A stretch of DNA of 60,900 nucleotides from the NCBI GenBank assembly GCA_035312025.1, contig DATGCJ010000060.1:1-60900 (forward strand). The letters are read 5' to 3'. Source of the DNA: Halanaerobiales bacterium (GTDB taxonomy: Bacteria > Bacillota > Halanaerobiia > Halanaerobiales > M55B127). The position numbers and the translations under genes are program-made. Numbering within the stretch: the stretch's first letter is position 1; each line of letters starts with the position of its first letter. This document shows, piece by piece, positions 1 to 60,900 of the stretch. The notes under the pieces were generated by a model, which saw only the letters and a program-made list of their open reading frames with translations, did no database searches and was not told where the DNA came from.

Positions 1-53
1 CTTTTTACTCCAAAACAAAAGCCAGCCTCATCCGCAGTTATTATCTCCAGCAC
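1..53 (-). CDS. ispH: 4-hydroxy-3-methylbut-2-enyl diphosphate reductase IspH, N-terminal fragment running off the window edge
   Basis: The minus strand from GTG at 53-51 (SD GGAAGGAGG about 5 nt upstream) reads MLEIITADEAGFCFGVK. This matches the conserved IspH/LytB N-terminal AGFCFGV motif. The position downstream of cmk-plsC is typical. Only 17 codons are visible. Confidence 0.5.
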   Translation of the reverse strand, partial: MLEIITADEAGFCFGVK

Positions 54-189
54 CTTCACCTCCTTCCAGAACAACAAAACAAGACCTGTACAACAACCTC
101 CAAAACAACTTTGTTTTTTCAAATAAGCGTTATGTTACTTGCTCATAGATATTTATAAAATAACATATTTTTTTCAAAAAGGCAAATAA

Positions 190-789
190 TTATTCAATTG
201 AATCAAGTTCTTCTTTGATTTTTTTCATGATTATTTCGCCCACTTCTGACTTTTCTTCCCGTGAAAGTTTTTTATCATAATATTGATCTAAAGAAAATGG
301 TTCCCCCACCGATACTTTTAAGGAAGAATCATCATCTGAATGTTTAATTCCGACCGGAAGAATAGGACTTTCACTCATTAGTGCAATTAAAGTAACACCT
401 GGTTTAGCATCACCTAATTTATCACCTTTTATCCGGGTGCCTTCTGGGAACATACAAAGTACCTTCCCGTTTTTTAATATCTCTAAAGAACGGCGGATTG
501 CTTTTTTATCCGGAGTTCCTCTTTTAACAGGGAAACTCCCGATTTGATGTAAGATAAAGCCGAACCATTTTTTATCAAAAAGCTCCTGTTTGGCCATAAA
601 ATGTAGTTGTCTATTTACAGCACATCCTACTATGGGAGGATCTAAATAACTTACATGGTTTGATACTACTATTAAAGGTCCTTCTTTTGGGACATTATTT
701 CTTCCTTTCACCCGCCAGTGGTGTACTATTTTAAAATATAGGTTAAGTAATACATAACTAACCCAATAGATTACTTTTCCCATCCTCAC
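190..789 (-). CDS. plsC: 1-acyl-sn-glycerol-3-phosphate acyltransferase
   Basis: Carries the acyltransferase HX4D motif (NHVSYLD) and the FPEGTR motif, and is about 200 aa. The true start is probably the ATG at 783 (SD GGGGAG 8 nt upstream) rather than the GTG at 789. Confidence 0.85.
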   Translation of the reverse strand: MRMGKVIYWVSYVLLNLYFKIVHHWRVKGRNNVPKEGPLIVVSNHVSYLDPPIVGCAVNRQLHFMAKQELFDKKWFGFILHQIGSFPVKRGTPDKKAIRRSLEILKNGKVLCMFPEGTRIKGDKLGDAKPGVTLIALMSESPILPVGIKHSDDDSSLKVSVGEPFSLDQYYDKKLSREEKSEVGEIIMKKIKEELDSIE

Positions 790-1451
790 TACTCCCCTCT
801 TATAATACGTAATATTTTTTTTAAAACCTGCTCTTTATTTAGATCTGTTGTATCTATTACAACCGCATCCTCAGCCTTTTTAAGCGGAGAATACTTTCGG
901 TTAGAATCTATTCTATCCCGTCTTATTATCTCTTGTTGGACTTCCTCAAAAGACTTATCTTCACCTCTATTAACCACGTCTTTATACCTTCGTTTGGCCC
1001 TTTCCTTGACAGTAGCTGTTATATAAAACTTATAATCAGCCTGAGGTAATACTCTGGTTCCAATATCTCTCCCGTCCATTACTATATCCTTGGTTTGGGC
1101 AATCATTCTTTGTTTTTTAACAAGTTCATCCCGGACAGCTTTTATCTTAGCTACGGCTGAAACATTATTATCTACTTTTTCTGTCCTAATTTCATTTGTA
1201 ATATCTTGGTCATCCATGTATATTTTAAAATTATTATTTTTGTATTCAATATCAATACTTAGATCTTTTACCAGTCTTTTTAACTTCTCTTTATTATTAA
1301 CATCCACACCATCCTCTAAGGCCGCTAAAGTCACAGCCCTATACATGGCACCACTATCTAAATATGTAAAGTTTAACTTTTCGGCCAGCTTTTTAGCTAC
1401 AGTACTCTTCCCTGCCCCGGCTGGACCATCAATAGCCACTGAAGTTGTCAA
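789..1451 (-). CDS. cmk: cytidylate kinase
   Basis: The N-terminal P-loop IAIDGPAGAGKST, the 220 aa length and overall Cmk-like sequence all fit. SD GAGGTGG lies upstream. Confidence 0.95.
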   Translation of the reverse strand: MTTSVAIDGPAGAGKSTVAKKLAEKLNFTYLDSGAMYRAVTLAALEDGVDVNNKEKLKRLVKDLSIDIEYKNNNFKIYMDDQDITNEIRTEKVDNNVSAVAKIKAVRDELVKKQRMIAQTKDIVMDGRDIGTRVLPQADYKFYITATVKERAKRRYKDVVNRGEDKSFEEVQQEIIRRDRIDSNRKYSPLKKAEDAVVIDTTDLNKEQVLKKILRIIRGE

Positions 1452-1469
1452 TTTACCACCTCATTTATT

Positions 1470-1897
1470 TTAATATAATATTTTAGCTAATTTGTCAAAA
1501 AATCCCGGAAAAGAATTCTTAATACAAGAGGTATCCATCAACCCAATTTCATACTATGTTATTAACCTTAAGACTGTAAATATCATGGCCATCCTATGGT
1601 CCATTTTAGGGTCTAAAACACCACTTTCCTCTATCTTTTGTGGTCCTCTTATTTCAAAATCATCTTTGCAAGTTTTCATATTTAAATTTAAAATATCAAA
1701 AGCACTCATTAAAACAAACAACCTATCACTTTCTTTTATTCTTAATACCTCAATTAAACTTACTGTTATCTTCCGGCTGCTTTAAGCGCTGCAACAACAA
1801 TTAAAGGTATTTCATCAATCATAGTTGGTATTAAATCTTAGTTTACATTTAACCCTGCTAAATCACCGTGCTTAATAACTATATCAACTATTAATAC
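1470..1897 (-). pseudogene. aroA: 3' remnant of 3-phosphoshikimate 1-carboxyvinyltransferase (EPSP synthase) gene, disrupted and 5'-truncated
   Basis: My own minus-strand translation gives VLIVDIVIKHGDLAGLNVN*DLIPTMIDEIPLIVVAALKAAG, then a frameshift near 1772-1778. It continues KITVSLIEVLRIKESDRLFVLMSAFDILNLNMKTCKDDFEIRGPQKIEESGVLDPKMDHRMAMIFTVLRLIT*YEIGLMDTSCIKNSFPGFFDKLAKILY. These match C-terminal AroA signatures (DEIP..A, LRVKESDR, DHR.AM, SFP.FF). In-frame stops are at 1838-1840 (TAA) and 1554-1556 (TAG). About 300 N-terminal codons are missing. Confidence 0.75.
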
Positions 1898-1915
1898 CTA
1901 TTTACCTACTTTTTA

Positions 1916-2905
1916 TTAATTACCGGTTCTCTTTGTTTTCTTTTTAATATTTTTCACTAACTTTTTGAAATTACTTAAGTTCAGGGATTGATAACCATCA
2001 CTTAAAGCCAGATGGGGTTCAGGATGAATTTCAACCATTACTCCCTGGGCTCCCAGAGTTAAAGCAGCAGCTGCGGCTGGCTGAATTAAATCCCACCTAC
2101 CGGTTCCATGGCTGGGATCTACTATAATCGGGTAATCGCTTAATTTTTTTAAGATAGGGACTGCCATCAGATCAAGTGTAAATCTTGTCTTCTCGACAAA
2201 GGTCCTTATCCCCCTCTCACAGAGGATTATATTCTTATTCCCCTGCCTATAGATGTATTCAGCTGCCATTACGAACTCTTCGTAGGTAGCACTCATGCCT
2301 CTTTTTAAAAGAACTGGTTTATCTGTTTTCCCGATTTCTTTAAGTAAACTGTAGTTATACATGTTTCTAGATCCGATTTGTAAGATATCTGAATACTCAC
2401 TTACTACCGGTATTTTATCTGTATCCATTACCTCTGTAACTATCTTAAAACCGTGTTTTTGGGCCTCGTCTTTTAGTAGCTGTAGTCCTTTCTCTTCTAA
2501 TCCCTGGAATTGATAGGGGGAAGTGCGGGGTTTAAAGGCCCCTCCCCTTATATATTCAATATTTAAATCAGAAAGGATTTGACCTATTTCTTCCATCTGA
2601 ACTTTATTTTCTACCGAACAGGGACCCGCGATAATTTCAAAGTCGGCCTGTTGAAAGGCTTTTTTACCTTCAATTTCAATAAATCGGGTTTCGTCTAGAA
2701 ACTGATGTGCTTCATCTTCCTCTAATATATTATCAGGTTTATAGGTTGTCCTTATTATATTTACAAACTTTTTACTAATATCAGAAATTATTATTATGGC
2801 AATAAGGTCATCTCTTTTTCTTTTTAAATAATTAATATCTTCATCCTTCAGAAAATCCACGAAATTTATATAATTTTCATTTTTCCCTTCATATATTATA
2901 ATCAT
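1916..2905 (-). CDS. aroF: 3-deoxy-7-phosphoheptulonate (DAHP) synthase, type I-beta with N-terminal regulatory-like domain
   Basis: The C-terminal roughly 250 aa resemble the KDO8P/DAHP synthase I-beta family (IAGPCSVE, GAFKPRTSPY.FQG, VDPSH). An N-terminal extension of about 85 aa resembles the Thermotoga-type enzyme. The start has an ATGA overlap with the upstream aroH fragment. Confidence 0.85.
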   Translation of the reverse strand: MIIIYEGKNENYINFVDFLKDEDINYLKRKRDDLIAIIIISDISKKFVNIIRTTYKPDNILEEDEAHQFLDETRFIEIEGKKAFQQADFEIIAGPCSVENKVQMEEIGQILSDLNIEYIRGGAFKPRTSPYQFQGLEEKGLQLLKDEAQKHGFKIVTEVMDTDKIPVVSEYSDILQIGSRNMYNYSLLKEIGKTDKPVLLKRGMSATYEEFVMAAEYIYRQGNKNIILCERGIRTFVEKTRFTLDLMAVPILKKLSDYPIIVDPSHGTGRWDLIQPAAAAALTLGAQGVMVEIHPEPHLALSDGYQSLNLSNFKKLVKNIKKKTKRTGN

Positions 2906-3280
2906 AGGTTTGGCTCCTCTGCCATATAATTAAGATCTTTTCTTAAATTTTTAGCCTTTTTCAGATAAATATGACGAATATTCTCTTTGTCTTTATCATC
3001 ATTTATAAAAATCATAACTCTTATACATTTTTCAAGTGAACCTTCAACATACATCTCCTGTAGACACATAATAGAGGTTCTTTGAAACCCCAACTTCCTT
3101 ACCCCCCTGGCCGGGATAAATAGAGTCCAGATCTTCGGTTGTGGAAAAGATAAAACTTATTATATCTTCTTTTTGTAGATTATTTACTTTAACTATTTTC
3201 TTTATTAAATCCTTAACTGCGTTTAAGATCTCATCTTCTTGATTGTTTTCTACTGTAATTGCACCTCTTATAGTATACAC
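2902..3280 (-). pseudogene. aroH: AroH-class chorismate mutase, split by a +1 frameshift into two ORFs (3044-3280 and 2902-3093)
   Basis: The N-terminal ORF reads MYTIRGAITVENNQEDEILNAVKDLIKKIV...FSTTEDLDSIYP. The second frame reads PARGVRKLGFQRTSIMCLQEMYVEGSLEKCIRVMIFIN...IRHIYL. Together they are collinear with B. subtilis AroH (IRGATTV...TPDLHAVFPAKAVREL...CMQEMDVTGGLKKCIRVMMTV). The frame switch maps to about 3111-3120 (TAT CCC GGC C on the minus strand). Confidence 0.8.
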
Positions 3281-3297
3281 GTCTAATCCCCCTCTTT

Positions 3298-3330
3298 CAA
3301 TAAAAATACACCCTCAAACAGGGTGTATGT
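3298..3330 (-). terminator. rho-independent terminator downstream of rnc
   Basis: The minus strand reads ATACACCCT-GTTTG-AGGGTGTAT, a 9-bp stem, followed by TTTTATT. Confidence 0.6.
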
Positions 3331-3335
3331 TAGGA

Positions 3336-4043
3336 TTACTTATCTAATTGCTTTAGAGCATGCTTAGCTGCTTCTTGTTCAGCTTCTTTCTTGCTTTTAC
3401 CCTTTCCAAAACCGAGTTCTCTCTCTTCAAAATTTACAACGACATAAAATTCTTTATTATGGTCAGGCCCTTTTTCTTTGACAACTTCATATTCGGGTCT
3501 ATTATTACTATTTTTTTGGATTACTTCCTGCAACATCGTTTTATAGTCCTGAATATAGTTACCGTTATCTACTTCATATATAAATGATTTAAAATTGCTA
3601 ATGATAAATTCAAAGGCAAAATCAAAACCTTTATCCAGATAAATAGCTCCTAAAATGGCTTCCATGGTATCTGCTAAAATTGAATCCCGGTTTCTACCCC
3701 CGGATAATTCTTCCCCTTTACCAAGCAGTAAAAACTTGCCTAAATTCAATTCTGAAGCTTTTTCAGCTAAAACCGGAGCGCTAACTATAACCGACCTTAT
3801 CTTGGCCAGTTTTCCTTCTTTATAATCATCATATTTATTAAAAATATAAGTACTGATCGATAAACTTAAAACTGAGTCTCCCAAAAACTCTAATCTTTCA
3901 TTATCCTTGATCTTTAGTTCGGCATTCTCATTCGCAAATGACTTATGGGTTAAAGCCCTGCGAAGTAATTTCTTATTACTGAATTTAATATTTAATTTAG
4001 ACTCTAATTCTACCAGCTTGTCAACTGAATAATATTCTGTCAT
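3336..4043 (-). CDS. rnc: ribonuclease III
   Basis: Carries the RNase III signature ERLEFLGDSVL and a C-terminal dsRBD (KSKKEAEQEAAK). Length is 235 aa and the gene lies downstream of acpP. Confidence 0.95.
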   Translation of the reverse strand: MTEYYSVDKLVELESKLNIKFSNKKLLRRALTHKSFANENAELKIKDNERLEFLGDSVLSLSISTYIFNKYDDYKEGKLAKIRSVIVSAPVLAEKASELNLGKFLLLGKGEELSGGRNRDSILADTMEAILGAIYLDKGFDFAFEFIISNFKSFIYEVDNGNYIQDYKTMLQEVIQKNSNNRPEYEVVKEKGPDHNKEFYVVVNFEERELGFGKGKSKKEAEQEAAKHALKQLDK

Positions 4044-4077
4044 CTAAGTTTCACCACACCTGTCATCATTATTTCTT

Positions 4078-4120
4078 TTCAAAAAGGGGTATAATACATA
4101 TCCATTATTATACCCCTTTT
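4078..4120 (-). terminator. hairpin terminator/attenuator downstream of acpP
   Basis: An 11-bp perfect stem GGGGTATAATA/TATTATACCCC (4086-4096 and 4106-4116) is flanked by A/T runs. On the minus strand it is followed by TTTTTG. Confidence 0.6.
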
Positions 4121-4137
4121 AATTTTATATTTAAAGT

Positions 4138-4374
4138 TTAAAGATTTCCCTCTATATAATCAACTGCATCAGATACAGTTGCGATCTCTTCCGCGTCTTC
4201 ATCAGGAATTTCAATATCAAATTCCTCTTCCAATGCCATAATTAATTCTACAACATCTAATGAATCAGCACCAAGATCATCAATAAATGAGGCATCTTCA
4301 GTGATTTCATCTTCAGAAATTGCAAGCTCTTCAGATACTACCTTCACTATTCTATCAAATACATCTGCCATCAT
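4138..4374 (-). CDS. acpP: acyl carrier protein
   Basis: 78 aa and acidic, with the DLGADSLD phosphopantetheine attachment motif. Confidence 0.95.
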
Positions 4375-4387
4375 TTTTCACCCCCTT

Positions 4388-5131
4388 TCACATTAACATT
4401 CCTCCATCGATATTTATAGTTTGTCCATTTACGTAATTAGCTAATGGAGAAACCAAAAACATTATTACATTTGCAACATCTTCTACTTCACCAAATCTAT
4501 CTAAGGGAATATTTTTTAACATATCTTCTTTTACTTTAGCAGGAAGTTCTTCTGTCATATCAGTGTTAATATAACCGGGGGCGACTGCATTTACATTAAT
4601 ACCCCTTTTTGACACTTCTCTGGCCACTGACTTAGTAAAACCGACTATCCCCGCTTTAGAAGCTGAATAGTTAGCCTGTCCGGCATTACCCATTAATCCA
4701 ACTACAGAACTTAAATTCACTATTTTACCATGGTGTTGTTTCATCATGTAACGGATTGCCTGTTTTGTACAGTTGAAAGTACCCTGTAAATTAACATTAA
4801 TAACATCATTAAAATCTTTTTCCTTCATTCTTAAAAGGAGTCCGTCTTTTGTGATACCGGCATTATTGACTAGAATATCAATTTTATCGAATTCTTTGAC
4901 AGTTGCTTTAATTAAATTTTTTGCGTCATCCATCTCAGCCACATTACCTTGAATTACTAAAGCTTGTCTGCCTAAATCTCTGATCTTTTGGGCTGTCTCT
5001 TCTGCGCTTTCTTTATCATTATTATAGTTTACAACAACATCTGCCCCTTCTTCAGCCAGTTTGATAGCAGTAGCTGCCCCAATACCGCGGGAACTACCGG
5101 TTACAACAGCAACCTGGTCTTTGAGTAACAA
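4388..5131 (-). CDS. fabG: 3-oxoacyl-[ACP] reductase
   Basis: An SDR with TGSSRGIG, NNAG and the YSASKAG catalytic motif. Length is 247 aa and it sits directly upstream of acpP. Confidence 0.9.
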   Translation of the reverse strand: MLLKDQVAVVTGSSRGIGAATAIKLAEEGADVVVNYNNDKESAEETAQKIRDLGRQALVIQGNVAEMDDAKNLIKATVKEFDKIDILVNNAGITKDGLLLRMKEKDFNDVINVNLQGTFNCTKQAIRYMMKQHHGKIVNLSSVVGLMGNAGQANYSASKAGIVGFTKSVAREVSKRGINVNAVAPGYINTDMTEELPAKVKEDMLKNIPLDRFGEVEDVANVIMFLVSPLANYVNGQTINIDGGMLM

Positions 5132-5146
5132 GCTATCATCTCCTCA

Positions 5147-5956
5147 TTATTCGACATATAGAGAACTAACATAAAAATTCAAGTTGTCTAGATAAAGTCC
5201 TGTAAACTTTTCAATTAATTCATTTAGTTTTACCTGCAGGGAATTTATGTATTCAACTATCTCTACACCATATTTTAATATAATTTCGATGTTAACACAA
5301 ATCTCATTATCTTCTTTTTCAATATGGATTGAATTTACTTCTATTATAATCTTTTCTTTGGAAAGTTCAAAAGAAATCAAATCCCGAATCACATGGTTAT
5401 ATATTACAAGGTTACCAAAATAAGAAAATTTCGGTCTCACAATTGTCTTTTCTTTTTTTATAGATCCCTTACCTTTGCCAAAAAACAGTTCAAGGGAATG
5501 AATAAAATAGCCGGGGAATCTTGATTTTACTTCAATCTTGGGAACCGGTATCACATGCTTACCTTCATTTTTTCTGGTATCAATTGCTTTTTTAATTTCA
5601 TCTTCTTTTGCAATATCATTAATTTTAATAATTTCATCTATTCCATCTAATTTCAAATTGGCAACAATTCTTTCTATCATCCGCATTGAAGTACCTAAGA
5701 TTAATATTTTATTTTCATCTACATCCTTTAGGGCTTCTTTTATTTCATTTAGATGATCTTCCTCCAGTAGGATGGCAGTCCGAATCGCCTGGATCTTTCT
5801 TTTATCCCTTTTAGCTGATTTACCTGCTAATACTCGTCCTTTATAGATTAGAAGGCCGTCATCCAGTATTAGAGGGATATCATATTTATCGGCAACAAAA
5901 GCCGCTCTATGGCTTTTTCCTGAGCCGCTGACACCTACCAGTGCATATACATACAA
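5147..5956 (-). CDS. hypothetical protein: N-terminal P-loop NTPase domain fused to a C-terminal Asp23/Gls24-like domain
   Basis: A Walker A motif GVSGSGKSH lies at residues 8-16. The C-terminal roughly 100 aa (GNLVIYNHVIRDLISFEL...ICVNIEIILKYGVEIVEYINSLQVKLNELIEKFTGLYLDNLNFYVSSL) are collinear with the Asp23 protein at 42277-42651. TTG start with SD AAGGGG. Confidence 0.6.
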   Translation of the reverse strand: MYVYALVGVSGSGKSHRAAFVADKYDIPLILDDGLLIYKGRVLAGKSAKRDKRKIQAIRTAILLEEDHLNEIKEALKDVDENKILILGTSMRMIERIVANLKLDGIDEIIKINDIAKEDEIKKAIDTRKNEGKHVIPVPKIEVKSRFPGYFIHSLELFFGKGKGSIKKEKTIVRPKFSYFGNLVIYNHVIRDLISFELSKEKIIIEVNSIHIEKEDNEICVNIEIILKYGVEIVEYINSLQVKLNELIEKFTGLYLDNLNFYVSSLYVE

Positions 5957-5989
5957 TATCTACACCCCTTAAAAAATATTCTTAAATTT

Positions 5990-6018
5990 ACTATAAATGA
6001 AATTTATTAAAATTTCAA
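5990..6018 (-). promoter_or_regulatory. sigma-A-type promoter upstream of the P-loop/Asp23-fabG-acpP unit
   Basis: The minus strand has TTGAAA (6018-6013), a 17-nt spacer and TATAGT (5995-5990). Confidence 0.4.
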
Positions 6019-6162
6019 GTGATTCATTTAAAAAGATAATAACTTATTGTGGTTATTCTTCTCAATTTTTAGTATTTTTCCAGATTAAGTATTTATAATT
6101 AATAACCAAATTTTTCTTATTATTTTACTAATAAAAATTAATTTTTACATTATAGGTTGTTC

Positions 6163-6212
6163 AAAATAAAATAAGCCCCCTAAATAAGTTTAAAAACATT
6201 ACTTAGGGGGCT
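6163..6212 (-). terminator. rho-independent terminator at the distal end of the catabolic island
   Basis: A 10-bp GC-rich stem AGCCCCCTAA/TTAGGGGGCT (6174-6183 and 6203-6212) is followed on the minus strand by a T-rich tract. It lies directly after the C-N hydrolase stop. Confidence 0.7.
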
Positions 6213-6227
6213 ATTTTAAATAAATAT

Positions 6228-7127
6228 TTAGTCATTATCTTTTTTATATGGTATTCTTTCATAAGGTTCGAACTTACTTTTTGCTTCCTTAGTTAACCCG
6301 TCATATACACTTAGATTTCTATCTTCTAGATGGTCAAAGATCATAGGTGATTTAACCCCATAAGAAACATGTTTTATGGGATCACTGTCTAAACGGGCGG
6401 AGACAATTTCTTCTGTTCCCCGAGCTAAGGCTATTTTTTCAGCAATAGGACTAATAATCATGCTGTGACCGAAATAATAATTTTCTTCTGCATCTGCTCC
6501 AACTGAATTAACACCGATCATGTAGATATGATTATCATAAGCACGAGCTTTATTGGTCATTTCCCAAATATCATAACTTCTCAGTAAGGCAGAAGGCCTA
6601 ACAATAACTTCAGCCCCTTTGATAGCTAAGATTCTGCTTAATTCGGGGAAGTCTCCCTCATAACAAATTGTAATTCCAATATTGGCCAGGTCAGTTTCAA
6701 AAACCTCTACTTTGTTACCTGGTGTTGTCCAGCCTCCCCCCTGTAATCTTTCGGAGGGGAAAAGGTGTGTTTTGGAATATTTTCCAATTATATTACCATC
6801 AGGACCAATCAAGACCGCACTATTATAAACAACTCCCCGCTTTTCACCTCGTTCATAGGTAGGTAAAACAACAAATACACTATTTTTTTTGGCTGCTTTT
6901 GCGATTGGACCTGTTAATTTTCCGGGTACATAATCAATTTTATCCCACAGTTCTTCTGGACTACAGCCAGGAGCAAATCCGGTTGTTATCGACTCGGGAA
7001 AAACAATTAGTTCAGCATTATGCTCATCAACTGCCTTATTTAACCAGGTTATTATCTTATTTATATTATATTCAATATTATCAGGTTTAACACTAATCTG
7101 AACCCCTGCAACAACAAAATCTTTCAA
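6228..7127 (-). CDS. carbon-nitrogen hydrolase (nitrilase superfamily) amidase/decarbamoylase
   Basis: The E-K-C triad context is present: FPE near residue 45, YSKTHLF, and ICYEGDFPE. Length is 299 aa. TTG start with SD GGGGGTG 5 nt upstream. Confidence 0.85.
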   Translation of the reverse strand: MKDFVVAGVQISVKPDNIEYNINKIITWLNKAVDEHNAELIVFPESITTGFAPGCSPEELWDKIDYVPGKLTGPIAKAAKKNSVFVVLPTYERGEKRGVVYNSAVLIGPDGNIIGKYSKTHLFPSERLQGGGWTTPGNKVEVFETDLANIGITICYEGDFPELSRILAIKGAEVIVRPSALLRSYDIWEMTNKARAYDNHIYMIGVNSVGADAEENYYFGHSMIISPIAEKIALARGTEEIVSARLDSDPIKHVSYGVKSPMIFDHLEDRNLSVYDGLTKEAKSKFEPYERIPYKKDND

Positions 7128-7138
7128 GCTAACACCCC

Positions 7139-8299
7139 CTAGCCTAAATATTTTTTGATTATCTCTTCAGTGTGTTCTCCTAACTTAGGAGCCCTTTCAC
7201 GTTCAGTCTCATCTTGAGTATCTGATAGTTTAATTGGATTACCAGCAATTGTAAATCTGCCATCGTCAGGGTCTACAACATCAACCAACATATTACGGGC
7301 TTCAACCTGAGGATGATTAAATAGGTCTTCTACATCATTGATAGGTCCAGCAGGAACTCCGTGATTATCAAGTAGTTCAATTACATCATCAGCCTTTTTA
7401 TCTATTACAAAATCATTAATTATTTCTACTAACTCTTCCCTATTTTCAGTCCGTTTATCGTTTGTTTTAAAACGAGGATCGTCAATAAGATCTTCTCTAC
7501 CAATTGCCTCGCAAAATTTAGCCCATATATTATCATTACCAACAGCAATAATAAACCATTCATCCTTTGCTTTAAATGCCTGAAATGGTGTAATTGAAGG
7601 ATGGCGGTTACCTAACGGTCCCGGGGCCTCCCCTGAAGCTGTATAACGGGCAATAGCATTTTCTAAAATCGCAATCTGACTATCTAACATCGCAATATCC
7701 ACTTTTTTACCTTTGCCAGTTTTTTTTCTTTCATGTACAGCTGCCAGTATTCCTACTGTGGCAAAAAGAGCTGCTACAATATCACCGATAGAGGCTCCTA
7801 CCCTTACCGGGGGACGATCTGGTTCTCCCGTTATACTCATGATTCCACCAGCAGCCTGGACTATCATATCATAAGCTGCTTTATCTGAATAAGGACCACT
7901 GTGTCCAAAGCCTGAAATTGCAGCATATATTAATTTTTCATTGTATTCTTTTAAGGTATTATAATCTAAGTTTAACTTTTCCATTGTTGTAGGTCTAAAG
8001 TTTTCAACTAATATATCTACTTTTTTGACTAATCCTAAGAATGTATTCCTGTCTTCTTCATCTTTTAAATTAAGGGTAATACTTTTCTTACCCCAATTTA
8101 GACTAATGAAATAAGCACTTCGGCCTTCAATAAAGGGTCCAAAATGTCTTGAATCATCGCCTGTTTCCGGTCTTTCAACTTTAATTATTTCAGCCCCTAA
8201 ATCCTTTAAGAGCATAGTACAAAAGGGACCTGCAAGTACTCTAGATAAATCTAGGACAACTAAGTCTTCTAAAGGTTTTTTATTATTAATGATAATCAC
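7139..8299 (-). CDS. family III CoA-transferase (CaiB/BaiF/Frc-like)
   Basis: The N-terminus PLEDLVVLDLSRVLAGPFCTMLLKDLGAEIIKVE and the central GASIGD (catalytic Asp region) are typical of CoA_transf_3. The exact start is uncertain because the GTG at 8299 abuts the SD AGGAGG. An in-frame ATC or ATT 6-9 nt downstream is possible. Confidence 0.85.
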   Translation of the reverse strand: MIIINNKKPLEDLVVLDLSRVLAGPFCTMLLKDLGAEIIKVERPETGDDSRHFGPFIEGRSAYFISLNWGKKSITLNLKDEEDRNTFLGLVKKVDILVENFRPTTMEKLNLDYNTLKEYNEKLIYAAISGFGHSGPYSDKAAYDMIVQAAGGIMSITGEPDRPPVRVGASIGDIVAALFATVGILAAVHERKKTGKGKKVDIAMLDSQIAILENAIARYTASGEAPGPLGNRHPSITPFQAFKAKDEWFIIAVGNDNIWAKFCEAIGREDLIDDPRFKTNDKRTENREELVEIINDFVIDKKADDVIELLDNHGVPAGPINDVEDLFNHPQVEARNMLVDVVDPDDGRFTIAGNPIKLSDTQDETERERAPKLGEHTEEIIKKYLG

Positions 8300-8367
8300 C
8301 CTCCTATTTATTTTCTTTTTTAATGAACATATTTTATATAATAATTAATACAGGTCTGGTCTAACGA

Positions 8368-8396
8368 TAGATAATAAAAAGTCTATATATTTTCAA
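8368..8396 (-). promoter_or_regulatory. candidate sigma-A promoter for the CoA-transferase/C-N hydrolase unit
   Basis: The minus strand has TTGAAA (8396-8391), a 17-nt spacer and TATCTA (8373-8368). A 14-bp perfect palindrome lies 8 bp upstream (8404-8417). Confidence 0.35.
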
Positions 8397-8584
8397 TATA
8401 ACCAATTTGATCAAATTAATCAATTTTTGCTTAGTATTATAAATCAATATTACTCTATCTATAGAAAATAAGCAAAGACCTCCTCTTTATTTTTTTGTTA
8501 TCTATCAGAGACCTTTAACTTATTTCCTTTATTTTTTAAAACTAAAGTATCCAATATTATCTTTGATTATTTATTTTAACTATT

Positions 8585-10909
8585 TTACTTCTCTTTCTCA
8601 ATATAATCATAAATTCTTTCCGGAATAACCGGCATTTCTTTGATATGGATCCCAATTGCATCCTGAACAGCATTACCTACTGCTGAAGGAATAGAAAGCA
8701 TGGGATGTTCTGCTACACCACGAGCTCCATAGGGTCCGTCTTCTTGAGCATTTTCTATTATAATTGGTTTTAATTCCGGTATATCAGCAATTGAAGGTAC
8801 TTTATAATCAGTAAAAGTATTTGTCAAGAGTCTACCGTCATCACTAAATTGATATCCTTCCATCACAGCGGAACCATAGCCTTGAATTACTCCACCTTCA
8901 ATTTGGCCAATTACATTCTGCTTATTTATAGTTTTACCTACATCGAAAGCAGAAGCGATCTTAATTACTTCCAGTTCACCTGTTTCTTCATCAACAATTA
9001 CTTCTACACCATGGGCTCCATAAGTCCAGTCAAGGGCAGGTAATCCCTGGCCTGTTTCTGGATCAATGTTAGTTAAGCCTTGAGCAATATAGTTACCTCT
9101 TGCAACTAAAGGCCCACCGATTGCATTACCATTTGGATAAGAATAACCCATTGCTAAATCTTTAAAGCTAATATACTTATCTTTATGATGTCTGATTTTT
9201 ACCTTTTCATCTTCTATAATTAAGTCTTCTACAGAACATCTTAAGGGCTCAGAAGCAACTTCTTTTAACTGTTGAGCCATATCCTGACATGCTTTGATGG
9301 TAGCATTACCGGACATAAATAGACCCTTAGAGGCAACAGTTTGCCAATCATAAGGTTGAGTTTCTGTATTTTGTTCCCAGACTACATTTACTTTATCAAT
9401 TGGTATATCAAGCTGATCTGATACAATCTGTGCCAAAGCAGTATAAGTACCTTGACCGTAATCAGTTAAAGAAACAGTTAAGTTAAGAGTACCATTTTCA
9501 TTAAACTTAAGAAAGGCTGCAGTCCCTGTATCGGTAGGCATTGCAGGTGCCTTGTGTAATAAAGCAAGTCCTTTACCTCTTTTTTTGCCGTCCGGCAGAT
9601 CATCAGAACTTCTATTTTCATAATCTATTTCTTCTGCAACAGCTTCCAGACATTCTAGCACTTTACCATGTGATTCACCAATATGTTCACCAGTAATTGT
9701 GACTGAACCTCTCTTTAAGCCATTTTTCATTCTAATATCATAAGGGCTCATTCCTATTTCTTCAGCTACAAGGTCCATCTGTCTTTCAACTGCCCAGAGA
9801 ATCTCTAAGTGGCCAAAACCTCTATAAGCAGTACCAAAAATCTTATTGGTATAGACTGTTTTTGAATCTAGTTTTACATTATCAACTTCATAAGGACCAG
9901 CACCAGCAGTTGCTGCTGCTCTAGTAACATTAACACCATAATCAGCGTTAGCACCACTATCCCATAAATATTCAGATTCAAAAGCAACAATTTTTCCTTC
10001 TTTTGTTACTCCTGTTTTCAATTTGGAATATAAACCTTGTCTAACTGGAACAGAATTAAACTCTTCCATTCTGGACATTACAATCTTAACAGGTCTTCCC
10101 TGAGAAGCCCTTGATAGACAGGTTACTAAAGGTTCAAAATGGATACCTGCTTTTCCACCGAAACCTCCCCCAACATATGGGATTTGTACTTCGATATCTT
10201 CATGGTTTAAATGAAGTCCATTTGCTAATAAATTTCTAACTGCAAAAGGAGATTGAGCAGATGTCCAAATTTTAACTTTCTTACCAGGCATCCACTTCGC
10301 TATTGAAGTATGGGTTTCCAAGGCAGTATGATCAACCATTGGTAATTCAAATTCATTTTCTATGATATAATCTGCTTCTTCGAAACCTTTCTCAATATCA
10401 CCTTTTCTGATCTTAGTATGGTGTGCAATATTGGTTCCCGGTTTTGGAAAAAAGACAGGCGCACTTTCTAATTCTCCTAAATTTTCATGAACTAATGGCG
10501 CGTCTTCTTTAACAGCTTCTTTGACATCTAATGCTGCCTCTAATTTTTCATATTCAATATCTATAAGTTCAATAGCTTTTTCTGCAATTTCTTCTGTTTC
10601 AGCTGCAACTGCAACAACTGGTTCACCTTGATACCTCACCTTGTCGACAGCTAATATGTCTTTATCTACCAGGTAAAGCCCTACTTTATAGGGAAGGTCT
10701 TTCCCGGTCAGTACTGTCCAGACTCCTGGTAATTTTTCTGCTTCTGAGGAATCTATATTAACTATTTTAGCATGGGCATGAGGGCTTAACTTCATTTTGG
10801 CATGCAGCATACCCTGTAATTCCATGTCATGAACAAAGGTTGCACTACCCGTAACTTTTTCTAATGCTTTAATTCTATTTACACTTTTACCAATCATCTC
10901 TTCACTCAC
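8585..10909 (-). CDS. xanthine dehydrogenase/aldehyde oxidase family molybdopterin-binding large subunit
   Basis: 774 aa, with an N-terminal a/b-hammerhead region (KVTGSATF), the VGGGFGGK motif and a C-terminal ARGVAEHP carrying the catalytic Glu. It is adjacent to the small and medium subunits. Confidence 0.9.
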   Translation of the reverse strand: MSEEMIGKSVNRIKALEKVTGSATFVHDMELQGMLHAKMKLSPHAHAKIVNIDSSEAEKLPGVWTVLTGKDLPYKVGLYLVDKDILAVDKVRYQGEPVVAVAAETEEIAEKAIELIDIEYEKLEAALDVKEAVKEDAPLVHENLGELESAPVFFPKPGTNIAHHTKIRKGDIEKGFEEADYIIENEFELPMVDHTALETHTSIAKWMPGKKVKIWTSAQSPFAVRNLLANGLHLNHEDIEVQIPYVGGGFGGKAGIHFEPLVTCLSRASQGRPVKIVMSRMEEFNSVPVRQGLYSKLKTGVTKEGKIVAFESEYLWDSGANADYGVNVTRAAATAGAGPYEVDNVKLDSKTVYTNKIFGTAYRGFGHLEILWAVERQMDLVAEEIGMSPYDIRMKNGLKRGSVTITGEHIGESHGKVLECLEAVAEEIDYENRSSDDLPDGKKRGKGLALLHKAPAMPTDTGTAAFLKFNENGTLNLTVSLTDYGQGTYTALAQIVSDQLDIPIDKVNVVWEQNTETQPYDWQTVASKGLFMSGNATIKACQDMAQQLKEVASEPLRCSVEDLIIEDEKVKIRHHKDKYISFKDLAMGYSYPNGNAIGGPLVARGNYIAQGLTNIDPETGQGLPALDWTYGAHGVEVIVDEETGELEVIKIASAFDVGKTINKQNVIGQIEGGVIQGYGSAVMEGYQFSDDGRLLTNTFTDYKVPSIADIPELKPIIIENAQEDGPYGARGVAEHPMLSIPSAVGNAVQDAIGIHIKEMPVIPERIYDYIEKEK

Positions 10910-10911
10910 TA

Positions 10912-11382
10912 TTAGTTGCCCCCCTTCTTCTCAGCTGCACGTTTTACCGCATTTCTAATAGAGTAATATCCTGTACAGCGACAAATATTACCTGATAAAG
11001 CAATATCAATATCTTCATCAGAAGGATTAGGATTTCTATCTAATAATGCCTTTGTAGACATAACCATACCTGGTGTACAAAAACCACATTGAATAGCATT
11101 CTCTTCAATAAAAGCTTTTTGTATATCGCTGATCTCTTCACCGATCGACTGTCCTTCAATAGTTTCTATTTCAGAACCATCCGCTTCTACAGATAAAATT
11201 AAACAACTTGTTACAGCCTTACCATCCATGATAACAGTACAGGCGCCACATTCTCCTTCTCCACAACCTTCTTTTGCACCAGTAAAATTTAATTTTTTTC
11301 TTAGGGTATCAAGAAGAATTTCATTTTCCTGTACTTCTAATTCAAAAATTCTTCCATTTACTGTTAGATTAATGGTTTTCAT
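10912..11382 (-). CDS. (2Fe-2S)-binding small subunit of the Mo hydroxylase
   Basis: Has both cluster motifs, CGEGECGACTV and CGFCTPG...CRCTGY. Length is 156 aa. Confidence 0.9.
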   Translation of the reverse strand: MKTINLTVNGRIFELEVQENEILLDTLRKKLNFTGAKEGCGEGECGACTVIMDGKAVTSCLILSVEADGSEIETIEGQSIGEEISDIQKAFIEENAIQCGFCTPGMVMSTKALLDRNPNPSDEDIDIALSGNICRCTGYYSIRNAVKRAAEKKGGN

Positions 11383-12236
11383 TATTTATCACCTGCTTCC
11401 CATAAACTGGAAAGAATTCTTTTTGTATAAACTTCAGATAGCTTTTTTCTATATTTTTTTGTACTTCTTACATCGTCAATCGGATTAATGTTATCTAAAA
11501 TTCTGTTAACAATTTTCCCCTGCTTTTCTTCAAAAGAGCCATCTGCAAATAAAAGATCACTAACATCTACATAAACTGGGGTTGGAGCTACTGCGCCTAA
11601 AGCAAATGCAAGATATTCTTCTGCTTTAGATAGATACCCTGCTACCCCTATTCCACTTAAATCAGGACCTTTAGTTCTTCTTTTTTTGAGATAAGCTCCC
11701 TTGCCATCTTCAGCATGTTTTTGTACTATTAAGCCTTTGACTACTTCTTTATCTTTTAATACATTGCTTTTTACTCCTGTCGCAAACTCATCTAAAGGAA
11801 CCTCTCTACTTCCCTCTTTACTTTCAATTAAAACGGTAGTCTTTAGTACTAATAAGCTGGGAAACATATCTGCACCCGGGGAAGTAGTACATAAGTTGCC
11901 AACAACTGTTGCTCTATTACGAACCTGGTGAGCTGCAACTTCTAAAGCTGCATCTGCTAATATTTTATAATCATTATTAACCAGTTCACTGTCGATTATT
12001 TCATTACAAGTTACAGTTCCACCTATAAATAAACCAGCATCTCTTTCTTCTATTTTACCAAAATCTTTAATACCTTTAACATCAATAATATAATCAGGTT
12101 TTCTTGTCTTATGTTTCATATCAACAAAAAGGTCTGTTCCACCCGCTAACAAGGCGGATTCGCCCTCATTATTATCTAAAATTTCAAATAATTCTTCTAA
12201 TTTTGTTGGTTTAAAATAATCAAATTTATTTAACAT
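11382..12236 (-). CDS. FAD-binding medium subunit of the Mo hydroxylase (CoxM/XdhB-like)
   Basis: 284 aa, with LLAGGTDL and the ATVGGNL FAD-binding motifs. The stop/start is coupled to the 2Fe-2S subunit. Confidence 0.85.
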   Translation of the reverse strand: MLNKFDYFKPTKLEELFEILDNNEGESALLAGGTDLFVDMKHKTRKPDYIIDVKGIKDFGKIEERDAGLFIGGTVTCNEIIDSELVNNDYKILADAALEVAAHQVRNRATVVGNLCTTSPGADMFPSLLVLKTTVLIESKEGSREVPLDEFATGVKSNVLKDKEVVKGLIVQKHAEDGKGAYLKKRRTKGPDLSGIGVAGYLSKAEEYLAFALGAVAPTPVYVDVSDLLFADGSFEEKQGKIVNRILDNINPIDDVRSTKKYRKKLSEVYTKRILSSLWEAGDK

Positions 12237-12267
12237 TAATATTTTTCACCTCCAACGAATTCCAAAA

Positions 12268-13200
12268 CTACTTGGTAATTCTGGTACCAGCATTACCATG
12301 AACGGCTTCTAACACTTTTTCTATAGAAGTTATTATAGCCATTTCTCCGCCGCTTTCTACAAAATCACAAGCAGCCTGTACTTTTGGTTTCATACTTCCT
12401 TCACCAAAATGACCTTTTTCAATATGTTCTTCCATTTCATTAACTTTAATTTCTCCGATTGCTTCTTCGTCTTTTTTACCATAATTAATATATGCATTTG
12501 AAACATCAGTTAAAACTAAGAAAATATCCGAATCTATTTCTTCAGCTAAAAGACAGCCTGCTCTATCTTTATCAATTACTGCCTCTACACCATGTATCTT
12601 ATTATCTTTATTAACAACTGGAATTCCTCCCCCACCTGATGCAATAACAATCTCTCCATTTCTTACAAGATCATTAATTATGGGAGCTTCAATAATTTTC
12701 TCAGGGATGGGTGAAGGTACAACTTTTCTCCAGCCTCTGCCACTGTCTTCAATCCAATCTTCTCCCTTTTCTTTTACCATCTTATCAGCATGTTCTTTGT
12801 CATAAAAAGGTCCAACAGGTTTGGTCGGGTTATCAAAAGCACTATCTTCTTTATTAACTAAAACTTGAGTTACTACAGTTGCTACATTTCTATCTAAACC
12901 TAATTCAGCAAAAACATTATGCAAACTATTTTGAAGCATATAACCGATAAATCCTTGAGTCTGAGAGCCACAAACATCAAGAGGCATAGCTGGAACAGAA
13001 TCTTTTGCCTTATCCTGTTGAATTAAAATATTTCCCACTTGAGGACCATTACCATGTGTTATTACTACTTCATGACCATCATTAACTAGTTGACCGATCT
13101 GTTTACTGGTAGATAAAACATTTTCAAACTGTTCTTTTGCAGTTCCATCCTGACCTGGTTGTAATATTGCATTCCCACCTAATGCGATAGTTAATTTCAT
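12268..13200 (-). CDS. arcC: carbamate kinase
   Basis: The N-terminus reads IALGGNAIL...VITHGNGPQVGN. Length is 310 aa and the sequence is collinear with the ArcC family. Confidence 0.9.
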   Translation of the reverse strand: MKLTIALGGNAILQPGQDGTAKEQFENVLSTSKQIGQLVNDGHEVVITHGNGPQVGNILIQQDKAKDSVPAMPLDVCGSQTQGFIGYMLQNSLHNVFAELGLDRNVATVVTQVLVNKEDSAFDNPTKPVGPFYDKEHADKMVKEKGEDWIEDSGRGWRKVVPSPIPEKIIEAPIINDLVRNGEIVIASGGGGIPVVNKDNKIHGVEAVIDKDRAGCLLAEEIDSDIFLVLTDVSNAYINYGKKDEEAIGEIKVNEMEEHIEKGHFGEGSMKPKVQAACDFVESGGEMAIITSIEKVLEAVHGNAGTRITK

Positions 13201-13227
13201 TTATATTCCTCCATTTATTGTATTTAT

Positions 13228-13267
13228 TTAAAAGTAAAGAAAGGAACCCTGTGGTAAGCAGGATTCC
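13228..13267 (-). terminator. terminator-like hairpin between the cyclase gene and carbamate kinase
   Basis: The minus strand reads GGAATCCTG-CTTACCA-CAGGGTTCC, 9 bp with one G-U pair. That pair would be a C-A mismatch on the plus strand. It is followed by TTTCTTTACTTTT. Confidence 0.4.
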
Positions 13268-13283
13268 ATCTTATTACTTATAT

Positions 13284-14042
13284 TTACTCTTCTTCTACAA
13301 AAGCAACTGCGCGTCCAATACTAGATTCTAAATCTACACCTTTCCATGGGAAGAATCCTATTTTACATCTCTTATTAAGAATTTTATCAATTTCTCCCCC
13401 AATGTTTTCAGCGTGGATAATTCCTTCTGGGAATAACTTAGTGTGCATTAGCTGTCTGCTTTCTGGATGAGAGAATACTTCATCTAATGGTGCACCAAGG
13501 TGTTCTTCGGCTTCTTTTGCCAGATCAGGTCTTAGCTTTTTACAAACTGTATTCATCGGGTGATCAGCAGAACCACAGTCAACACCGATCCATTTCAACT
13601 TTTTCTCCATTGCCCAATGAGCAAATTCCATGTTTGGACCAGGGTGTTTCATAAAGTATCTTTCTTCATCTGCCTCAGGTTGATCCCAACCATATTTATG
13701 GTAACCAGTATTGATTATTAAGACATCGCCTTCTTTTACTTCTACTCTTTCTTCAATCATTTCTGATGTATATATATCATAGTCTTCTACTGCATCGCTT
13801 AGATCTACTATTACTCCCTCACCAAATAGATCTTCTAATGGAATGCTGGCCATATCTCTTCCAGCAGTCCAGAAGTGTCTTTCACCATCTAAATGAGTAC
13901 CAATATGGTTACTAGTTTTAATAATTTGTCCGTTTACTCTTTCAGTTGAAAGACGCTTGAAGTATTTTAGTTCTAAAGGTTCATATGTTGGCCATGGGGG
14001 TGTAGAAACACCTATTTTTTGAGTTAAGTCATATAATTTCAT
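13284..14042 (-). CDS. cyclase-family metal-dependent amidohydrolase (kynurenine formamidase/isatin hydrolase-like)
   Basis: Has the HxGTHxD motif (NHIGTHLDGERH), then TGY...GVD and a HAENI-type C-terminal motif. Length is 252 aa. Confidence 0.8.
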   Translation of the reverse strand: MKLYDLTQKIGVSTPPWPTYEPLELKYFKRLSTERVNGQIIKTSNHIGTHLDGERHFWTAGRDMASIPLEDLFGEGVIVDLSDAVEDYDIYTSEMIEERVEVKEGDVLIINTGYHKYGWDQPEADEERYFMKHPGPNMEFAHWAMEKKLKWIGVDCGSADHPMNTVCKKLRPDLAKEAEEHLGAPLDEVFSHPESRQLMHTKLFPEGIIHAENIGGEIDKILNKRCKIGFFPWKGVDLESSIGRAVAFVEEE

Positions 14043-14057
14043 TAATAATCTCTCCTT

Positions 14058-15482
14058 TTATTTAATATATTTTTGGGCAAAAGCCCTTATTGCCTTTTTG
14101 AAACACTCTTCAGGTGGGTCTACTAAACCTGCTCCGATTTGTCCAATTCCTGGTTCTTTATGAGCAATACCGGTATTAATTGCCGGTAAGATTCCGGTTT
14201 CAATTATCTTACGGAGGTCGATACCGGTCGGAGTTCCTCTAAAGTTAAGAGGTGGTATAGTAAAGTTCTCATTTTCAGTAACTGTTATTTCATACATATC
14301 TCTTGTAAATTTAATAGAATCAGAAACAGTACCTCCTACAAATCCTACTATGGCTGGGGCAGCTGCCATTGCAAAACCACCTACAGCAGCAGTTTCAGAA
14401 ATTGTAGAATCTCCTAAGTCCCGGCAGGCATCTTCTTCAGTATAACCTGGGAAATAAAGTCCATCAACTTTTTGGGCTTCACCGACAAACCAATCATCAC
14501 CTAAGCCGCTTACTCTGATACCAAAGTGTACACCATTTCTAGCCATTGCTGTTAGGACTGTACTATATTCTATTCCATGTGCAGCATCCATAGTCGCTTT
14601 GGAGGCAGGCATTGATAAGTTTAAATAGAAATGTTCATTTCCAGACATAAATTCTATAATTTCTTTTATTGTTTCGTTATCATAATCAGTTTGTAAGAGG
14701 TAGGGTGTAATTTCTCTTATAAACAAGGAGGTGCCTGCTTTATTTCTATTATGAACTTCATCACCCATGTGAAGGGCTTGAGAAGTTATATTTTTTAAGT
14801 TTATACCATCTTCAGTTTTGCGCAAAGCCTCTCCTATGGCTGGACCTAACACTTTTTCCATCCATTTTAATTTTTCGATAACTTCCGGTCCATTGGCACC
14901 AAATCTTAATACTTTTCCTAATCCTTCATTAAGTGTTGTATAGGCTGTGTTACCATAAGTCTTATTTTCAACTACCCAAACAGGCATGGAGGGTGAAACA
15001 ATACCTGTCATAGGGCCTACAGCATTATGGTGGTGAGCAGGATCAAAAGTAACTTCACCAGCATCTAACATCGCCCGGGCAGATTCTTCATCTTCAGCCC
15101 AACCTTCATAAATACAGGCACCAATTGCTGCACCCTGCATTGGTCCAGACATATCTTCCCATTTTTCAGGAGGGGCAGCATGTAAAATCATTTTACCTTC
15201 AAAATTTGGTAAAACATCTTTAGCAGTTTGAACATCAACCACTACAGGTTCACTTTTTTGCATCCGTTCAACAGCTTCTTCATTCGCTTTTTCAATTTTA
15301 TCACTTATTTTTTCTATATCATCTAACAATGCAGCCATTTCTTTATCTCCACCCGCGGGTGGCTTCCAATCAACCTGGACTGCATCATAACCTTCATCTT
15401 TTAAATTCTCAGAAAAAGATTCTAATCCAATATTTATTACTTTCAAATCTTCTTTAAATAAATCTTCTAGTTTCTTACCCAT
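14058..15482 (-). CDS. DUF1116 protein (YlbE-like)
   Basis: 474 aa, immediately downstream of fdrA, as in the E. coli fdrA-ylbE-ylbF arrangement. The assignment rests on size, context and remembered family resemblance, not on a search. Confidence 0.7.
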   Translation of the reverse strand: MGKKLEDLFKEDLKVINIGLESFSENLKDEGYDAVQVDWKPPAGGDKEMAALLDDIEKISDKIEKANEEAVERMQKSEPVVVDVQTAKDVLPNFEGKMILHAAPPEKWEDMSGPMQGAAIGACIYEGWAEDEESARAMLDAGEVTFDPAHHHNAVGPMTGIVSPSMPVWVVENKTYGNTAYTTLNEGLGKVLRFGANGPEVIEKLKWMEKVLGPAIGEALRKTEDGINLKNITSQALHMGDEVHNRNKAGTSLFIREITPYLLQTDYDNETIKEIIEFMSGNEHFYLNLSMPASKATMDAAHGIEYSTVLTAMARNGVHFGIRVSGLGDDWFVGEAQKVDGLYFPGYTEEDACRDLGDSTISETAAVGGFAMAAAPAIVGFVGGTVSDSIKFTRDMYEITVTENENFTIPPLNFRGTPTGIDLRKIIETGILPAINTGIAHKEPGIGQIGAGLVDPPEECFKKAIRAFAQKYIK

Positions 15483-15496
15483 ATTATCTCTCCCCC

Positions 15497-17059
15497 TTAT
15501 TTAAGATCACTTAATATTTTATTCACTACGCGCACAGCCTGAACATTTGTGGGGAGTACCTTAGCTCCAACCTCACGTAATTTTTCTTCTTGTGCCTGAA
15601 GATTTTGAGGATCTTTATCAGTGCCGCATACAGAAGCGATAACTGATAGATAGCCGCCGCGTTCAGTGACTTTTTCTTTAGCTTCTTTAATAACTTTTGC
15701 TGCTTCTCCAGCTGGGTCCAGATGTGAACCATAGCCTAATACAATATCTAAAAGAATAACTGCTGTTTCTTTATCATCTGCTTCTTTTATTAGTCTCTCA
15801 TTTCTTAATGAGGGTTCAATCATAGGATGTGGTTTACCTCTTGTAAATTCATCTTCACCTAAATCAATAACTGTATCTTTTATACTTTTGAGATCTTCCT
15901 TTAATCCCAATTCTTCTTTTAATGGAATATTAGAATAAATATCTCCAGATTTCTCAGATAATAGTATAACTGCCTCACTGCATAAAGTTCCACCAGTATA
16001 TAATCCTCTAAGATATTTTTGTTCTGAAGACATTTTATTAACTTCTTCTTTGGCAATTTCAGCTATTTCTTCTTTTGTTAAACCAGCAGCAGAAACTTTA
16101 TCTTCACCTTTAACAAAGGCAGCTGCTTTTAAAGCTGCGTCCTCTAGGGTGTCTGCCCAAATAGCATCAGTACCTTCTATAACAGAAGGGTCACCACCTA
16201 AAAAGTTAACAATGACCGGTTTAGATAATTTCTTTACTTCATCCATTATTTTTTTACTTACTTCTTCAGCAGGGGGTTTAGATATAAGCACGATTACCTC
16301 AGTCTCATCATCTTTATCTAAAGCTTTCATATCTTTTATCATTTCAACACCTTTTACCTTAAACTTAAGGTCGCGTCCACCTGTACCTATAACCTGAGAT
16401 AATCCAACCCCCTGTCTATCAATTAAACTTGATACAGCTTGAGCGCCAGTACCTGAGGCAGCTACAATACCTACTGGGCCTTTATTTACAACATTAGCAA
16501 AAGCTAATGGTGCTCCATTGATTATAGCTGTACCACAGTCTGGTCCCATAAGTAAGAGATCTTTCTTACTAGCTATTTTCTTAAGTTCAATCTCATCTTC
16601 AACAGGTACATTATCACTAAACAGCATTACGTGCAGACCTTTTTTCAAAGCCTTCCGTGCTTCACGTGCTGCATATTCACCGGGTACTGAAATTATTACT
16701 AAGTTTGCATCCGGTTGAACATCTAATGCACCATCTAAAGAACCAGGCTTGTACTCTTTTTCTTTATCTGAAGAATCTTTTTGTTCTGCTAACATTTCAT
16801 TAGTTTTTTCAATTGCTTTGTTTAATACTTCTTCTTCACCATCTATCACAATTACCAAATCATTTGGCTTTGCAGATTCGGCTTCAGGTACTAAAAGTCC
16901 AGCGGACTCTAAAATACCTTTATTAGCTTCAGTACCCATTACTATTGTTGCTTCCTTAACTCCATTGATAGCCTTAACATCTTTGGAAATTGACATTAAG
17001 GTAACAGAATCAAAGTAGGTACCTTCTTTAATTAAAGCTTTTTTTGCCATCCTTAACAA
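15497..17059 (-). CDS. fdrA: FdrA family protein (succinyl-CoA synthetase alpha-like fold)
   Basis: The N-terminus KEGTYFDSVTLMSISKDV...VMGTEANK closely parallels E. coli FdrA (KKGCFQDSVSLM...MMGTPANK). There is a central CoA-ligase-like region, GPDCGTAIING. Length is 520 aa. Confidence 0.85.
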   Translation of the reverse strand: MLRMAKKALIKEGTYFDSVTLMSISKDVKAINGVKEATIVMGTEANKGILESAGLLVPEAESAKPNDLVIVIDGEEEVLNKAIEKTNEMLAEQKDSSDKEKEYKPGSLDGALDVQPDANLVIISVPGEYAAREARKALKKGLHVMLFSDNVPVEDEIELKKIASKKDLLLMGPDCGTAIINGAPLAFANVVNKGPVGIVAASGTGAQAVSSLIDRQGVGLSQVIGTGGRDLKFKVKGVEMIKDMKALDKDDETEVIVLISKPPAEEVSKKIMDEVKKLSKPVIVNFLGGDPSVIEGTDAIWADTLEDAALKAAAFVKGEDKVSAAGLTKEEIAEIAKEEVNKMSSEQKYLRGLYTGGTLCSEAVILLSEKSGDIYSNIPLKEELGLKEDLKSIKDTVIDLGEDEFTRGKPHPMIEPSLRNERLIKEADDKETAVILLDIVLGYGSHLDPAGEAAKVIKEAKEKVTERGGYLSVIASVCGTDKDPQNLQAQEEKLREVGAKVLPTNVQAVRVVNKILSDLK

Positions 17060-17267
17060 CTCCTTTATGATTTATCATTTTTTATAACTCACTAGTTCAA
17101 TGTAAAAATCATCTCTTATTTAAATTACTAAATCATATGCCTAAATAGTTATACCTAATAAAATATCGAATAAAGATTTTTTGGTACTAATCAATAACTT
17201 CTTGCAATATATTTAGAATTCCTTTGTAATATTTTACAAATATTTAATATTTCTTTTGTATGAAATC

Positions 17268-18398
17268 TTAAGCAAATATTGACATCATCACACCAGCTGC
17301 CACAGCAGATCCGATCACTCCAGCCACATTAGGACCCATGGCATGCATCAGTAAATAGTTGGAAGTATCTGCTTTTTGACCTTCTTTTTGTACAACCCGA
17401 GCTGCCATTGGTACAGCCGATACTCCAGCCGCCCCAATCATGGGATTGATCTTATCGGAAGAAAAATTATTCATAAGTTTACCCAGTAAAACTCCTGTCA
17501 TGGTACCGAAAGCAAATGCTAAAACACCTAAAATTATAATTTGTATAGTGTCTAACTTTAAAAATTTATCGGCAGAGGCACTTGCCCCGACAGCTACTCC
17601 TAATAATATCGTTACAATATTTATCAAAGAGTTTTGAGCAGTCTCACTTAAGCGATCTACAACACCACTTTCTTTAAATAAATTACCAAGCATTAACATA
17701 CCAATTAATGGTGCCGCATCTGGTAATAATAATAGCACCACAATTGTGACTAAAATAGGAAATAATATTTTTTCTGACTTTGAAACCGGTCTCAGCTGCT
17801 GCATCTTTATTTTTCTTTCCTTTTTACTGGTCAATGCTCTAATTATTGGTGGCTGAATAACTGGAACTAATGCCATATAAGAATAGGCTGCAATTGCGAT
17901 TGCCCCTAAATACTCTGGAGCTAACTGTCCTGATAAATAGATAGCAGTCGGTCCATCGGCTCCCCCGATTATGCCAATCGGAGCAGCTTGTTGGCCTGTA
18001 AAGCCCAAAAGAATTGCTCCTAAAAATGTTATGAAAATTCCAAACTGAGCGGCTGCCCCTAATAATAAGCTTTTAGGGTTGGCTATTAAAGGTCCGAAAT
18101 CTGTCATCGCACCGATTCCCATAAAAATCAAAGGGGGGAAAATACCAAGTGCATTTCCGGTATAGAAATATCTAAATAAGCCGGCGGGTTTCCCGTCTGC
18201 AGCATGGATCATTAAATTTGTCATCGGTAAATTCACTAAAAGCATACCAAAAGCTATTGGTACCAATAACAAAGGTTCATACTTTTTTACGATACCAAGA
18301 TATAAAAGGACTAAAGATACTATTATCATAATGATCTGAGGGATATCCAGAGCCATTATACCGGTTTTTTGGAAAAATTCTATAAAAACCTGTACCAA
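17268..18398 (-). CDS. sodium ion-translocating decarboxylase beta subunit (OadB/MmdB/GcdB family)
   Basis: A 376 aa polytopic membrane protein with conserved GIMALD, MTDFGPL and GAADGPT-type motifs. TTG start with SD TAGGAGGT 7 nt upstream. Confidence 0.9.
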
Positions 18399-18425
18399 TT
18401 TTCTTACCTCCTAACATATTGTGAC

Positions 18426-18842
18426 TTATTCTATAACTACTAATACTTCTCCCGCTTCTACTTTTTGGTTCTCATCTACATTTACCTCACTAACCTGGCC
18501 AGAAGTAGGGGCATATACTTCGTTTTCCATCTTCATCGCTTCCAGTACTAAAAGTAAGTCTCCTTTTGTTACTTCTTCACCTTGCTTAACCTTTACCTCT
18601 AAGACTGTCCCTGTCATAGGGGCTTCTACTGTGCCGGCTCCCCTACTGGAACTAGCAGATTTTCTTGGCTTTTTCTTGGCTTTTGAACTGGTCTCTGCGG
18701 TAGATGTTGAAGTTTTAGGTTGTGGTGCATGTTCTCTGTTTTGAGTTTCGGATTGAACTACTGACTGTTGGTCAGTTTCGACTTCTTCTACTTCAACTTC
18801 ATATAATTCATCATTAACTTTTACTTTAAATTTTTTAGTCAT
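18426..18842 (-). CDS. biotin carboxyl carrier subunit of the decarboxylase
   Basis: A C-terminal biotinyl domain carries EAMKMENE, preceded by a Ser/Thr/Lys-rich linker. ATGA overlap with the upstream gene. Confidence 0.85.
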
Positions 18843-19249
18843 AATAACTCTCCTTTATTATTTGCTGATATTCCGCCGCGGGTGACTCTACCCCAGATCG
18901 GCACATCGTCTTTAACTCTTGTAATCTTTTTTATCTTAAATTTTTTCTGCTTACTTGAACTTTCTATACTCATGATGGCCGCCATAATTGCTGCCACTTC
19001 TTTTTTATGGTCTATATCAGGTTCTAAATCTGCCACTTTAGGCTCAACTTTTTTTGCATCTTCTTTAAAGTCTATCTTTTCAGAATAAAAGATCTTCTTT
19101 AAAATATTTACCACTATCATCAAAAGAAAGAGAATCAAAAATACTATTAACATACCTAAAATAGCTACCTGTAGACCCGAAATTAATTTTTGATTTAAAG
19201 TCATTGACTGTACTAAATTGGGGTCTCTTAATAACTCGAGAGGATTCAC
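18839..19249 (-). CDS. OadG/MmdD-like small membrane-anchored decarboxylase subunit
   Basis: A single N-terminal TM helix ([20 protein letters not shown]) is followed by a charged tail. The gene lies between the carboxyltransferase and the biotin carrier. GTG start with SD AAGGAGG 7 nt upstream. Confidence 0.55.
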
Positions 19250-19269
19250 ATTAATGCCTCCTTTTTATC

Positions 19270-20814
19270 CTATAAAGGAATATTACCGTGTTTTTTATTG
19301 GGCTGATTTTCCCTTTTACCTATTACAGATTCTAAGGCCATGATAATCCTTGGTCTTGTATTACGGGGGTCTATTACATCATCTATATAGCCTTCGGCTG
19401 CTGCCCGGTAAGGATTTGCAAAGCTTTCTCTGTACTCTTCGATTTTCTCCTGCCTTTTTTCTTCCGGATTTTCGGCCTTTTTTATCTCTTTTCTAAAAAT
19501 TATATTGGCAGCACCCTGAGGCCCCATAACAGCAATTTCTGCATTTGGCCATGCAAATACATAGTCAGCACCAAGGTGTCTACTACTCATCGCTATATAA
19601 GCTCCACCATAGGCTTTTCTTAAAATAACAGTTATCATGGGTACGGTCGCTTCTGAATAAGCATATAATAATTTTGCGCCGTGTCTAATAACTCCACCGT
19701 ACTCCTGTTCTACTCCCGGTAGATAGCCAGGCACATCTGTGAAGGTAACAATCGGAATATTAAATGAATCACAGAACCTGATAAAACGAGCAGCTTTATC
19801 GGAAGAATCTATATCTAGAGTACCTGCTTTAACTCGGGGTTGATTTGCAATCACTCCCACTGAACGTCCATTTAAACGGGCAAAACCCACTACGATATTT
19901 TTGGCATAATACTTATGAACTTCAAAGAAATCTTGGTTATCAACGACTTTTTTTATTACATCTCTAATATCATAGGCTTTATTAGGATTAATCGGCACAA
20001 TATCTTTTAACTTATCTTCCACACGTTCCGGGGAATCGTTAGTTTCAACTACAGGGGCTCCTTCTAAATTGTTATTAGGAATAAATGAAATTAACCTTTT
20101 TATCTGTTCAAAACTATGCTCTTCATTATCAGCTAAAAAGTGTGCTACTCCACTTACTTCGTTATGAGTGGAACCTCCCCCTAGTTCTTCAGCACTAACT
20201 TCTTCTCCCGTTACTGATTTTACTACCTGTGGGCCTGTAATAAACATTTTAGAGGTGTGGTCAACCATAAAGACAAAGTCTGTAATGGCGGGAGAGTAGA
20301 CTGCTCCACCTGCACATGGTCCTAAAATTACAGATATCTGTGGGATTACACCAGAAATATCAGTATTCCTTTTAAAGATTTCTCCGTAACCTTTCAGGGC
20401 GTTAACACCTTCTTGGATTCTCGCTCCACCCGAATCTAAAAGTGCAATAAATGGTGAACCAGATTTTTGTGCTAAATCCATAATTCTACATATCTTTTTG
20501 GCGTGCATCTCTCCTAAAGAACCGCCCATTGTGGTAAAATCCTGAGCAAATAAATATACAGATCTTCCATTGATCGTTCCTTGGCCGGTTATCACACCAT
20601 CAGCCGGAATCTCTCTTTCGTCCATTCCTAAATCTTGTGAATGATGCTCTACAAACATGCCTATCTCTTGAAAGCTACCTTCATCCAACAATCTGTCGAT
20701 TCTTTCGCGGGCGGTTAACTTACCTTTGCTATGTTGTTTTTCAATCCTTTTTTCTCCACCGCCTTTAGAAACTTCTCCTCTTTTTTTGTGTAGTTCTTTA
20801 ATTTTATCTTTCAA
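19270..20814 (-). CDS. acyl-CoA carboxyltransferase subunit (methylmalonyl-/malonyl-CoA decarboxylase alpha, PccB-like)
   Basis: 514 aa and collinear with PccB/MmdA (GGGEKRIEKQHSKGKLTARERI, GGARIQEG, PCAGGAVYSPA, AYGGAY). TTG start with SD AGGGAGGG. Confidence 0.9.
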   Translation of the reverse strand: MKDKIKELHKKRGEVSKGGGEKRIEKQHSKGKLTARERIDRLLDEGSFQEIGMFVEHHSQDLGMDEREIPADGVITGQGTINGRSVYLFAQDFTTMGGSLGEMHAKKICRIMDLAQKSGSPFIALLDSGGARIQEGVNALKGYGEIFKRNTDISGVIPQISVILGPCAGGAVYSPAITDFVFMVDHTSKMFITGPQVVKSVTGEEVSAEELGGGSTHNEVSGVAHFLADNEEHSFEQIKRLISFIPNNNLEGAPVVETNDSPERVEDKLKDIVPINPNKAYDIRDVIKKVVDNQDFFEVHKYYAKNIVVGFARLNGRSVGVIANQPRVKAGTLDIDSSDKAARFIRFCDSFNIPIVTFTDVPGYLPGVEQEYGGVIRHGAKLLYAYSEATVPMITVILRKAYGGAYIAMSSRHLGADYVFAWPNAEIAVMGPQGAANIIFRKEIKKAENPEEKRQEKIEEYRESFANPYRAAAEGYIDDVIDPRNTRPRIIMALESVIGKRENQPNKKHGNIPL

Positions 20815-20853
20815 CTGGGTCCCTCCCTTGATATATCTATAGTTATATTGTAT

Positions 20854-20882
20854 GTTACCAATATAATATTTTCAATAATTAA
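20854..20882 (-). promoter_or_regulatory. sigma-A-type promoter upstream of the decarboxylase operon
   Basis: The minus strand has TTGAAA (20882-20877), a 17-nt spacer and TACAAT (20859-20854). An inverted repeat TATATTG-N8-CAATATA (20851-20872) overlaps the spacer and -10. Confidence 0.45.
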
Positions 20883-20935
20883 AAACAGTATACCTTTGTT
20901 TATTTTAACAATAATTTCATTTTTTTATTGAAACC

Positions 20936-21778
20936 TTACATAATTAAGCCAAAATATAATCCTGATAGCATATCTAGACCTGAACTATTACCCATTTCTA
21001 TTAACTTTTCAGTATATTTTCTATAATATTTTTCCCCATTTTCTATATTTTTGTATATATCAACTAATCTTTTATTATATCTATGATTAATTGCTCCTTT
21101 TAAATGAAGTGCACTAACGCGATTAGTTTTATCAAATAGCTCATCTGTTTCCATTTCATTAATCACATTCAATTTATCTTCTGCTAATTTTGCTTCTATG
21201 ACTGATAAATATCCCACTATAAAGTCATCTCCTGTTGGTGTAAGGCCAATTCCCAACCCCAACAAATTATTGATAGAAATCTTTTTTTCTAAGATATCTT
21301 TTAACTTATTATAAAATTCTCGCTGTAAAGTTGATAACTTAAATTCTTGTATGTTATTTATTATATTAGTAAACTTTAAGATTGTATGGTCTAAACTGCC
21401 TGAACGGTTGGTATTTTTAATAACCTTCTCAGTCCATTCTATTAAAAGATCCCTATCTACAAATGAACAATCCTTTATTTTGCCACTAAAAATGTTTTTA
21501 TTATTATAATTAAATATATTTTTATTATAAATTATTTGTTCGTTGTTTATTTTTATTTTTGTTTCTTCTTCTAAGCTATTTTTGATATTGTTGAATATAT
21601 AATTTGGTAACTTCACGTGGTAAGGAGCTAGGGTTACCTTACTGTCAGTTATTGCATAGCCTTTATTATTTTTTGTTTTTATATTTATAACATTATTAAA
21701 TTTGCTAATTATATTACCATTTAAGCTATAATTTTCTTTTACTAAATCACCTTCAATAATATAATCAAACATTTTCAT
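20936..21778 (-). CDS. DUF2877-like protein (YlbF-like)
   Basis: 280 aa, with internal GLGIGLTPTGDDF and C-terminal GNSSGLDMLSG motifs. Size and co-occurrence with fdrA/DUF1116/carbamate kinase fit the E. coli ylbF position. This is a family call from memory and needs an HMM check. Confidence 0.5.
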   Translation of the reverse strand: MKMFDYIIEGDLVKENYSLNGNIISKFNNVINIKTKNNKGYAITDSKVTLAPYHVKLPNYIFNNIKNSLEEETKIKINNEQIIYNKNIFNYNNKNIFSGKIKDCSFVDRDLLIEWTEKVIKNTNRSGSLDHTILKFTNIINNIQEFKLSTLQREFYNKLKDILEKKISINNLLGLGIGLTPTGDDFIVGYLSVIEAKLAEDKLNVINEMETDELFDKTNRVSALHLKGAINHRYNKRLVDIYKNIENGEKYYRKYTEKLIEMGNSSGLDMLSGLYFGLIM

Positions 21779-23444
21779 TACCTAATATATCAGTAAAGTT
21801 TAGCATTTTCAAAGCAATTTCAAGATTTAATTTATCGTCAGGATTATCAAGGCTTAAACCTGTAATTTTTTCTATTCTCTTTAATCTATAATGAACTGTA
21901 TTATAATGAACATATATTTTTTTGGCTACATTGGTAAGATTTCCATTTTCTTCGAAAAAAGCCTTTAATGTTTTTAAAAGTTCTGTATTATGGGCTTTAT
22001 CATATTTTAGTAAAGGAATTAAGGAATTTTTTAAAAACCTATTCTTTTCTTCCCTATCAACTTTATACAGTAATTTATAGACTCCTAAATCATCAAAGAA
22101 ATATACCTGATCTTTTTTATTTAATTTATTGGCTACATTTATGGTCCTTTTAGCTTGGGAATAACTTTCATGTAAATTAATTATTTCTTTTTTATAATTC
22201 CCTACTCCTACAGTTACTAAGTCTCTATCCTTTTGATCAAATACATTCAATACTTTTTGAGAAAATTCTTTGATACTCTTTTTCTCTTTGCCAGGATATA
22301 AAGCTACTAGATAAGTACCTAAATCTCCAATAATTACCTCTTCATCAATTATTCTATTAGCTGATTCTAAATAACTTTTTTGGATATTTTCGTTTAAAAT
22401 CCCCTTCTTTTTAAAATGCTTTGAAATTAACTCTTTTAATTCAAATACCACCACTGAAAAACCTTTATCTAACTCCATATCCATATTTTGACCGCGATTT
22501 AATATAGTCTTTTTGTTATTAATTTTCCCTTTTAAAATATCATAAAGTAACTCGTTTTTATATTTTAACTCCACATTTGCTATAGAGCGTTTATTTAAAA
22601 TATCAAGAGCAGCTATTGTACTAGCCCACTTTAATGTTGATATATCTAATTCATTTATACTCTTGCCATATTCCCAGGCAAATAGATAGCCAAAATGACT
22701 ATTAGGAGTGTTAATAGGAATCTTCATTAGATTAATTTCCTTACCATGCAAAGTAACATCAATTTTCTTACAGTGGTAATTAAAGACCTCTTCTTTAGAT
22801 TCTTTTTGATCATTAATAGATATGCTGTCAGTGAGATCTTTTTTAGTAACTTCATTGTTAAAATCATCTGGAATAGAATACGAGATAATAGCTCCATTGG
22901 AATCGGTAATTAAAACAGGATTTTTTATCATATCAACTAAAACAGTGGATAATCTATCAAGTCCATTTTCATAAAGTACTGTATTGGTAAGTACTTCATG
23001 GATATTTAAAGTTTTTTCTAAAAATCTGGTCTGAACATTAAGTATCTCACTTAAAATAGGGTTGATAAATACTGAATAGGAATAATCATAAGGAATTTTA
23101 AGTAAAGGAAAGTTATGTAGCTCAGCTTGTTCAATCATAAATGAAGGTATCTCATTAATATACCTACCTGGTTTTATACCTAATCCAGCTAAGTTTTTTT
23201 GAGCTAAATTAGGTATTAGATTTTTTAAGGCTTTTTCATCGTCTTTAATTGAATACAGTGTGGTGAATAAAAGTTCTCCTTCTTTAACCCAGTCTAAAAT
23301 ATCAGGAACTTCCATAATGTTGACCTTTGTAATATGACGTTCTAAACCATCTTTACCCGCTAAAATTTCAACTTCTTTCATCTTTTCTAGCTTTAAAGCA
23401 TCTGCCATAGTTATTCCAATTAACTCTTTCATCAATTTCACCAT
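21765..23444 (-). CDS. PucR-family transcriptional regulator
   Basis: Has an N-terminal PurC-like domain (ILAGKDGLERHITKVNIMEVPDILDWVKEGELLFTT) and a C-terminal PucR-type HTH (NLTNVAKKIYVHYNTVHYRLKRIEKITG). The start could be an internal ATG. Confidence 0.85.
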   Translation of the reverse strand: MVKLMKELIGITMADALKLEKMKEVEILAGKDGLERHITKVNIMEVPDILDWVKEGELLFTTLYSIKDDEKALKNLIPNLAQKNLAGLGIKPGRYINEIPSFMIEQAELHNFPLLKIPYDYSYSVFINPILSEILNVQTRFLEKTLNIHEVLTNTVLYENGLDRLSTVLVDMIKNPVLITDSNGAIISYSIPDDFNNEVTKKDLTDSISINDQKESKEEVFNYHCKKIDVTLHGKEINLMKIPINTPNSHFGYLFAWEYGKSINELDISTLKWASTIAALDILNKRSIANVELKYKNELLYDILKGKINNKKTILNRGQNMDMELDKGFSVVVFELKELISKHFKKKGILNENIQKSYLESANRIIDEEVIIGDLGTYLVALYPGKEKKSIKEFSQKVLNVFDQKDRDLVTVGVGNYKKEIINLHESYSQAKRTINVANKLNKKDQVYFFDDLGVYKLLYKVDREEKNRFLKNSLIPLLKYDKAHNTELLKTLKAFFEENGNLTNVAKKIYVHYNTVHYRLKRIEKITGLSLDNPDDKLNLEIALKMLNFTDILGNENV

Positions 23445-23555
23445 CCTGAGAAAAGTTTATTTGTAAATAATACATCTAGAATTATAACACAGATAAACTC
23501 AATATGGAAGAACTCACAACAATTTTTCCTTAAGCATTTTATTGTTTGTAAATAT

Positions 23556-23590
23556 TCAATAAAAAAAGGCAACCCATAAGGTTGCCTTTA
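23556..23590 (-). terminator. rho-independent terminator downstream of the permease gene
   Basis: A stem AAGGCAACC/GGTTGCCTT (23566-23574 and 23580-23588) with a 5-nt loop is followed on the minus strand by a run of 7 T. Confidence 0.75.
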
Positions 23591-23654
23591 TTGATAATTA
23601 TTATAAGTTTATTATTAACTTAATTATTATATCTCTATGATATTTAACTTGTTT

Positions 23655-24902
23655 TTACATTTGGGCAAATTCTTCTTCTCCATCGGGAAGAATTAGATTC
23701 AAGACAACACCGACAAGTGCTGCCAGAGCTAAACTAGAAAATTCTATTCTTCCGAGCTGGAGAGTTGCTCCACCAAGACCAAGTACAATAACTGTTGCAA
23801 CGATAACTAGGTTTCTTGAAATCTTAAGATCAGTTTGACTTTCTACTAAAGTCCTAATACCAATAGTAGCAATCATACCGTATAAGAGGAATGAAATACC
23901 ACCAATAACTGGATTAGGGATGGTTTCAATTAGTCCACCGAACTTCGGAACAATAGCCATTGCAATTGCAAAGGTAGCACCAATTCTCATAACAACTGGA
24001 TCATATACTTTAGTAATAGCTAAGACACCGGTGTTTTCTCCATATGTAGTGTTTGGAGGTCCACCAAAGATACCCGCAAGTGAAGTTGCCATACCATCAC
24101 CAAACATAGTTCTATGAATACCAGGATCTGTAACTAATTCTCTTCCCTTACCAATTGTTTCACTAATAGCTAAAATATCTCCAACGTGCTCAACCATTGA
24201 TACTAGTGCAACGGGAGCTATAATGGTAATAGCTGTAATATTAACTGCTGGAACTGTAAATTCAGGAAGACCAATCCAGGCATTATTAATTACTGGTGAA
24301 AAGTCAACCATGCCTACAATTACCGCCACGATATAACCAGTTACCAAGCCAACAATGATAGGAACAAGTTTAAAAAATCCTTTAGCAAAAATAGCAGCAA
24401 TAACCGCTCCAGCTAAAGCTGCAATAGCCACAACAACATTAAGTGCGCTTCCCGTTGACATATCAATTGCAGTTGGAGCTAAGATTGTACCGATAAGAAT
24501 AATAACTGGACCAGTAACAACTGGTGGGAATATTTTCTTAATTAAACTAGGTCCTACTTTATAAATGATAAAGGCAACAATAGCATAAATAAGACCAGCT
24601 GCTATAATACCACCCTGTGCAGCTGGAATGCCACCATGCTGTTCAATAACTAATGATATAGGTGCAATAAATGCAAATGAAGAACCTAGATAGGCAGGTA
24701 CCTTTTTCTTTGTAATGAAGTGAAATAGCCAGGTACCAACACCTGCAGTAAATAGTGCAACACTTACATGTAGCCCTGTTAAAATTGGTACTAAAATGGT
24801 AGCTCCGAACATCGCTAATGCGTGCTGTAGGCCAAGAAAGATCGCTTGCGATTTGGGAAGGTTACTAACATCCCTCACAGCTTGTTCTTCTCGTGATTCC
24901 AT
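23655..24902 (-). CDS. uraA: NCS2-family nucleobase permease, UraA/PyrP (uracil permease)-like
   Basis: Long collinear identity blocks with E. coli UraA: GLQHALAMFGATILVP, KVPAYLGSSFAFIAP, EHVGD, GGPPNTTYGENTGVLAITKVY and GGISFLLYGMIATIGIRTLVES. Length is 415 aa. Confidence 0.85.
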   Translation of the reverse strand: MESREEQAVRDVSNLPKSQAIFLGLQHALAMFGATILVPILTGLHVSVALFTAGVGTWLFHFITKKKVPAYLGSSFAFIAPISLVIEQHGGIPAAQGGIIAAGLIYAIVAFIIYKVGPSLIKKIFPPVVTGPVIILIGTILAPTAIDMSTGSALNVVVAIAALAGAVIAAIFAKGFFKLVPIIVGLVTGYIVAVIVGMVDFSPVINNAWIGLPEFTVPAVNITAITIIAPVALVSMVEHVGDILAISETIGKGRELVTDPGIHRTMFGDGMATSLAGIFGGPPNTTYGENTGVLAITKVYDPVVMRIGATFAIAMAIVPKFGGLIETIPNPVIGGISFLLYGMIATIGIRTLVESQTDLKISRNLVIVATVIVLGLGGATLQLGRIEFSSLALAALVGVVLNLILPDGEEEFAQM

Positions 24903-25190
24903 TAATTATTCCTCCTTTAAAAATAAGATATGATATTAATCTGTATTTAATATGATATTAATTTATACTCTCTACTCACCTCCTATTAATGGTTTAAAAA
25001 GATTATTATGGTAATTATTTCAAATACTACCCCTATATATTAATTCTCACTATATTCCTTATTCTCCTTTTGTAATATTAAACAATTTTACCTAACATTT
25101 TTCGTTATATTTTCTAATGTATTTATTATAATAATCTAATATAATGATAATGATTTAAAAACACGGGAAATTATAGAGGAGGATATTATA

Positions 25191-25673
25191 TTGGAAGGTA
25201 TCAAATTATTAAAATCTAGAAGATCCATTCGAGAATTCAAAGAACAAAAAGTAGAAAAAGAAAAACTGGAAAAAATAGTAGAAACTGCTCGTTATGCCCC
25301 GACTGCCAATAATGTGCAGCCCTGGCAGTTCATAATTGTGACAGATGAAAATAAGATAGAAACTTTAGAAAAATATATTGGTCAAGGCAAAGAATTTCCA
25401 GCCTGTATAGCAGTTTTTACAAAAGATGTAAAACATCATCTTGAAGATGGTTCTAATGCAACTACTTATATTTTATTAGCAGCAGAAGAATTAAAATTGG
25501 GCACATGCTGGATTGGAAGTTACGGAAAACCTTATTCCTCTGAAATTAAAGAACTTTTAAATGTACCAGAAAATTACAAGTTAATTTCTATGGTAACAGT
25601 CGGTTATCCAGATGAAAATCCACATCCTGATAAAAAAGAATTGGATGATGTAATTAATTGGGAAAAATTTTAA
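25191..25673 (+). CDS. nitroreductase-family flavoprotein
   Basis: The N-terminus RRSIREFKEQKV...ARYAPTANNVQPWQFIIV is typical of the family. Length is 160 aa. TTG start with SD GAGGAGGA 7 nt upstream. Confidence 0.8.
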   Translation: MEGIKLLKSRRSIREFKEQKVEKEKLEKIVETARYAPTANNVQPWQFIIVTDENKIETLEKYIGQGKEFPACIAVFTKDVKHHLEDGSNATTYILLAAEELKLGTCWIGSYGKPYSSEIKELLNVPENYKLISMVTVGYPDENPHPDKKELDDVINWEKF

Positions 25674-25697
25674 AGTATAAAATCAAGTTAGATAATT

Positions 25698-25728
25698 AAG
25701 GGTACGGATTTGAGCCGTACCCTTTTTT
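25698..25728 (+). terminator. rho-independent terminator after the nitroreductase gene (convergent with fabF)
   Basis: A stem AAGGGTACGG/CCGTACCCTT with a 7-nt loop is followed by TTTTTT on the plus strand. Confidence 0.75.
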
Positions 25729-25731
25729 ATT

Positions 25732-26982
25732 TTAATAATTTTCTTCTATTTTATTAATTACTAGACAAGCATTTTGTCCACCAAATCCAAATGAATTTGA
25801 GAGCACTGCTTTTAGGTCACTAACTTCTCTTGCCTTATTAGGTACATAATCCAAATCACATTCTGGATCTTTATTTTCATAGTTTACAGTAGGAGGTAGT
25901 ATGTCATTTTTGATAGCTAATGCTGAAACAATAGCTTCTATTCCCCCAGCTGCCCCTAATAAATGTCCTGTCATAGATTTTGTTGAGCTAACAGCCAAGT
26001 TTTCAATATGTTCTTTAAACAGATTTTTAATAGCTTTTGTCTCTAGTTTATCATTAAAAGGAGTAGAAGTACCATGGGCATTTATGTAGCCTATATCTTC
26101 ATATGCTACATTAGCCTTATTAACGGCCATTTCCATCGCCCTATAGGCTCCTTCTCCCCCGGGAGCAGGTTGGGTCATATGATAGGCATCAGCAGACATT
26201 CCATAGCCGCTTATTTCAGCTATGATATTGGCTCCCCGTTTTTTAGCAAATTCATAATCTTCCAGGACTAATATTCCACTTCCTTCACCTATTACAAAAC
26301 CATCTCTTTCTTTATCAAAAGGACGACTGGCTTTGGTTGGTTCATCATTGCGGGTGGAAAGAGCCTTCATATTACTGAATCCAGCTACTGCTGAAGGTGT
26401 AATAGAAGCTTCAGCTCCACCGGAAATCATTACCTTGGCATCTCCTCTTTTAATAATCTCCATAGCCTCACCTATCGAATGGGTACCAGACGCACAGGCA
26501 GTTACCTCATTACTGTTCGGACCTTTAGCATTTGCATAAATTGCCACTTGTCCGGCTGCCATGTTTGAGATCATCATGGGAATAAAGAAAGGACTGATTC
26601 TACGGGGCCCTCTTTTTACTAATCTTTCCATCTGTTTTTCAAATACTTCAATACCGCCAATACCTGAACCAATTATGACACCGGTATCATTGGCAATATC
26701 ATCAGTAACTTCCAACCCGGCATTTTCCACTGCTTTCATGGCTGCATAAACTGCATATTGAGTAAATTTTGCCATTCTTTTGGCGTCTTTCCGGTCAATA
26801 TAATCACCGGGATCAAAATCCTTTATTTCCGATGCAATCTGACTAGAATATCCTTCCGGGTCAAAACCTTCAATTTTAGAAATACCAGACTTACCATTTA
26901 TAATATTATTCCAGAACTCATCGATCTCCATACCAAGTGAAGATACAACACCCAGTCCTGTAATTACAACTCTATTACTCAT
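25732..26982 (-). CDS. fabF: 3-oxoacyl-[ACP] synthase II
   Basis: 416 aa, with the active-site ACASG and the HGTSTP and GHLLGAAG motifs. Confidence 0.95.
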
Positions 26983-27001
26983 AACAAAGTTACCTCCTGA
27001 T

Positions 27002-27931
27002 TTATATTTTTTTCATTGCTTTTTCTAAACTAGCACTATCCTGTATATTGTATGTTTTGATAGATCGATCTATTCTTCGCATTAATGACTTTAGTACTCT
27101 CCCTGGTCCAACTTCTAAAGCACATTCTATGCCATTTTCACCCATAAGTTCCATACTTTCTACCCATCTAACTGGATTTATTAACTGTTTTTCTAAAGCA
27201 GTTACTATTTCCTCTTTGTTTTTAACAAAATCAGCTGTACTATTTGCTATAACAGGAACTTTTGGATCTTTAAACTGAACACTTTGAATATATTCTTTCA
27301 GTTTATTTTTAGCAGGTTCCATTAGCTGAGAATGAAAGGCCGAACTTACATTTAATTCAACAATCTTTTTTGCGCCTGCTTCATCAGCTTTTTCCATTGC
27401 GGTATGGACTGCTTCTTCTTCACCTGATATTACAATCTGCATCGGGGAATTAATATTTGCTAGTTCACAAACTCCCGCAACTTTCCCACATATCTCTTCT
27501 ATTTTTTCACGGTCTAAAGCTATTATAGCTGCCATGGTTCCTTTAGAACCATCAGCCACAGCCGAAGCCATTAATTCACCTCTTTTTCTAACTAACTTCA
27601 AACCGGTCTCAAAATCAAATACTCCTGCAGCACAAAGCGCGGTATATTCTCCCAAACTATGTCCTGCTACCATGGAAGGTTCAACACCTTTATCTTTTAA
27701 TATTTCATAAGCTATCATACTAACCGTAAAGATAGCAGGTTGGGTGTTTTGAGTTTCGGTTAACTCATCTTCCGGACCTTCAAAACATAGTTTCTTTAAA
27801 TCTATATCTAATACCTGGTTTGCTTTATCGAAGTATTCTCTGGCCACAGCAAAGTTATCATAGAAATCTTTGCCCATTTCTACATACTGAGAACCCTGAC
27901 CAGGAAATAAAAAAGCTATATTCTCACTCAT
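27002..27931 (-). CDS. fabD: malonyl CoA-ACP transacylase
   Basis: Has FPGQGSQ and the GHSLGEY active-site motifs. Length is 309 aa. Confidence 0.95.
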
Positions 27932-27949
27932 TGTAGCTCACTCTCCTAT

Positions 27950-28939
27950 TTAAATATTTTGATTCCACTCTAACACGCCAGCTGCCCAGGTGAGTCCTGC
28001 CCCAAAGGCAACTAATAAAACGTGGTCTCCGTTTTGGATTTTACCTTTTTCAACTGCTTCAGTCAGAGCTATAGCAACGGATGCACTGGAAGTATTACCT
28101 ACCTTCGGTAAATTAACGTATACTTCTTCCTCATCTAATTTTAGCCTGCGACGGGCCGATTTTATTATACGGGTGTTAGCCTGATGTGGAATCAATAAAT
28201 CTATATCATCAGTTGTAAGATTTGCTTTTTTTAGGACGTCTTTAGAAGCATTTTTCATAGTTTTAACAGCAAACTTAAATACCGGATTACCTTCCATACG
28301 TATATAGTGCTGCCTGTTTTTTACCGTTTCTAGGCTGGCAGGTTTCTTGGAGCCACCTGCTTCCATATAGAGGGCATCGGCACCACTACCGTCTGAACCC
28401 AGATCAAAGGAAAGAAAACCACCTTTTTCTGTGGGTTGTAAAACAGCTGCTCCAGCTCCATCACCAAATAGGACACAGGTATTTCTATCATCCCAGTCCG
28501 TAATTTTGGAAAGAGTTTCAGCCCCAATTACTAATACATTATCATATAGTCCACTTTCAATAAATTGGGCTCCTACACTTAAACCATAGACAAAACCTGA
28601 ACAACCTGCTTCTAAATCAAAGGCAGCTGCATTTTCTGCCCCTATTGTATCCTGAATTATACAGGCAGTAGCTGGAAAAGCCATATCTGGTGTAACCGTG
28701 GAAACAATAATGAGGTCCAATTTTTTGGGATCTAAATTGGCTTTATTTAAAGCTTCATAGGTTGCTTTTAAGGCTAAATCAGAAGTGGAAGTACTTTCAT
28801 CCGCAATTCTTCTTTCTTTAATACCTGTTCTTTTTCGTATCCACTCATCAGTAGTATCAACTATTTTTTCTAAGTCTTTATTATTCATAACATTCGGAGG
28901 CAAGTATTTACCCCATCCTGTTATAGTTGCTCTTCTCAT
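27950..28939 (-). CDS. fabH: 3-oxoacyl-[ACP] synthase III
   Basis: Has TDEWIRKRTGIKERR, the active-site CSGF and HQAN..I motifs. Length is 329 aa. Confidence 0.95.
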   Translation of the reverse strand: MRRATITGWGKYLPPNVMNNKDLEKIVDTTDEWIRKRTGIKERRIADESTSTSDLALKATYEALNKANLDPKKLDLIIVSTVTPDMAFPATACIIQDTIGAENAAAFDLEAGCSGFVYGLSVGAQFIESGLYDNVLVIGAETLSKITDWDDRNTCVLFGDGAGAAVLQPTEKGGFLSFDLGSDGSGADALYMEAGGSKKPASLETVKNRQHYIRMEGNPVFKFAVKTMKNASKDVLKKANLTTDDIDLLIPHQANTRIIKSARRRLKLDEEEVYVNLPKVGNTSSASVAIALTEAVEKGKIQNGDHVLLVAFGAGLTWAAGVLEWNQNI

Positions 28940-29065
28940 TTATATATATCCACCTTTCTTACTTGCTTTGATAATTGTTGAAGAAAAAACCTGATCGACC
29001 ACCTGTTTTGCCCTTATCAACCTCCTTTAATTTAACCACAAAATTTTATATCAGAAAAGAGAATA

Positions 29066-30016
29066 TTATTCTCTTATATAATCTTTGTTTTTATTAATAA
29101 CTTCAATTGTTTCATTTATAATATCATCAATAATTTCTTGGACCGGTTTGCTATCTTCTATCATGCCGGCAATCTGACCGGCCATTACACTACCAGTATC
29201 TATATTACCTTCCCGAACTGCTTCTCTTAGTTTACCAGAACCCATTTCTTCAATTGTCTTTTTATCAATACCTTCTTTTTCCATATTATCAATTTTTCGG
29301 GTTAATTTATTTTTTAAGTTTCGGACCGGGTGACCGGTACTACGACCGGTTACCACCGCATCTCTATCTCGAGCAGAAAGAATAGCCTTCTTATATTTTT
29401 TATGAGCAGTACATTCTTCTGCACATACAAATCTGGTTCCCATCTGTACTCCGGACGCCCCTAAGGATAAAACAGCAGCTAAACCCCTTCCATCTGCAAT
29501 ACCACCTGCTGCAATCACAGGTACATCAATTGCATCTACTAGTTGGGGTATCATCGTCATAGTAGTTAAATCACCAATATGGCCACCGGCTTCTGTTCCT
29601 TCTGCTATTACAGCATCTATATCTGATCTTACGAGTCTTTTTGCCAGGGCAACTGAAGAAACGACCGGAACTACTTTTATATTATTAGCTTTAAATCTTT
29701 CTATATATTTACCGGGATTACCAGCTCCTGTAGTAACTACGGGAACCTCTTCCTCAATTACTAAATCTACTATATCATCAACAAAAGGAGATAAAAGCAT
29801 GATATTAACTGCAAAGTTATTATCTGTAATATCTTTTACTTTTTTAATTTCTTCTTTAATTACTTCTTTGGGAGCATTTCCGGCTCCAATAATACCTAAG
29901 CCGCCGGCCTTAGAAACTGCAGCAGCCAACTCTCCTGTGGCTACCCAGGCCATACCTCCCTGTAAAATTGGATGCTTTATATCAAATAAATCACATATTC
30001 TGGTATCAAGATACAT
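29066..30016 (-). CDS. fabK: enoyl-[ACP] reductase II (FMN-dependent, nitronate monooxygenase fold)
   Basis: The N-terminus reads HPILQGGMAWVATGELAAAVSKAGGLGIIG. Length is 316 aa and the gene is embedded in the fab cluster. Confidence 0.85.
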   Translation of the reverse strand: MYLDTRICDLFDIKHPILQGGMAWVATGELAAAVSKAGGLGIIGAGNAPKEVIKEEIKKVKDITDNNFAVNIMLLSPFVDDIVDLVIEEEVPVVTTGAGNPGKYIERFKANNIKVVPVVSSVALAKRLVRSDIDAVIAEGTEAGGHIGDLTTMTMIPQLVDAIDVPVIAAGGIADGRGLAAVLSLGASGVQMGTRFVCAEECTAHKKYKKAILSARDRDAVVTGRSTGHPVRNLKNKLTRKIDNMEKEGIDKKTIEEMGSGKLREAVREGNIDTGSVMAGQIAGMIEDSKPVQEIIDDIINETIEVINKNKDYIRE

Positions 30017-30037
30017 CTTAATTCACTCCCGTTTAAT

Positions 30038-31045
30038 TTATTCAATTTCAAGTTTACTTTCAATTATTTCTACTACATTGTTTTTTACCGCTTCTCTAGC
30101 TACTTTTATAGCCCCATATATTGCCTTTGCATCGGAACTACCATGGCTTATTATTACAAGCCCGTTAAGACCCAATAAAGGGGCTCCTCCGTACTGTCTA
30201 TAGTCAACTTTATCCTTCATCTTTTTTAATTCATCTTTTAGAAGAAGGGCTCCAATTTTGGCCTTTAAGTTACTGGTTAGGGTATCTTTTAATAAATCAA
30301 ATATATAGGAAGCTACACCTTCCGTGGTTTTCAAAACAATATTGCCCACAAAACCATCACAGACAATTACATCACAGCTACCGTTAAATATATCTCTACC
30401 CTCTACATTACCTATAAAGTTGTCTATTCTTTCTTCTTCCTCAAATAATTCATAGGATTCAGCATTTAACTTGTTTCCTTTTTCCTTTTCTTCTCCGATG
30501 CTTAAAAGTCCCACTCTCGGATTATTTATATTCAAGACCTGTTCTGCATATATTTGACCCATTATTGCAAATTGTATCAGATGTTGAGGTTTAGAGTCAA
30601 CATTTGCCCCTGCATCTAAGACAACCGTCTTCCCTATTTTAGAAGGAAATACAGTTGCTATTGGAGGTCTTTTTACTTCTGAAACCCGTCCTATTTTAAA
30701 GATACCGGCTGCCATGACTGCCCCCGTATTACCGGCTGAGATCAAGGCATCCGCCTTATTTTCTTTTACTAAGTTAGTCCCTACTACTAAAGAAGAATCT
30801 TTTTTTCTGCGGAGAACCTTTGATGGTTTATCTGCCATTGATACAGTTTGTTTTGCATCAACAACTTCAACAGATTCATTATTATAATTTAATTGTTCTA
30901 ATATACTTTTTATCTTGTTTTCTTTACCTGTTAAAATACATTTAATATCTTTAAATTCATCTACAGCTTTGACAACTCCCTTAATAATTTCTTCGGGAGC
31001 TTTGTCACCGCCCATTGCATCTACTGCTATTTTCAAAACCATCAT
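30038..31045 (-). CDS. plsX: phosphate acyltransferase PlsX
   Basis: Reads KIAVDAMGGD and is collinear with the PlsX family. The likely true start is the TTG at 31036, 7 nt after SD AAGGAG, giving MKIAVDAMGGD. Confidence 0.95.
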   Translation of the reverse strand: MMVLKIAVDAMGGDKAPEEIIKGVVKAVDEFKDIKCILTGKENKIKSILEQLNYNNESVEVVDAKQTVSMADKPSKVLRRKKDSSLVVGTNLVKENKADALISAGNTGAVMAAGIFKIGRVSEVKRPPIATVFPSKIGKTVVLDAGANVDSKPQHLIQFAIMGQIYAEQVLNINNPRVGLLSIGEEKEKGNKLNAESYELFEEEERIDNFIGNVEGRDIFNGSCDVIVCDGFVGNIVLKTTEGVASYIFDLLKDTLTSNLKAKIGALLLKDELKKMKDKVDYRQYGGAPLLGLNGLVIISHGSSDAKAIYGAIKVAREAVKNNVVEIIESKLEIE

Positions 31046-31124
31046 CTCCTTCTTTCTGGACTATAATTATATATTATATATTTAAATTAATATTCCTACT
31101 TAATTACTAAATTTTTTTATGTAT

Positions 31125-31162
31125 AATAAAAAAAGGCAGGCCCTTTTTAGCTAGACCTACCT
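31125..31162 (-). terminator. rho-independent terminator downstream of rpmF
   Basis: The minus strand forms AGGTAGGTC...GGCCTGCCT, 9 bp with two G-U pairs that are only possible on the minus strand. It is followed by a run of 7 T. Confidence 0.55.
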
Positions 31163-31171
31163 TGATTTGAA

Positions 31172-31345
31172 TTAAGTGTTAATTACTTTTTCACCTTTAT
31201 AATATCCGCAGCTTGGACATGCTCGGTGTGATAATATTAATTCATTACATTCCGGGCACTCTACCAAATTTGGAGACTTTAATTTCCAATGAGTGCGACG
31301 TTTTCTCTTTCTGGATTTAGAAGTTCGTTTCTTTGGAACCGCCAT
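31172..31345 (-). CDS. rpmF: 50S ribosomal protein L32
   Basis: Not in the ORF track because it is under 60 aa. My translation is [57 protein letters not shown], with the canonical MAVPK start and CxxC...CxxC. SD GGGAGGTG is upstream and the gene lies downstream of yceD. Confidence 0.9.
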
Positions 31346-31370
31346 ATCCTAACACCTCCCATTCTTTCTT

Positions 31371-31841
31371 CTATTTTTGTTTGAAATCTTTTAGTTTAGC
31401 CAGTCTCGGATCAACTATCTCTTCTTCACAATCGCATTCACCTTCATTTAAGTCCTGCCCACATACTGAGCAAAGGCCTTTACAATCTTCATCATGAAGG
31501 GGCTTGATTGGAATTTCCAAGATAATATCGCTTACCAAGATCGGAAAAACATTAACATTGTGTAAATCCTCAATATCTTCAATAAATAACTCATCGCTGA
31601 TTTCAACTTCGATTGGATAAGGAAATTCTTTGAGACATCGGCTGCACTCTAAGATCAAGGTACCTTCAATTTGTCCGGTTAATACAAATGAATCTTCTGC
31701 TTTTAATACATCTAAATTAACTTTTAAGGGACCTTCAATTTCAATTTCCTTATGCCGAAAGTCTATATGATCAATATCAAGTTCTTTTACGTACTCCCGC
31801 TTACTCCCTACTTCCATTAAATCACTAAGATCTAAAATCAC
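31371..31841 (-). CDS. yceD: YceD/DUF177 family ribosome-associated protein
   Basis: 156 aa and acidic, with a C-terminal Cys cluster (CKGLCSVCGQDLNEGECDC). It is in the conserved position directly upstream of rpmF. Confidence 0.85.
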   Translation of the reverse strand: MILDLSDLMEVGSKREYVKELDIDHIDFRHKEIEIEGPLKVNLDVLKAEDSFVLTGQIEGTLILECSRCLKEFPYPIEVEISDELFIEDIEDLHNVNVFPILVSDIILEIPIKPLHDEDCKGLCSVCGQDLNEGECDCEEEIVDPRLAKLKDFKQK

Positions 31842-31908
31842 TTTACTTCACCTCTGTATATTAACCAGAGTTAATTATATAAAATTTCATAAATCATTGT
31901 CAAGTAAT

Positions 31909-33108
31909 TTATTGATTTTCTATTATTTCTTTGGTATCTTGCGCAATAACTAACTCTTCATTAGTAGGAATTACAAATACCTTAATATCTGATTCAGATG
32001 TTGTAATTTCTTTCTCTTCTCCTCTAACTTTATTCGCCTGAGAATCTAAGTCAATACCTAGATTGTCCATTTTTTCTAGAATGTGTTCTCTTACCCCACC
32101 AGCATTTTCACCAATACCACCGGTAAATACAATTGCATCAACACCATTTAAAGCAGCCATGTAGGCTCCAATATATTTGCGTACTCTATAATTAAATACT
32201 TTATCAGCAAGGGCAGCTCTATGGTTGCCATTATGAGCAGCTTGTCTTACATCACGTGAGTCATTACTTACACCGGAAACTCCTAATAAACCGCTTTTTT
32301 TATTTAAAATATTATCTATATCTTGTATATCTAGGTCCTCTTTTTCCATTAAAAATGGAATTATAGCAGGATCAATATCTCCACTTCTGGTACCCATTAC
32401 TAATCCTTCTAACGGAGTCATACCCATACTGGTATCTACAGAATCTCCTCCATCAACGGCTGCTATGGATGCTCCATTACCCAAGTGACAGGTGATAATT
32501 TTTGCATCTTCAGCATCTTTATCCATTAATTCTGCACATCTATTGGAAACATATTTATGAGATGTACCATGGAAACCATAACGTCTTACTCCATATTCTT
32601 CATAATATTCATAAGGAATTGCATAAATATATGCTTCTTCCGGCATAGTTTGGTGGAAAGCAGTATCAAAAACACCGACTTGAGGTTTACCTGGTAATAA
32701 CTCTTTGCAAACCTTAATCCCTGATAGATTGTGAGGATTATGTAAGGGTGCCAAAGGAGTAACCTCTTCGATCTTTTCAATTACTTCATCTGTGATCAAT
32801 GTGGAATGGGCAAATTTTTCTCCCCCATGTACCACTCTATGACCGACAGCATTAATTTCATCAATATCCTCTAAAACACCTACTTCAGGATCTAAAAGGA
32901 TTTCTATTACATGTTCAATTCCTTCTTTGTGGTTGGCAATATCGATATCTTTTTCTACTTCCTGACCATTATCATTTTCATATTCAATAGCTGAATCTTC
33001 GATTCCGATTCTTTCTACAAGTCCTTTTGCTAATACTCTCTCTTCTTCCATATTAAATAATTGAAATTTAATAGATGAACTACCACTGTTTAATACTAAA
33101 ACCTTCAT
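31909..33108 (-). CDS. ackA: acetate kinase
   Basis: Has the MKVLVLNSGSSSIKFQLF N-terminus, HRVVHGG and GFHGTSH motifs. Length is 399 aa. Confidence 0.95.
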   Translation of the reverse strand: MKVLVLNSGSSSIKFQLFNMEEERVLAKGLVERIGIEDSAIEYENDNGQEVEKDIDIANHKEGIEHVIEILLDPEVGVLEDIDEINAVGHRVVHGGEKFAHSTLITDEVIEKIEEVTPLAPLHNPHNLSGIKVCKELLPGKPQVGVFDTAFHQTMPEEAYIYAIPYEYYEEYGVRRYGFHGTSHKYVSNRCAELMDKDAEDAKIITCHLGNGASIAAVDGGDSVDTSMGMTPLEGLVMGTRSGDIDPAIIPFLMEKEDLDIQDIDNILNKKSGLLGVSGVSNDSRDVRQAAHNGNHRAALADKVFNYRVRKYIGAYMAALNGVDAIVFTGGIGENAGGVREHILEKMDNLGIDLDSQANKVRGEEKEITTSESDIKVFVIPTNEELVIAQDTKEIIENQ

Positions 33109-33138
33109 TGTTTATTCCCCCTGTTGATTTAATTTTTT

Positions 33139-34146
33139 TTAAAGATTTTGAGCTTGTGCTGCCGTAATTGCTACTACATTGACAATGTCTTCCACTGAAC
33201 AACCTCTGGAAAGATCATTGACAGGTTTAGCCATACCCTGTAAGATAGGGCCAATTGCATTTGCTTTGGCTAATCTCTGTACTAATTTATATCCAATATT
33301 TCCAGCCTGTAGGTCTGGAAATACTAAAACATTTGCTCGTCCGGCCACATCACTATCAGGTGACTTTTGCTCCCCTACTTCCGGCACTAATGCGGCGTCA
33401 GCCTGCATTTCTCCATCAATTGGAAGATCGGGCTCCATCTTTTGGGCTAGCTCAGTAGCCTCAATGACCTTATCAGCTAGTTCATGTTTAGCACTACCCT
33501 TTGTTGAAAAGGAAAGCATTGCAACTACTGGATCTACACCGGGTAATAGACCAGCTGTGTCGGCAGAAGAAACTGCAATTTCAGCTAACTGTTTGGCATC
33601 CGGGTTGGGATTAACGGCTACATCAGAAAAAATAAATATTCCTTCATGGCCATATTCAGTATCAGGCACATCCATAATCATAGCGCCTGAGACAACCGAA
33701 ATATTTTCTTTTGTTTTAACAATTTGTAAAGCGGGCCTTAAAACATCTCCAGTAGCATTAATAGAACCAGCTACCATCCCATCCGCTTTTTCAGTATGTA
33801 CTAACATTACGCCGAAGTATAAGGGATCGACTATTTTATCTAAAGCATCGTCCCTGCTTATCCCTTTATGTTTACGCAACTCATAAAATTCTTCTGCAAA
33901 ATCTTCTTTTAGCTCGGATTTTGCCGGGTTAATAATTTGGACATCGGGAAGTTTAACTTGTTCCTGCTCGGCAATTTCTCTTATTTTAGCTTCTTCACCT
34001 AATAAAATTATATCAGCAAGATTTTCTTCTTTTATTTTAGGAAGAGCTTTAATCATTCTAGGTTCATAACCTTCCGGTAAAACTATCTTTTTTTTACTTT
34101 CGCGTGCTTTGTTTTTAAATTCTTTCATTACATCCATTTGTACCAC
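33139..34146 (-). CDS. pta: phosphate acetyltransferase
   Basis: A 335 aa PTA_PTB-family protein (KKIVLPEG, SGAMIM, NIGYKL, GP.LQG...P.NDLSRG). The likely true start is the ATG at 34137, 8 nt after SD GAGGAG. Confidence 0.95.
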   Translation of the reverse strand: MVQMDVMKEFKNKARESKKKIVLPEGYEPRMIKALPKIKEENLADIILLGEEAKIREIAEQEQVKLPDVQIINPAKSELKEDFAEEFYELRKHKGISRDDALDKIVDPLYFGVMLVHTEKADGMVAGSINATGDVLRPALQIVKTKENISVVSGAMIMDVPDTEYGHEGIFIFSDVAVNPNPDAKQLAEIAVSSADTAGLLPGVDPVVAMLSFSTKGSAKHELADKVIEATELAQKMEPDLPIDGEMQADAALVPEVGEQKSPDSDVAGRANVLVFPDLQAGNIGYKLVQRLAKANAIGPILQGMAKPVNDLSRGCSVEDIVNVVAITAAQAQNL

Positions 34147-34280
34147 TCCTCAGTTAGTATTATATTACAATAATATGTAAAATTCTATATATAAATTTAA
34201 TATAAATTAGACTTTGTTATTATAGATATTTTCTGATAATATATTATTGGAACTATTAATTTTAACAAAAGGTGGTCAAT

Positions 34281-35552
34281 ATGAAAGTAACAGGCATTAT
34301 TGTAGAATATAACCCCTTTCACAAGGGACATCAATATCATATCAACAAAGCAAGGGCAATTACAAAATCTGATTATATTATTGCAGTAATGTCCGGCCAT
34401 TTTACACAACGGGGTACCCCAGCTGTCTGTGATAAATGGAATCGGACCAAAATGGCCTTAGAAAGCGGAGTAGATCTATTAATAGAGCTGCCTTTGTGCT
34501 TTAGCATCCGCAGTGCGGAATACTTTGCCCAATCAGCCATGCAGCTGCTGGCTAAAACCAATTTAGTTGATGATGTAGTATTTGGTAGTGAGCATGGTGA
34601 TATCGATATCTTAAAAAACATTGCATCCCTTTTGTTAGAAAATAATCAGTATTATGAGAAAAGGTTGAAAAAATATTTAAAAGAAGGGTCCGGTTTCCCG
34701 GCCGCGCGCAAAAATGCCTTACTCGATTTAGTAAAATTAAAGAGCAATACTAACTACTGGTCACAACATAATATATTTGCAATCTTAAATGGTTCCAATA
34801 ATATATTAGGAATTGAATACCTAAAAGCCAAACAAAGATTTAATTTAAATCTGGAAGTAGATACAATAAAAAGGATCGGGCCTAATTATTATTCTGAAGA
34901 AAAAACAGATCACTATGTAAGTGCTACAGCTATAAGAAATTCTTTAAACAATAATGAATTAGATAGTGTAAAAGAAAAAATACCTGCTATTACTTATAAA
35001 ATTTTAAAAAAAGAAATAGCCGATAATAAGATACCTATTAAAAAAGAAAATTTGGGTTTAATCCTACTTGCTAAAATTAGAAAATTAAGTGTTGAGCAGC
35101 TTGTAAAAATACTTGATATAAATCAAGATTTAGCAGTTCGCATCAAAAATGCCGCTAATAATAGCGGTAATTATAAACAGTTGATGGCTTCCATAAATAC
35201 CCGCTCATATACAAAAACTAGATTTCAAAGGATTTTATTAAATATATTATTCAACATTAATAAAGATATCATAAATAATCATGATTATAAAGGGCCATCT
35301 TATATTAGAATCCTGGGCTTTAATCAAAAAGGTAAAGATCTATTATCAAAAATGAGTGAAAAATCTTCCCTACCCATTATTATAAATCCCTCTGAATATC
35401 TTAATAATTTAACTTTTAGTTCTGAAGATCTTTTAAAAAATTCACTCAGTTTGGATATCTATGCCACTGATGTGTATACCCTTTTATACCAGAACGCCAG
35501 CTATAGAAAGGCTAATCTGGACTTTACTAAAAAGGTGATTAAATCTTTTTAG
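34281..35552 (+). CDS. tmcAL: tRNA(Met) cytidine acetate ligase (YlbM/UPF0348 nucleotidyltransferase)
   Basis: The N-terminus MKVTGIIVEYNPFHKGHQYHINKAR parallels B. subtilis YlbM. The ATG at 34281 follows SD AAAGGTGG and is preferred over the GTG at 34272. Confidence 0.8.
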   Translation: MKVTGIIVEYNPFHKGHQYHINKARAITKSDYIIAVMSGHFTQRGTPAVCDKWNRTKMALESGVDLLIELPLCFSIRSAEYFAQSAMQLLAKTNLVDDVVFGSEHGDIDILKNIASLLLENNQYYEKRLKKYLKEGSGFPAARKNALLDLVKLKSNTNYWSQHNIFAILNGSNNILGIEYLKAKQRFNLNLEVDTIKRIGPNYYSEEKTDHYVSATAIRNSLNNNELDSVKEKIPAITYKILKKEIADNKIPIKKENLGLILLAKIRKLSVEQLVKILDINQDLAVRIKNAANNSGNYKQLMASINTRSYTKTRFQRILLNILFNINKDIINNHDYKGPSYIRILGFNQKGKDLLSKMSEKSSLPIIINPSEYLNNLTFSSEDLLKNSLSLDIYATDVYTLLYQNASYRKANLDFTKKVIKSF

Positions 35553-36562
35553 GCTGCCTTATCTAAATTTTGAGATTTTAAAAATTCAATTGCGTCATCA
35601 AAGGTTTCTACTGGGACCAATTTTAAATTTGTCTCCACAGTTTTAGCCTTTTCATAGTTTTCTTGGGGCACAATAAATATTTCTGCTTCTGCATTCTCTG
35701 CTGCTATAATTTTTTGAACAATGCCGTCTATTTGGCCAATTTCACCTTCTAAATTAATTGTGCCAGTCCCCGCTATTCGCTTTCCATCTGTTAAATCTTC
35801 TTCCACTAACTGGTTATAGATTTCTAAGGCAAACATACCGCCGGCAGAAGGGCCCACTATATTACCGGTATCATAACTTACCTGAATGGGAAATTCATAA
35901 TCTAAGTTCTTGGTACGAATTAAGATTCCGATAGAAGGTTTACCCGGACTTTCGGACAGTTCAATTGTCTCAACCGTAAAGGCCAATCTTTCATTATCTC
36001 TTATTACTTCAATATTAACCTTATCACCCACTTCTCTGTTTCTAATAATATCAACTGCTTCCGAGGCGATCTCCACTTTTTGACCATCTATATTCTTTAT
36101 TATATCTCCATTTTTTAATTCATTATAAGCTTGACTGGCTTCTAGAACTTCTATTATTTCAACACCTTCACCCTGAACTTTAACCTCATAGCCTAATTTT
36201 CTTAAAGCAACCGCTTCTGCGGTCATCTTGCTTTCTTCCATCAAATCAGACATCATCTGTAGATATTTTTCCATATCTATACCTTCCGGCAGCTGTTCAG
36301 ATAGTATTTCAAGTTCAAAACCGTCCGGATTAAAAGTATTAACATATATATAATCCCAGATCGTAGCCTTTTGACTTCCTACCGCTGTTAATAAGAAACT
36401 ACCTTTAATATTATCCTTATGACCATTTTCAACTGTAATGATAGGTCCTAGCTCTTCTGCAATCCCGGGTGACATCACATAATAGGGAGTGGGTATGAAA
36501 TTAATAATTATAAATAATATTATTAAGATACCTATTCCTTTTGTTAATTTATCTTTTCTCAT
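35549..36562 (-). CDS. PDZ domain plus Lon-protease-like (S16) membrane-anchored protein, YlbL-like
   Basis: Has an N-terminal TM helix, a central PDZ-like segment (GDIIKNIDGQKV) and a C-terminal Lon-like GPSAGGMFALEIY. The position next to coaD matches Bacillus ylbL. Confidence 0.75.
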   Translation of the reverse strand: MRKDKLTKGIGILIILFIIINFIPTPYYVMSPGIAEELGPIITVENGHKDNIKGSFLLTAVGSQKATIWDYIYVNTFNPDGFELEILSEQLPEGIDMEKYLQMMSDLMEESKMTAEAVALRKLGYEVKVQGEGVEIIEVLEASQAYNELKNGDIIKNIDGQKVEIASEAVDIIRNREVGDKVNIEVIRDNERLAFTVETIELSESPGKPSIGILIRTKNLDYEFPIQVSYDTGNIVGPSAGGMFALEIYNQLVEEDLTDGKRIAGTGTINLEGEIGQIDGIVQKIIAAENAEAEIFIVPQENYEKAKTVETNLKLVPVETFDDAIEFLKSQNLDKAA

Positions 36563-36592
36563 ATTTTATCCACTCCTTCTTTGAAGTATGTA

Positions 36593-37078
36593 TTACTCTA
36601 TTTCATATTTTTCTAGTAGTGCTTTTTCTACCGGTTTAGGAACAACATTGTCCATTTTCCCGCCAAATTGGGCTACTTCTTTGACAATACTGGAACTTAA
36701 AAAAGCATATTTAGAATCTGTCATTAAAAATATAGTTTCGATTTCAGGGTCCAATTCTTTATTCATGGAGGCCATCTGGAACTCCCCTTCAAAGTCAGAT
36801 ACAGCCCTTAAACCCCTTATGATTGCACAGGCATTTTTTGATTTTACATATTTTGTGGTAAGTCCAGTAAAGGAATCGATTTTAACACTGTTAATATCTT
36901 GTGTGGTTTCATTTAAAAGTCTAACTCTTTCTTCCATAGAAAAAATGGGTTCTTTATTGGGGTTTTGGAATACCGCCACAATGACTTCATCAAAAATATT
37001 GGATGCTCTTTTTATTATATTTAAATGCCCTTTTGTAACCGGATCGAAACTACCAGGATATACAACTCTATCTAACAT
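36593..37078 (-). CDS. coaD: phosphopantetheine adenylyltransferase
   Basis: Has the YPGSFDPVTKGHLNIIKRA motif. Length is 161 aa. Confidence 0.95.
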   Translation of the reverse strand: MLDRVVYPGSFDPVTKGHLNIIKRASNIFDEVIVAVFQNPNKEPIFSMEERVRLLNETTQDINSVKIDSFTGLTTKYVKSKNACAIIRGLRAVSDFEGEFQMASMNKELDPEIETIFLMTDSKYAFLSSSIVKEVAQFGGKMDNVVPKPVEKALLEKYEIE

Positions 37079-37081
37079 TTT

Positions 37082-37627
37082 CTATTCCCCCTCATAAAAA
37101 TATACTTTAATTACTGTTTCATTGTAATTTCTATCCTTTAAAATTTTAAATTCTTCAAAATCCTCAATCTCTTCATCCCTATGATGCTCGACTATAATCA
37201 AGGCTCCTGCCCTTAACAATTCATTATTAATTAGGGAACGGAGTGTCTTATTAACCATATTATTTTTATAGGGTGGATCCAAAAATACTATATCATGCTT
37301 TTTATTAACGGTTTGAGTATAGGTGAAAACATTTTCTGTCATTACCTCACAGCTCTCTTCAAACCCGCATTTTTTAATATTTTCTCTAATAATATCTGCA
37401 TATCTTCGGTTCTTTTCGATAAAAGTAACATGCTTTGTGCCGCGACTGGCCGCTTCTAATCCCAAGCTGCCAAATCCAGCAAATAAATCCAAACCTGCCT
37501 CGAAGGGGAAATATGGTAAGATCATACTAAATACAGCTTCTTTAACCCTATCTAAGGTGGGTCTAACTTCTTTAGTATCTATGCTTTTTAATCTAATTCC
37601 ACCTGCTTTACCCGCTATTACTCTCAT
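37082..37627 (-). CDS. rsmD: 16S rRNA (guanine966-N2)-methyltransferase
   Basis: Has MRVIAGKAGG..L, LDLFAGFGSLGLEA and FLDPPY motifs. Length is 181 aa. Confidence 0.9.
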   Translation of the reverse strand: MRVIAGKAGGIRLKSIDTKEVRPTLDRVKEAVFSMILPYFPFEAGLDLFAGFGSLGLEAASRGTKHVTFIEKNRRYADIIRENIKKCGFEESCEVMTENVFTYTQTVNKKHDIVFLDPPYKNNMVNKTLRSLINNELLRAGALIIVEHHRDEEIEDFEEFKILKDRNYNETVIKVYFYEGE

Positions 37628-37641
37628 TTGAGAATCCCTAC

Positions 37642-39696
37642 CTAAATAATTATTTCTAGTTCCTTTAACTTTTCAGCTAACTTATCATATTTTAAAGCCC
37701 AATCTTTTTGATTGGTTAATTCATTTGCTTCCCGGTTTGCTTTGGCCAAAATCTTGGTATCTTTCAAGATATCAGCTACCTGTAAATCAGTAACCCCATG
37801 TTGTTTTGTGCCAAAAAATTCACCTGGTCCTCTTATTTCAAGATCCGCTTCTGATATTTTAAATCCATCATTGGTCTCTGACATAACTTCTAACCTTTTT
37901 TTGGCTTCCTCTGTCTTGGGATTGGCAATCATAATACAGTAGGCCTGACTTGCACTCCTGCCTACCCTTCCCCGCAGTTGGTGGAGCTGTGCCAATCCGA
38001 ATCTTTCTGCATTTTCAATAACCATAACATTGGCAGTTTTAACATCAACACCAACTTCAATTACAGTAGTGGAAATTAAGACATCAATTTTTTGATTTAC
38101 AAAATCACTCATTATTTTATTTTTCTCATCATTACTGAGCTGACCATGCATGGCTTTAATTATATAATTAGATAAATAAGTTTCTTCTAACATTTTTTTA
38201 ACTTCTTCAACTGAATATGCATCTAAATCTTCTGAAGGTTCAATTAAAGGACAGACCACATAGACTTGTTCTCCCTCATCTATTTTATCTTTCACAAAAT
38301 TATATATCTTACCACGGCTTTTTTCGGTCCGCCAGGTGGTGATGACCGGTTTCCGGCCGGGCGGCATTTCATCGATGATAGAAAGGTCCAAGTCCCCATA
38401 AAGGGTTAAGGCTAAAGACCTCGGTATAGGAGTGGCGGTCATAACTAACAAGTCGGGATTGTCTCCTTTTTGTTTTAACTGATACCTTTGTTCAACTCCG
38501 AACCTATGCTGTTCATCAATTACAATTAATCCTATATTTGAATAATCAATATCTTTTTGAAAGAGGGCATGGGTCCCAATTATTAAATCTGACTCACTAT
38601 TTTTTATCTTATCTGTGATTTCTTCTCTTTTTTCACCTTTTATACTACCAATTAATAGCTCTATATTATAGTCAAAATTTTTTAGTATCTTTTTAATTTT
38701 TATGTAATGCTGTTCGGCTAAAATTTCCGTGGGGGCCATTAAGATCCCCTGATAACCGCTTTCTATGGTCTTTATTAGTGACATGACGGCAACTATTGTT
38801 TTCCCGGAACCTACATCTCCCTGCAGTAATCTCTGCATGGGATGCTTGTTTTCCATATCTGCTTTTATCTGCTGCCAGACATTTTTCTGGGCATCAGTTA
38901 AATCAAAATGCAGCTGATTTAAAAAGTCGTCAATCAGCCCGGCTGTCTGAGAATGCTTTATCCCCTTTTGTTTTCGATAGTCTTTCTTTCTTTTAAGCAT
39001 CGCTATTTGAAATAAAAAGAGCTCCTGAAAGGCTAATCTATTTCTGGCCTGGACAAAGGTCTTTCTATCCTGGGGAAAGTGCATGTTGAAAATTGCATTT
39101 CTAATTTCAATATAATTATGCTTATCAATAATATAATCAGGCAAGAAATCATCAATATTTTTTAAATATTTCTGCAAAGCCTGATATATTATATACCTTA
39201 TTCTTTTTTGAGTTATTCCTTCTGTTAGAGGATAAATAGGTACTACCCTGCCGGTATGAATGGTAGGAGAATCTTCTTCGATCTCTTCATAAACTGGATT
39301 TACTATTTCTTTTTTATTATATTGATGGTAACTGTTTTCATTTAATTCTCCATAAAGATTAAACTTCTTTCCCTTTTCAAATACATCTTTTAAGTAGGCT
39401 TGATTAAACCAGGTACAGATGACTGTATCTGTCCCATCGGAAAAGGTTACCTTGAAAATGGATTTATACCTGCCGCGTCTTATTAATTCCTTATTTAATA
39501 CTTCGGCCTGGATACTAACCGCCTGACCGGGTCTAATAAATCTAATTTCCTTAAAATCTCCCCTATCTTCATAATCACGGGGGAAGTAGTAAAATAGATC
39601 TTTTAAAGAGTATATCCCCAGATTGTTTAATCTCTTTTCAAACTTGGGACCTACCCCTTTTAAATACCTAATTTCCTCTGCACTTGTTTTACTCAT
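37642..39696 (-). CDS. recG: ATP-dependent DNA helicase RecG
   Basis: 684 aa, with a wedge domain and SF2 helicase motifs (GDVGSGKT, DEQHRFG, TATPIPR, QLHQLRGRVGR). Confidence 0.95.
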   Translation of the reverse strand: MSKTSAEEIRYLKGVGPKFEKRLNNLGIYSLKDLFYYFPRDYEDRGDFKEIRFIRPGQAVSIQAEVLNKELIRRGRYKSIFKVTFSDGTDTVICTWFNQAYLKDVFEKGKKFNLYGELNENSYHQYNKKEIVNPVYEEIEEDSPTIHTGRVVPIYPLTEGITQKRIRYIIYQALQKYLKNIDDFLPDYIIDKHNYIEIRNAIFNMHFPQDRKTFVQARNRLAFQELFLFQIAMLKRKKDYRKQKGIKHSQTAGLIDDFLNQLHFDLTDAQKNVWQQIKADMENKHPMQRLLQGDVGSGKTIVAVMSLIKTIESGYQGILMAPTEILAEQHYIKIKKILKNFDYNIELLIGSIKGEKREEITDKIKNSESDLIIGTHALFQKDIDYSNIGLIVIDEQHRFGVEQRYQLKQKGDNPDLLVMTATPIPRSLALTLYGDLDLSIIDEMPPGRKPVITTWRTEKSRGKIYNFVKDKIDEGEQVYVVCPLIEPSEDLDAYSVEEVKKMLEETYLSNYIIKAMHGQLSNDEKNKIMSDFVNQKIDVLISTTVIEVGVDVKTANVMVIENAERFGLAQLHQLRGRVGRSASQAYCIMIANPKTEEAKKRLEVMSETNDGFKISEADLEIRGPGEFFGTKQHGVTDLQVADILKDTKILAKANREANELTNQKDWALKYDKLAEKLKELEIII

Positions 39697-40576
39697 CTAA
39701 GTATTTACCACCCTTGAAAAGAATTATACCATAAACTGTCGGACCAGTGTGACTACCGATTACGGGTCCTACATTATTTTCATAATAAATATGTCTAATA
39801 TTTGCTTCCTCTATCTTAGAATTAAATTTTTCTCTAAAATTTGCTGCATACTCTTCTTCCCCATAAAGAAAACCAAACCAATACTGTCCAGGGGATTCCA
39901 GATTTTTATTTAAGTAATCATCTAAAAATTCCAATAATCTTTGATGAGTGTTTTTTCTACCCCTAACTTTATCAATTGGTTCAACACTGGTTGAATTAAA
40001 ATCTAACTTCAAAACCGGTTTTAAGTTGATTAAATTGCCTATAAAAGATTCTGCTTTATTAATTCTACCCCCTTTTTGTAAGTAGGAGAGGTCATCAACT
40101 GTTAAATATATTTCCAAATCTTCTCTCGCCTTTTTTATAATGTCTACTATATTTTCTAATTCCAATCCTTTATCAACTAATTTAGCAGCCAATATTACAA
40201 GAAAGCCCAAGCCCATTGAGGCTGATTTAGAATCAATTAATGTTATATTATAGTCGGGGTTTTTTTGTATCGCTAATTGGGCTGACTGCTTTGTACCACT
40301 CAAATGACTGGAGAGATGAATTGATAATATATGATCATACTGTCTGTTCATCTCCCTGTATTTTTGTTCAAATTCACCGGCTGAGGGCTGTGATGTAGAG
40401 GGCATTACATCAGCCTGTTTTATCCTTTTAAAGAACTGTTGAGAGGTAATTTCTGTCTTATCTTTATACTGCTCCTCCCCAATTCTAACTGTCAATGGTA
40501 CAAATTCTATATTATATTCTTCTAAAATATTCTCCGGCAGATCACAAGTACTATCAGTTAAGATACCTATCTTCAT
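39689..40576 (-). CDS. DegV family fatty-acid-binding protein (FakB-like)
   Basis: Has the MKIGILTDSTCDLP N-terminus and is collinear with the DegV family. The ATG at 40576 follows SD GAGGGG. The GTG at 40591 in the ORF track overlaps that SD. Confidence 0.9.
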   Translation of the reverse strand: MKIGILTDSTCDLPENILEEYNIEFVPLTVRIGEEQYKDKTEITSQQFFKRIKQADVMPSTSQPSAGEFEQKYREMNRQYDHILSIHLSSHLSGTKQSAQLAIQKNPDYNITLIDSKSASMGLGFLVILAAKLVDKGLELENIVDIIKKAREDLEIYLTVDDLSYLQKGGRINKAESFIGNLINLKPVLKLDFNSTSVEPIDKVRGRKNTHQRLLEFLDDYLNKNLESPGQYWFGFLYGEEEYAANFREKFNSKIEEANIRHIYYENNVGPVIGSHTGPTVYGIILFKGGKYLDE

Positions 40577-40598
40577 AAATAATCCCCTCACTTATAGT

Positions 40599-42290
40599 TT
40601 ATTCCATAGATATAATATATGGGTATAGAGGTTGGCCGCCTTTGTAAATTTCAACTTCAGCCTCTTTAGATTTGGCTTGGAACTTCTTTTTAATCTCTTC
40701 TGCATCCTGTTGGCTGGCTCCATCACCATAATATATAGTAATTAAGTCTTCATCTTCCCATACTTCATCTATTAGATCGCTTATTACCTCTATTTCACTA
40801 TTACCAACCGCTCTAATATCTCCGTTTACAATACCTATTACATCATCTTCATTTATTTCAAAACCATTTACTTTGGAGTCTTTAACTGCATTAGTTATTT
40901 CGATTGTTTTAACATAACTAATTTCTTCTTCCATGGAACTTCTTAACTCATCCAATTCTTTATTATCATTAAAGACTAATAAGGCAGCAATTGCTTCTGG
41001 AATTGCTTTTGTTTCTACAACTTTAATTTCTTTATCTGATAAAGAAGAAGCCTGTTGGGCAGCTGATATTATATTCTTGTTATTAGGGAAGATAATTACC
41101 TTTTCCTGTTCCATCTGTTCAACTGCTTCTACAAAATCATTGATACTGGGATTCATAGATTGTCCACCGTCAATAATTAAGTCAACTCCCAATTCCATAA
41201 GGATATTTTTAATTCCTTTTCCCTTTGCTACCGCTATAATACCCACTTTACGGTCCAGCTGTTCGCTTTTTGCACTTTTAATCAGTTTCTCTTCATAATC
41301 TTCAGTACTCTCGTCTTTAAGTTGTTCAAAATCTTCTTTTTGTTCTTCTTCATGTTTTTTTCGCATTTCAGCATTTTGCATTCTCATATTATCAATCTTA
41401 ATATCTCTCAGACTACCTGTTTTTAGCGCATATTCTAAAATTATCCCGGGATGATTGGTATGAATATGAACCTTAATTATATCATCATCTCCTACTACCA
41501 TTAAGGAGTCTCCAAACTGTTCAATATCATTTTTAATCTCATCGATATTTACATTCTGTTCTTTGACATTTATTAGGGTCTGAGTACAGTAACCGTACTT
41601 TAATTCTTCAGCAACTTCTTCTTTAATTTCTCTTTTTTCTTTAACTTCTTCTCTAACCTCTACTTTACCGGTCAATCCGGCTTTCATACCTTCTAAAATG
41701 GTTAAATAACCCTGCCCGCCTGCATCTACTACCCCTGCTTCTTTTAGTTGTGGTAGTTGGTCAGGTGTTTTATTTAAAGCCTTATGAGCAGTCTCAATTA
41801 CTTTTTCTAAGAATACTTCAATATTTTTTTCGTCTTCTAATTTTTCTGCTCTGCGGGCCGCTTTTCGGGCAACTGTTAATATTGTACCTTCAACGGGTTT
41901 CAAAACACCCTGATAGGCAATCTTAGAAGCCTTAGATAAAGAATTTATAAGATCGTCATTTCTCATTACCCTATTGTTTTTATTTGCTTCTGAAAATCCC
42001 CTTAGCAGCTGAGATAAAATCACGCCGGAGTTACCTCTGGCCCCCATTAGCGCTCCTTTGGAAAGGGCCTGTGTTAACCTATCAATTCTTTCCGATTTAG
42101 CTTTATCAAGGTTTTCAACGGCTTCCTTGAAAGTTAATAACATATTTGTTCCCGTATCTCCATCTGGTACGGGAAAAACATTTAAAGAATCAATATAGGA
42201 CTGTTGATCTTCAAGTCTATTTAGTGCTCCATAGCACATATTTTTAAATGCTTCACCGTTTATTACTTTAATTTCCTCATTCTGTGCCAT
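40599..42290 (-). CDS. DAK2 domain fusion protein YloV (fatty acid kinase FakA-like)
   Basis: Has an N-terminal Dak2 domain (NVFPVPDGDTGTNM) and the YloV-type C-terminal domain. Length is 563 aa, and the gene sits between asp23 and degV as in other Firmicutes. Confidence 0.85.
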   Translation of the reverse strand: MAQNEEIKVINGEAFKNMCYGALNRLEDQQSYIDSLNVFPVPDGDTGTNMLLTFKEAVENLDKAKSERIDRLTQALSKGALMGARGNSGVILSQLLRGFSEANKNNRVMRNDDLINSLSKASKIAYQGVLKPVEGTILTVARKAARRAEKLEDEKNIEVFLEKVIETAHKALNKTPDQLPQLKEAGVVDAGGQGYLTILEGMKAGLTGKVEVREEVKEKREIKEEVAEELKYGYCTQTLINVKEQNVNIDEIKNDIEQFGDSLMVVGDDDIIKVHIHTNHPGIILEYALKTGSLRDIKIDNMRMQNAEMRKKHEEEQKEDFEQLKDESTEDYEEKLIKSAKSEQLDRKVGIIAVAKGKGIKNILMELGVDLIIDGGQSMNPSINDFVEAVEQMEQEKVIIFPNNKNIISAAQQASSLSDKEIKVVETKAIPEAIAALLVFNDNKELDELRSSMEEEISYVKTIEITNAVKDSKVNGFEINEDDVIGIVNGDIRAVGNSEIEVISDLIDEVWEDEDLITIYYGDGASQQDAEEIKKKFQAKSKEAEVEIYKGGQPLYPYIISME

Positions 42291-42651
42291 TACCTATTCT
42301 CACTCCTTGGACGTTTATCTCGATACTCTCTACTTCTATTCCTACTCTGTTTTTGAGCGTATATTTAACTCTTTCAATAATATTATTTGCGACTTCATGG
42401 ATGTTGGTTCCATATTCTACTACGATATTCAAAATGATATTAACTGCATCTTCTTCAATTTCTACAGAAACACCTTTACTTAAATTATCCCAGCCAAGGA
42501 GATCTGCTATTCCATCCTGCATGTTTTTAGAAGACATCCCCACTAGACCATAGCATTCCATTGCAGACAATCCTGCTATAGTCTCTATGACTTCTTCAGC
42601 TATTAATATCTTACCATATTCGGTATTAATCTCTTTTACCATGATTCTCAC
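42277..42651 (-). CDS. Asp23/Gls24 family envelope stress protein (YloU-like)
   Basis: 124 aa with the typical Asp23 pattern (GKILIAEEVIETIAG...VNIILNIVVEYGTNIHEVANNIIERVKYTL). It is divergent from rpmB. Confidence 0.85.
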   Translation of the reverse strand: MRIMVKEINTEYGKILIAEEVIETIAGLSAMECYGLVGMSSKNMQDGIADLLGWDNLSKGVSVEIEEDAVNIILNIVVEYGTNIHEVANNIIERVKYTLKNRVGIEVESIEINVQGVRIGNGTE

Positions 42652-42726
42652 CTCTCTTTATATACATTGTAATTTTACTATATATTAATAAATCTTGCAA
42701 CATTCTTAAAATATAACAATAAATAC

Positions 42727-42756
42727 TTGTCACAACCATAAGTTTTGTGTTAAAAT
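42727..42756 (+). promoter_or_regulatory. candidate sigma-A promoter for rpmB
   Basis: TTGTCA (42727-42732), an 18-nt spacer ending in TGT (extended -10-like) and TAAAAT (42751-42756), about 45 nt upstream of the rpmB ATG. Confidence 0.4.
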
Positions 42757-42801
42757 AATATTTGACTGAAAAAGTTATATAAGATACAGGAGGTGTAACA
42801 A

Positions 42802-43032
42802 ATGGCTAAATATTGCGAGATATGTGGTAAAGGTAGCAATAATGCAAATAGAGTAAGAAGAAGAGGTAAAGCTAAGAAAAAAGGTGGTGTCGGTCGTAAC
42901 GTAACAAGTGTAACCAGCCGCACCCAAAAACCTAACCTTCAAAAAGTTAAAGCCATCGTAGATGGTAAGAAAAAAAGAATAACAGTCTGTACTAGTTGTT
43001 TGAAAGCAGGTAAAGTTAAACGTGCATATTAA
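42802..43032 (+). CDS. rpmB: 50S ribosomal protein L28 (atypical, with basic insertion)
   Basis: The MAKYCEICGKG N-terminus and PNLQKV...VCTSCLKAGKVKR C-terminus match L28. SD AGGAGGTG is upstream. At 76 aa it is longer than the usual roughly 62 aa. Confidence 0.85.
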   Translation: MAKYCEICGKGSNNANRVRRRGKAKKKGGVGRNVTSVTSRTQKPNLQKVKAIVDGKKKRITVCTSCLKAGKVKRAY

Positions 43033-43047
43033 TAGATATTTAATGAT

Positions 43048-43090
43048 GGGGTTTATTCATGAGTAATGGATAAACTCCTTTTTATTTTTT
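43048..43090 (+). terminator. rho-independent terminator of rpmB
   Basis: A stem GGGGTTTATTCAT/ATGGATAAACTCC (43048-43078, with G-U pairs) and loop GAGTA is followed by TTTTTATTTTTT. The T-run overlaps the stop of the convergent malic enzyme gene. Confidence 0.65.
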
Positions 43091-44302
43091 GCTTAAGTTA
43101 TTTTTAACCTTTTCTGTAATTATCTCTAAGGTTAAATCCTGATGGGCTACACCAGTTTTAACCGCTTCTTCAGCAACTGCCAAAGCAGTTACATAAGCTA
43201 CCTCTTTATTAAATACCTCTGGTATAATATTTTCCTTATTTAAATTATCCTTTACAATTTCAGCAATCTTTTCTGCTGCTTTTAACTTCATCTTTTCATT
43301 AATCTCACTAGCCCTTGCATCTAAAACACCCCTGAATACACCGGGAAAAGCCAAAACATTATTGATCTGATTCGGATAATCGGAACGACCTGTAGCTACA
43401 ATAAAAGCTCCCGCCTGATAGGCTTCTTTGGGGTTGATTTCAGGCTCCGGATTAGCCAGGGCAAATATTATCGGCTTCTCATTCATTGTTTTCACCATAT
43501 AGGATTTTAATATACCGGCTGTGGAAACTCCAATAAATACGTCCGAGCCTTTTATAGCCTCTTCTAATCTACCTTCTTTTTTACTTTCAGTCATCTCGGC
43601 TAGTTTTTCATTGTATTCATTATTACTTTTTCTACCCTTATATACTACCCCTTTGGAGTCCAGTACTTTAATATTTTTAGCACCAGCAGTTTTAAGTAAT
43701 TTAGTTACTGCAAAACCGGCCGCTCCTGCCCCTGTAATTATGATCTTGATCTCTTCTATTTTTTTATCTGCTAATTTGAGGGCATTAAATAAACCAGCTA
43801 AAACTACAATTGCAGTTCCATGCTGGTCATCATGAAAAATCGGAATATCAGTTTTTGCTTTAAGTTTCTCTTCTATTTCAAAACAATAGGGGGCTTTAAT
43901 ATCTTCTAAATTAATACCGCCAAAAGAATGACTGAGATTAACTATATTTTGGACAAATTCATCCACATTTCTACGTGTTATACATAAAGGATAGGCATCT
44001 ACATCAGCAAATTCTTTAAAAAGAACGGCTTTTCCTTCCATAACAGGTAGGGCTGCTTTCGGACCAATATCTCCTAACCCCAATACGGCACTACCATCAG
44101 AAACAATCGCCACACTATTATTTTTAATAGTATAATCATAAATACTTTCTTCATCTTTATAAATTTGTTGACAGGCTTCAGCTACACCGGGCGTATATAA
44201 TAAGCTTAAATCCCTTTTGTTTTTGATCTTTTGCTTGCTTTTAATACTTAATTTCCCTTTTAATTTTTTGTGTAGTTTTAAGGCTTCTTCTTTTGTATCC
44301 AT
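43082..44302 (-). CDS. NAD(P)-dependent malic enzyme (short form)
   Basis: Has [35 protein letters not shown] and the GAGAAG Rossmann motif. Length is 406 aa. Confidence 0.9.
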
Positions 44303-44306
44303 ATGA

Positions 44307-44858
44307 TTACCCCAGTTCTTCTTTATATTTGTTTTGCCCTATTTCATATAAATCTTGTCCGTAAATATCATTGATTACTACCACGGGAAAATTCTTTACT
44401 TTAAGAAGACGGATAGCTTCAGTTTGTAACTCGGGATAGGCAACAATTTTAGATTCCATTATACTTTTCGATAGGAGGGCAGCTGCCCCACCTACCGCTG
44501 CAAAATAGACTGCTTTATTCTTTTTAATGGCTTTTTTTACTACCTCAGACCGGGGACCTTTTCCTATCATACCACTTAACCCCTGTTCTAATAGAGCGGG
44601 CGTATATTCATCCATTCTATAACTGGTGGTAGGACCACAGGAACCTATAACCTGTCCTTCTCGGGACGGAGCTGGTCCCGTATAATATATTACTGCATCC
44701 TTAAGATCAATGGGAAGCTTTTTATTTTTTTTTATTAAATCATTAAGCTTCTTATGAGCCTGGTCCCTTGCGGTATAAATATAACCACTCAGTTCTACCT
44801 TATCACCAGCCCTTAATTTTTTAACCTTTTTTTCTGTTAAAGGAGTTTCTAGTTTCAT
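44307..44858 (-). CDS. class I (Fe-S) fumarate hydratase, beta subunit (C-terminal domain)
   Basis: Has GYIYTARDQAHKKL, GPTTS.RMD and GKG motifs typical of the FumA/TtdB C-terminal domain. The ATG at 44858 follows SD AGGGGGGA and is preferred over the upstream ATG at 44900 that starts the tracked ORF. Confidence 0.85.
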   Translation of the reverse strand: MKLETPLTEKKVKKLRAGDKVELSGYIYTARDQAHKKLNDLIKKNKKLPIDLKDAVIYYTGPAPSREGQVIGSCGPTTSYRMDEYTPALLEQGLSGMIGKGPRSEVVKKAIKKNKAVYFAAVGGAAALLSKSIMESKIVAYPELQTEAIRLLKVKNFPVVVINDIYGQDLYEIGQNKYKEELG

Positions 44859-44868
44859 CTTTTCCCCC

Positions 44869-45699
44869 CTAAATTTCGATTGAAAAATGCCGGGAAGCAT
44901 GGCAGTTGATATTTACTGCAACAGGCAAAGAAGCGATGTGACAGGGATAGGTTAAAATTTTAACATCTAAGGCCGTTACTTTTCCGCCTAATCCAGCCGG
45001 TCCAATCCCCGTTTTATTAACTTCCCTTAATATCTCTTCTTCAAATTGATTAATCTTCTCATCTTTACTTTCTTTTTTTAACAAAGCTTTCTTGGATAGA
45101 TAGGCAGCTTTTTCAAAAGTTCCCCCAATACCAACCCCTAGAATATAGGGAGGACAGGCATTAGCGCCCGCATTTTTCACGACATCAATTATAAATTTTT
45201 GAATATCTTTTTTATCAGCAGTTGGATTAAACATCCTTATTTTACTCATGTTTTCACTGCCCGCACCTTTGATTAATACATTTAACTTCAGTTTATCTCC
45301 CGGTACATCCTCAATATAAATCACGGCTGGTGTATTATCATCAGTATTTTCTCGTCGAAAGGGAGTTTCAACTACGGATTTTCTAAGATATCCTTCATTA
45401 TATCCTATTTTCACCCCATAATTTATGGCTTCTTCTAAACTTCCTTCTATATATACTTCATTACCTATTTCAACAAAGACAACTACAATACCGGTATCCT
45501 GACAGATCGGTATCTTTTCTTTTTCAGCAATTTTAGCATTTTCTATGAGTTCTTTCAAAACATTTTTACCCAAACGTGATTCTTCTTTTTTGACCGCCTG
45601 TTCTAATCTATTATACATATCCTTATTAAGTGAGAAATTAGCAGTCTGGACTGCATCTGTTATCTCTTTTGTTATAATTTCACTATCAACTCTTCTCAT
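44869..45699 (-). CDS. class I (Fe-S) fumarate hydratase, alpha subunit (N-terminal domain)
   Basis: Has PICQDTGIVVVF, GSENMS and a CHAS region that provide the cluster Cys ligands. The ATG at 45699 follows SD AAGGGAGA. Confidence 0.85.
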   Translation of the reverse strand: MRRVDSEIITKEITDAVQTANFSLNKDMYNRLEQAVKKEESRLGKNVLKELIENAKIAEKEKIPICQDTGIVVVFVEIGNEVYIEGSLEEAINYGVKIGYNEGYLRKSVVETPFRRENTDDNTPAVIYIEDVPGDKLKLNVLIKGAGSENMSKIRMFNPTADKKDIQKFIIDVVKNAGANACPPYILGVGIGGTFEKAAYLSKKALLKKESKDEKINQFEEEILREVNKTGIGPAGLGGKVTALDVKILTYPCHIASLPVAVNINCHASRHFSIEI

Positions 45700-45712
45700 A
45701 AAATATTCTCCC

Positions 45713-46366
45713 TTAACATTTTTCACAGACGAAGTATAATAATTTACCTAAATCTACTTCAATTACTGCTTTGTTTGCATTTATTATATTACTTAATCCC
45801 CGACTGCTGGCTCTTTCTAACCAGTAATTATCTAATTCATACTTACAACCTTTTAATTTTTTAATTAAAACTTGATCAGTAATAGAAAAAAGTGAAAGGG
45901 TATTTCCCTTTTTGTTATCAATTATCCTTTTATTATCGATTAAACCAACCTCTAAACCCGGTTCAATTATTTTAGCATCAATATCACTATTTAATGCATA
46001 TTCTAAAAGTAATAAATTGCCAAACTGCTGGTCAATTCTCCCCCCGGTGGCACCTATAAAACTGATTTTGTTTAAACCGTTTTTTACACAGTAATCAATA
46101 GATAATTCCCCATCAGTTTTATCTTTATCACTGGGAAATTCATATATTTCACCGTTGAAATCTTTTAACATTGCAGAATCCCTATCAATAGAATCAAAAT
46201 CTCCAATCAAGGTATCAGGTTCTGTATCTACAAACTTCTTTAAAAATTTATAGCCGCCATCAACGGCAATAATATTCTCAAAGGAATTTACAATCTCTTG
46301 ATATTTTTCTTTTTGGTCTTTATATACACCATTTAATACAACCAATACTTCTTTCACAATGATCAC
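45713..46366 (-). CDS. thiN: thiamine diphosphokinase
   Basis: Has the pattern VLNG...AVDGG...GDFDS...DKD.TD...GATGGR.DQ. Length is 217 aa, in the conserved position after rpe. Confidence 0.8.
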   Translation of the reverse strand: MIIVKEVLVVLNGVYKDQKEKYQEIVNSFENIIAVDGGYKFLKKFVDTEPDTLIGDFDSIDRDSAMLKDFNGEIYEFPSDKDKTDGELSIDYCVKNGLNKISFIGATGGRIDQQFGNLLLLEYALNSDIDAKIIEPGLEVGLIDNKRIIDNKKGNTLSLFSITDQVLIKKLKGCKYELDNYWLERASSRGLSNIINANKAVIEVDLGKLLYFVCEKC

Positions 46367-47022
46367 TAACCTTTTAGAATTCTTCTAAATTTTTTTAAAT
46401 TCTGGGCTGGATTACCTTTAAAAATGGTAGAACCACTTACTATGATATCAACTCCGGCCTCCACAACCTCTTTTACATTATCAAAGTTAATACCACCATC
46501 AATTTCAATTAAAGTTTCTGTATTACTTTTATCAATCATTTTTCCTAACCTTTTTACTTTATCAAGCATCTGGGGAATAAATTTTTGTCCTCCAAAGCCG
46601 GGATTGACAGACATGATTAAAACCAAATCCACATCATCAATAATATTTTCTATAGTTGATAAAGGAGTAGCTGGGTTTAACGTAACTCCAGCCTGACAAC
46701 CTTCATTTTTTATCATTTGAATTGCTCTATGTACATGATCAGTCGCCTCTACATGTACAGTAATGATATCACTACCCGCTTCAGCAAAATCTTTAATATA
46801 CTTTTCGGGCTCTACAATCATAAGATGGGTATCAAAAATATTATCACTATATGGTCTGATTGCTTTAACTACTAAGGGTCCATAGGTAATATTGGGCACA
46901 AATCTACCATCCATAATATCTAAATGAAGGTACTTAGCGTCTTTCACACTTTCAACTTCTTTTTTTAATTTACTGAAATCCGAAGCTAGAATGGAAGGTG
47001 CAAAATTAACCATATAAATCAT
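46366..47022 (-). CDS. rpe: ribulose-phosphate 3-epimerase
   Basis: Has APSILASDF, HLDIMDG.FVPN, MSVNPGFGGQ.F and DGGI motifs. Length is 218 aa. Confidence 0.95.
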   Translation of the reverse strand: MIYMVNFAPSILASDFSKLKKEVESVKDAKYLHLDIMDGRFVPNITYGPLVVKAIRPYSDNIFDTHLMIVEPEKYIKDFAEAGSDIITVHVEATDHVHRAIQMIKNEGCQAGVTLNPATPLSTIENIIDDVDLVLIMSVNPGFGGQKFIPQMLDKVKRLGKMIDKSNTETLIEIDGGINFDNVKEVVEAGVDIIVSGSTIFKGNPAQNLKKFRRILKG

Positions 47023-47869
47023 CCTCTTTCTGCTGAAGTTCTTTATATATATCTTTATAACTATTGTAGCGCTCCTGTGAAATAAAACCTGCTTCTAATG
47101 CTTCTTTTACTTTACAGCCTGGTTCATGAGTATGGCTGCAGGTACTAAATTTGCAGCTGTTTTCATACTCTTCAAACTCGGGAAAATAATATTTTAAATC
47201 TGAGGAATCAATATTTTCTATCTCTATACTGCTGAAACCCGGGGTATCAGCCACAAAACCACGGCTGGGTAAAGTAATTAACTCTATATGTTTTGTAGTA
47301 TGTTTACCACGATTTAATTTTTTACTTACTTCTCTGGTCGGAAGATCTATATCTTCAACAATACTATTTATCAAAGTAGACTTACCACTGCCACTGGGGC
47401 CAGCTATAACCGAAATATTATTTTCCAACTTTTTATATAGTTCATTTAGACCGAGGTGTTTTTTGGCACTAATATAGAAAACGTCATAGCCAATATTTTT
47501 ATAAATTTGAAGTTCTTCTTTGACTTCTTCTAAATTATCAACTAAATCAACTTTATTAAAAACAACTAGAGGTTTTAACTCAGAAGACTCAACCATTAAA
47601 ATAAATCTATCCAGTAATTTTTTATCAAAGGGCGGTTTCTTTAAAGAGTGTAATACAATAACCTGTTCTACATTGGCAACCTTGGGCCTCATTAAGAGGT
47701 TTCCCCTTTCTTTAACAGACTCTACTATCTTGTCTTCTAAATTAATTTCAGCTACATCACCGGGATAGACTTTTTTTTGTATTTTGCCTCTAATCCGACA
47801 TTTATATACATCATTATTTGTCTTGACAAAAAAGAAACCACCCAGTGTTTTAGTTATTATACCTTCCAT
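47006..47869 (-). CDS. rsgA: ribosome small subunit-dependent GTPase A
   Basis: Has an OB-fold N-terminus, NKVDL, the GPSGSGKSTLIN P-loop and the C-terminal Zn motif C..C.H..EPGC. Confidence 0.9.
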   Translation of the reverse strand: MEGIITKTLGGFFFVKTNNDVYKCRIRGKIQKKVYPGDVAEINLEDKIVESVKERGNLLMRPKVANVEQVIVLHSLKKPPFDKKLLDRFILMVESSELKPLVVFNKVDLVDNLEEVKEELQIYKNIGYDVFYISAKKHLGLNELYKKLENNISVIAGPSGSGKSTLINSIVEDIDLPTREVSKKLNRGKHTTKHIELITLPSRGFVADTPGFSSIEIENIDSSDLKYYFPEFEEYENSCKFSTCSHTHEPGCKVKEALEAGFISQERYNSYKDIYKELQQKEDDLYG

Positions 47870-47883
47870 TAAAAACCTCCCAG

Positions 47884-49839
47884 TTAAGCACCTATTTCTT
47901 TTGATTTTATTAACTCCCCATCCCTATATATTTCCAGGACGGTTGGTCCCACACTATATATCGTTTCATTAACGTATTCGCCGGGACTATGAGTTTTTTG
48001 ATAAGCAACTTCTTCACCATTACTATCTTTTACAACAATTTTGATTTCCTGATTATTACTACCCACAATATTGATTCCGATATTGGTTTTATGTTCTTGG
48101 AAATCACCTTTGTTGACTAAACCAGTACTAATACCAAGATCTACCGTTGAATTTTCCGGTACATTTTCGCCTGCCTCATACTGCTGGTTCATAATTAAAC
48201 CTTCTTCATATCGGGTAGATTCTCCATAATTTAATTTTCCCACTTTTAATCCATTTCGTTGGATTAAGTTAAAGGCCCTCTCTTTATCCACCCCTAAAAG
48301 GGACGGCATAGTTACCATGATGGGTTGAGGTCCTTTACTCACTACAAGTTCCACCTGCGTATTTATCTCAGTTTCGCTGCCTGGTTCAGGACTCTGTGAA
48401 ATTATATAATTCTCGCGGTACTGTTCACTATACTCATAACTTACTTCTTGTAAAGACAGGCCGAGATTATCTAAAATTACTTCAGCCTCTCTCAGAGGCC
48501 TATTATTGAAATCAGGTAGTTCAACAATTTTAGGTCCTTTACTTACCGTGACAACTACATTTCTGGTCTGTTTGATACGTTCACCTGGTTTCGGTTCCTG
48601 GGTAACTATATATCCTTCTTCAATATCATTATGAAATACTGCTTCCTCCGATTTTTCAAGGTTCAAACCCTGTTGGGCAGCAATATCCTCTGCCTCACTG
48701 AATTCTTTTTCTACTAAATTTGGCACCTTAACAATCGGAACCTCAGTATATACTTTAAAGAAATATACTAGTCCAAACACGGAAGCAGATGCCAAAATAA
48801 CTACTACTAACGCCCAGATCACCCATTTATTTAACTTAAAACCTTTCTTTTTCTCAGGTGTGAAGAAACTTTTATCGGTTTTTGATGTTTTAGAGTTAAC
48901 TTTTTTATCCTGTTCTTTTTCTTTTTCTAAACCTTCTTTTTTGATATCTGATTTATTTAAAATTTTGGTTTGACTACCTTCTTCGCCTGTTTTTTCTTCC
49001 TTGAACTGGTCACTAGCTTCAATATTTTTTATAGCCATGATAATTTCTTCCCTTAACTGGGAAGCACTTTCCTGCCTATCTTCTGGCTCTTTAGAAAGAG
49101 TTTTCATCACCAGTTCGTTAACTTCTTCTGGTACAGAAGGAAAAACTTCTTTTAATTCTTTGGGCTCTTTTTGAATGTGCTTTAATGCTACCGAAATAGG
49201 GCTTTCCCCTTTAAAAGGCACCCGCCCGGAGAGCATCTCATATAATACGACCCCAATAGAATAAATATCTGAATATGTATTTATTTCTTTCCCCTGAGCC
49301 TGTTCAGGAGAAAAATAATGGGCACTGCCCATTATAGTATCTGTAATTGTCATTGTAGAAGAAGATACAGCTCTGGCAATACCAAAGTCTGTAACCTTTA
49401 CCTGGTTATTATCAGTAATTAATATATTATGAGGTTTAATATCACAATGTACAATATTGTTTTCATGGGCCACCTCTACCCCGGCTGTAACCTGGTTAGC
49501 AATATCTAAAGCTTCCACTACAGATAGTTGGCCTCTCTTTTTAATAAGGCTTTTTAAATCTTTGCCTTCAATATATTCCATTACTAGATAAAGGCTCTCT
49601 TCACTTTCTACAATATCATATATACTAACCACGTTCGGGTGGGTTATTCTTGCCACGGCTTTGGCTTCATGGCGAAATTTGTTAATGAAGTCTTCATCCG
49701 AAACAAATTCTGGTCGAAGCATTTTTATAGCTACTTTACGATCAAGTAGTATATCCTGTGCTTCATATACCAAGGCCATACCACCGCTGCCTCTCTGTTT
49801 TTTAATCTTATATCTGTCATTTAATAATTTACCAATCAT
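47884..49839 (-). CDS. prkC: Ser/Thr protein kinase with extracellular PASTA repeats
   Basis: Has a Hanks kinase domain (GGMALVY, HCDIKPHN, DFGIA), a single TM helix and three PASTA-like repeats. Length is 651 aa. Confidence 0.9.
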   Translation of the reverse strand: MIGKLLNDRYKIKKQRGSGGMALVYEAQDILLDRKVAIKMLRPEFVSDEDFINKFRHEAKAVARITHPNVVSIYDIVESEESLYLVMEYIEGKDLKSLIKKRGQLSVVEALDIANQVTAGVEVAHENNIVHCDIKPHNILITDNNQVKVTDFGIARAVSSSTMTITDTIMGSAHYFSPEQAQGKEINTYSDIYSIGVVLYEMLSGRVPFKGESPISVALKHIQKEPKELKEVFPSVPEEVNELVMKTLSKEPEDRQESASQLREEIIMAIKNIEASDQFKEEKTGEEGSQTKILNKSDIKKEGLEKEKEQDKKVNSKTSKTDKSFFTPEKKKGFKLNKWVIWALVVVILASASVFGLVYFFKVYTEVPIVKVPNLVEKEFSEAEDIAAQQGLNLEKSEEAVFHNDIEEGYIVTQEPKPGERIKQTRNVVVTVSKGPKIVELPDFNNRPLREAEVILDNLGLSLQEVSYEYSEQYRENYIISQSPEPGSETEINTQVELVVSKGPQPIMVTMPSLLGVDKERAFNLIQRNGLKVGKLNYGESTRYEEGLIMNQQYEAGENVPENSTVDLGISTGLVNKGDFQEHKTNIGINIVGSNNQEIKIVVKDSNGEEVAYQKTHSPGEYVNETIYSVGPTVLEIYRDGELIKSKEIGA

Positions 49840-49856
49840 ATTGACACCTCATAGAA

Positions 49857-50567
49857 TTATAACTTTCCCATTATAATTGTAATATTATCAGTACCACCAT
49901 TTGTTAACGCTTTCGAACCTAACTCTTCAATCATCTCTTTTATAGATTGATCCTTTTTGAATATCTCTTGAATATTTTCAAATCTAATCATATCACTTAA
50001 ACCATCTGTGCACAACATAATGATGTCTTCCTTTGATATATCTACTTTATCAGTTTGAATTTCCAAATCTTTATCAATACCTAAAGCCTGTGTAATAATG
50101 TTTTTCTTGGGGTGATCAAAGGCTTCATCCGGACTAATTGATTTATTTTCAATTAAATCATTTACCAGGGAATGGTCAGTGGTAATTTGGTTTAAATCAC
50201 CGTTAAAAAGGTAAATCCTACTATCGCCAACATGACCATAATATAGTTGATTATCTTTTAATATCCCCAAGGTAAGGGTGGTTCCCATATCCTGGTAATT
50301 TTCATAATCCTGAGAACAATCCCTGATATTTTGGTTAGCCTCTGTAATCACAGACTTTATCTGGGGGATGATCTCCTGGTCAAATTCAAACGTATAATCT
50401 CTTATACTCTCAATTGCAATTTCACTGGCAACTTCACCGGCATTATGGCCTCCCATACCATCGGCAACGGCCAGCACTGCAGTCTTTTCCTCCGGCTGAA
50501 GTATTAGATAACTATCTTCATTTTTTTGTCTGTTATTCCCGATATTGGTAAAGATATGAAAACTCAT
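49857..50567 (-). CDS. prpC: PP2C-family Ser/Thr phosphatase
   Basis: Has NEDS, ADGMGGH, LCTDGL and DNIT motifs. Length is 236 aa, directly upstream of prkC. Confidence 0.9.
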   Translation of the reverse strand: MSFHIFTNIGNNRQKNEDSYLILQPEEKTAVLAVADGMGGHNAGEVASEIAIESIRDYTFEFDQEIIPQIKSVITEANQNIRDCSQDYENYQDMGTTLTLGILKDNQLYYGHVGDSRIYLFNGDLNQITTDHSLVNDLIENKSISPDEAFDHPKKNIITQALGIDKDLEIQTDKVDISKEDIIMLCTDGLSDMIRFENIQEIFKKDQSIKEMIEELGSKALTNGGTDNITIIMGKL

Positions 50568-50569
50568 GA

Positions 50570-51628
50570 TTAACCTCCATTTTGATAACTAGCACGCAGC
50601 TGTCCACAGGCTGCTTTTATATTAGTACCTTTTTCAATTCTAATGGTAACAGGAATATTGTTTTTTTCCAAATTATCTTTAAAATAGTTGATGATATCTT
50701 TATTAGGTCGTTCAATATTTAATTCCGGTACTGGGTTGACCGGAATTAAATTGACATGAACTAACTTATTTTTTAACAGTGAAACTAACTGTTCGGCATG
50801 AACTTTCTTATCATTAATTCCTTTCATCAATACATATTCAAAGGTTACCCTTCGATTAGTTTTATCAATATAGTATTGGACGGACTCCATTAATTTGTCT
50901 AAATCATATTTTTTATTAATGGGCATTAAATAATCCCTGAGCTCATCATTGGGGGCGTTTAAAGAAATAGCCAGACCGATCTGCTGATTTTCATCAGCTA
51001 ATCTTTTGATCTTATCAATAATACCGGAAGTAGAAATTGTCATTTTCCGCATGCCGATATTTAAGCCTTTCTTATCATTTAAAATTGAAACAGCCTTATT
51101 TAAATTATCATAATTTAAAAAGGGTTCTCCCATCCCCATAAAAACTATATTTGTTACCGGGGTATCTTTATATTGCTCTTCACTTATATCAATCTGTATT
51201 TTCAGGATCTGTTCAATAATTTCTCCCGCGTTTAGATCTCTCTTTAAACCACCGATCCCGGTCGCACAAAATTTACAGCCAATTGAACAACCAATCTGGC
51301 TGGAGACACAGATCGAATATCTATTTTCATCATAATATGGTAAAAAGACACTTTCTACTAATTTATCATCAGCTGTTTTCCAGAGGTACTTTTGGGTACC
51401 GTCTTCAGCTATTAATTTTTTGTCCAAAGAAAACTTTGAAATTGTATATTTACTATCTAATTTTTTTATTAAATCAACCGGTAAATTAGACATCTTATCA
51501 AAGTCTAATACACCGTTTTGATATATCCAGTTAAAAACCTGTTCGGCTCTATATGAAGCTATATCACTTTGTTGAAATTCTTTTTTTAAACCATTTAAAT
51601 CAAAACTTAAGATATGCTTTTTATTCAT
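50570..51628 (-). CDS. rlmN: 23S rRNA/tRNA (adenine-C2)-methyltransferase, radical SAM
   Basis: Has the radical SAM CSIGCKFCATG motif, MGMGEP and a C-terminal ACGQL. The ATG at 51628 overlaps the upstream stop as GATGAATAA and is preferred over 51652. Confidence 0.95.
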   Translation of the reverse strand: MNKKHILSFDLNGLKKEFQQSDIASYRAEQVFNWIYQNGVLDFDKMSNLPVDLIKKLDSKYTISKFSLDKKLIAEDGTQKYLWKTADDKLVESVFLPYYDENRYSICVSSQIGCSIGCKFCATGIGGLKRDLNAGEIIEQILKIQIDISEEQYKDTPVTNIVFMGMGEPFLNYDNLNKAVSILNDKKGLNIGMRKMTISTSGIIDKIKRLADENQQIGLAISLNAPNDELRDYLMPINKKYDLDKLMESVQYYIDKTNRRVTFEYVLMKGINDKKVHAEQLVSLLKNKLVHVNLIPVNPVPELNIERPNKDIINYFKDNLEKNNIPVTIRIEKGTNIKAACGQLRASYQNGG

Positions 51629-52307
51629 CGCTACCCATTCCAAATAATACAACTATCCTCAGCAGATTTACCAGGGCCACTAAAGTAGCGGAAACATAAG
51701 TGAAAGCAGCTGCTCGCAGAACCTTTTTAGCACCCTTTAATTCTTTCTGGTTTAAGATGTTGTTTTTCTTAAGCATCGTTAACGCTCTATTGCTAGCATT
51801 AAATTCAACAGGCAGGGTAACTAAATGAAATACAAAGGCCCCTAAAAACATAATAAATCCGAGAGCGATCATAAACTGTGATTGCAGGAAAAATCCGATA
51901 ATAGCCATTGGTAATCCCCAATTAGAACCTATACTGGCTGCAGGTACTATCTTAGCCCTGATCTGCAGGGGGGTATAACCCTTTGCATCCTGAATAGCAT
52001 GGCCTGCTTCATGGGCTGCCACTCCAATGGCAGCAATGGATTTACTATTATAAATACTTTGGGATAAATTTAATACTTTATTTCGAGGATCATAATGGTC
52101 ACTTAATTCTCCCTGGATTCTTTTTATACTTACATCCTTGATACCGTTTTTTGCTAAAAGCTCGCTGACGATATCAGCAGCGGTCCGATTTACATTTGTA
52201 TTTATTTCCGAATACTTATTAAAAGTACTTTTGACTTTATATTGAGCATACATTGCAATTAATAACACGGGTATTAACATTAAAATTGTGGGGTCATAAA
52301 AAAACAT
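51621..52307 (-). CDS. membrane zinc metallopeptidase (Zn_peptidase_2-like)
   Basis: Has a HEAGHA zinc motif, TM helices at both ends and a length of 228 aa. Confidence 0.8.
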   Translation of the reverse strand: MFFYDPTILMLIPVLLIAMYAQYKVKSTFNKYSEINTNVNRTAADIVSELLAKNGIKDVSIKRIQGELSDHYDPRNKVLNLSQSIYNSKSIAAIGVAAHEAGHAIQDAKGYTPLQIRAKIVPAASIGSNWGLPMAIIGFFLQSQFMIALGFIMFLGAFVFHLVTLPVEFNASNRALTMLKKNNILNQKELKGAKKVLRAAAFTYVSATLVALVNLLRIVVLFGMGSDE

Positions 52308-52313
52308 AATAGA

Positions 52314-53261
52314 TCACTCCTTTTTGCTTTCTAACCTTGTTCCTTCCTCTATCTCATATCCTCTTAAAAAATCTGGTGTAGACATTCTTTTTTTACCCGC
52401 TAATTGTAACTTTTCAATTTTTAAAAGACCTTTACCGGTTTGAATATATAAACCTTCCTCCGGCTCAGCTTTTATTACTGTACCGGTTTTTTTATCTGTA
52501 TTATCATCTACCGGTTTTACTTCAAATATCTTTAATAATTTACCGTCAAGATAGGTAAAAGAGCCCGGCCAGGGATTCATAGCTTTGACAAAGTAATACA
52601 AGTCCTGACTGGACTTTTGCCAATCTATAAGACCGTCTTCTTTACTTAATTGGCCGGTGTAACTAGCTTTATCTTCTGTTTGACTAAGTCGGGGTACTGA
52701 ACCTTCTTTTAGCTTAACAACCGTTTCTCTTAACAGTTTAGCACCAACTTCGGCCAGTTTATCATGCAGGTCACCGGCATTATATTCTTCTTTTATTGCA
52801 ACCTCTCTTTGGTATATTATATCACCGGTATCAAGCCCCTCATCCATAAACATAGTGGTAACTCCGGTGGTATCTTTACCATCCATTATCGCCTGTTGTA
52901 TAGGGCTAGAACCCCTATATTCAGGTAATAAGGAGGCGTGCAGGTTGATACAGCCTGCCCGGGGTAGATCAAGCAGCTCTTTTGATAAAATCTGCCCATA
53001 AGCAACTACCACCATTAAGTCTATATCTCTTTTATTTAACTTCTTTATAAAATCATCATCGTTTATATTTGCGGGCTGTAATACCTCTATATCATGTTTT
53101 AATGCCTCTTTTTTGACAGGAGTATACCTAACCTTTTTACCCCTGCCCCTTCTTTTATCGGGTTGTGTTATAACTGCCTCAATATTTATTTTATCTTCTT
53201 TTACTAATTCTTTTAGGCTTGGTACGGAAAAGTCCGGAGTACCCGTAAATATAATCTTCAT
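52314..53261 (-). CDS. fmt: methionyl-tRNA formyltransferase
   Basis: Has MKIIFTGTPDF, HASLLP.YRG and a C-terminal tRNA-binding domain. Length is 315 aa. Confidence 0.95.
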   Translation of the reverse strand: MKIIFTGTPDFSVPSLKELVKEDKINIEAVITQPDKRRGRGKKVRYTPVKKEALKHDIEVLQPANINDDDFIKKLNKRDIDLMVVVAYGQILSKELLDLPRAGCINLHASLLPEYRGSSPIQQAIMDGKDTTGVTTMFMDEGLDTGDIIYQREVAIKEEYNAGDLHDKLAEVGAKLLRETVVKLKEGSVPRLSQTEDKASYTGQLSKEDGLIDWQKSSQDLYYFVKAMNPWPGSFTYLDGKLLKIFEVKPVDDNTDKKTGTVIKAEPEEGLYIQTGKGLLKIEKLQLAGKKRMSTPDFLRGYEIEEGTRLESKKE

Positions 53262-53270
53262 TTTTTATTA

Positions 53271-53741
53271 TCACTCCACCATTTCCGGTTCTTCATCTTT
53301 TACTTCAAGGGCTTTATCTACAAAAAGGATACCATTTAAATGATCTATCTCATGTAAGAAAGCCCTTGCTTTTAATCCTTCTAATTCATATTTAACTTCA
53401 TCACCTTGCTCATTAAGGCCTTTGATTGTAACTTCTTCTGCCCTTTTTACAAGACCAGTTTTACCGGGCACACTTAAACAGCCCTCTTCAGCAACCGCTT
53501 CCCCTTTCTTTTTAACCGCTACGGGATTTACAGTTACCTTAAGATCTTCTTCTATTTCAACAATGATAACTCTCTGTAAAACCCCAATCTGAGGGGCCGC
53601 TAAACCAATACCTTCAGCTGCTTCCATTGAATCTATCATATTATCTATTAATTCTCTTGTTTTATCAGTAATCTCTTCCACTTCTTTTGCTCTACTGCGT
53701 AAGACTGGATCACCAATCTCTCTTATGGGAAGTACTGCCAT
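53271..53741 (-). CDS. def: peptide deformylase
   Basis: Has the GIGLAAPQ, EGCLSVPG and HEIDHLNG motifs. The ATG at 53741 follows SD GAGGTGG and is preferred over 53750. Confidence 0.95.
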   Translation of the reverse strand: MAVLPIREIGDPVLRSRAKEVEEITDKTRELIDNMIDSMEAAEGIGLAAPQIGVLQRVIIVEIEEDLKVTVNPVAVKKKGEAVAEEGCLSVPGKTGLVKRAEEVTIKGLNEQGDEVKYELEGLKARAFLHEIDHLNGILFVDKALEVKDEEPEMVE

Positions 53742-53762
53742 CTTTACCACCTCTTTAAAATA

Positions 53763-55997
53763 TTATAACATCGATATTGGATCCACATCAATATTATACT
53801 TTACATTCATACTAATGTTTTTTAAAAATTCATCTTTTAGTTTTTTTAATATACTTGTCCTATTATCAAGGTCATCGAATTTTAATAACAACTGCACCCT
53901 ATACCTACCCCTGATCCTTTCAATAGGAGCTGGGGAAGGTCCAATTATCTTCTTTATTTTATAATCTTTTATATGATTATACAACTTTTTTGCAGCTTTT
54001 TCAGCTTTATTTTTCTTTTTATGATTTATTGTAATGTTGACCAGATTTGTAAAAGGCGGGTACTGCAGTGCTTTACGCAGTCCAATTTCCTTTTTGTAAA
54101 AATATTGATAATCATGTTCTTTAGCCGCTAAAATACTATAATGATCGGGATTATAGGTCTGAATCGCTACAACCCCTTTCTTTTTGCCACGACCTGTTCT
54201 GCCAGCTACCTGAGTCAATAATTGAAAGGTTCTCTCGGAAGATCTAAAGTCAGGTAGATTCATCATAGTGTCAGCTGTGATAACACCTACCAAGGATATA
54301 TTAGGATAATCATGGCCTTTTGCCACCATCTGAGTACCAATTAAAATATCAATTTCATTATTTTCTAACTTATTTAAAATCCTTCGGTGAGATCCTTTTC
54401 TAGTGGTAGTATCGTGGTCCATCCTGGCCACTTCAGCCTCGGGCAGCAATTTTTTAACTTCCTTTTCTATTCTTTCGGTCCCGATACCAAAATCCTTGAT
54501 ATACTTGCTGCTGCAGTTCGGACAATATTTTGGAATATCACGGGTTGCCCCACAATAATGACAGATTAATTTATCTTTCCCCTGGTGGTAGGTCATCGAT
54601 ATATCACAATTCTCACATTTAATGACCTCACCACAACTTCGACATAAGACAAAACTGGAATAGCCCCTGCGATTTAAAAATAAGATGGCTTGCTCACCTT
54701 TACTTAAAGTCTGTTTTAAACCATCCTCCAATTTACTGCTAAAAATAGATGGGTTCCCCTTTTTTAATTCTTCCGTCATATCTATAACTTCTACCGGGGG
54801 CATTTCTTTGTTGTCGATTCTAACTGGTAGAGAAAGATAAGTATAATCTCCTTCCTTAGCTTTATAATAACTTTCCAAAGAAGGTGTCGCTGAACCTAAA
54901 ACCAGATCAATATTATTTATTTCAGCCCTTTTTTGGGCAACTTCACGGGCGTGGTAATAAGGATGGTTGCCCTGTTTATAGGAATTTTCATGTTCTTCAT
55001 CGATAATAATTAGGCCGAGATCTTTAACCGGTGCAAAGATGGCCGAACGGGCCCCGATAACAATTTTAGCTTTACCTCTTTTTATATTCCGCCATTCATC
55101 ATATCTTTCTCCTGATGATAGGGCAGAATGTAAAACGGCTATTTGTTCACCAAAGCGACTATAAAATCGTTTCACCATTAAAGGAGTTAACGATATTTCG
55201 GGTACTAATAAAATAGCTCCTTGGCCGGCCTGTAATACCTCTTTGATTAACTGCATGTAGACTTCTGTTTTACCAGATCCGGTCACCCCATGCAGAAGGT
55301 AGGTATTGCTTTTGGGCTCAAATAGGTTGTTATTGATAGTTTGAAGCACTTCGGCTTGTGCTTTAGTGGGTTGTAATTCTGCTTTAAGCTCATTGTCATA
55401 ATCCTTATAGGGAATCCTTCTTTCTATGTTCTCTGTATATTCTAGATAATCTTTTTTAACCAGATAATTTATCGCACCCCGATATACATCTAATTTATCT
55501 AAAAGTCTTTTTACCTCAATTTCTTCGTTTTCATTCTCTTTAAAATAATTTAAAACCTTAAATTGACTGGGAGCACGATTTTCAAGCTCCTTAAGCTTTT
55601 TATCTATTTGCTTTTTTTCTAATTTTAATCTTACCGCTTTAACCGTTTTTTTACTTATCTTACCCTTAAAAACAGCTGTAGGAACAGCTGCTTTAATTAC
55701 ACTGATTAAAAGTGCACAGTAAAATTCACATATCCATTTATATAGTTTTAAATCACTTTCTTTAAAAAATATTTCATCTGTAATAAGACTATCTATCTCT
55801 TTTAATTTCTCTTTTTCAACCTCTGTTTCATCTTTGATATTTAAAATAAAAGCCCTTATTTTTCGCTTTCCAAATCTAACCTTAACAGCCATGCCAATCT
55901 TCAGTTTATCTACAAGTTCTTCCGGTACAACATAGTCATATATTTTATCAAATTTGGGTACAGGTAAATCAACTATTACTTCAGCAAATTTATTCAT
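53763..55997 (-). CDS. priA: primosomal protein N' (replication restart helicase)
   Basis: 744 aa, with GVTGSGKT, DEEH and the Cys-rich Zn-binding insert CRSCG..C..C...C.YCG...CP.C. Confidence 0.95.
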   Translation of the reverse strand: MNKFAEVIVDLPVPKFDKIYDYVVPEELVDKLKIGMAVKVRFGKRKIRAFILNIKDETEVEKEKLKEIDSLITDEIFFKESDLKLYKWICEFYCALLISVIKAAVPTAVFKGKISKKTVKAVRLKLEKKQIDKKLKELENRAPSQFKVLNYFKENENEEIEVKRLLDKLDVYRGAINYLVKKDYLEYTENIERRIPYKDYDNELKAELQPTKAQAEVLQTINNNLFEPKSNTYLLHGVTGSGKTEVYMQLIKEVLQAGQGAILLVPEISLTPLMVKRFYSRFGEQIAVLHSALSSGERYDEWRNIKRGKAKIVIGARSAIFAPVKDLGLIIIDEEHENSYKQGNHPYYHAREVAQKRAEINNIDLVLGSATPSLESYYKAKEGDYTYLSLPVRIDNKEMPPVEVIDMTEELKKGNPSIFSSKLEDGLKQTLSKGEQAILFLNRRGYSSFVLCRSCGEVIKCENCDISMTYHQGKDKLICHYCGATRDIPKYCPNCSSKYIKDFGIGTERIEKEVKKLLPEAEVARMDHDTTTRKGSHRRILNKLENNEIDILIGTQMVAKGHDYPNISLVGVITADTMMNLPDFRSSERTFQLLTQVAGRTGRGKKKGVVAIQTYNPDHYSILAAKEHDYQYFYKKEIGLRKALQYPPFTNLVNITINHKKKNKAEKAAKKLYNHIKDYKIKKIIGPSPAPIERIRGRYRVQLLLKFDDLDNRTSILKKLKDEFLKNISMNVKYNIDVDPISML

Positions 55998-57048
55998 TAT
56001 TATTCCTTCTTTTACTTATTTCTCTTAAAGCAAAAATACCGCCGATTACCAGGATTGTATAAAAGGTAAATAGTCTCCAGCCAAAGGTGACCAACCCTAC
56101 AATATCACTGGGAATAAAGGCCACAAACAAAGAGGCGAAACCAATTTCTGCTACACCACTTGCCCCTGGAGTTGGTGAATAAGGCAGCATCAGATAAAAA
56201 ATTGTCTGCATTATATAAGCCTGGAGAAAATGGGGTTCAGCCCCAAAGGACATTAAAACTACAGGCATGATCATAAACATACTGCTCCAGAAAACAATGG
56301 TATAAAAGGCGCCCCAAAATAAGCTCTTTTTGTTTTTTCTTAAGATACCAAACGACCTTCTAAAGTCTCTTAATTCTCTTCTGCTTTTAACCAACCATCT
56401 TTTTGCTTTATAACTTTTTTTAATAAAATTATTTATCTTGTTGATATTCAGGACATAATCTGTTAATTTATCCCCAATTTTAGGTATTAAGGTTAATAAA
56501 ATTATTCCTACAGAGATTAAAACACCCATTCCAAATGCTAAATAAAATATATAATCGGGTAGTACTCCCGCCGAAATATATTCATTAAAAAATATCAAAA
56601 AAATGGGGGTTAAAATACCAAAGTAAAATAATCTTAATAAAAAATTAGTAACAACTGCTGTAGAAGCTTTGCCCACATTAACTCCCTTCTTATGGAGAAA
56701 ATATATTTGAAATGGTCCGCCCCCACTTGCAAAAGGAGTAACATTAGAAACGAAAGCACCTGAAATATGGATAATCATACAGTCCTTTAAACTCAATTTT
56801 TTATCCACAGATGAGATCATTACTCTCAATCTCTGGCCAGCCGAGGCAATATTAATTAAGATTAACCCCATAATTATCCAGAGATATTTCATATCCATAC
56901 TTTTAAGTACTCTCTCCAAAGTATCTTCATCAATTGTAATTACTATAATAATAGCAGAGATCAATAAACTTAATACCACTGCCATTCTTAAACCCTTAAA
57001 TACGGTCTGTCGATCTATTCTACTTTCTTGTGTTTGCATAATTTCCAC
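55990..57048 (-). CDS. UPF0104/flippase-like (lysyl-PG synthase TM-region-like) membrane protein
   Basis: 352 aa and polytopic with about 8 TM helices. It has an N-terminal basic stretch and a central KK/RR loop, a pattern like the LPG_synthase_TM family. Function is unknown. Confidence 0.65.
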   Translation of the reverse strand: MEIMQTQESRIDRQTVFKGLRMAVVLSLLISAIIIVITIDEDTLERVLKSMDMKYLWIIMGLILINIASAGQRLRVMISSVDKKLSLKDCMIIHISGAFVSNVTPFASGGGPFQIYFLHKKGVNVGKASTAVVTNFLLRLFYFGILTPIFLIFFNEYISAGVLPDYIFYLAFGMGVLISVGIILLTLIPKIGDKLTDYVLNINKINNFIKKSYKAKRWLVKSRRELRDFRRSFGILRKNKKSLFWGAFYTIVFWSSMFMIMPVVLMSFGAEPHFLQAYIMQTIFYLMLPYSPTPGASGVAEIGFASLFVAFIPSDIVGLVTFGWRLFTFYTILVIGGIFALREISKRRNNNE

Positions 57049-57059
57049 CTCTTATAGGC

Positions 57060-57091
57060 AAGGCAAAACCGAAGGAAACAACTCCTCCGGT
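57060..57091 (-). terminator. possible terminator downstream of metK
   Basis: The minus strand reads ACCGGAGGA-GTTGTT-TCCTTCGGT, with 8 of 9 bp paired, followed only by TTTG. The U-tract is weak. Confidence 0.35.
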
Positions 57092-57102
57092 AAAAATATA
57101 TT

Positions 57103-58278
57103 TTATACTTTATTTTTAATAATTTCTACTTTATCTAACTCTTCCCAGGGAAGTTCTAAATCCAATCTACCAAAATGACCATAATTTGTGATCTGGCTGT
57201 AGATTGGTCTCATTAAATCAAATTTATCAATTATGCCGCCCGGAGTTAAAACAAAATTGTCCTTAATGACCTTAACTAGTCTATCTTCACTTACTTTGGA
57301 AGTATTAAATGTCTCCACCATCACAGATAAAGGATGGGCTACTCCGATAGCATAAGAGAGTTGTACTTCACATTTTTCAGCTAAACCGGCTGCCACAATA
57401 TTTTTAGCTATATAACGGGCAGCATAGGAAGCAGATCTATCCACTTTGGTGGGATCTTTACCTGAAAAAGCACCGCCACCATGACGGGCAGTACCACCAT
57501 AAGTATCAACAATTATCTTACGTCCAGTTAAACCTGCATCACCATGTGGTCCACCGATTACAAATCTACCGGTCGGATTTATCAATATCTCAGTTTGTTT
57601 ATCCAGCATATCAGCCGGAATTATCTTTTTAATCACAAATTCACAGAGATCTCTTTTTATGGTCTCCTGAGCTACTTCCGGATGGTGTTGGGCTGAGATT
57701 AATACTTTATCAACCCTTTTCGGTTTATCATCTTCATACTCTATAGTGACCTGGGTTTTACCATCAGGTCTTAAGTAATCAACTATATCTTTTTTCCGAA
57801 CTAAGGCTAAGCGTTGGGCTAATTTATGGGCCAGGGTGATTGGTAAAGGCATATATTCTTCGGTTTCATTTGTTGCATATCCGTACATGATGCCCTGGTC
57901 ACCGGCCCCAATCTGTTCCTCGTCTCTACCTTCTTTGGACTCAATAGAATGGTTGACCCCTAAAGCAATATCAGCGGACTGCTCTTTAATAGAAGTAATC
58001 ACACCACAGGTCTCTCCATCAAAACCATATTTTGCTCTATCATAACCGATATCCATGATTGTCTGTCTGGTTATATCGGTAACATCTACATAACAATCTG
58101 TTGTTATCTCACCGGAAATAAAGGCCAGGCCTGTTGTTACAAAGGTTTCACAGGCGACCCTTGCATCCTTGTCGTTCTTTAAGATTTCGTCTAAAATACT
58201 ATCAGATATCTTATCTGCTACTTTGTCGGGATGACCTTCAGTTACAGATTCTGAAGTCATCAAGTAATTTTTTGCCAT
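57103..58278 (-). CDS. metK: S-adenosylmethionine synthase
   Basis: Has [38 protein letters not shown] and related motifs. Length is 391 aa. Confidence 0.97.
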
Positions 58279-58314
58279 TATACCACCTTCATTTATATAT
58301 TTATTAATACTTAA

Positions 58315-58343
58315 AGTTTAGCACATAGATAAAACTGTGTCAA
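58315..58343 (-). promoter_or_regulatory. sigma-A promoter for metK
   Basis: The minus strand has TTGACA (58343-58338), a 17-nt spacer ending in TGC (extended -10-like) and TAAACT (58320-58315), about 36 nt upstream of the ATG. Confidence 0.5.
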
Positions 58344-58348
58344 TTAAG

Positions 58349-59695
58349 CTAAGAGCCTGAAATATCCAAACTTTTTATCAAAACTGAAGCCGAACCAATA
58401 TGTCCACTACTGGGTAGACCCATTTTGAAGTCATCACCAATAAGTTTTATATCTTTTAACAACTGTAAAAAGTTACCAGATATTGTGATCTGTTCAACCG
58501 GTTTATCAATATTACCGTCTTGTACATAAAAACCGCGGGCTGAAAGGGAAAAATCACCTGAAACCTGGTTTGCACCTGAGTGCAGTCCCTGTACATCCTC
58601 AATAACTAAGCCTTCTTTCATTTCTTTTAATAGTTGTTTAAAAGTATATTCCCCTTTTTGTAAGTACATATTGGTGGGAGAAATACTTATCTTGCTTTTA
58701 TGAGAGGAGCGGTAGGCATTACCGGTTGTTTCCGTATTACTTTTTTTAGCAGTTTTTAAATTATGGAGATAGGTGGTAAGTTCACCATCTTTTATAACCT
58801 CTTTATATTTCGCTGCCGCTCCCTCTGAATCAAAGGGGGTCCTTCTATACCCTTTTTCATAAAAGGGATCATCAACTATATTAACCTTAGCTGCTGCCAC
58901 CTTTTCTCCTAATTTATCTTTAAATAGTGATAGCCCTTTTTGTACATTTTCGGCTGAGAAAGTTGAACTGAAAGTTGATAAAATATCAATAAAAACTTCA
59001 TTTCTTAGAATTATAGGGTAGGAGCCCGATTTTACTGTTTCGGCTCCAAACTGACTTACGGCATCCTTCACTACTTTTTGAGCAAATTTATCCGGATCAA
59101 CTTCCTTGATGTCTCTGAATAACTTATAATGGGTAGAAGTGTGAACCTCGCCTTTTTCTTCCGCTATTATAGAAATATAGATATAGGCGATATCATTTTC
59201 ATAAGTTAGCTCTAAATCTTTATTATTTAAAATATGTTCCCCGGTCTTTTCATCCGCATAAATACAGTAGTTGATATTCCTTATCCTGTCATCTAAATCA
59301 TATATCTTTTTTTCTATAGTTTTTAAAAGTTCAATCTTCTTTTCTCTATCAAACTCATAGATGCCCGTTAAAGCCGGTAACTCTTTATACTTTTTATCAC
59401 CAGCAAAGATCTCTTCTTCCTCTTCATCCATTATTTCAGCATTACTCTTAGCATTTTTTAAAACTGTATCTATTATTGATTGATCTATTCGTTCTGTATA
59501 GGAATAACCCATTTTATCCTGATATTCGCCTCTAAAAGCTACCCCATACTCTTCATTTTCTTCATAATAATCAACTTCACCTTTATATAATCTAAATTCG
59601 AAGTTTTCGGATTTATTTAAATATATCTCACTATTATCAAATTCATTTTGCTCTGCTCTTTTTAAAATTTCTTTCATAAATATATTTAATTCCAT
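58349..59695 (-). CDS. pmbA: PmbA/TldE family metalloprotease component
   Basis: 448 aa and collinear with TldD/PmbA-family proteins (GSYPIIL, GNAYR, GANQVSGDFS). It is translationally coupled to the upstream tldD. Confidence 0.85.
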   Translation of the reverse strand: MELNIFMKEILKRAEQNEFDNSEIYLNKSENFEFRLYKGEVDYYEENEEYGVAFRGEYQDKMGYSYTERIDQSIIDTVLKNAKSNAEIMDEEEEEIFAGDKKYKELPALTGIYEFDREKKIELLKTIEKKIYDLDDRIRNINYCIYADEKTGEHILNNKDLELTYENDIAYIYISIIAEEKGEVHTSTHYKLFRDIKEVDPDKFAQKVVKDAVSQFGAETVKSGSYPIILRNEVFIDILSTFSSTFSAENVQKGLSLFKDKLGEKVAAAKVNIVDDPFYEKGYRRTPFDSEGAAAKYKEVIKDGELTTYLHNLKTAKKSNTETTGNAYRSSHKSKISISPTNMYLQKGEYTFKQLLKEMKEGLVIEDVQGLHSGANQVSGDFSLSARGFYVQDGNIDKPVEQITISGNFLQLLKDIKLIGDDFKMGLPSSGHIGSASVLIKSLDISGS

Positions 59696-60900
59696 TACTC
59701 ATTTCCACCTCTTCCCCCAACGGTTAATTCCGAAACTCTGATAGTCGGCTGGCCGACACCGGCCGGTACACTACCACTTAAGGAACCACACATACCTTCT
59801 GCTAAATCTAAATTATTGCCAACTAGATCTATCTTTTTTAAGATATCGGCCCCTTTTCCAATTAGGGTTGCACCACGTACCGGTTTTTCAATAGAGCCAT
59901 CTTTTACGATATAACCTTCTCTCACATTAAAATTAAACTCGCCGGTGGCAGTATTTACAGAACCACCGCCCATATGTTTTGCATAAAGACCATACTCAGT
60001 TTGAGAAATAATATCTTCTAAAGAATGTCCACCATTATCGATAAATGTATTTGTCATCCGGGAAGTGGGTGAATAACGGAATGACTGGCGGCGCCCGGAA
60101 CCGGTCGGTTCCATCTCCAGTCGACGGCCGTTTAAATAATCAATCATATAACCCTTTAAAACTCCCTTTTCAATCAGCACATTACGCTGTGTAGTATGCC
60201 CTTCATCATCAAAGTTTTGGGAACCCCAGGCATTTGGTAAGGTCCCGTCATCAATAGCTGTAACCTTTTCACTGGCAATTTTTTCTCCCAATTTATTAGC
60301 AAAAACCGAATTATTTTTTGCAACTGAGGTTGCTTCTAAGCCGTGTCCACAAGCTTCATGGAATATTACGCCCCCAAATTTATTATCTATGATAACCGGC
60401 ATTTTACCCTGAGGTGCATGACCGGCTTTAATCATTGTTACCGCCATGCGGGCCGCATCTTCGGCCTGTTTTTCTACATTTATTTCATCAAAGAATTCAA
60501 AACCCATATGGCCGCCCGGTCCCAAATAACCGGTCTGTTTTTCATCCTGCAAAGTGGCTACTGCCTGGATACCAAGCCTAACCCTGGTTCTCTCATCTTC
60601 AACAAAGACCCCTTCTGAATTGGCAATCTGAACATTTTGGGTATAATCAGTTAAACCCACTACCACCTGTGTAATTAACTCATCATAACCATCAGCTGCC
60701 CGATAAGCTTTTTTGATAAAATTTACTTTTTCAATTTGATCGACATCGGCCGGCATGATAGTTATGGGATGCAGGTTTTTATAATCAACGTACTTTAAAT
60801 TAATATTATCTTTTTTAGTTTTATCAAACATTGAAGCAGCCTTTTTGGCCAACTTCAGCAAGTTATCTTTTTTATCCTTATTGGTATAAACATATATTTC
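59695..60900 (-). CDS. tldD: TldD family metalloprotease, 5'-truncated by the window edge
   Basis: Has HEACGHGLE (zinc site), GNAWGSQNFDDEG and GMCG..SGSVP motifs. The reading frame stays open from 60861 to 60900 (EIYVYTNKDKKDN precedes the tracked TTG), so the gene starts beyond the window. Confidence 0.9.
   Translation of the reverse strand, partial: EIYVYTNKDKKDNLLKLAKKAASMFDKTKKDNINLKYVDYKNLHPITIMPADVDQIEKVNFIKKAYRAADGYDELITQVVVGLTDYTQNVQIANSEGVFVEDERTRVRLGIQAVATLQDEKQTGYLGPGGHMGFEFFDEINVEKQAEDAARMAVTMIKAGHAPQGKMPVIIDNKFGGVIFHEACGHGLEATSVAKNNSVFANKLGEKIASEKVTAIDDGTLPNAWGSQNFDDEGHTTQRNVLIEKGVLKGYMIDYLNGRRLEMEPTGSGRRQSFRYSPTSRMTNTFIDNGGHSLEDIISQTEYGLYAKHMGGGSVNTATGEFNFNVREGYIVKDGSIEKPVRGATLIGKGADILKKIDLVGNNLDLAEGMCGSLSGSVPAGVGQPTIRVSELTVGGRGGNE

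Follow-up and report, generated by a model that had tools for sequence, protein, structure and literature searches.

A sodium-translocating decarboxylase operon of the methylmalonyl-CoA type within a putative pyrimidine-catabolic gene cluster of Halanaerobiales

Results

The window (i.e., the entire stretch of 60.9 kb that was analysed), which belongs to an uncultured Halanaerobiales bacterium, contains a complete decarboxylase operon between fdrA (allF) and the DUF2877 gene (allH), and all four genes, their location on the minus strand and both flanks agree with the description in an earlier note on this DNA. The first gene, mmdA (19270-20814), codes for the carboxyltransferase alpha subunit (514 aa; Carboxyl_trans PF01039 695.6 bits, TIGR01117 901.1 bits). 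It is followed by mmdD (18839-19249) for an OadG-like membrane anchor, the delta subunit (136 aa; OAD_gamma PF04277 53.1 bits; TIGR01195 48.7 bits in the profile search, cutoff 36.05), the translation of which exhibits a single hydrophobic helix at its N-terminus. The last 4 nt of mmdD are shared with the start of mmdC (18426-18842), which encodes the biotin carboxyl carrier or gamma subunit (138 aa; Biotin_lipoyl PF00364); its biotinylation motif is EAMKME (within ...LEAMKMENE...), and its score against the MmdC model NF047903 is 99.6 bits, i.e., under the cutoff of 200. The last gene, mmdB (17268-18398), encodes an OadB-type Na+-translocating carboxybiotin decarboxylase, the beta subunit (376 aa; OAD_beta PF03977 544.3 bits; TIGR01109 536 bits, cutoff 190.6), in which the equivalents of all four Na+-site residues (D203, Y229, N373, S382) are kept in an alignment to Salmonella OadB (6IVA).

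Concerning the carboxyltransferase, the best PDB matches are 1VRG (768 bits) and the 12S transcarboxylase 1ON3 (679 bits), and no GcdA chain is found among the 44 PDB matches at E<=1e-40, which bears out its previous assignment to the Mmd type rather than to GcdA. Its identity to MmdA of other Firmicutes genera amounts to 67-72%, so that the substrate should be limited to malonyl- or methylmalonyl-CoA-like thioesters. The motif GGAYIAMS carries Ile at the position presumably equivalent to PccB D422, and the MmdA sequence contains no signature for malonyl- versus methylmalonyl-CoA. A Mad-type pump is ruled out by the score of the OadB-type subunit against TIGR03136 (Mad beta; 176 bits, cutoff 596.9) and by the absence of MadA/ACP genes. 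Judged by sequence, the operon thus encodes neither Gcd nor Oad nor Mad but an ordinary Mmd-type pump, namely a biotin-dependent (methyl)malonyl-CoA decarboxylase of the canonical Na+-translocating form with four subunits, in the order MmdA-D-C-B.

The surrounding island is likewise encoded on the minus strand, except for a divergent nitroreductase-family gene at its edge (25191-25673, plus strand; PF00881), which holds the same position in relatives and is also found in the differing chromosomal context of locus L077 and in the cluster of Anoxybacter fermentans. An NCS2/NAT permease (23655-24902) is of the uracil type: among NCBIfam models, uracil permease scores highest (396 bits, above RutG with 310 and PbuX with 222), and among structures E. 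coli UraA scores 302-307 bits and UapA 68. It keeps the equivalents of UraA E241 and G289-E290, its signature being ENTGVLAITK (for the definition of the NAT signature motif, see PMC5972032), and, across phyla, the two permease subfamilies associated with such clusters both exhibit the Glu-type signature. A terminator-like hairpin (23565-23589; 11-bp stem, then a T-run) is situated 3' of the permease gene. The gene for a PucR-family regulator (21765-23444; PF07905, PF17853, PF13556) is part of every Halanaerobiales version of the cluster as well as of that in Anoxybacter, and its end is overlapped by allH (20936-21778), which encodes an AllH-like (DUF2877) carbamoyltransferase subunit (PF11392 77.5 bits). 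AllH is fast-evolving, with 43-64% identity in relatives in which MmdA reaches 84-92%.

On the other side of the operon, an AllF/FdrA-like subunit (15497-17059; NF004760 525 bits, cutoff 433) with CoA_binding and Ligase_CoA domains, an AllG (DUF1116)-like subunit (14058-15482; PF06545 326.7 bits) and a cyclase-family metal hydrolase (13284-14042; PF04199 120 bits), the candidate ring-opening amidohydrolase, are encoded. In a neighbour-joining (NJ) tree, cyclase-linked AllG stands apart from the E. coli-type clade. Among the markers of the cluster, the cyclase shows the strongest conservation (60-64% identity across phyla; 2841 homologues at E<=1e-60); it matches kynurenine formamidase structures with 27 bits only. 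A terminator-like hairpin 3' of its gene (13243-13267) is followed by a carbamate kinase (12268-13200; TIGR00746 433 bits, cutoff 358), predicted to form ATP from carbamoyl phosphate, and by the three subunits of an XDH-family Mo hydroxylase recognised by Pfam (8585-12236; FAD 11382-12236, 2Fe-2S 10912-11382, Mo 8585-10909), the putative uracil/thymine C6 hydroxylase. Every NCBIfam equivalog stays under its cutoff for this enzyme, and the nearest structure is 4-hydroxybenzoyl-CoA reductase (339 bits; bovine XDH 235, R. capsulatus XDH 186).

A family III CoA-transferase (7139-8299; PF02515), which may act as acetyl-CoA:malonate CoA-transferase, is nearest in structure to the dicarboxylate transferases E. 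coli YfdE (341 bits) and SUGCT (299 bits), and shares 67% identity with the copy in the Anoxybacter cluster and 50% with the copy directly after oadB in Halarsenatibacter (L160). The adjacent CN hydrolase (6228-7127; PF00795), a nitrilase-superfamily amidase and putative malonamate amidase, has copies of 53-69% identity adjoining the cyclase in other lineages. Among solved structures it comes closest to PH0642 and to the Nit2/Nit3 proteins, the latter being known as omega-amidases. A further protein of 269 aa (5147-5956), the membership of which in the island is uncertain, combines a weak P-loop at the N-terminus with an Asp23-like C-terminus; it is 46-48% identical to the product of a gene directly after oadB in the XDH clusters of Z-7014 and Halarsenatibacter and is possibly a Mo-hydroxylase accessory factor. 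The island as a whole lies between fabF and fabG, and acc genes were not seen within the window.

In about ten species of the Halanaerobiales, the mmd operon has allH on one side and allF on the other, and the order AllH-mmdADCB-(242 aa)-AllF-AllG-cyclase is constant even in relatives of this order with AllH only 43-64% identical; in L077 the same block is located elsewhere on the chromosome. Diverged mmd operons, the MmdA of which shares 55-58% identity with that of the window, are fused into the same cyclase/AllFG/Mo-hydroxylase clusters in unrelated metagenome lineages with a high GC content (49-61%) (L123, L130, L139, L148, L156). Three of these (L130, L139, L148) exhibit the order perm-XDH-mmdA-anchor-BCCP-oadB-cyclase, L156 possesses mmd-AllF-AllG-cyclase, and in L123 an ADP-forming acetyl-CoA synthetase follows directly after mmd-cyclase. 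The cultured Anoxybacter fermentans has mmdADCB-PucR-AllH-AllF-AllG-CoAT3-cyclase-CN hydrolase-nitroreductase, with MmdA about 69% identical to the window over the 212 aa contained in the locus. Because the linkage is kept in Halanaerobiales, is found at a second chromosomal site in L077 and recurs with diverged mmd operons and in A. fermentans, the embedding of the pump is not accidental, and the mmd operon is to be regarded as a conserved part of the cluster. The same operon in syntenic position in relatives lacking the island, which according to the earlier note would have spoken against such a link, was found in none of the loci examined. A second type of mmd-containing nucleobase cluster, without AllFGH, is represented by L078 and L159. 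Among long cyclase loci, only about one fifth contain mmd, and others possess a thiolase/DUF35 pair. In the nearest relatives, L079 and L080, CoA-transferase and amidase are lacking and a GNAT-like gene of 242 aa is present in their stead; the conversion of the ring-opened product to an acyl-CoA is therefore not uniform and may differ from that proposed below.

Upstream of mmdA, the promoter-like sequence TTGAAA-17-TACAAT noted earlier does exist, at 20847-20875 (minus strand) and thus about 7 bases away from the previously given 20854-20882; the motif by itself is not significant, since promoter-like matches in this AT-rich DNA (90 in 20 kb versus 79.7 +/- 9.0 in shuffles) are not above chance. 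In relatives the -35 hexamer is conserved and the -10 hexamer not clearly so. An operator-like site, TTGTTAAAATAAACAAAGG (20893-20911), precedes the -35-like hexamer by about 18 nt and is kept 96-102 nt upstream of mmdA in six relatives (L001, L003, L004, L007, L008, L077). Further sites on the same strand are TTGTAAAATATTACAAAGG in the spacer between oadB and allF (17221-17239), present at the same place in relatives as a TTAT...(T/C)ACAAAGG version upstream of the extra 242-aa gene, and TTGTTTAATATTACAAAAG (25067-25085), which precedes the start of the permease gene by about 165-183 nt and is kept 180-231 nt upstream of this gene in all relatives checked. Matches to the motif, TTGT-N8-ACAAA(A)GG, number exactly three in the 60.9 kb, i.e., upstream of permease, mmdA and allF (pattern TTGTN{8,9}ACAAARG; 0.17 expected, three reached in 0 of 100 shuffles); the motif was defined after inspection of the alignment, and the count nonetheless spanned the whole window. 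The PucR-type regulator, as candidate binder of this motif, probably brings about a joint induction of the permease, mmd and allF units, and the mmd operon is probably co-regulated with the rest of the cluster.

Discussion

The operon is most similar to MmdABCDE of Veillonella parvula and Propionigenium modestum (EC 7.2.4.3), with which it shares the MmdA-type carboxyltransferase, the OadG-like anchor, the AMKM biotin carrier and the OadB-type pump, and to which its order A-D-C-B may be likened. MmdABCDE functions in the fermentation of succinate or lactate to propionate (PMC8085960), whereas the operon of the window is situated in a putative nucleobase-catabolic cluster, is apparently co-regulated with it and lacks a nearby mutase or epimerase. 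No small MmdE gene was seen. Purified Mmd of V. parvula and P. modestum reportedly decarboxylates malonyl-CoA, too (work of Hilpert, Dimroth and Bott), and malonyl-CoA is likely the main substrate of the pump studied here.

With moderate confidence, we ascribe to the surrounding island an anaerobic pathway of oxidative pyrimidine degradation, in which the pump would be the final step and would conserve energy, a scheme for which we infer all intermediates as well as direction and specificity of each enzyme. Uracil (or thymine) would be imported by the UraA-type permease and oxidized at C6 by the Mo hydroxylase to barbiturate (or 5-methylbarbiturate), the ring of which would be hydrolysed by the cyclase-family enzyme to ureidomalonate, an N-acylurea analogous to oxalurate. 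Phosphorolysis by the AllFGH-like enzyme would yield carbamoyl phosphate, converted to ATP by carbamate kinase, and malonamate, which the CN hydrolase would deamidate to malonate. The YfdE-like CoA-transferase would then form malonyl-CoA at the expense of acetyl-CoA, and MmdA would transfer the carboxyl group to the biotin carrier, such that the OadB-type subunit could decarboxylate carboxybiotin with export of Na+ and acetyl-CoA would be regenerated (propionyl-CoA in the case of thymine). Since neither the Mo hydroxylase nor the cyclase has a characterised close relative, the step from uracil to barbiturate and the ring opening are deduced purely from chemical logic. Known barbiturases have a different fold (AtzD family), and no gene of that family is present. 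The suggestion of the earlier note that malonate or methylmalonate is the carbon skeleton left from a pyrimidine gains support from the UraA-like permease with its Glu-type NAT signature, the YfdE-like CoA-transferase, the omega-amidase-like CN hydrolase and the shared operator-like motif, the substrate itself remaining putative.

The aerobic oxidative pyrimidine pathway of Rhodococcus and Mycobacterium employs uracil/thymine dehydrogenase, barbiturase and ureidomalonase. It shares with the proposed scheme the sequence uracil, barbiturate, ureidomalonate and the C3 product malonate; however, the island possesses neither an AtzD-fold barbiturase nor an amidase-signature ureidomalonase, the ureido group would give carbamoyl phosphate and ATP instead of urea, and malonate would, in strictly anaerobic hosts, pass to malonyl-CoA with Na+ export. 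The back-end would follow the logic of malonate fermentation of the Sporomusa malonica type and of the Malonomonas rubra Mad pump (EC 7.2.4.4), i.e., activation of malonate by CoA or acyl transfer from the acetyl product, biotin-dependent decarboxylation and Na+ export, but malonate would arise intracellularly from the pyrimidine ring. Homologues of AllF, AllG and AllH with an adjacent carbamate kinase are also found in the oxalurate branch of E. coli, where ATP is gained via carbamoyl phosphate released from an N-acylurea (PMC11326118, PMC9843812). AllF and AllG of the window share no more than 46-50% identity with their enterobacterial counterparts, with AllG in a separate clade, and their neighbours are the Mo hydroxylase, cyclase-family hydrolase, uracil-type permease and Na+ pump instead of allantoin genes; the predicted substrate is ureidomalonate instead of oxalurate.

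The carbamoyl-phosphate-forming AllFGH, acting on an N-acylurea, is the oxamic transcarbamylase in E. coli (PMC11326118), and the structure closest to the CoA-transferase is that of YfdE, an acetyl-CoA:oxalate transferase, so that the island might degrade a purine or ureide via oxalurate, oxamate, oxalate and oxalyl-CoA without involvement of the pump. This is very improbable, as allantoinase, allantoate amidohydrolase, ureidoglycolate dehydrogenase and oxalyl-CoA decarboxylase are all absent from the island, the permease is not of the xanthine/urate type, cyclase-linked AllG falls outside the E. coli-type clade, and the recurrent mmd linkage would be left without explanation. That same linkage, which recurs with diverged operons of unrelated lineages and is found at another site of the chromosome as well, also makes it highly unlikely that an ordinary methylmalonyl-CoA decarboxylase for succinate-to-propionate fermentation came into the island by chance or hitch-hiking; MmdA and MmdB are indeed ordinary by sequence and the operon has its own promoter-like site, but methylmalonyl-CoA mutase and epimerase are absent from the window and from every mmd locus inspected, and the operator-like motif is common to mmdA, permease and allF. 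Even less probable is a complex running in reverse, as a Na+-gradient-driven acetyl-CoA carboxylase supplying malonyl-CoA to the adjacent fatty-acid synthesis genes: the fab setting and the lack of visible acc genes would fit, yet this neighbourhood is lineage-specific, and L077, Anoxybacter and the metagenome clusters keep the link between mmd and the cluster without fab. Na+ decarboxylases are reversible in vitro, but such a reversal is not known to occur physiologically.

A pump that does belong to the pathway of the cluster, but with another heterocycle or other intermediates, is a rather unlikely alternative. Another N-heterocycle, direct uptake of a barbiturate-like compound, or CoA-bound ureides handled by the AllFGH-like enzyme, the GNAT-like protein or thiolase/DUF35 might be involved, the Mmd substrate still being a carboxylated acyl-CoA. 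Consistent with this, the closest structures to the Mo hydroxylase are not those of XDH but those of 4-hydroxybenzoyl-CoA reductase, 6-hydroxypseudooxynicotine dehydrogenase and quinoline oxidoreductase, AllF contains CoA-binding and CoA-ligase domains, clusters devoid of CoA-transferase and amidase repeatedly contain the GNAT-like gene and the thiolase/DUF35 pair, and the mmd-containing clusters of the second type lack AllFGH. On the other hand, the Glu signature of the uracil type is common to the two permease subfamilies associated with the clusters, the similarity of MmdA to standard MmdA limits its substrate range, and only a pyrimidine would give an N-acylurea and a C3 dicarboxylate by one hydroxylation and one ring hydrolysis.

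No published description of such an anaerobic pyrimidine cluster with a sodium pump was found in the literature. For the pyrimidine pathway, the net reaction would be uracil + 4 H2O -> acetate + 2 CO2 + 2 NH3 + 2[H]; substrate-level phosphorylation would yield one ATP, and a Na+ gradient would be gained in addition. Most likely, the cluster would thus serve to ferment uracil or thymine through barbiturate, with energy derived from carbamoyl phosphate and from the sodium gradient.

Organization of the island and its genomic surroundings

The mmd operon lies within an island of genes putatively devoted to pyrimidine degradation, which comprises, in the order of transcription, an NCS2 uracil-type permease (23655-24902), PucR, AllH, the mmd operon, AllF, AllG and a metal hydrolase of the cyclase family (PF04199; 13284-14042), followed by carbamate kinase, a three-subunit Mo hydroxylase of the XDH family, a family III CoA-transferase, a CN hydrolase and a 269-aa Asp23-like protein. 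The G+C content of the window is about 34%, and its genes are almost all situated on the minus strand. A nitroreductase-family gene (25191-25673, plus strand) stands divergently at the permease end of the island and recurs at the cluster edge in all relatives, in a different genomic context in GCA_016278485.1, and in Anoxybacter; its match to the RutE malonic semialdehyde reductase model is weak (41.9 bits). Terminator-like hairpins within the island are found only after the permease and after the cyclase.

The island sits between fabF and fabG in a housekeeping stretch (priA ... recG ... pta-ackA-plsX-fab ... rnc), such that the fatty-acid synthesis cluster is split, with plsX, fabK, fabH, fabD and fabF on one side (25732-31045) and fabG on the other (4388-5131). 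The SDR gene at the latter position was considered as an island member and rejected, since its score with the FabG model exceeds the trusted cutoff. The whole 60.9-kb window lacks genes for acetyl-CoA carboxylase. The 269-aa protein (5147-5956, minus strand) has a weakly P-loop-like N-terminus and an Asp23-like C-terminus, and exhibits 46-48% identity to the product of a gene directly after oadB in the XDH clusters of Halanaerobiaceae Z-7014 and Halarsenatibacter, where it is followed by MobA-like, YqeC, XdhC and MoCF genes. It may be a maturation factor of the Mo hydroxylase; that it is a pump subunit was judged unlikely, as its gene lies 11 kb from oadB in the window and elsewhere precedes these Mo-cofactor maturation genes.

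Linkage of pump and cluster across lineages

Members of the close AllH family are found solely in about ten Halanaerobiales species, known from MAGs. Every one of these that was inspected, with AllH identities down to 43%, possesses the order permease-PucR-AllH-mmdA-anchor-carrier-oadB-(242-aa gene)-AllF-AllG-cyclase. In GCA_016278485.1 (MmdA 77%, AllH 27% identity) the same block, including the pump, lies at another chromosomal site, beside genes for a Bmp-type ABC transporter and an MCP.

The cyclase retains 60-64% identity between phyla, and its alignment was used to scan the JGI metagenomes, from which 80 loci were kept. Within 10 kb of the cyclase, AllG is present in 35 of these, AllF in 34, a Mo subunit in 27, the permease in 14, a CoA-transferase in 13, a CN hydrolase in 11, oadB in eight and mmdA in seven. 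Three loci of 49% G+C (L130, L139 and L148) contain a single tight operon, permease-XDH(x3)-mmdA-anchor-carrier-oadB-cyclase, and another of 60% G+C (L156) reads mmdA-anchor-carrier-oadB-AllF-AllG-cyclase. The MmdA of these clusters is just 55-58% identical to that of the window, and in a neighbour-joining tree of full-length MmdA, L130 and L148 form a clade with a further metagenome locus, L123, apart from the group in which the Halanaerobiales copies and the other Firmicutes MmdA compared are united. The link between pump and cluster is therefore either ancient or has been assembled more than once. The cultured and fully sequenced Anoxybacter fermentans DY22613 (CP016379.1; cluster at about 956.7-969 kb) carries mmdADCB-PucR-AllH-AllF-AllG-CoA-transferase-cyclase-CN hydrolase-nitroreductase, with 67-71% identity of the CoA-transferase, the cyclase and the CN hydrolase to the copies in the window.

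The nearest mmd operons outside the island belong to Halanaerobiaceae Z-7014 and Halarsenatibacter silvermanii. In both, an mmd cluster is likewise of a nucleobase type, with XDH, three amidohydrolases, a DHO_dh/4Fe-4S (Fer4) protein and an NCS2 permease, and without AllFGH. A second mmd operon in the genome of H. silvermanii (FNGO01000014.1) is flanked by genes for an aldehyde:ferredoxin oxidoreductase, for two Fe-alcohol dehydrogenases and for a CoA-transferase that shares 50% identity with that of the window. This suggests that the module of Mmd and family III CoA-transferase has been reused for another malonate-forming pathway. Genes for methylmalonyl-CoA mutase or epimerase were seen neither in the window nor in the mmd loci inspected.

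Because the gene order is kept within the Halanaerobiales, is found at another chromosomal site in GCA_016278485.1, and recurs in metagenome lineages and in Anoxybacter, the embedding of the operon in the island does not appear accidental. Among the loci inspected, the operon was nowhere found syntenic in relatives lacking the island, an arrangement that the earlier note had named as speaking against its interpretation, namely that a Na+ decarboxylase acts within nucleobase catabolism; comparative genomics thus argues for that interpretation, and the pump is quite probably an integral part of the pathway of the cluster.

Promoter-like sequence and shared operator-like motif

The sequence TTGAAA-17-TACAAT, proposed earlier as a promoter of the operon's own, is indeed present, but at 20875-20847 and not at 20854-20882, and taken alone it is not above chance. 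As promoter-like matches in the scan were altogether at chance level and lend no support to an independent transcription unit, conservation and a shared operator-like motif were used instead. When the allH-mmdA spacers of relatives were aligned, an inverted repeat emerged that is conserved and lies some 18 nt 5' of the -35-like hexamer. Its pattern, TTGTN{8,9}ACAAARG, is matched precisely three times over the 60.9 kb of the window versus 0.17 expected, and none of 100 shuffled sequences reached three. The three sites (TTGT-N8-ACAAA(A)GG) are located upstream of the permease (25067-25085), of mmdA (20893-20911) and of allF (17221-17239), all on the minus, i.e., the coding strand, in spacers of the island and each 5' of an island transcription unit. 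The permease and mmdA sites are kept at the same distances in relatives, and the allF site is found there in a slightly degenerate form upstream of their 242-aa gene. The shared motif suggests that transporter, pump and carbamoyltransferase are under a single regulator, presumably PucR, and is the best in-silico indication as to the co-induction that the earlier note had asked about; the sequencing runs found to contain the stretch are all DNA metagenomes.

Subunits and family assignment of the decarboxylase

The four open reading frames at 17268-20814 are those that the earlier note described, as confirmed by profile scores, family models and the biotinylation motif EAMKME. They are arranged in the order A-D-C-B on the minus strand. 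The carboxyltransferase MmdA (19270-20814; 514 aa) scores 695.6 bits with PF01039 and, over its full length, 901.1 bits with the mmdA model TIGR01117, which is below the strict subfamily cutoff of 998.8. The OadG-family anchor (MmdD/OadG; 18839-19249; 136 aa) has one N-terminal hydrophobic helix and scores 48.7 bits with TIGR01195 (cutoff 36.05) and 53.1 bits with PF04277. Its gene overlaps by 4 nt with that of the biotin carrier (18426-18842; 138 aa), which contains ...LEAMKMENE..., scores 72.1 bits with PF00364 and, with 99.6 bits, does not reach the cutoff of 200 of the MmdC model NF047903. The OadB-family beta subunit (17268-18398; 376 aa) scores 536 bits with TIGR01109 (cutoff 190.6). Aligned to Salmonella OadB (6IVA), it keeps all four equivalents of D203, Y229, N373 and S382 (numbering of K. 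pneumoniae/Salmonella OadB), Na+-site residues that are reportedly of functional importance according to mutagenesis in the Dimroth laboratory.

Among PDB sequences, the window MmdA matches 1VRG with 768 bits, the 12S transcarboxylase 1ON3 with 679 bits and PccB with about 640 bits, and it shares 67-72% identity with the MmdA of other genera of Firmicutes. No GcdA chain is included in the 44 PDB sequences that match at E<=1e-40, at the top of which are MmdA, PccB or 12S; together with TIGR01117, this agrees with the earlier view that the carboxyltransferase is of the MmdA and not of the GcdA type. The mmd operon contains no gene for OadA, i.e., a TIM-barrel carboxyltransferase fused to a biotin domain, and of the OadA models only the C-terminal biotin domain is matched, by the carrier (TIGR01108, 70.7 bits versus a cutoff of 756.5). 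The oadB equivalog models give 491 bits for the beta subunit versus cutoffs of about 820, the Mad beta-subunit model TIGR03136 gives 176.2 bits and does not reach its cutoff of 596.9, and neither ACP nor MadA genes occur in the island. Judged by its sequences, the complex is thus to be classed as a member of the Mmd family, every sequence-testable feature of which it displays except for the strict TIGR01117 score, and not as a Gcd, Oad or Mad complex.

[quoted passage not shown] At the position that is inferred to correspond to PccB D422, the window MmdA has Ile, and all MmdA compared, cluster-linked or not, have either Ile or Leu; the position is therefore no discriminator between malonyl- and methylmalonyl-CoA. 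Oxalyl-CoA was rejected as a substrate on chemical grounds, as the carboxyltransferase requires a thioester-stabilised alpha-carbanion, which is impossible for oxalyl-CoA.

Proposed route of pyrimidine degradation

The permease is best matched by the uracil permease model (396 bits; RutG 310, PbuX 222) and, among structures, by UraA (302-307 bits versus 68 for UapA), of which E241 and G289-E290 are kept. The first position of the NAT signature, E290 in UraA, is Glu in all cluster-linked permeases, including those of a second subfamily (30-35% identical) from other phyla, and is Gln (Q408) in the xanthine/urate carrier UapA (PMC5972032). The Mo hydroxylase of the island is no orthodox xanthine dehydrogenase.

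AllFGH have recently been identified as oxamic transcarbamylase, which forms oxamate and carbamoyl phosphate from phosphate and the N-acylurea oxalurate (PMC11326118). The island shares this gene content (AllF, NF004760, 525 bits versus a cutoff of 433; AllG, PF06545, 326.7 bits; AllH, PF11392, 77.5 bits), together with an adjacent carbamate kinase (TIGR00746, 433 bits versus a cutoff of 358); allH is here split from allF by the mmd operon. It differs from that system in lacking the allantoin/ureidoglycolate context, no allantoin-pathway genes being present in the window. In a neighbour-joining tree of AllG, the cyclase-linked sequences stand apart from the enterobacterial, allantoin-type clade, a position compatible with a ureide substrate other than oxalurate.

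Dicarboxylate transferases are the closest matches of the CoA-transferase (YfdE 341 bits, SUGCT 299 bits, and the mesaconate and glutarate models), and PH0642 and Nit2/Nit3 those of the CN hydrolase (PF00795). Nit2/Nit3 are omega-amidases, the substrates of which are mono-amides of dicarboxylates.

From these assignments, the following route may be proposed. One hydroxylation of uracil at C6 and one ring hydrolysis would give ureidomalonate, the malonyl analogue of oxalurate, the phosphorolysis of which would yield carbamoyl phosphate, and thereby ATP, as well as malonamate. Amidase and CoA-transferase would convert malonamate to malonyl-CoA, and the pump would split this into acetyl-CoA and CO2 with export of Na+, such that the overall balance would be uracil + 4 H2O -> acetate + 2 CO2 + 2 NH3 + 2[H]. 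Thymine would correspondingly lead via methylmalonyl-CoA to propionyl-CoA. In a metagenome contig of 61% G+C (L123:10965-12905), an ADP-forming acetyl-CoA synthetase (CoA_binding_2, Succ_CoA_lig, ATP-grasp_5) directly follows mmdA-carrier-oadB-cyclase, which fits acetyl-CoA as a product of the pathway.

The aerobic oxidative pyrimidine pathway, in which urea and malonate are formed and no energy is conserved, uses a barbiturase with the fold of AtzD/cyanuric acid hydrolase and a ureidomalonase of the amidase-signature family, whereas neither family is matched by any gene of the island; the candidate ring hydrolase here is the PF04199 cyclase-family protein and the candidate amidase the PF00795 CN hydrolase. 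Known barbiturases have a fold other than that of the cyclase, and the first two steps, by Mo hydroxylase and cyclase, are without a characterised homologue. The specific route from uracil or thymine via barbiturate to (methyl)malonyl-CoA is rated as probable, at a lower level of confidence than the membership of the pump in the pathway.

Apparently alternative modules

A GNAT-like gene of 242 aa (20.1 bits with Acetyltransf_1, slightly below the cutoff), which recurs in these clusters more often than any other unannotated gene (19 loci), separates oadB from allF in every Halanaerobiales relative examined. It is absent from the window, where the 208-bp spacer (17060-17267) holds no remnant of it and forms a clean gap of about 0.93 kb in comparison to L001:14530-15574 and L079, both from relatives. 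Conversely, the window contains the CoA-transferase and the CN hydrolase (6228-8299), both missing in the nearest relatives, L079 and L080. The GNAT-like gene and the CoA-transferase/amidase pair are apparently mutually exclusive, with a single exception (L119) in which the CoA-transferase is of a more distant type (43% identity). The difference between the window and its relatives looks like a swap between alternative modules, and we read the two as alternative solutions for turning the ring-opened product into an acyl-CoA, so that the amidase/CoA-transferase route would be just one variant. In one relative, a MAG from Salar de Ascotan (L003:15615-16269), allF and the 242-aa gene are separated by additional short ORFs, which look like duplicated remnants; one encodes the HMA-like domain of the AllF N-terminus, and another is a piece of a gene of the 242-aa family.

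Many clusters without mmd have a thiolase and DUF35 pair adjoining the GNAT-like gene. In the metagenome loci L097, L108, L109, L114, L119, L134, L137, L145 and L151, all of them cyclase/AllFG clusters lacking mmd, a thiolase-like gene (about 394 aa) and a DUF35/ChsH2-like zinc-ribbon OB-fold gene (about 114 aa) come after it. This pair may serve as a different back-end acting on the same intermediate.

Physiological implications

Reviews name just four settings for Na+-pumping biotin decarboxylases, which are textbook enzymes, i.e., oxaloacetate, methylmalonyl-CoA, glutaconyl-CoA and malonate; they likewise give few origins for the carbamoyl phosphate used in ATP synthesis (PMC8085960). A 2025 preprint on reductive uric acid degradation concerns other genes (YgeW, SsnA and others). 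An anaerobic route via barbiturate, ureidomalonate or uracil dehydrogenase, or a link between Mmd and pyrimidines, was not found in full texts outside subscription journals, such that an earlier description is possible. To our knowledge, the oxidative pyrimidine pathway has since the 1950s been known only in aerobes. The novelty lies in the wiring of the pump into a nucleobase cluster and not in the complex itself.

The chances seem about even that the window is one example of an oxidative, anaerobic fermentation of uracil or thymine, widespread and hitherto undescribed, that would employ a Mo hydroxylase together with a 'barbiturase' of the cyclase fold and a ureidomalonate phosphorylase of the AllFGH type, and that would conserve energy twice, as ATP from carbamoyl phosphate and as a Na+ gradient from malonyl-CoA. 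Its back-ends appear interchangeable, being either amidase plus CoA-transferase or the GNAT-like protein, and either the Mmd pump or the thiolase/DUF35 pair. The hypothesis is directly testable, as the cultured A. fermentans, with its complete genome, carries the full set including the pump. For the cyclase, the marker gene of the cluster, 2841 homologues were counted at E<=1e-60, and metagenomes from sediments, salt lakes and the subsurface yielded more than 580 matches; a correct assignment would therefore annotate many genes now called 'cyclase family', 'FdrA', 'DUF1116' and 'DUF2877'. Should the hypothesis be true, Na+-pumping biotin decarboxylases would gain a fifth physiological setting and AllFGH enzymes a second class of natural substrates, and a pump wired into nucleobase catabolism would be a new source of energy for fermenters from nucleic-acid debris.
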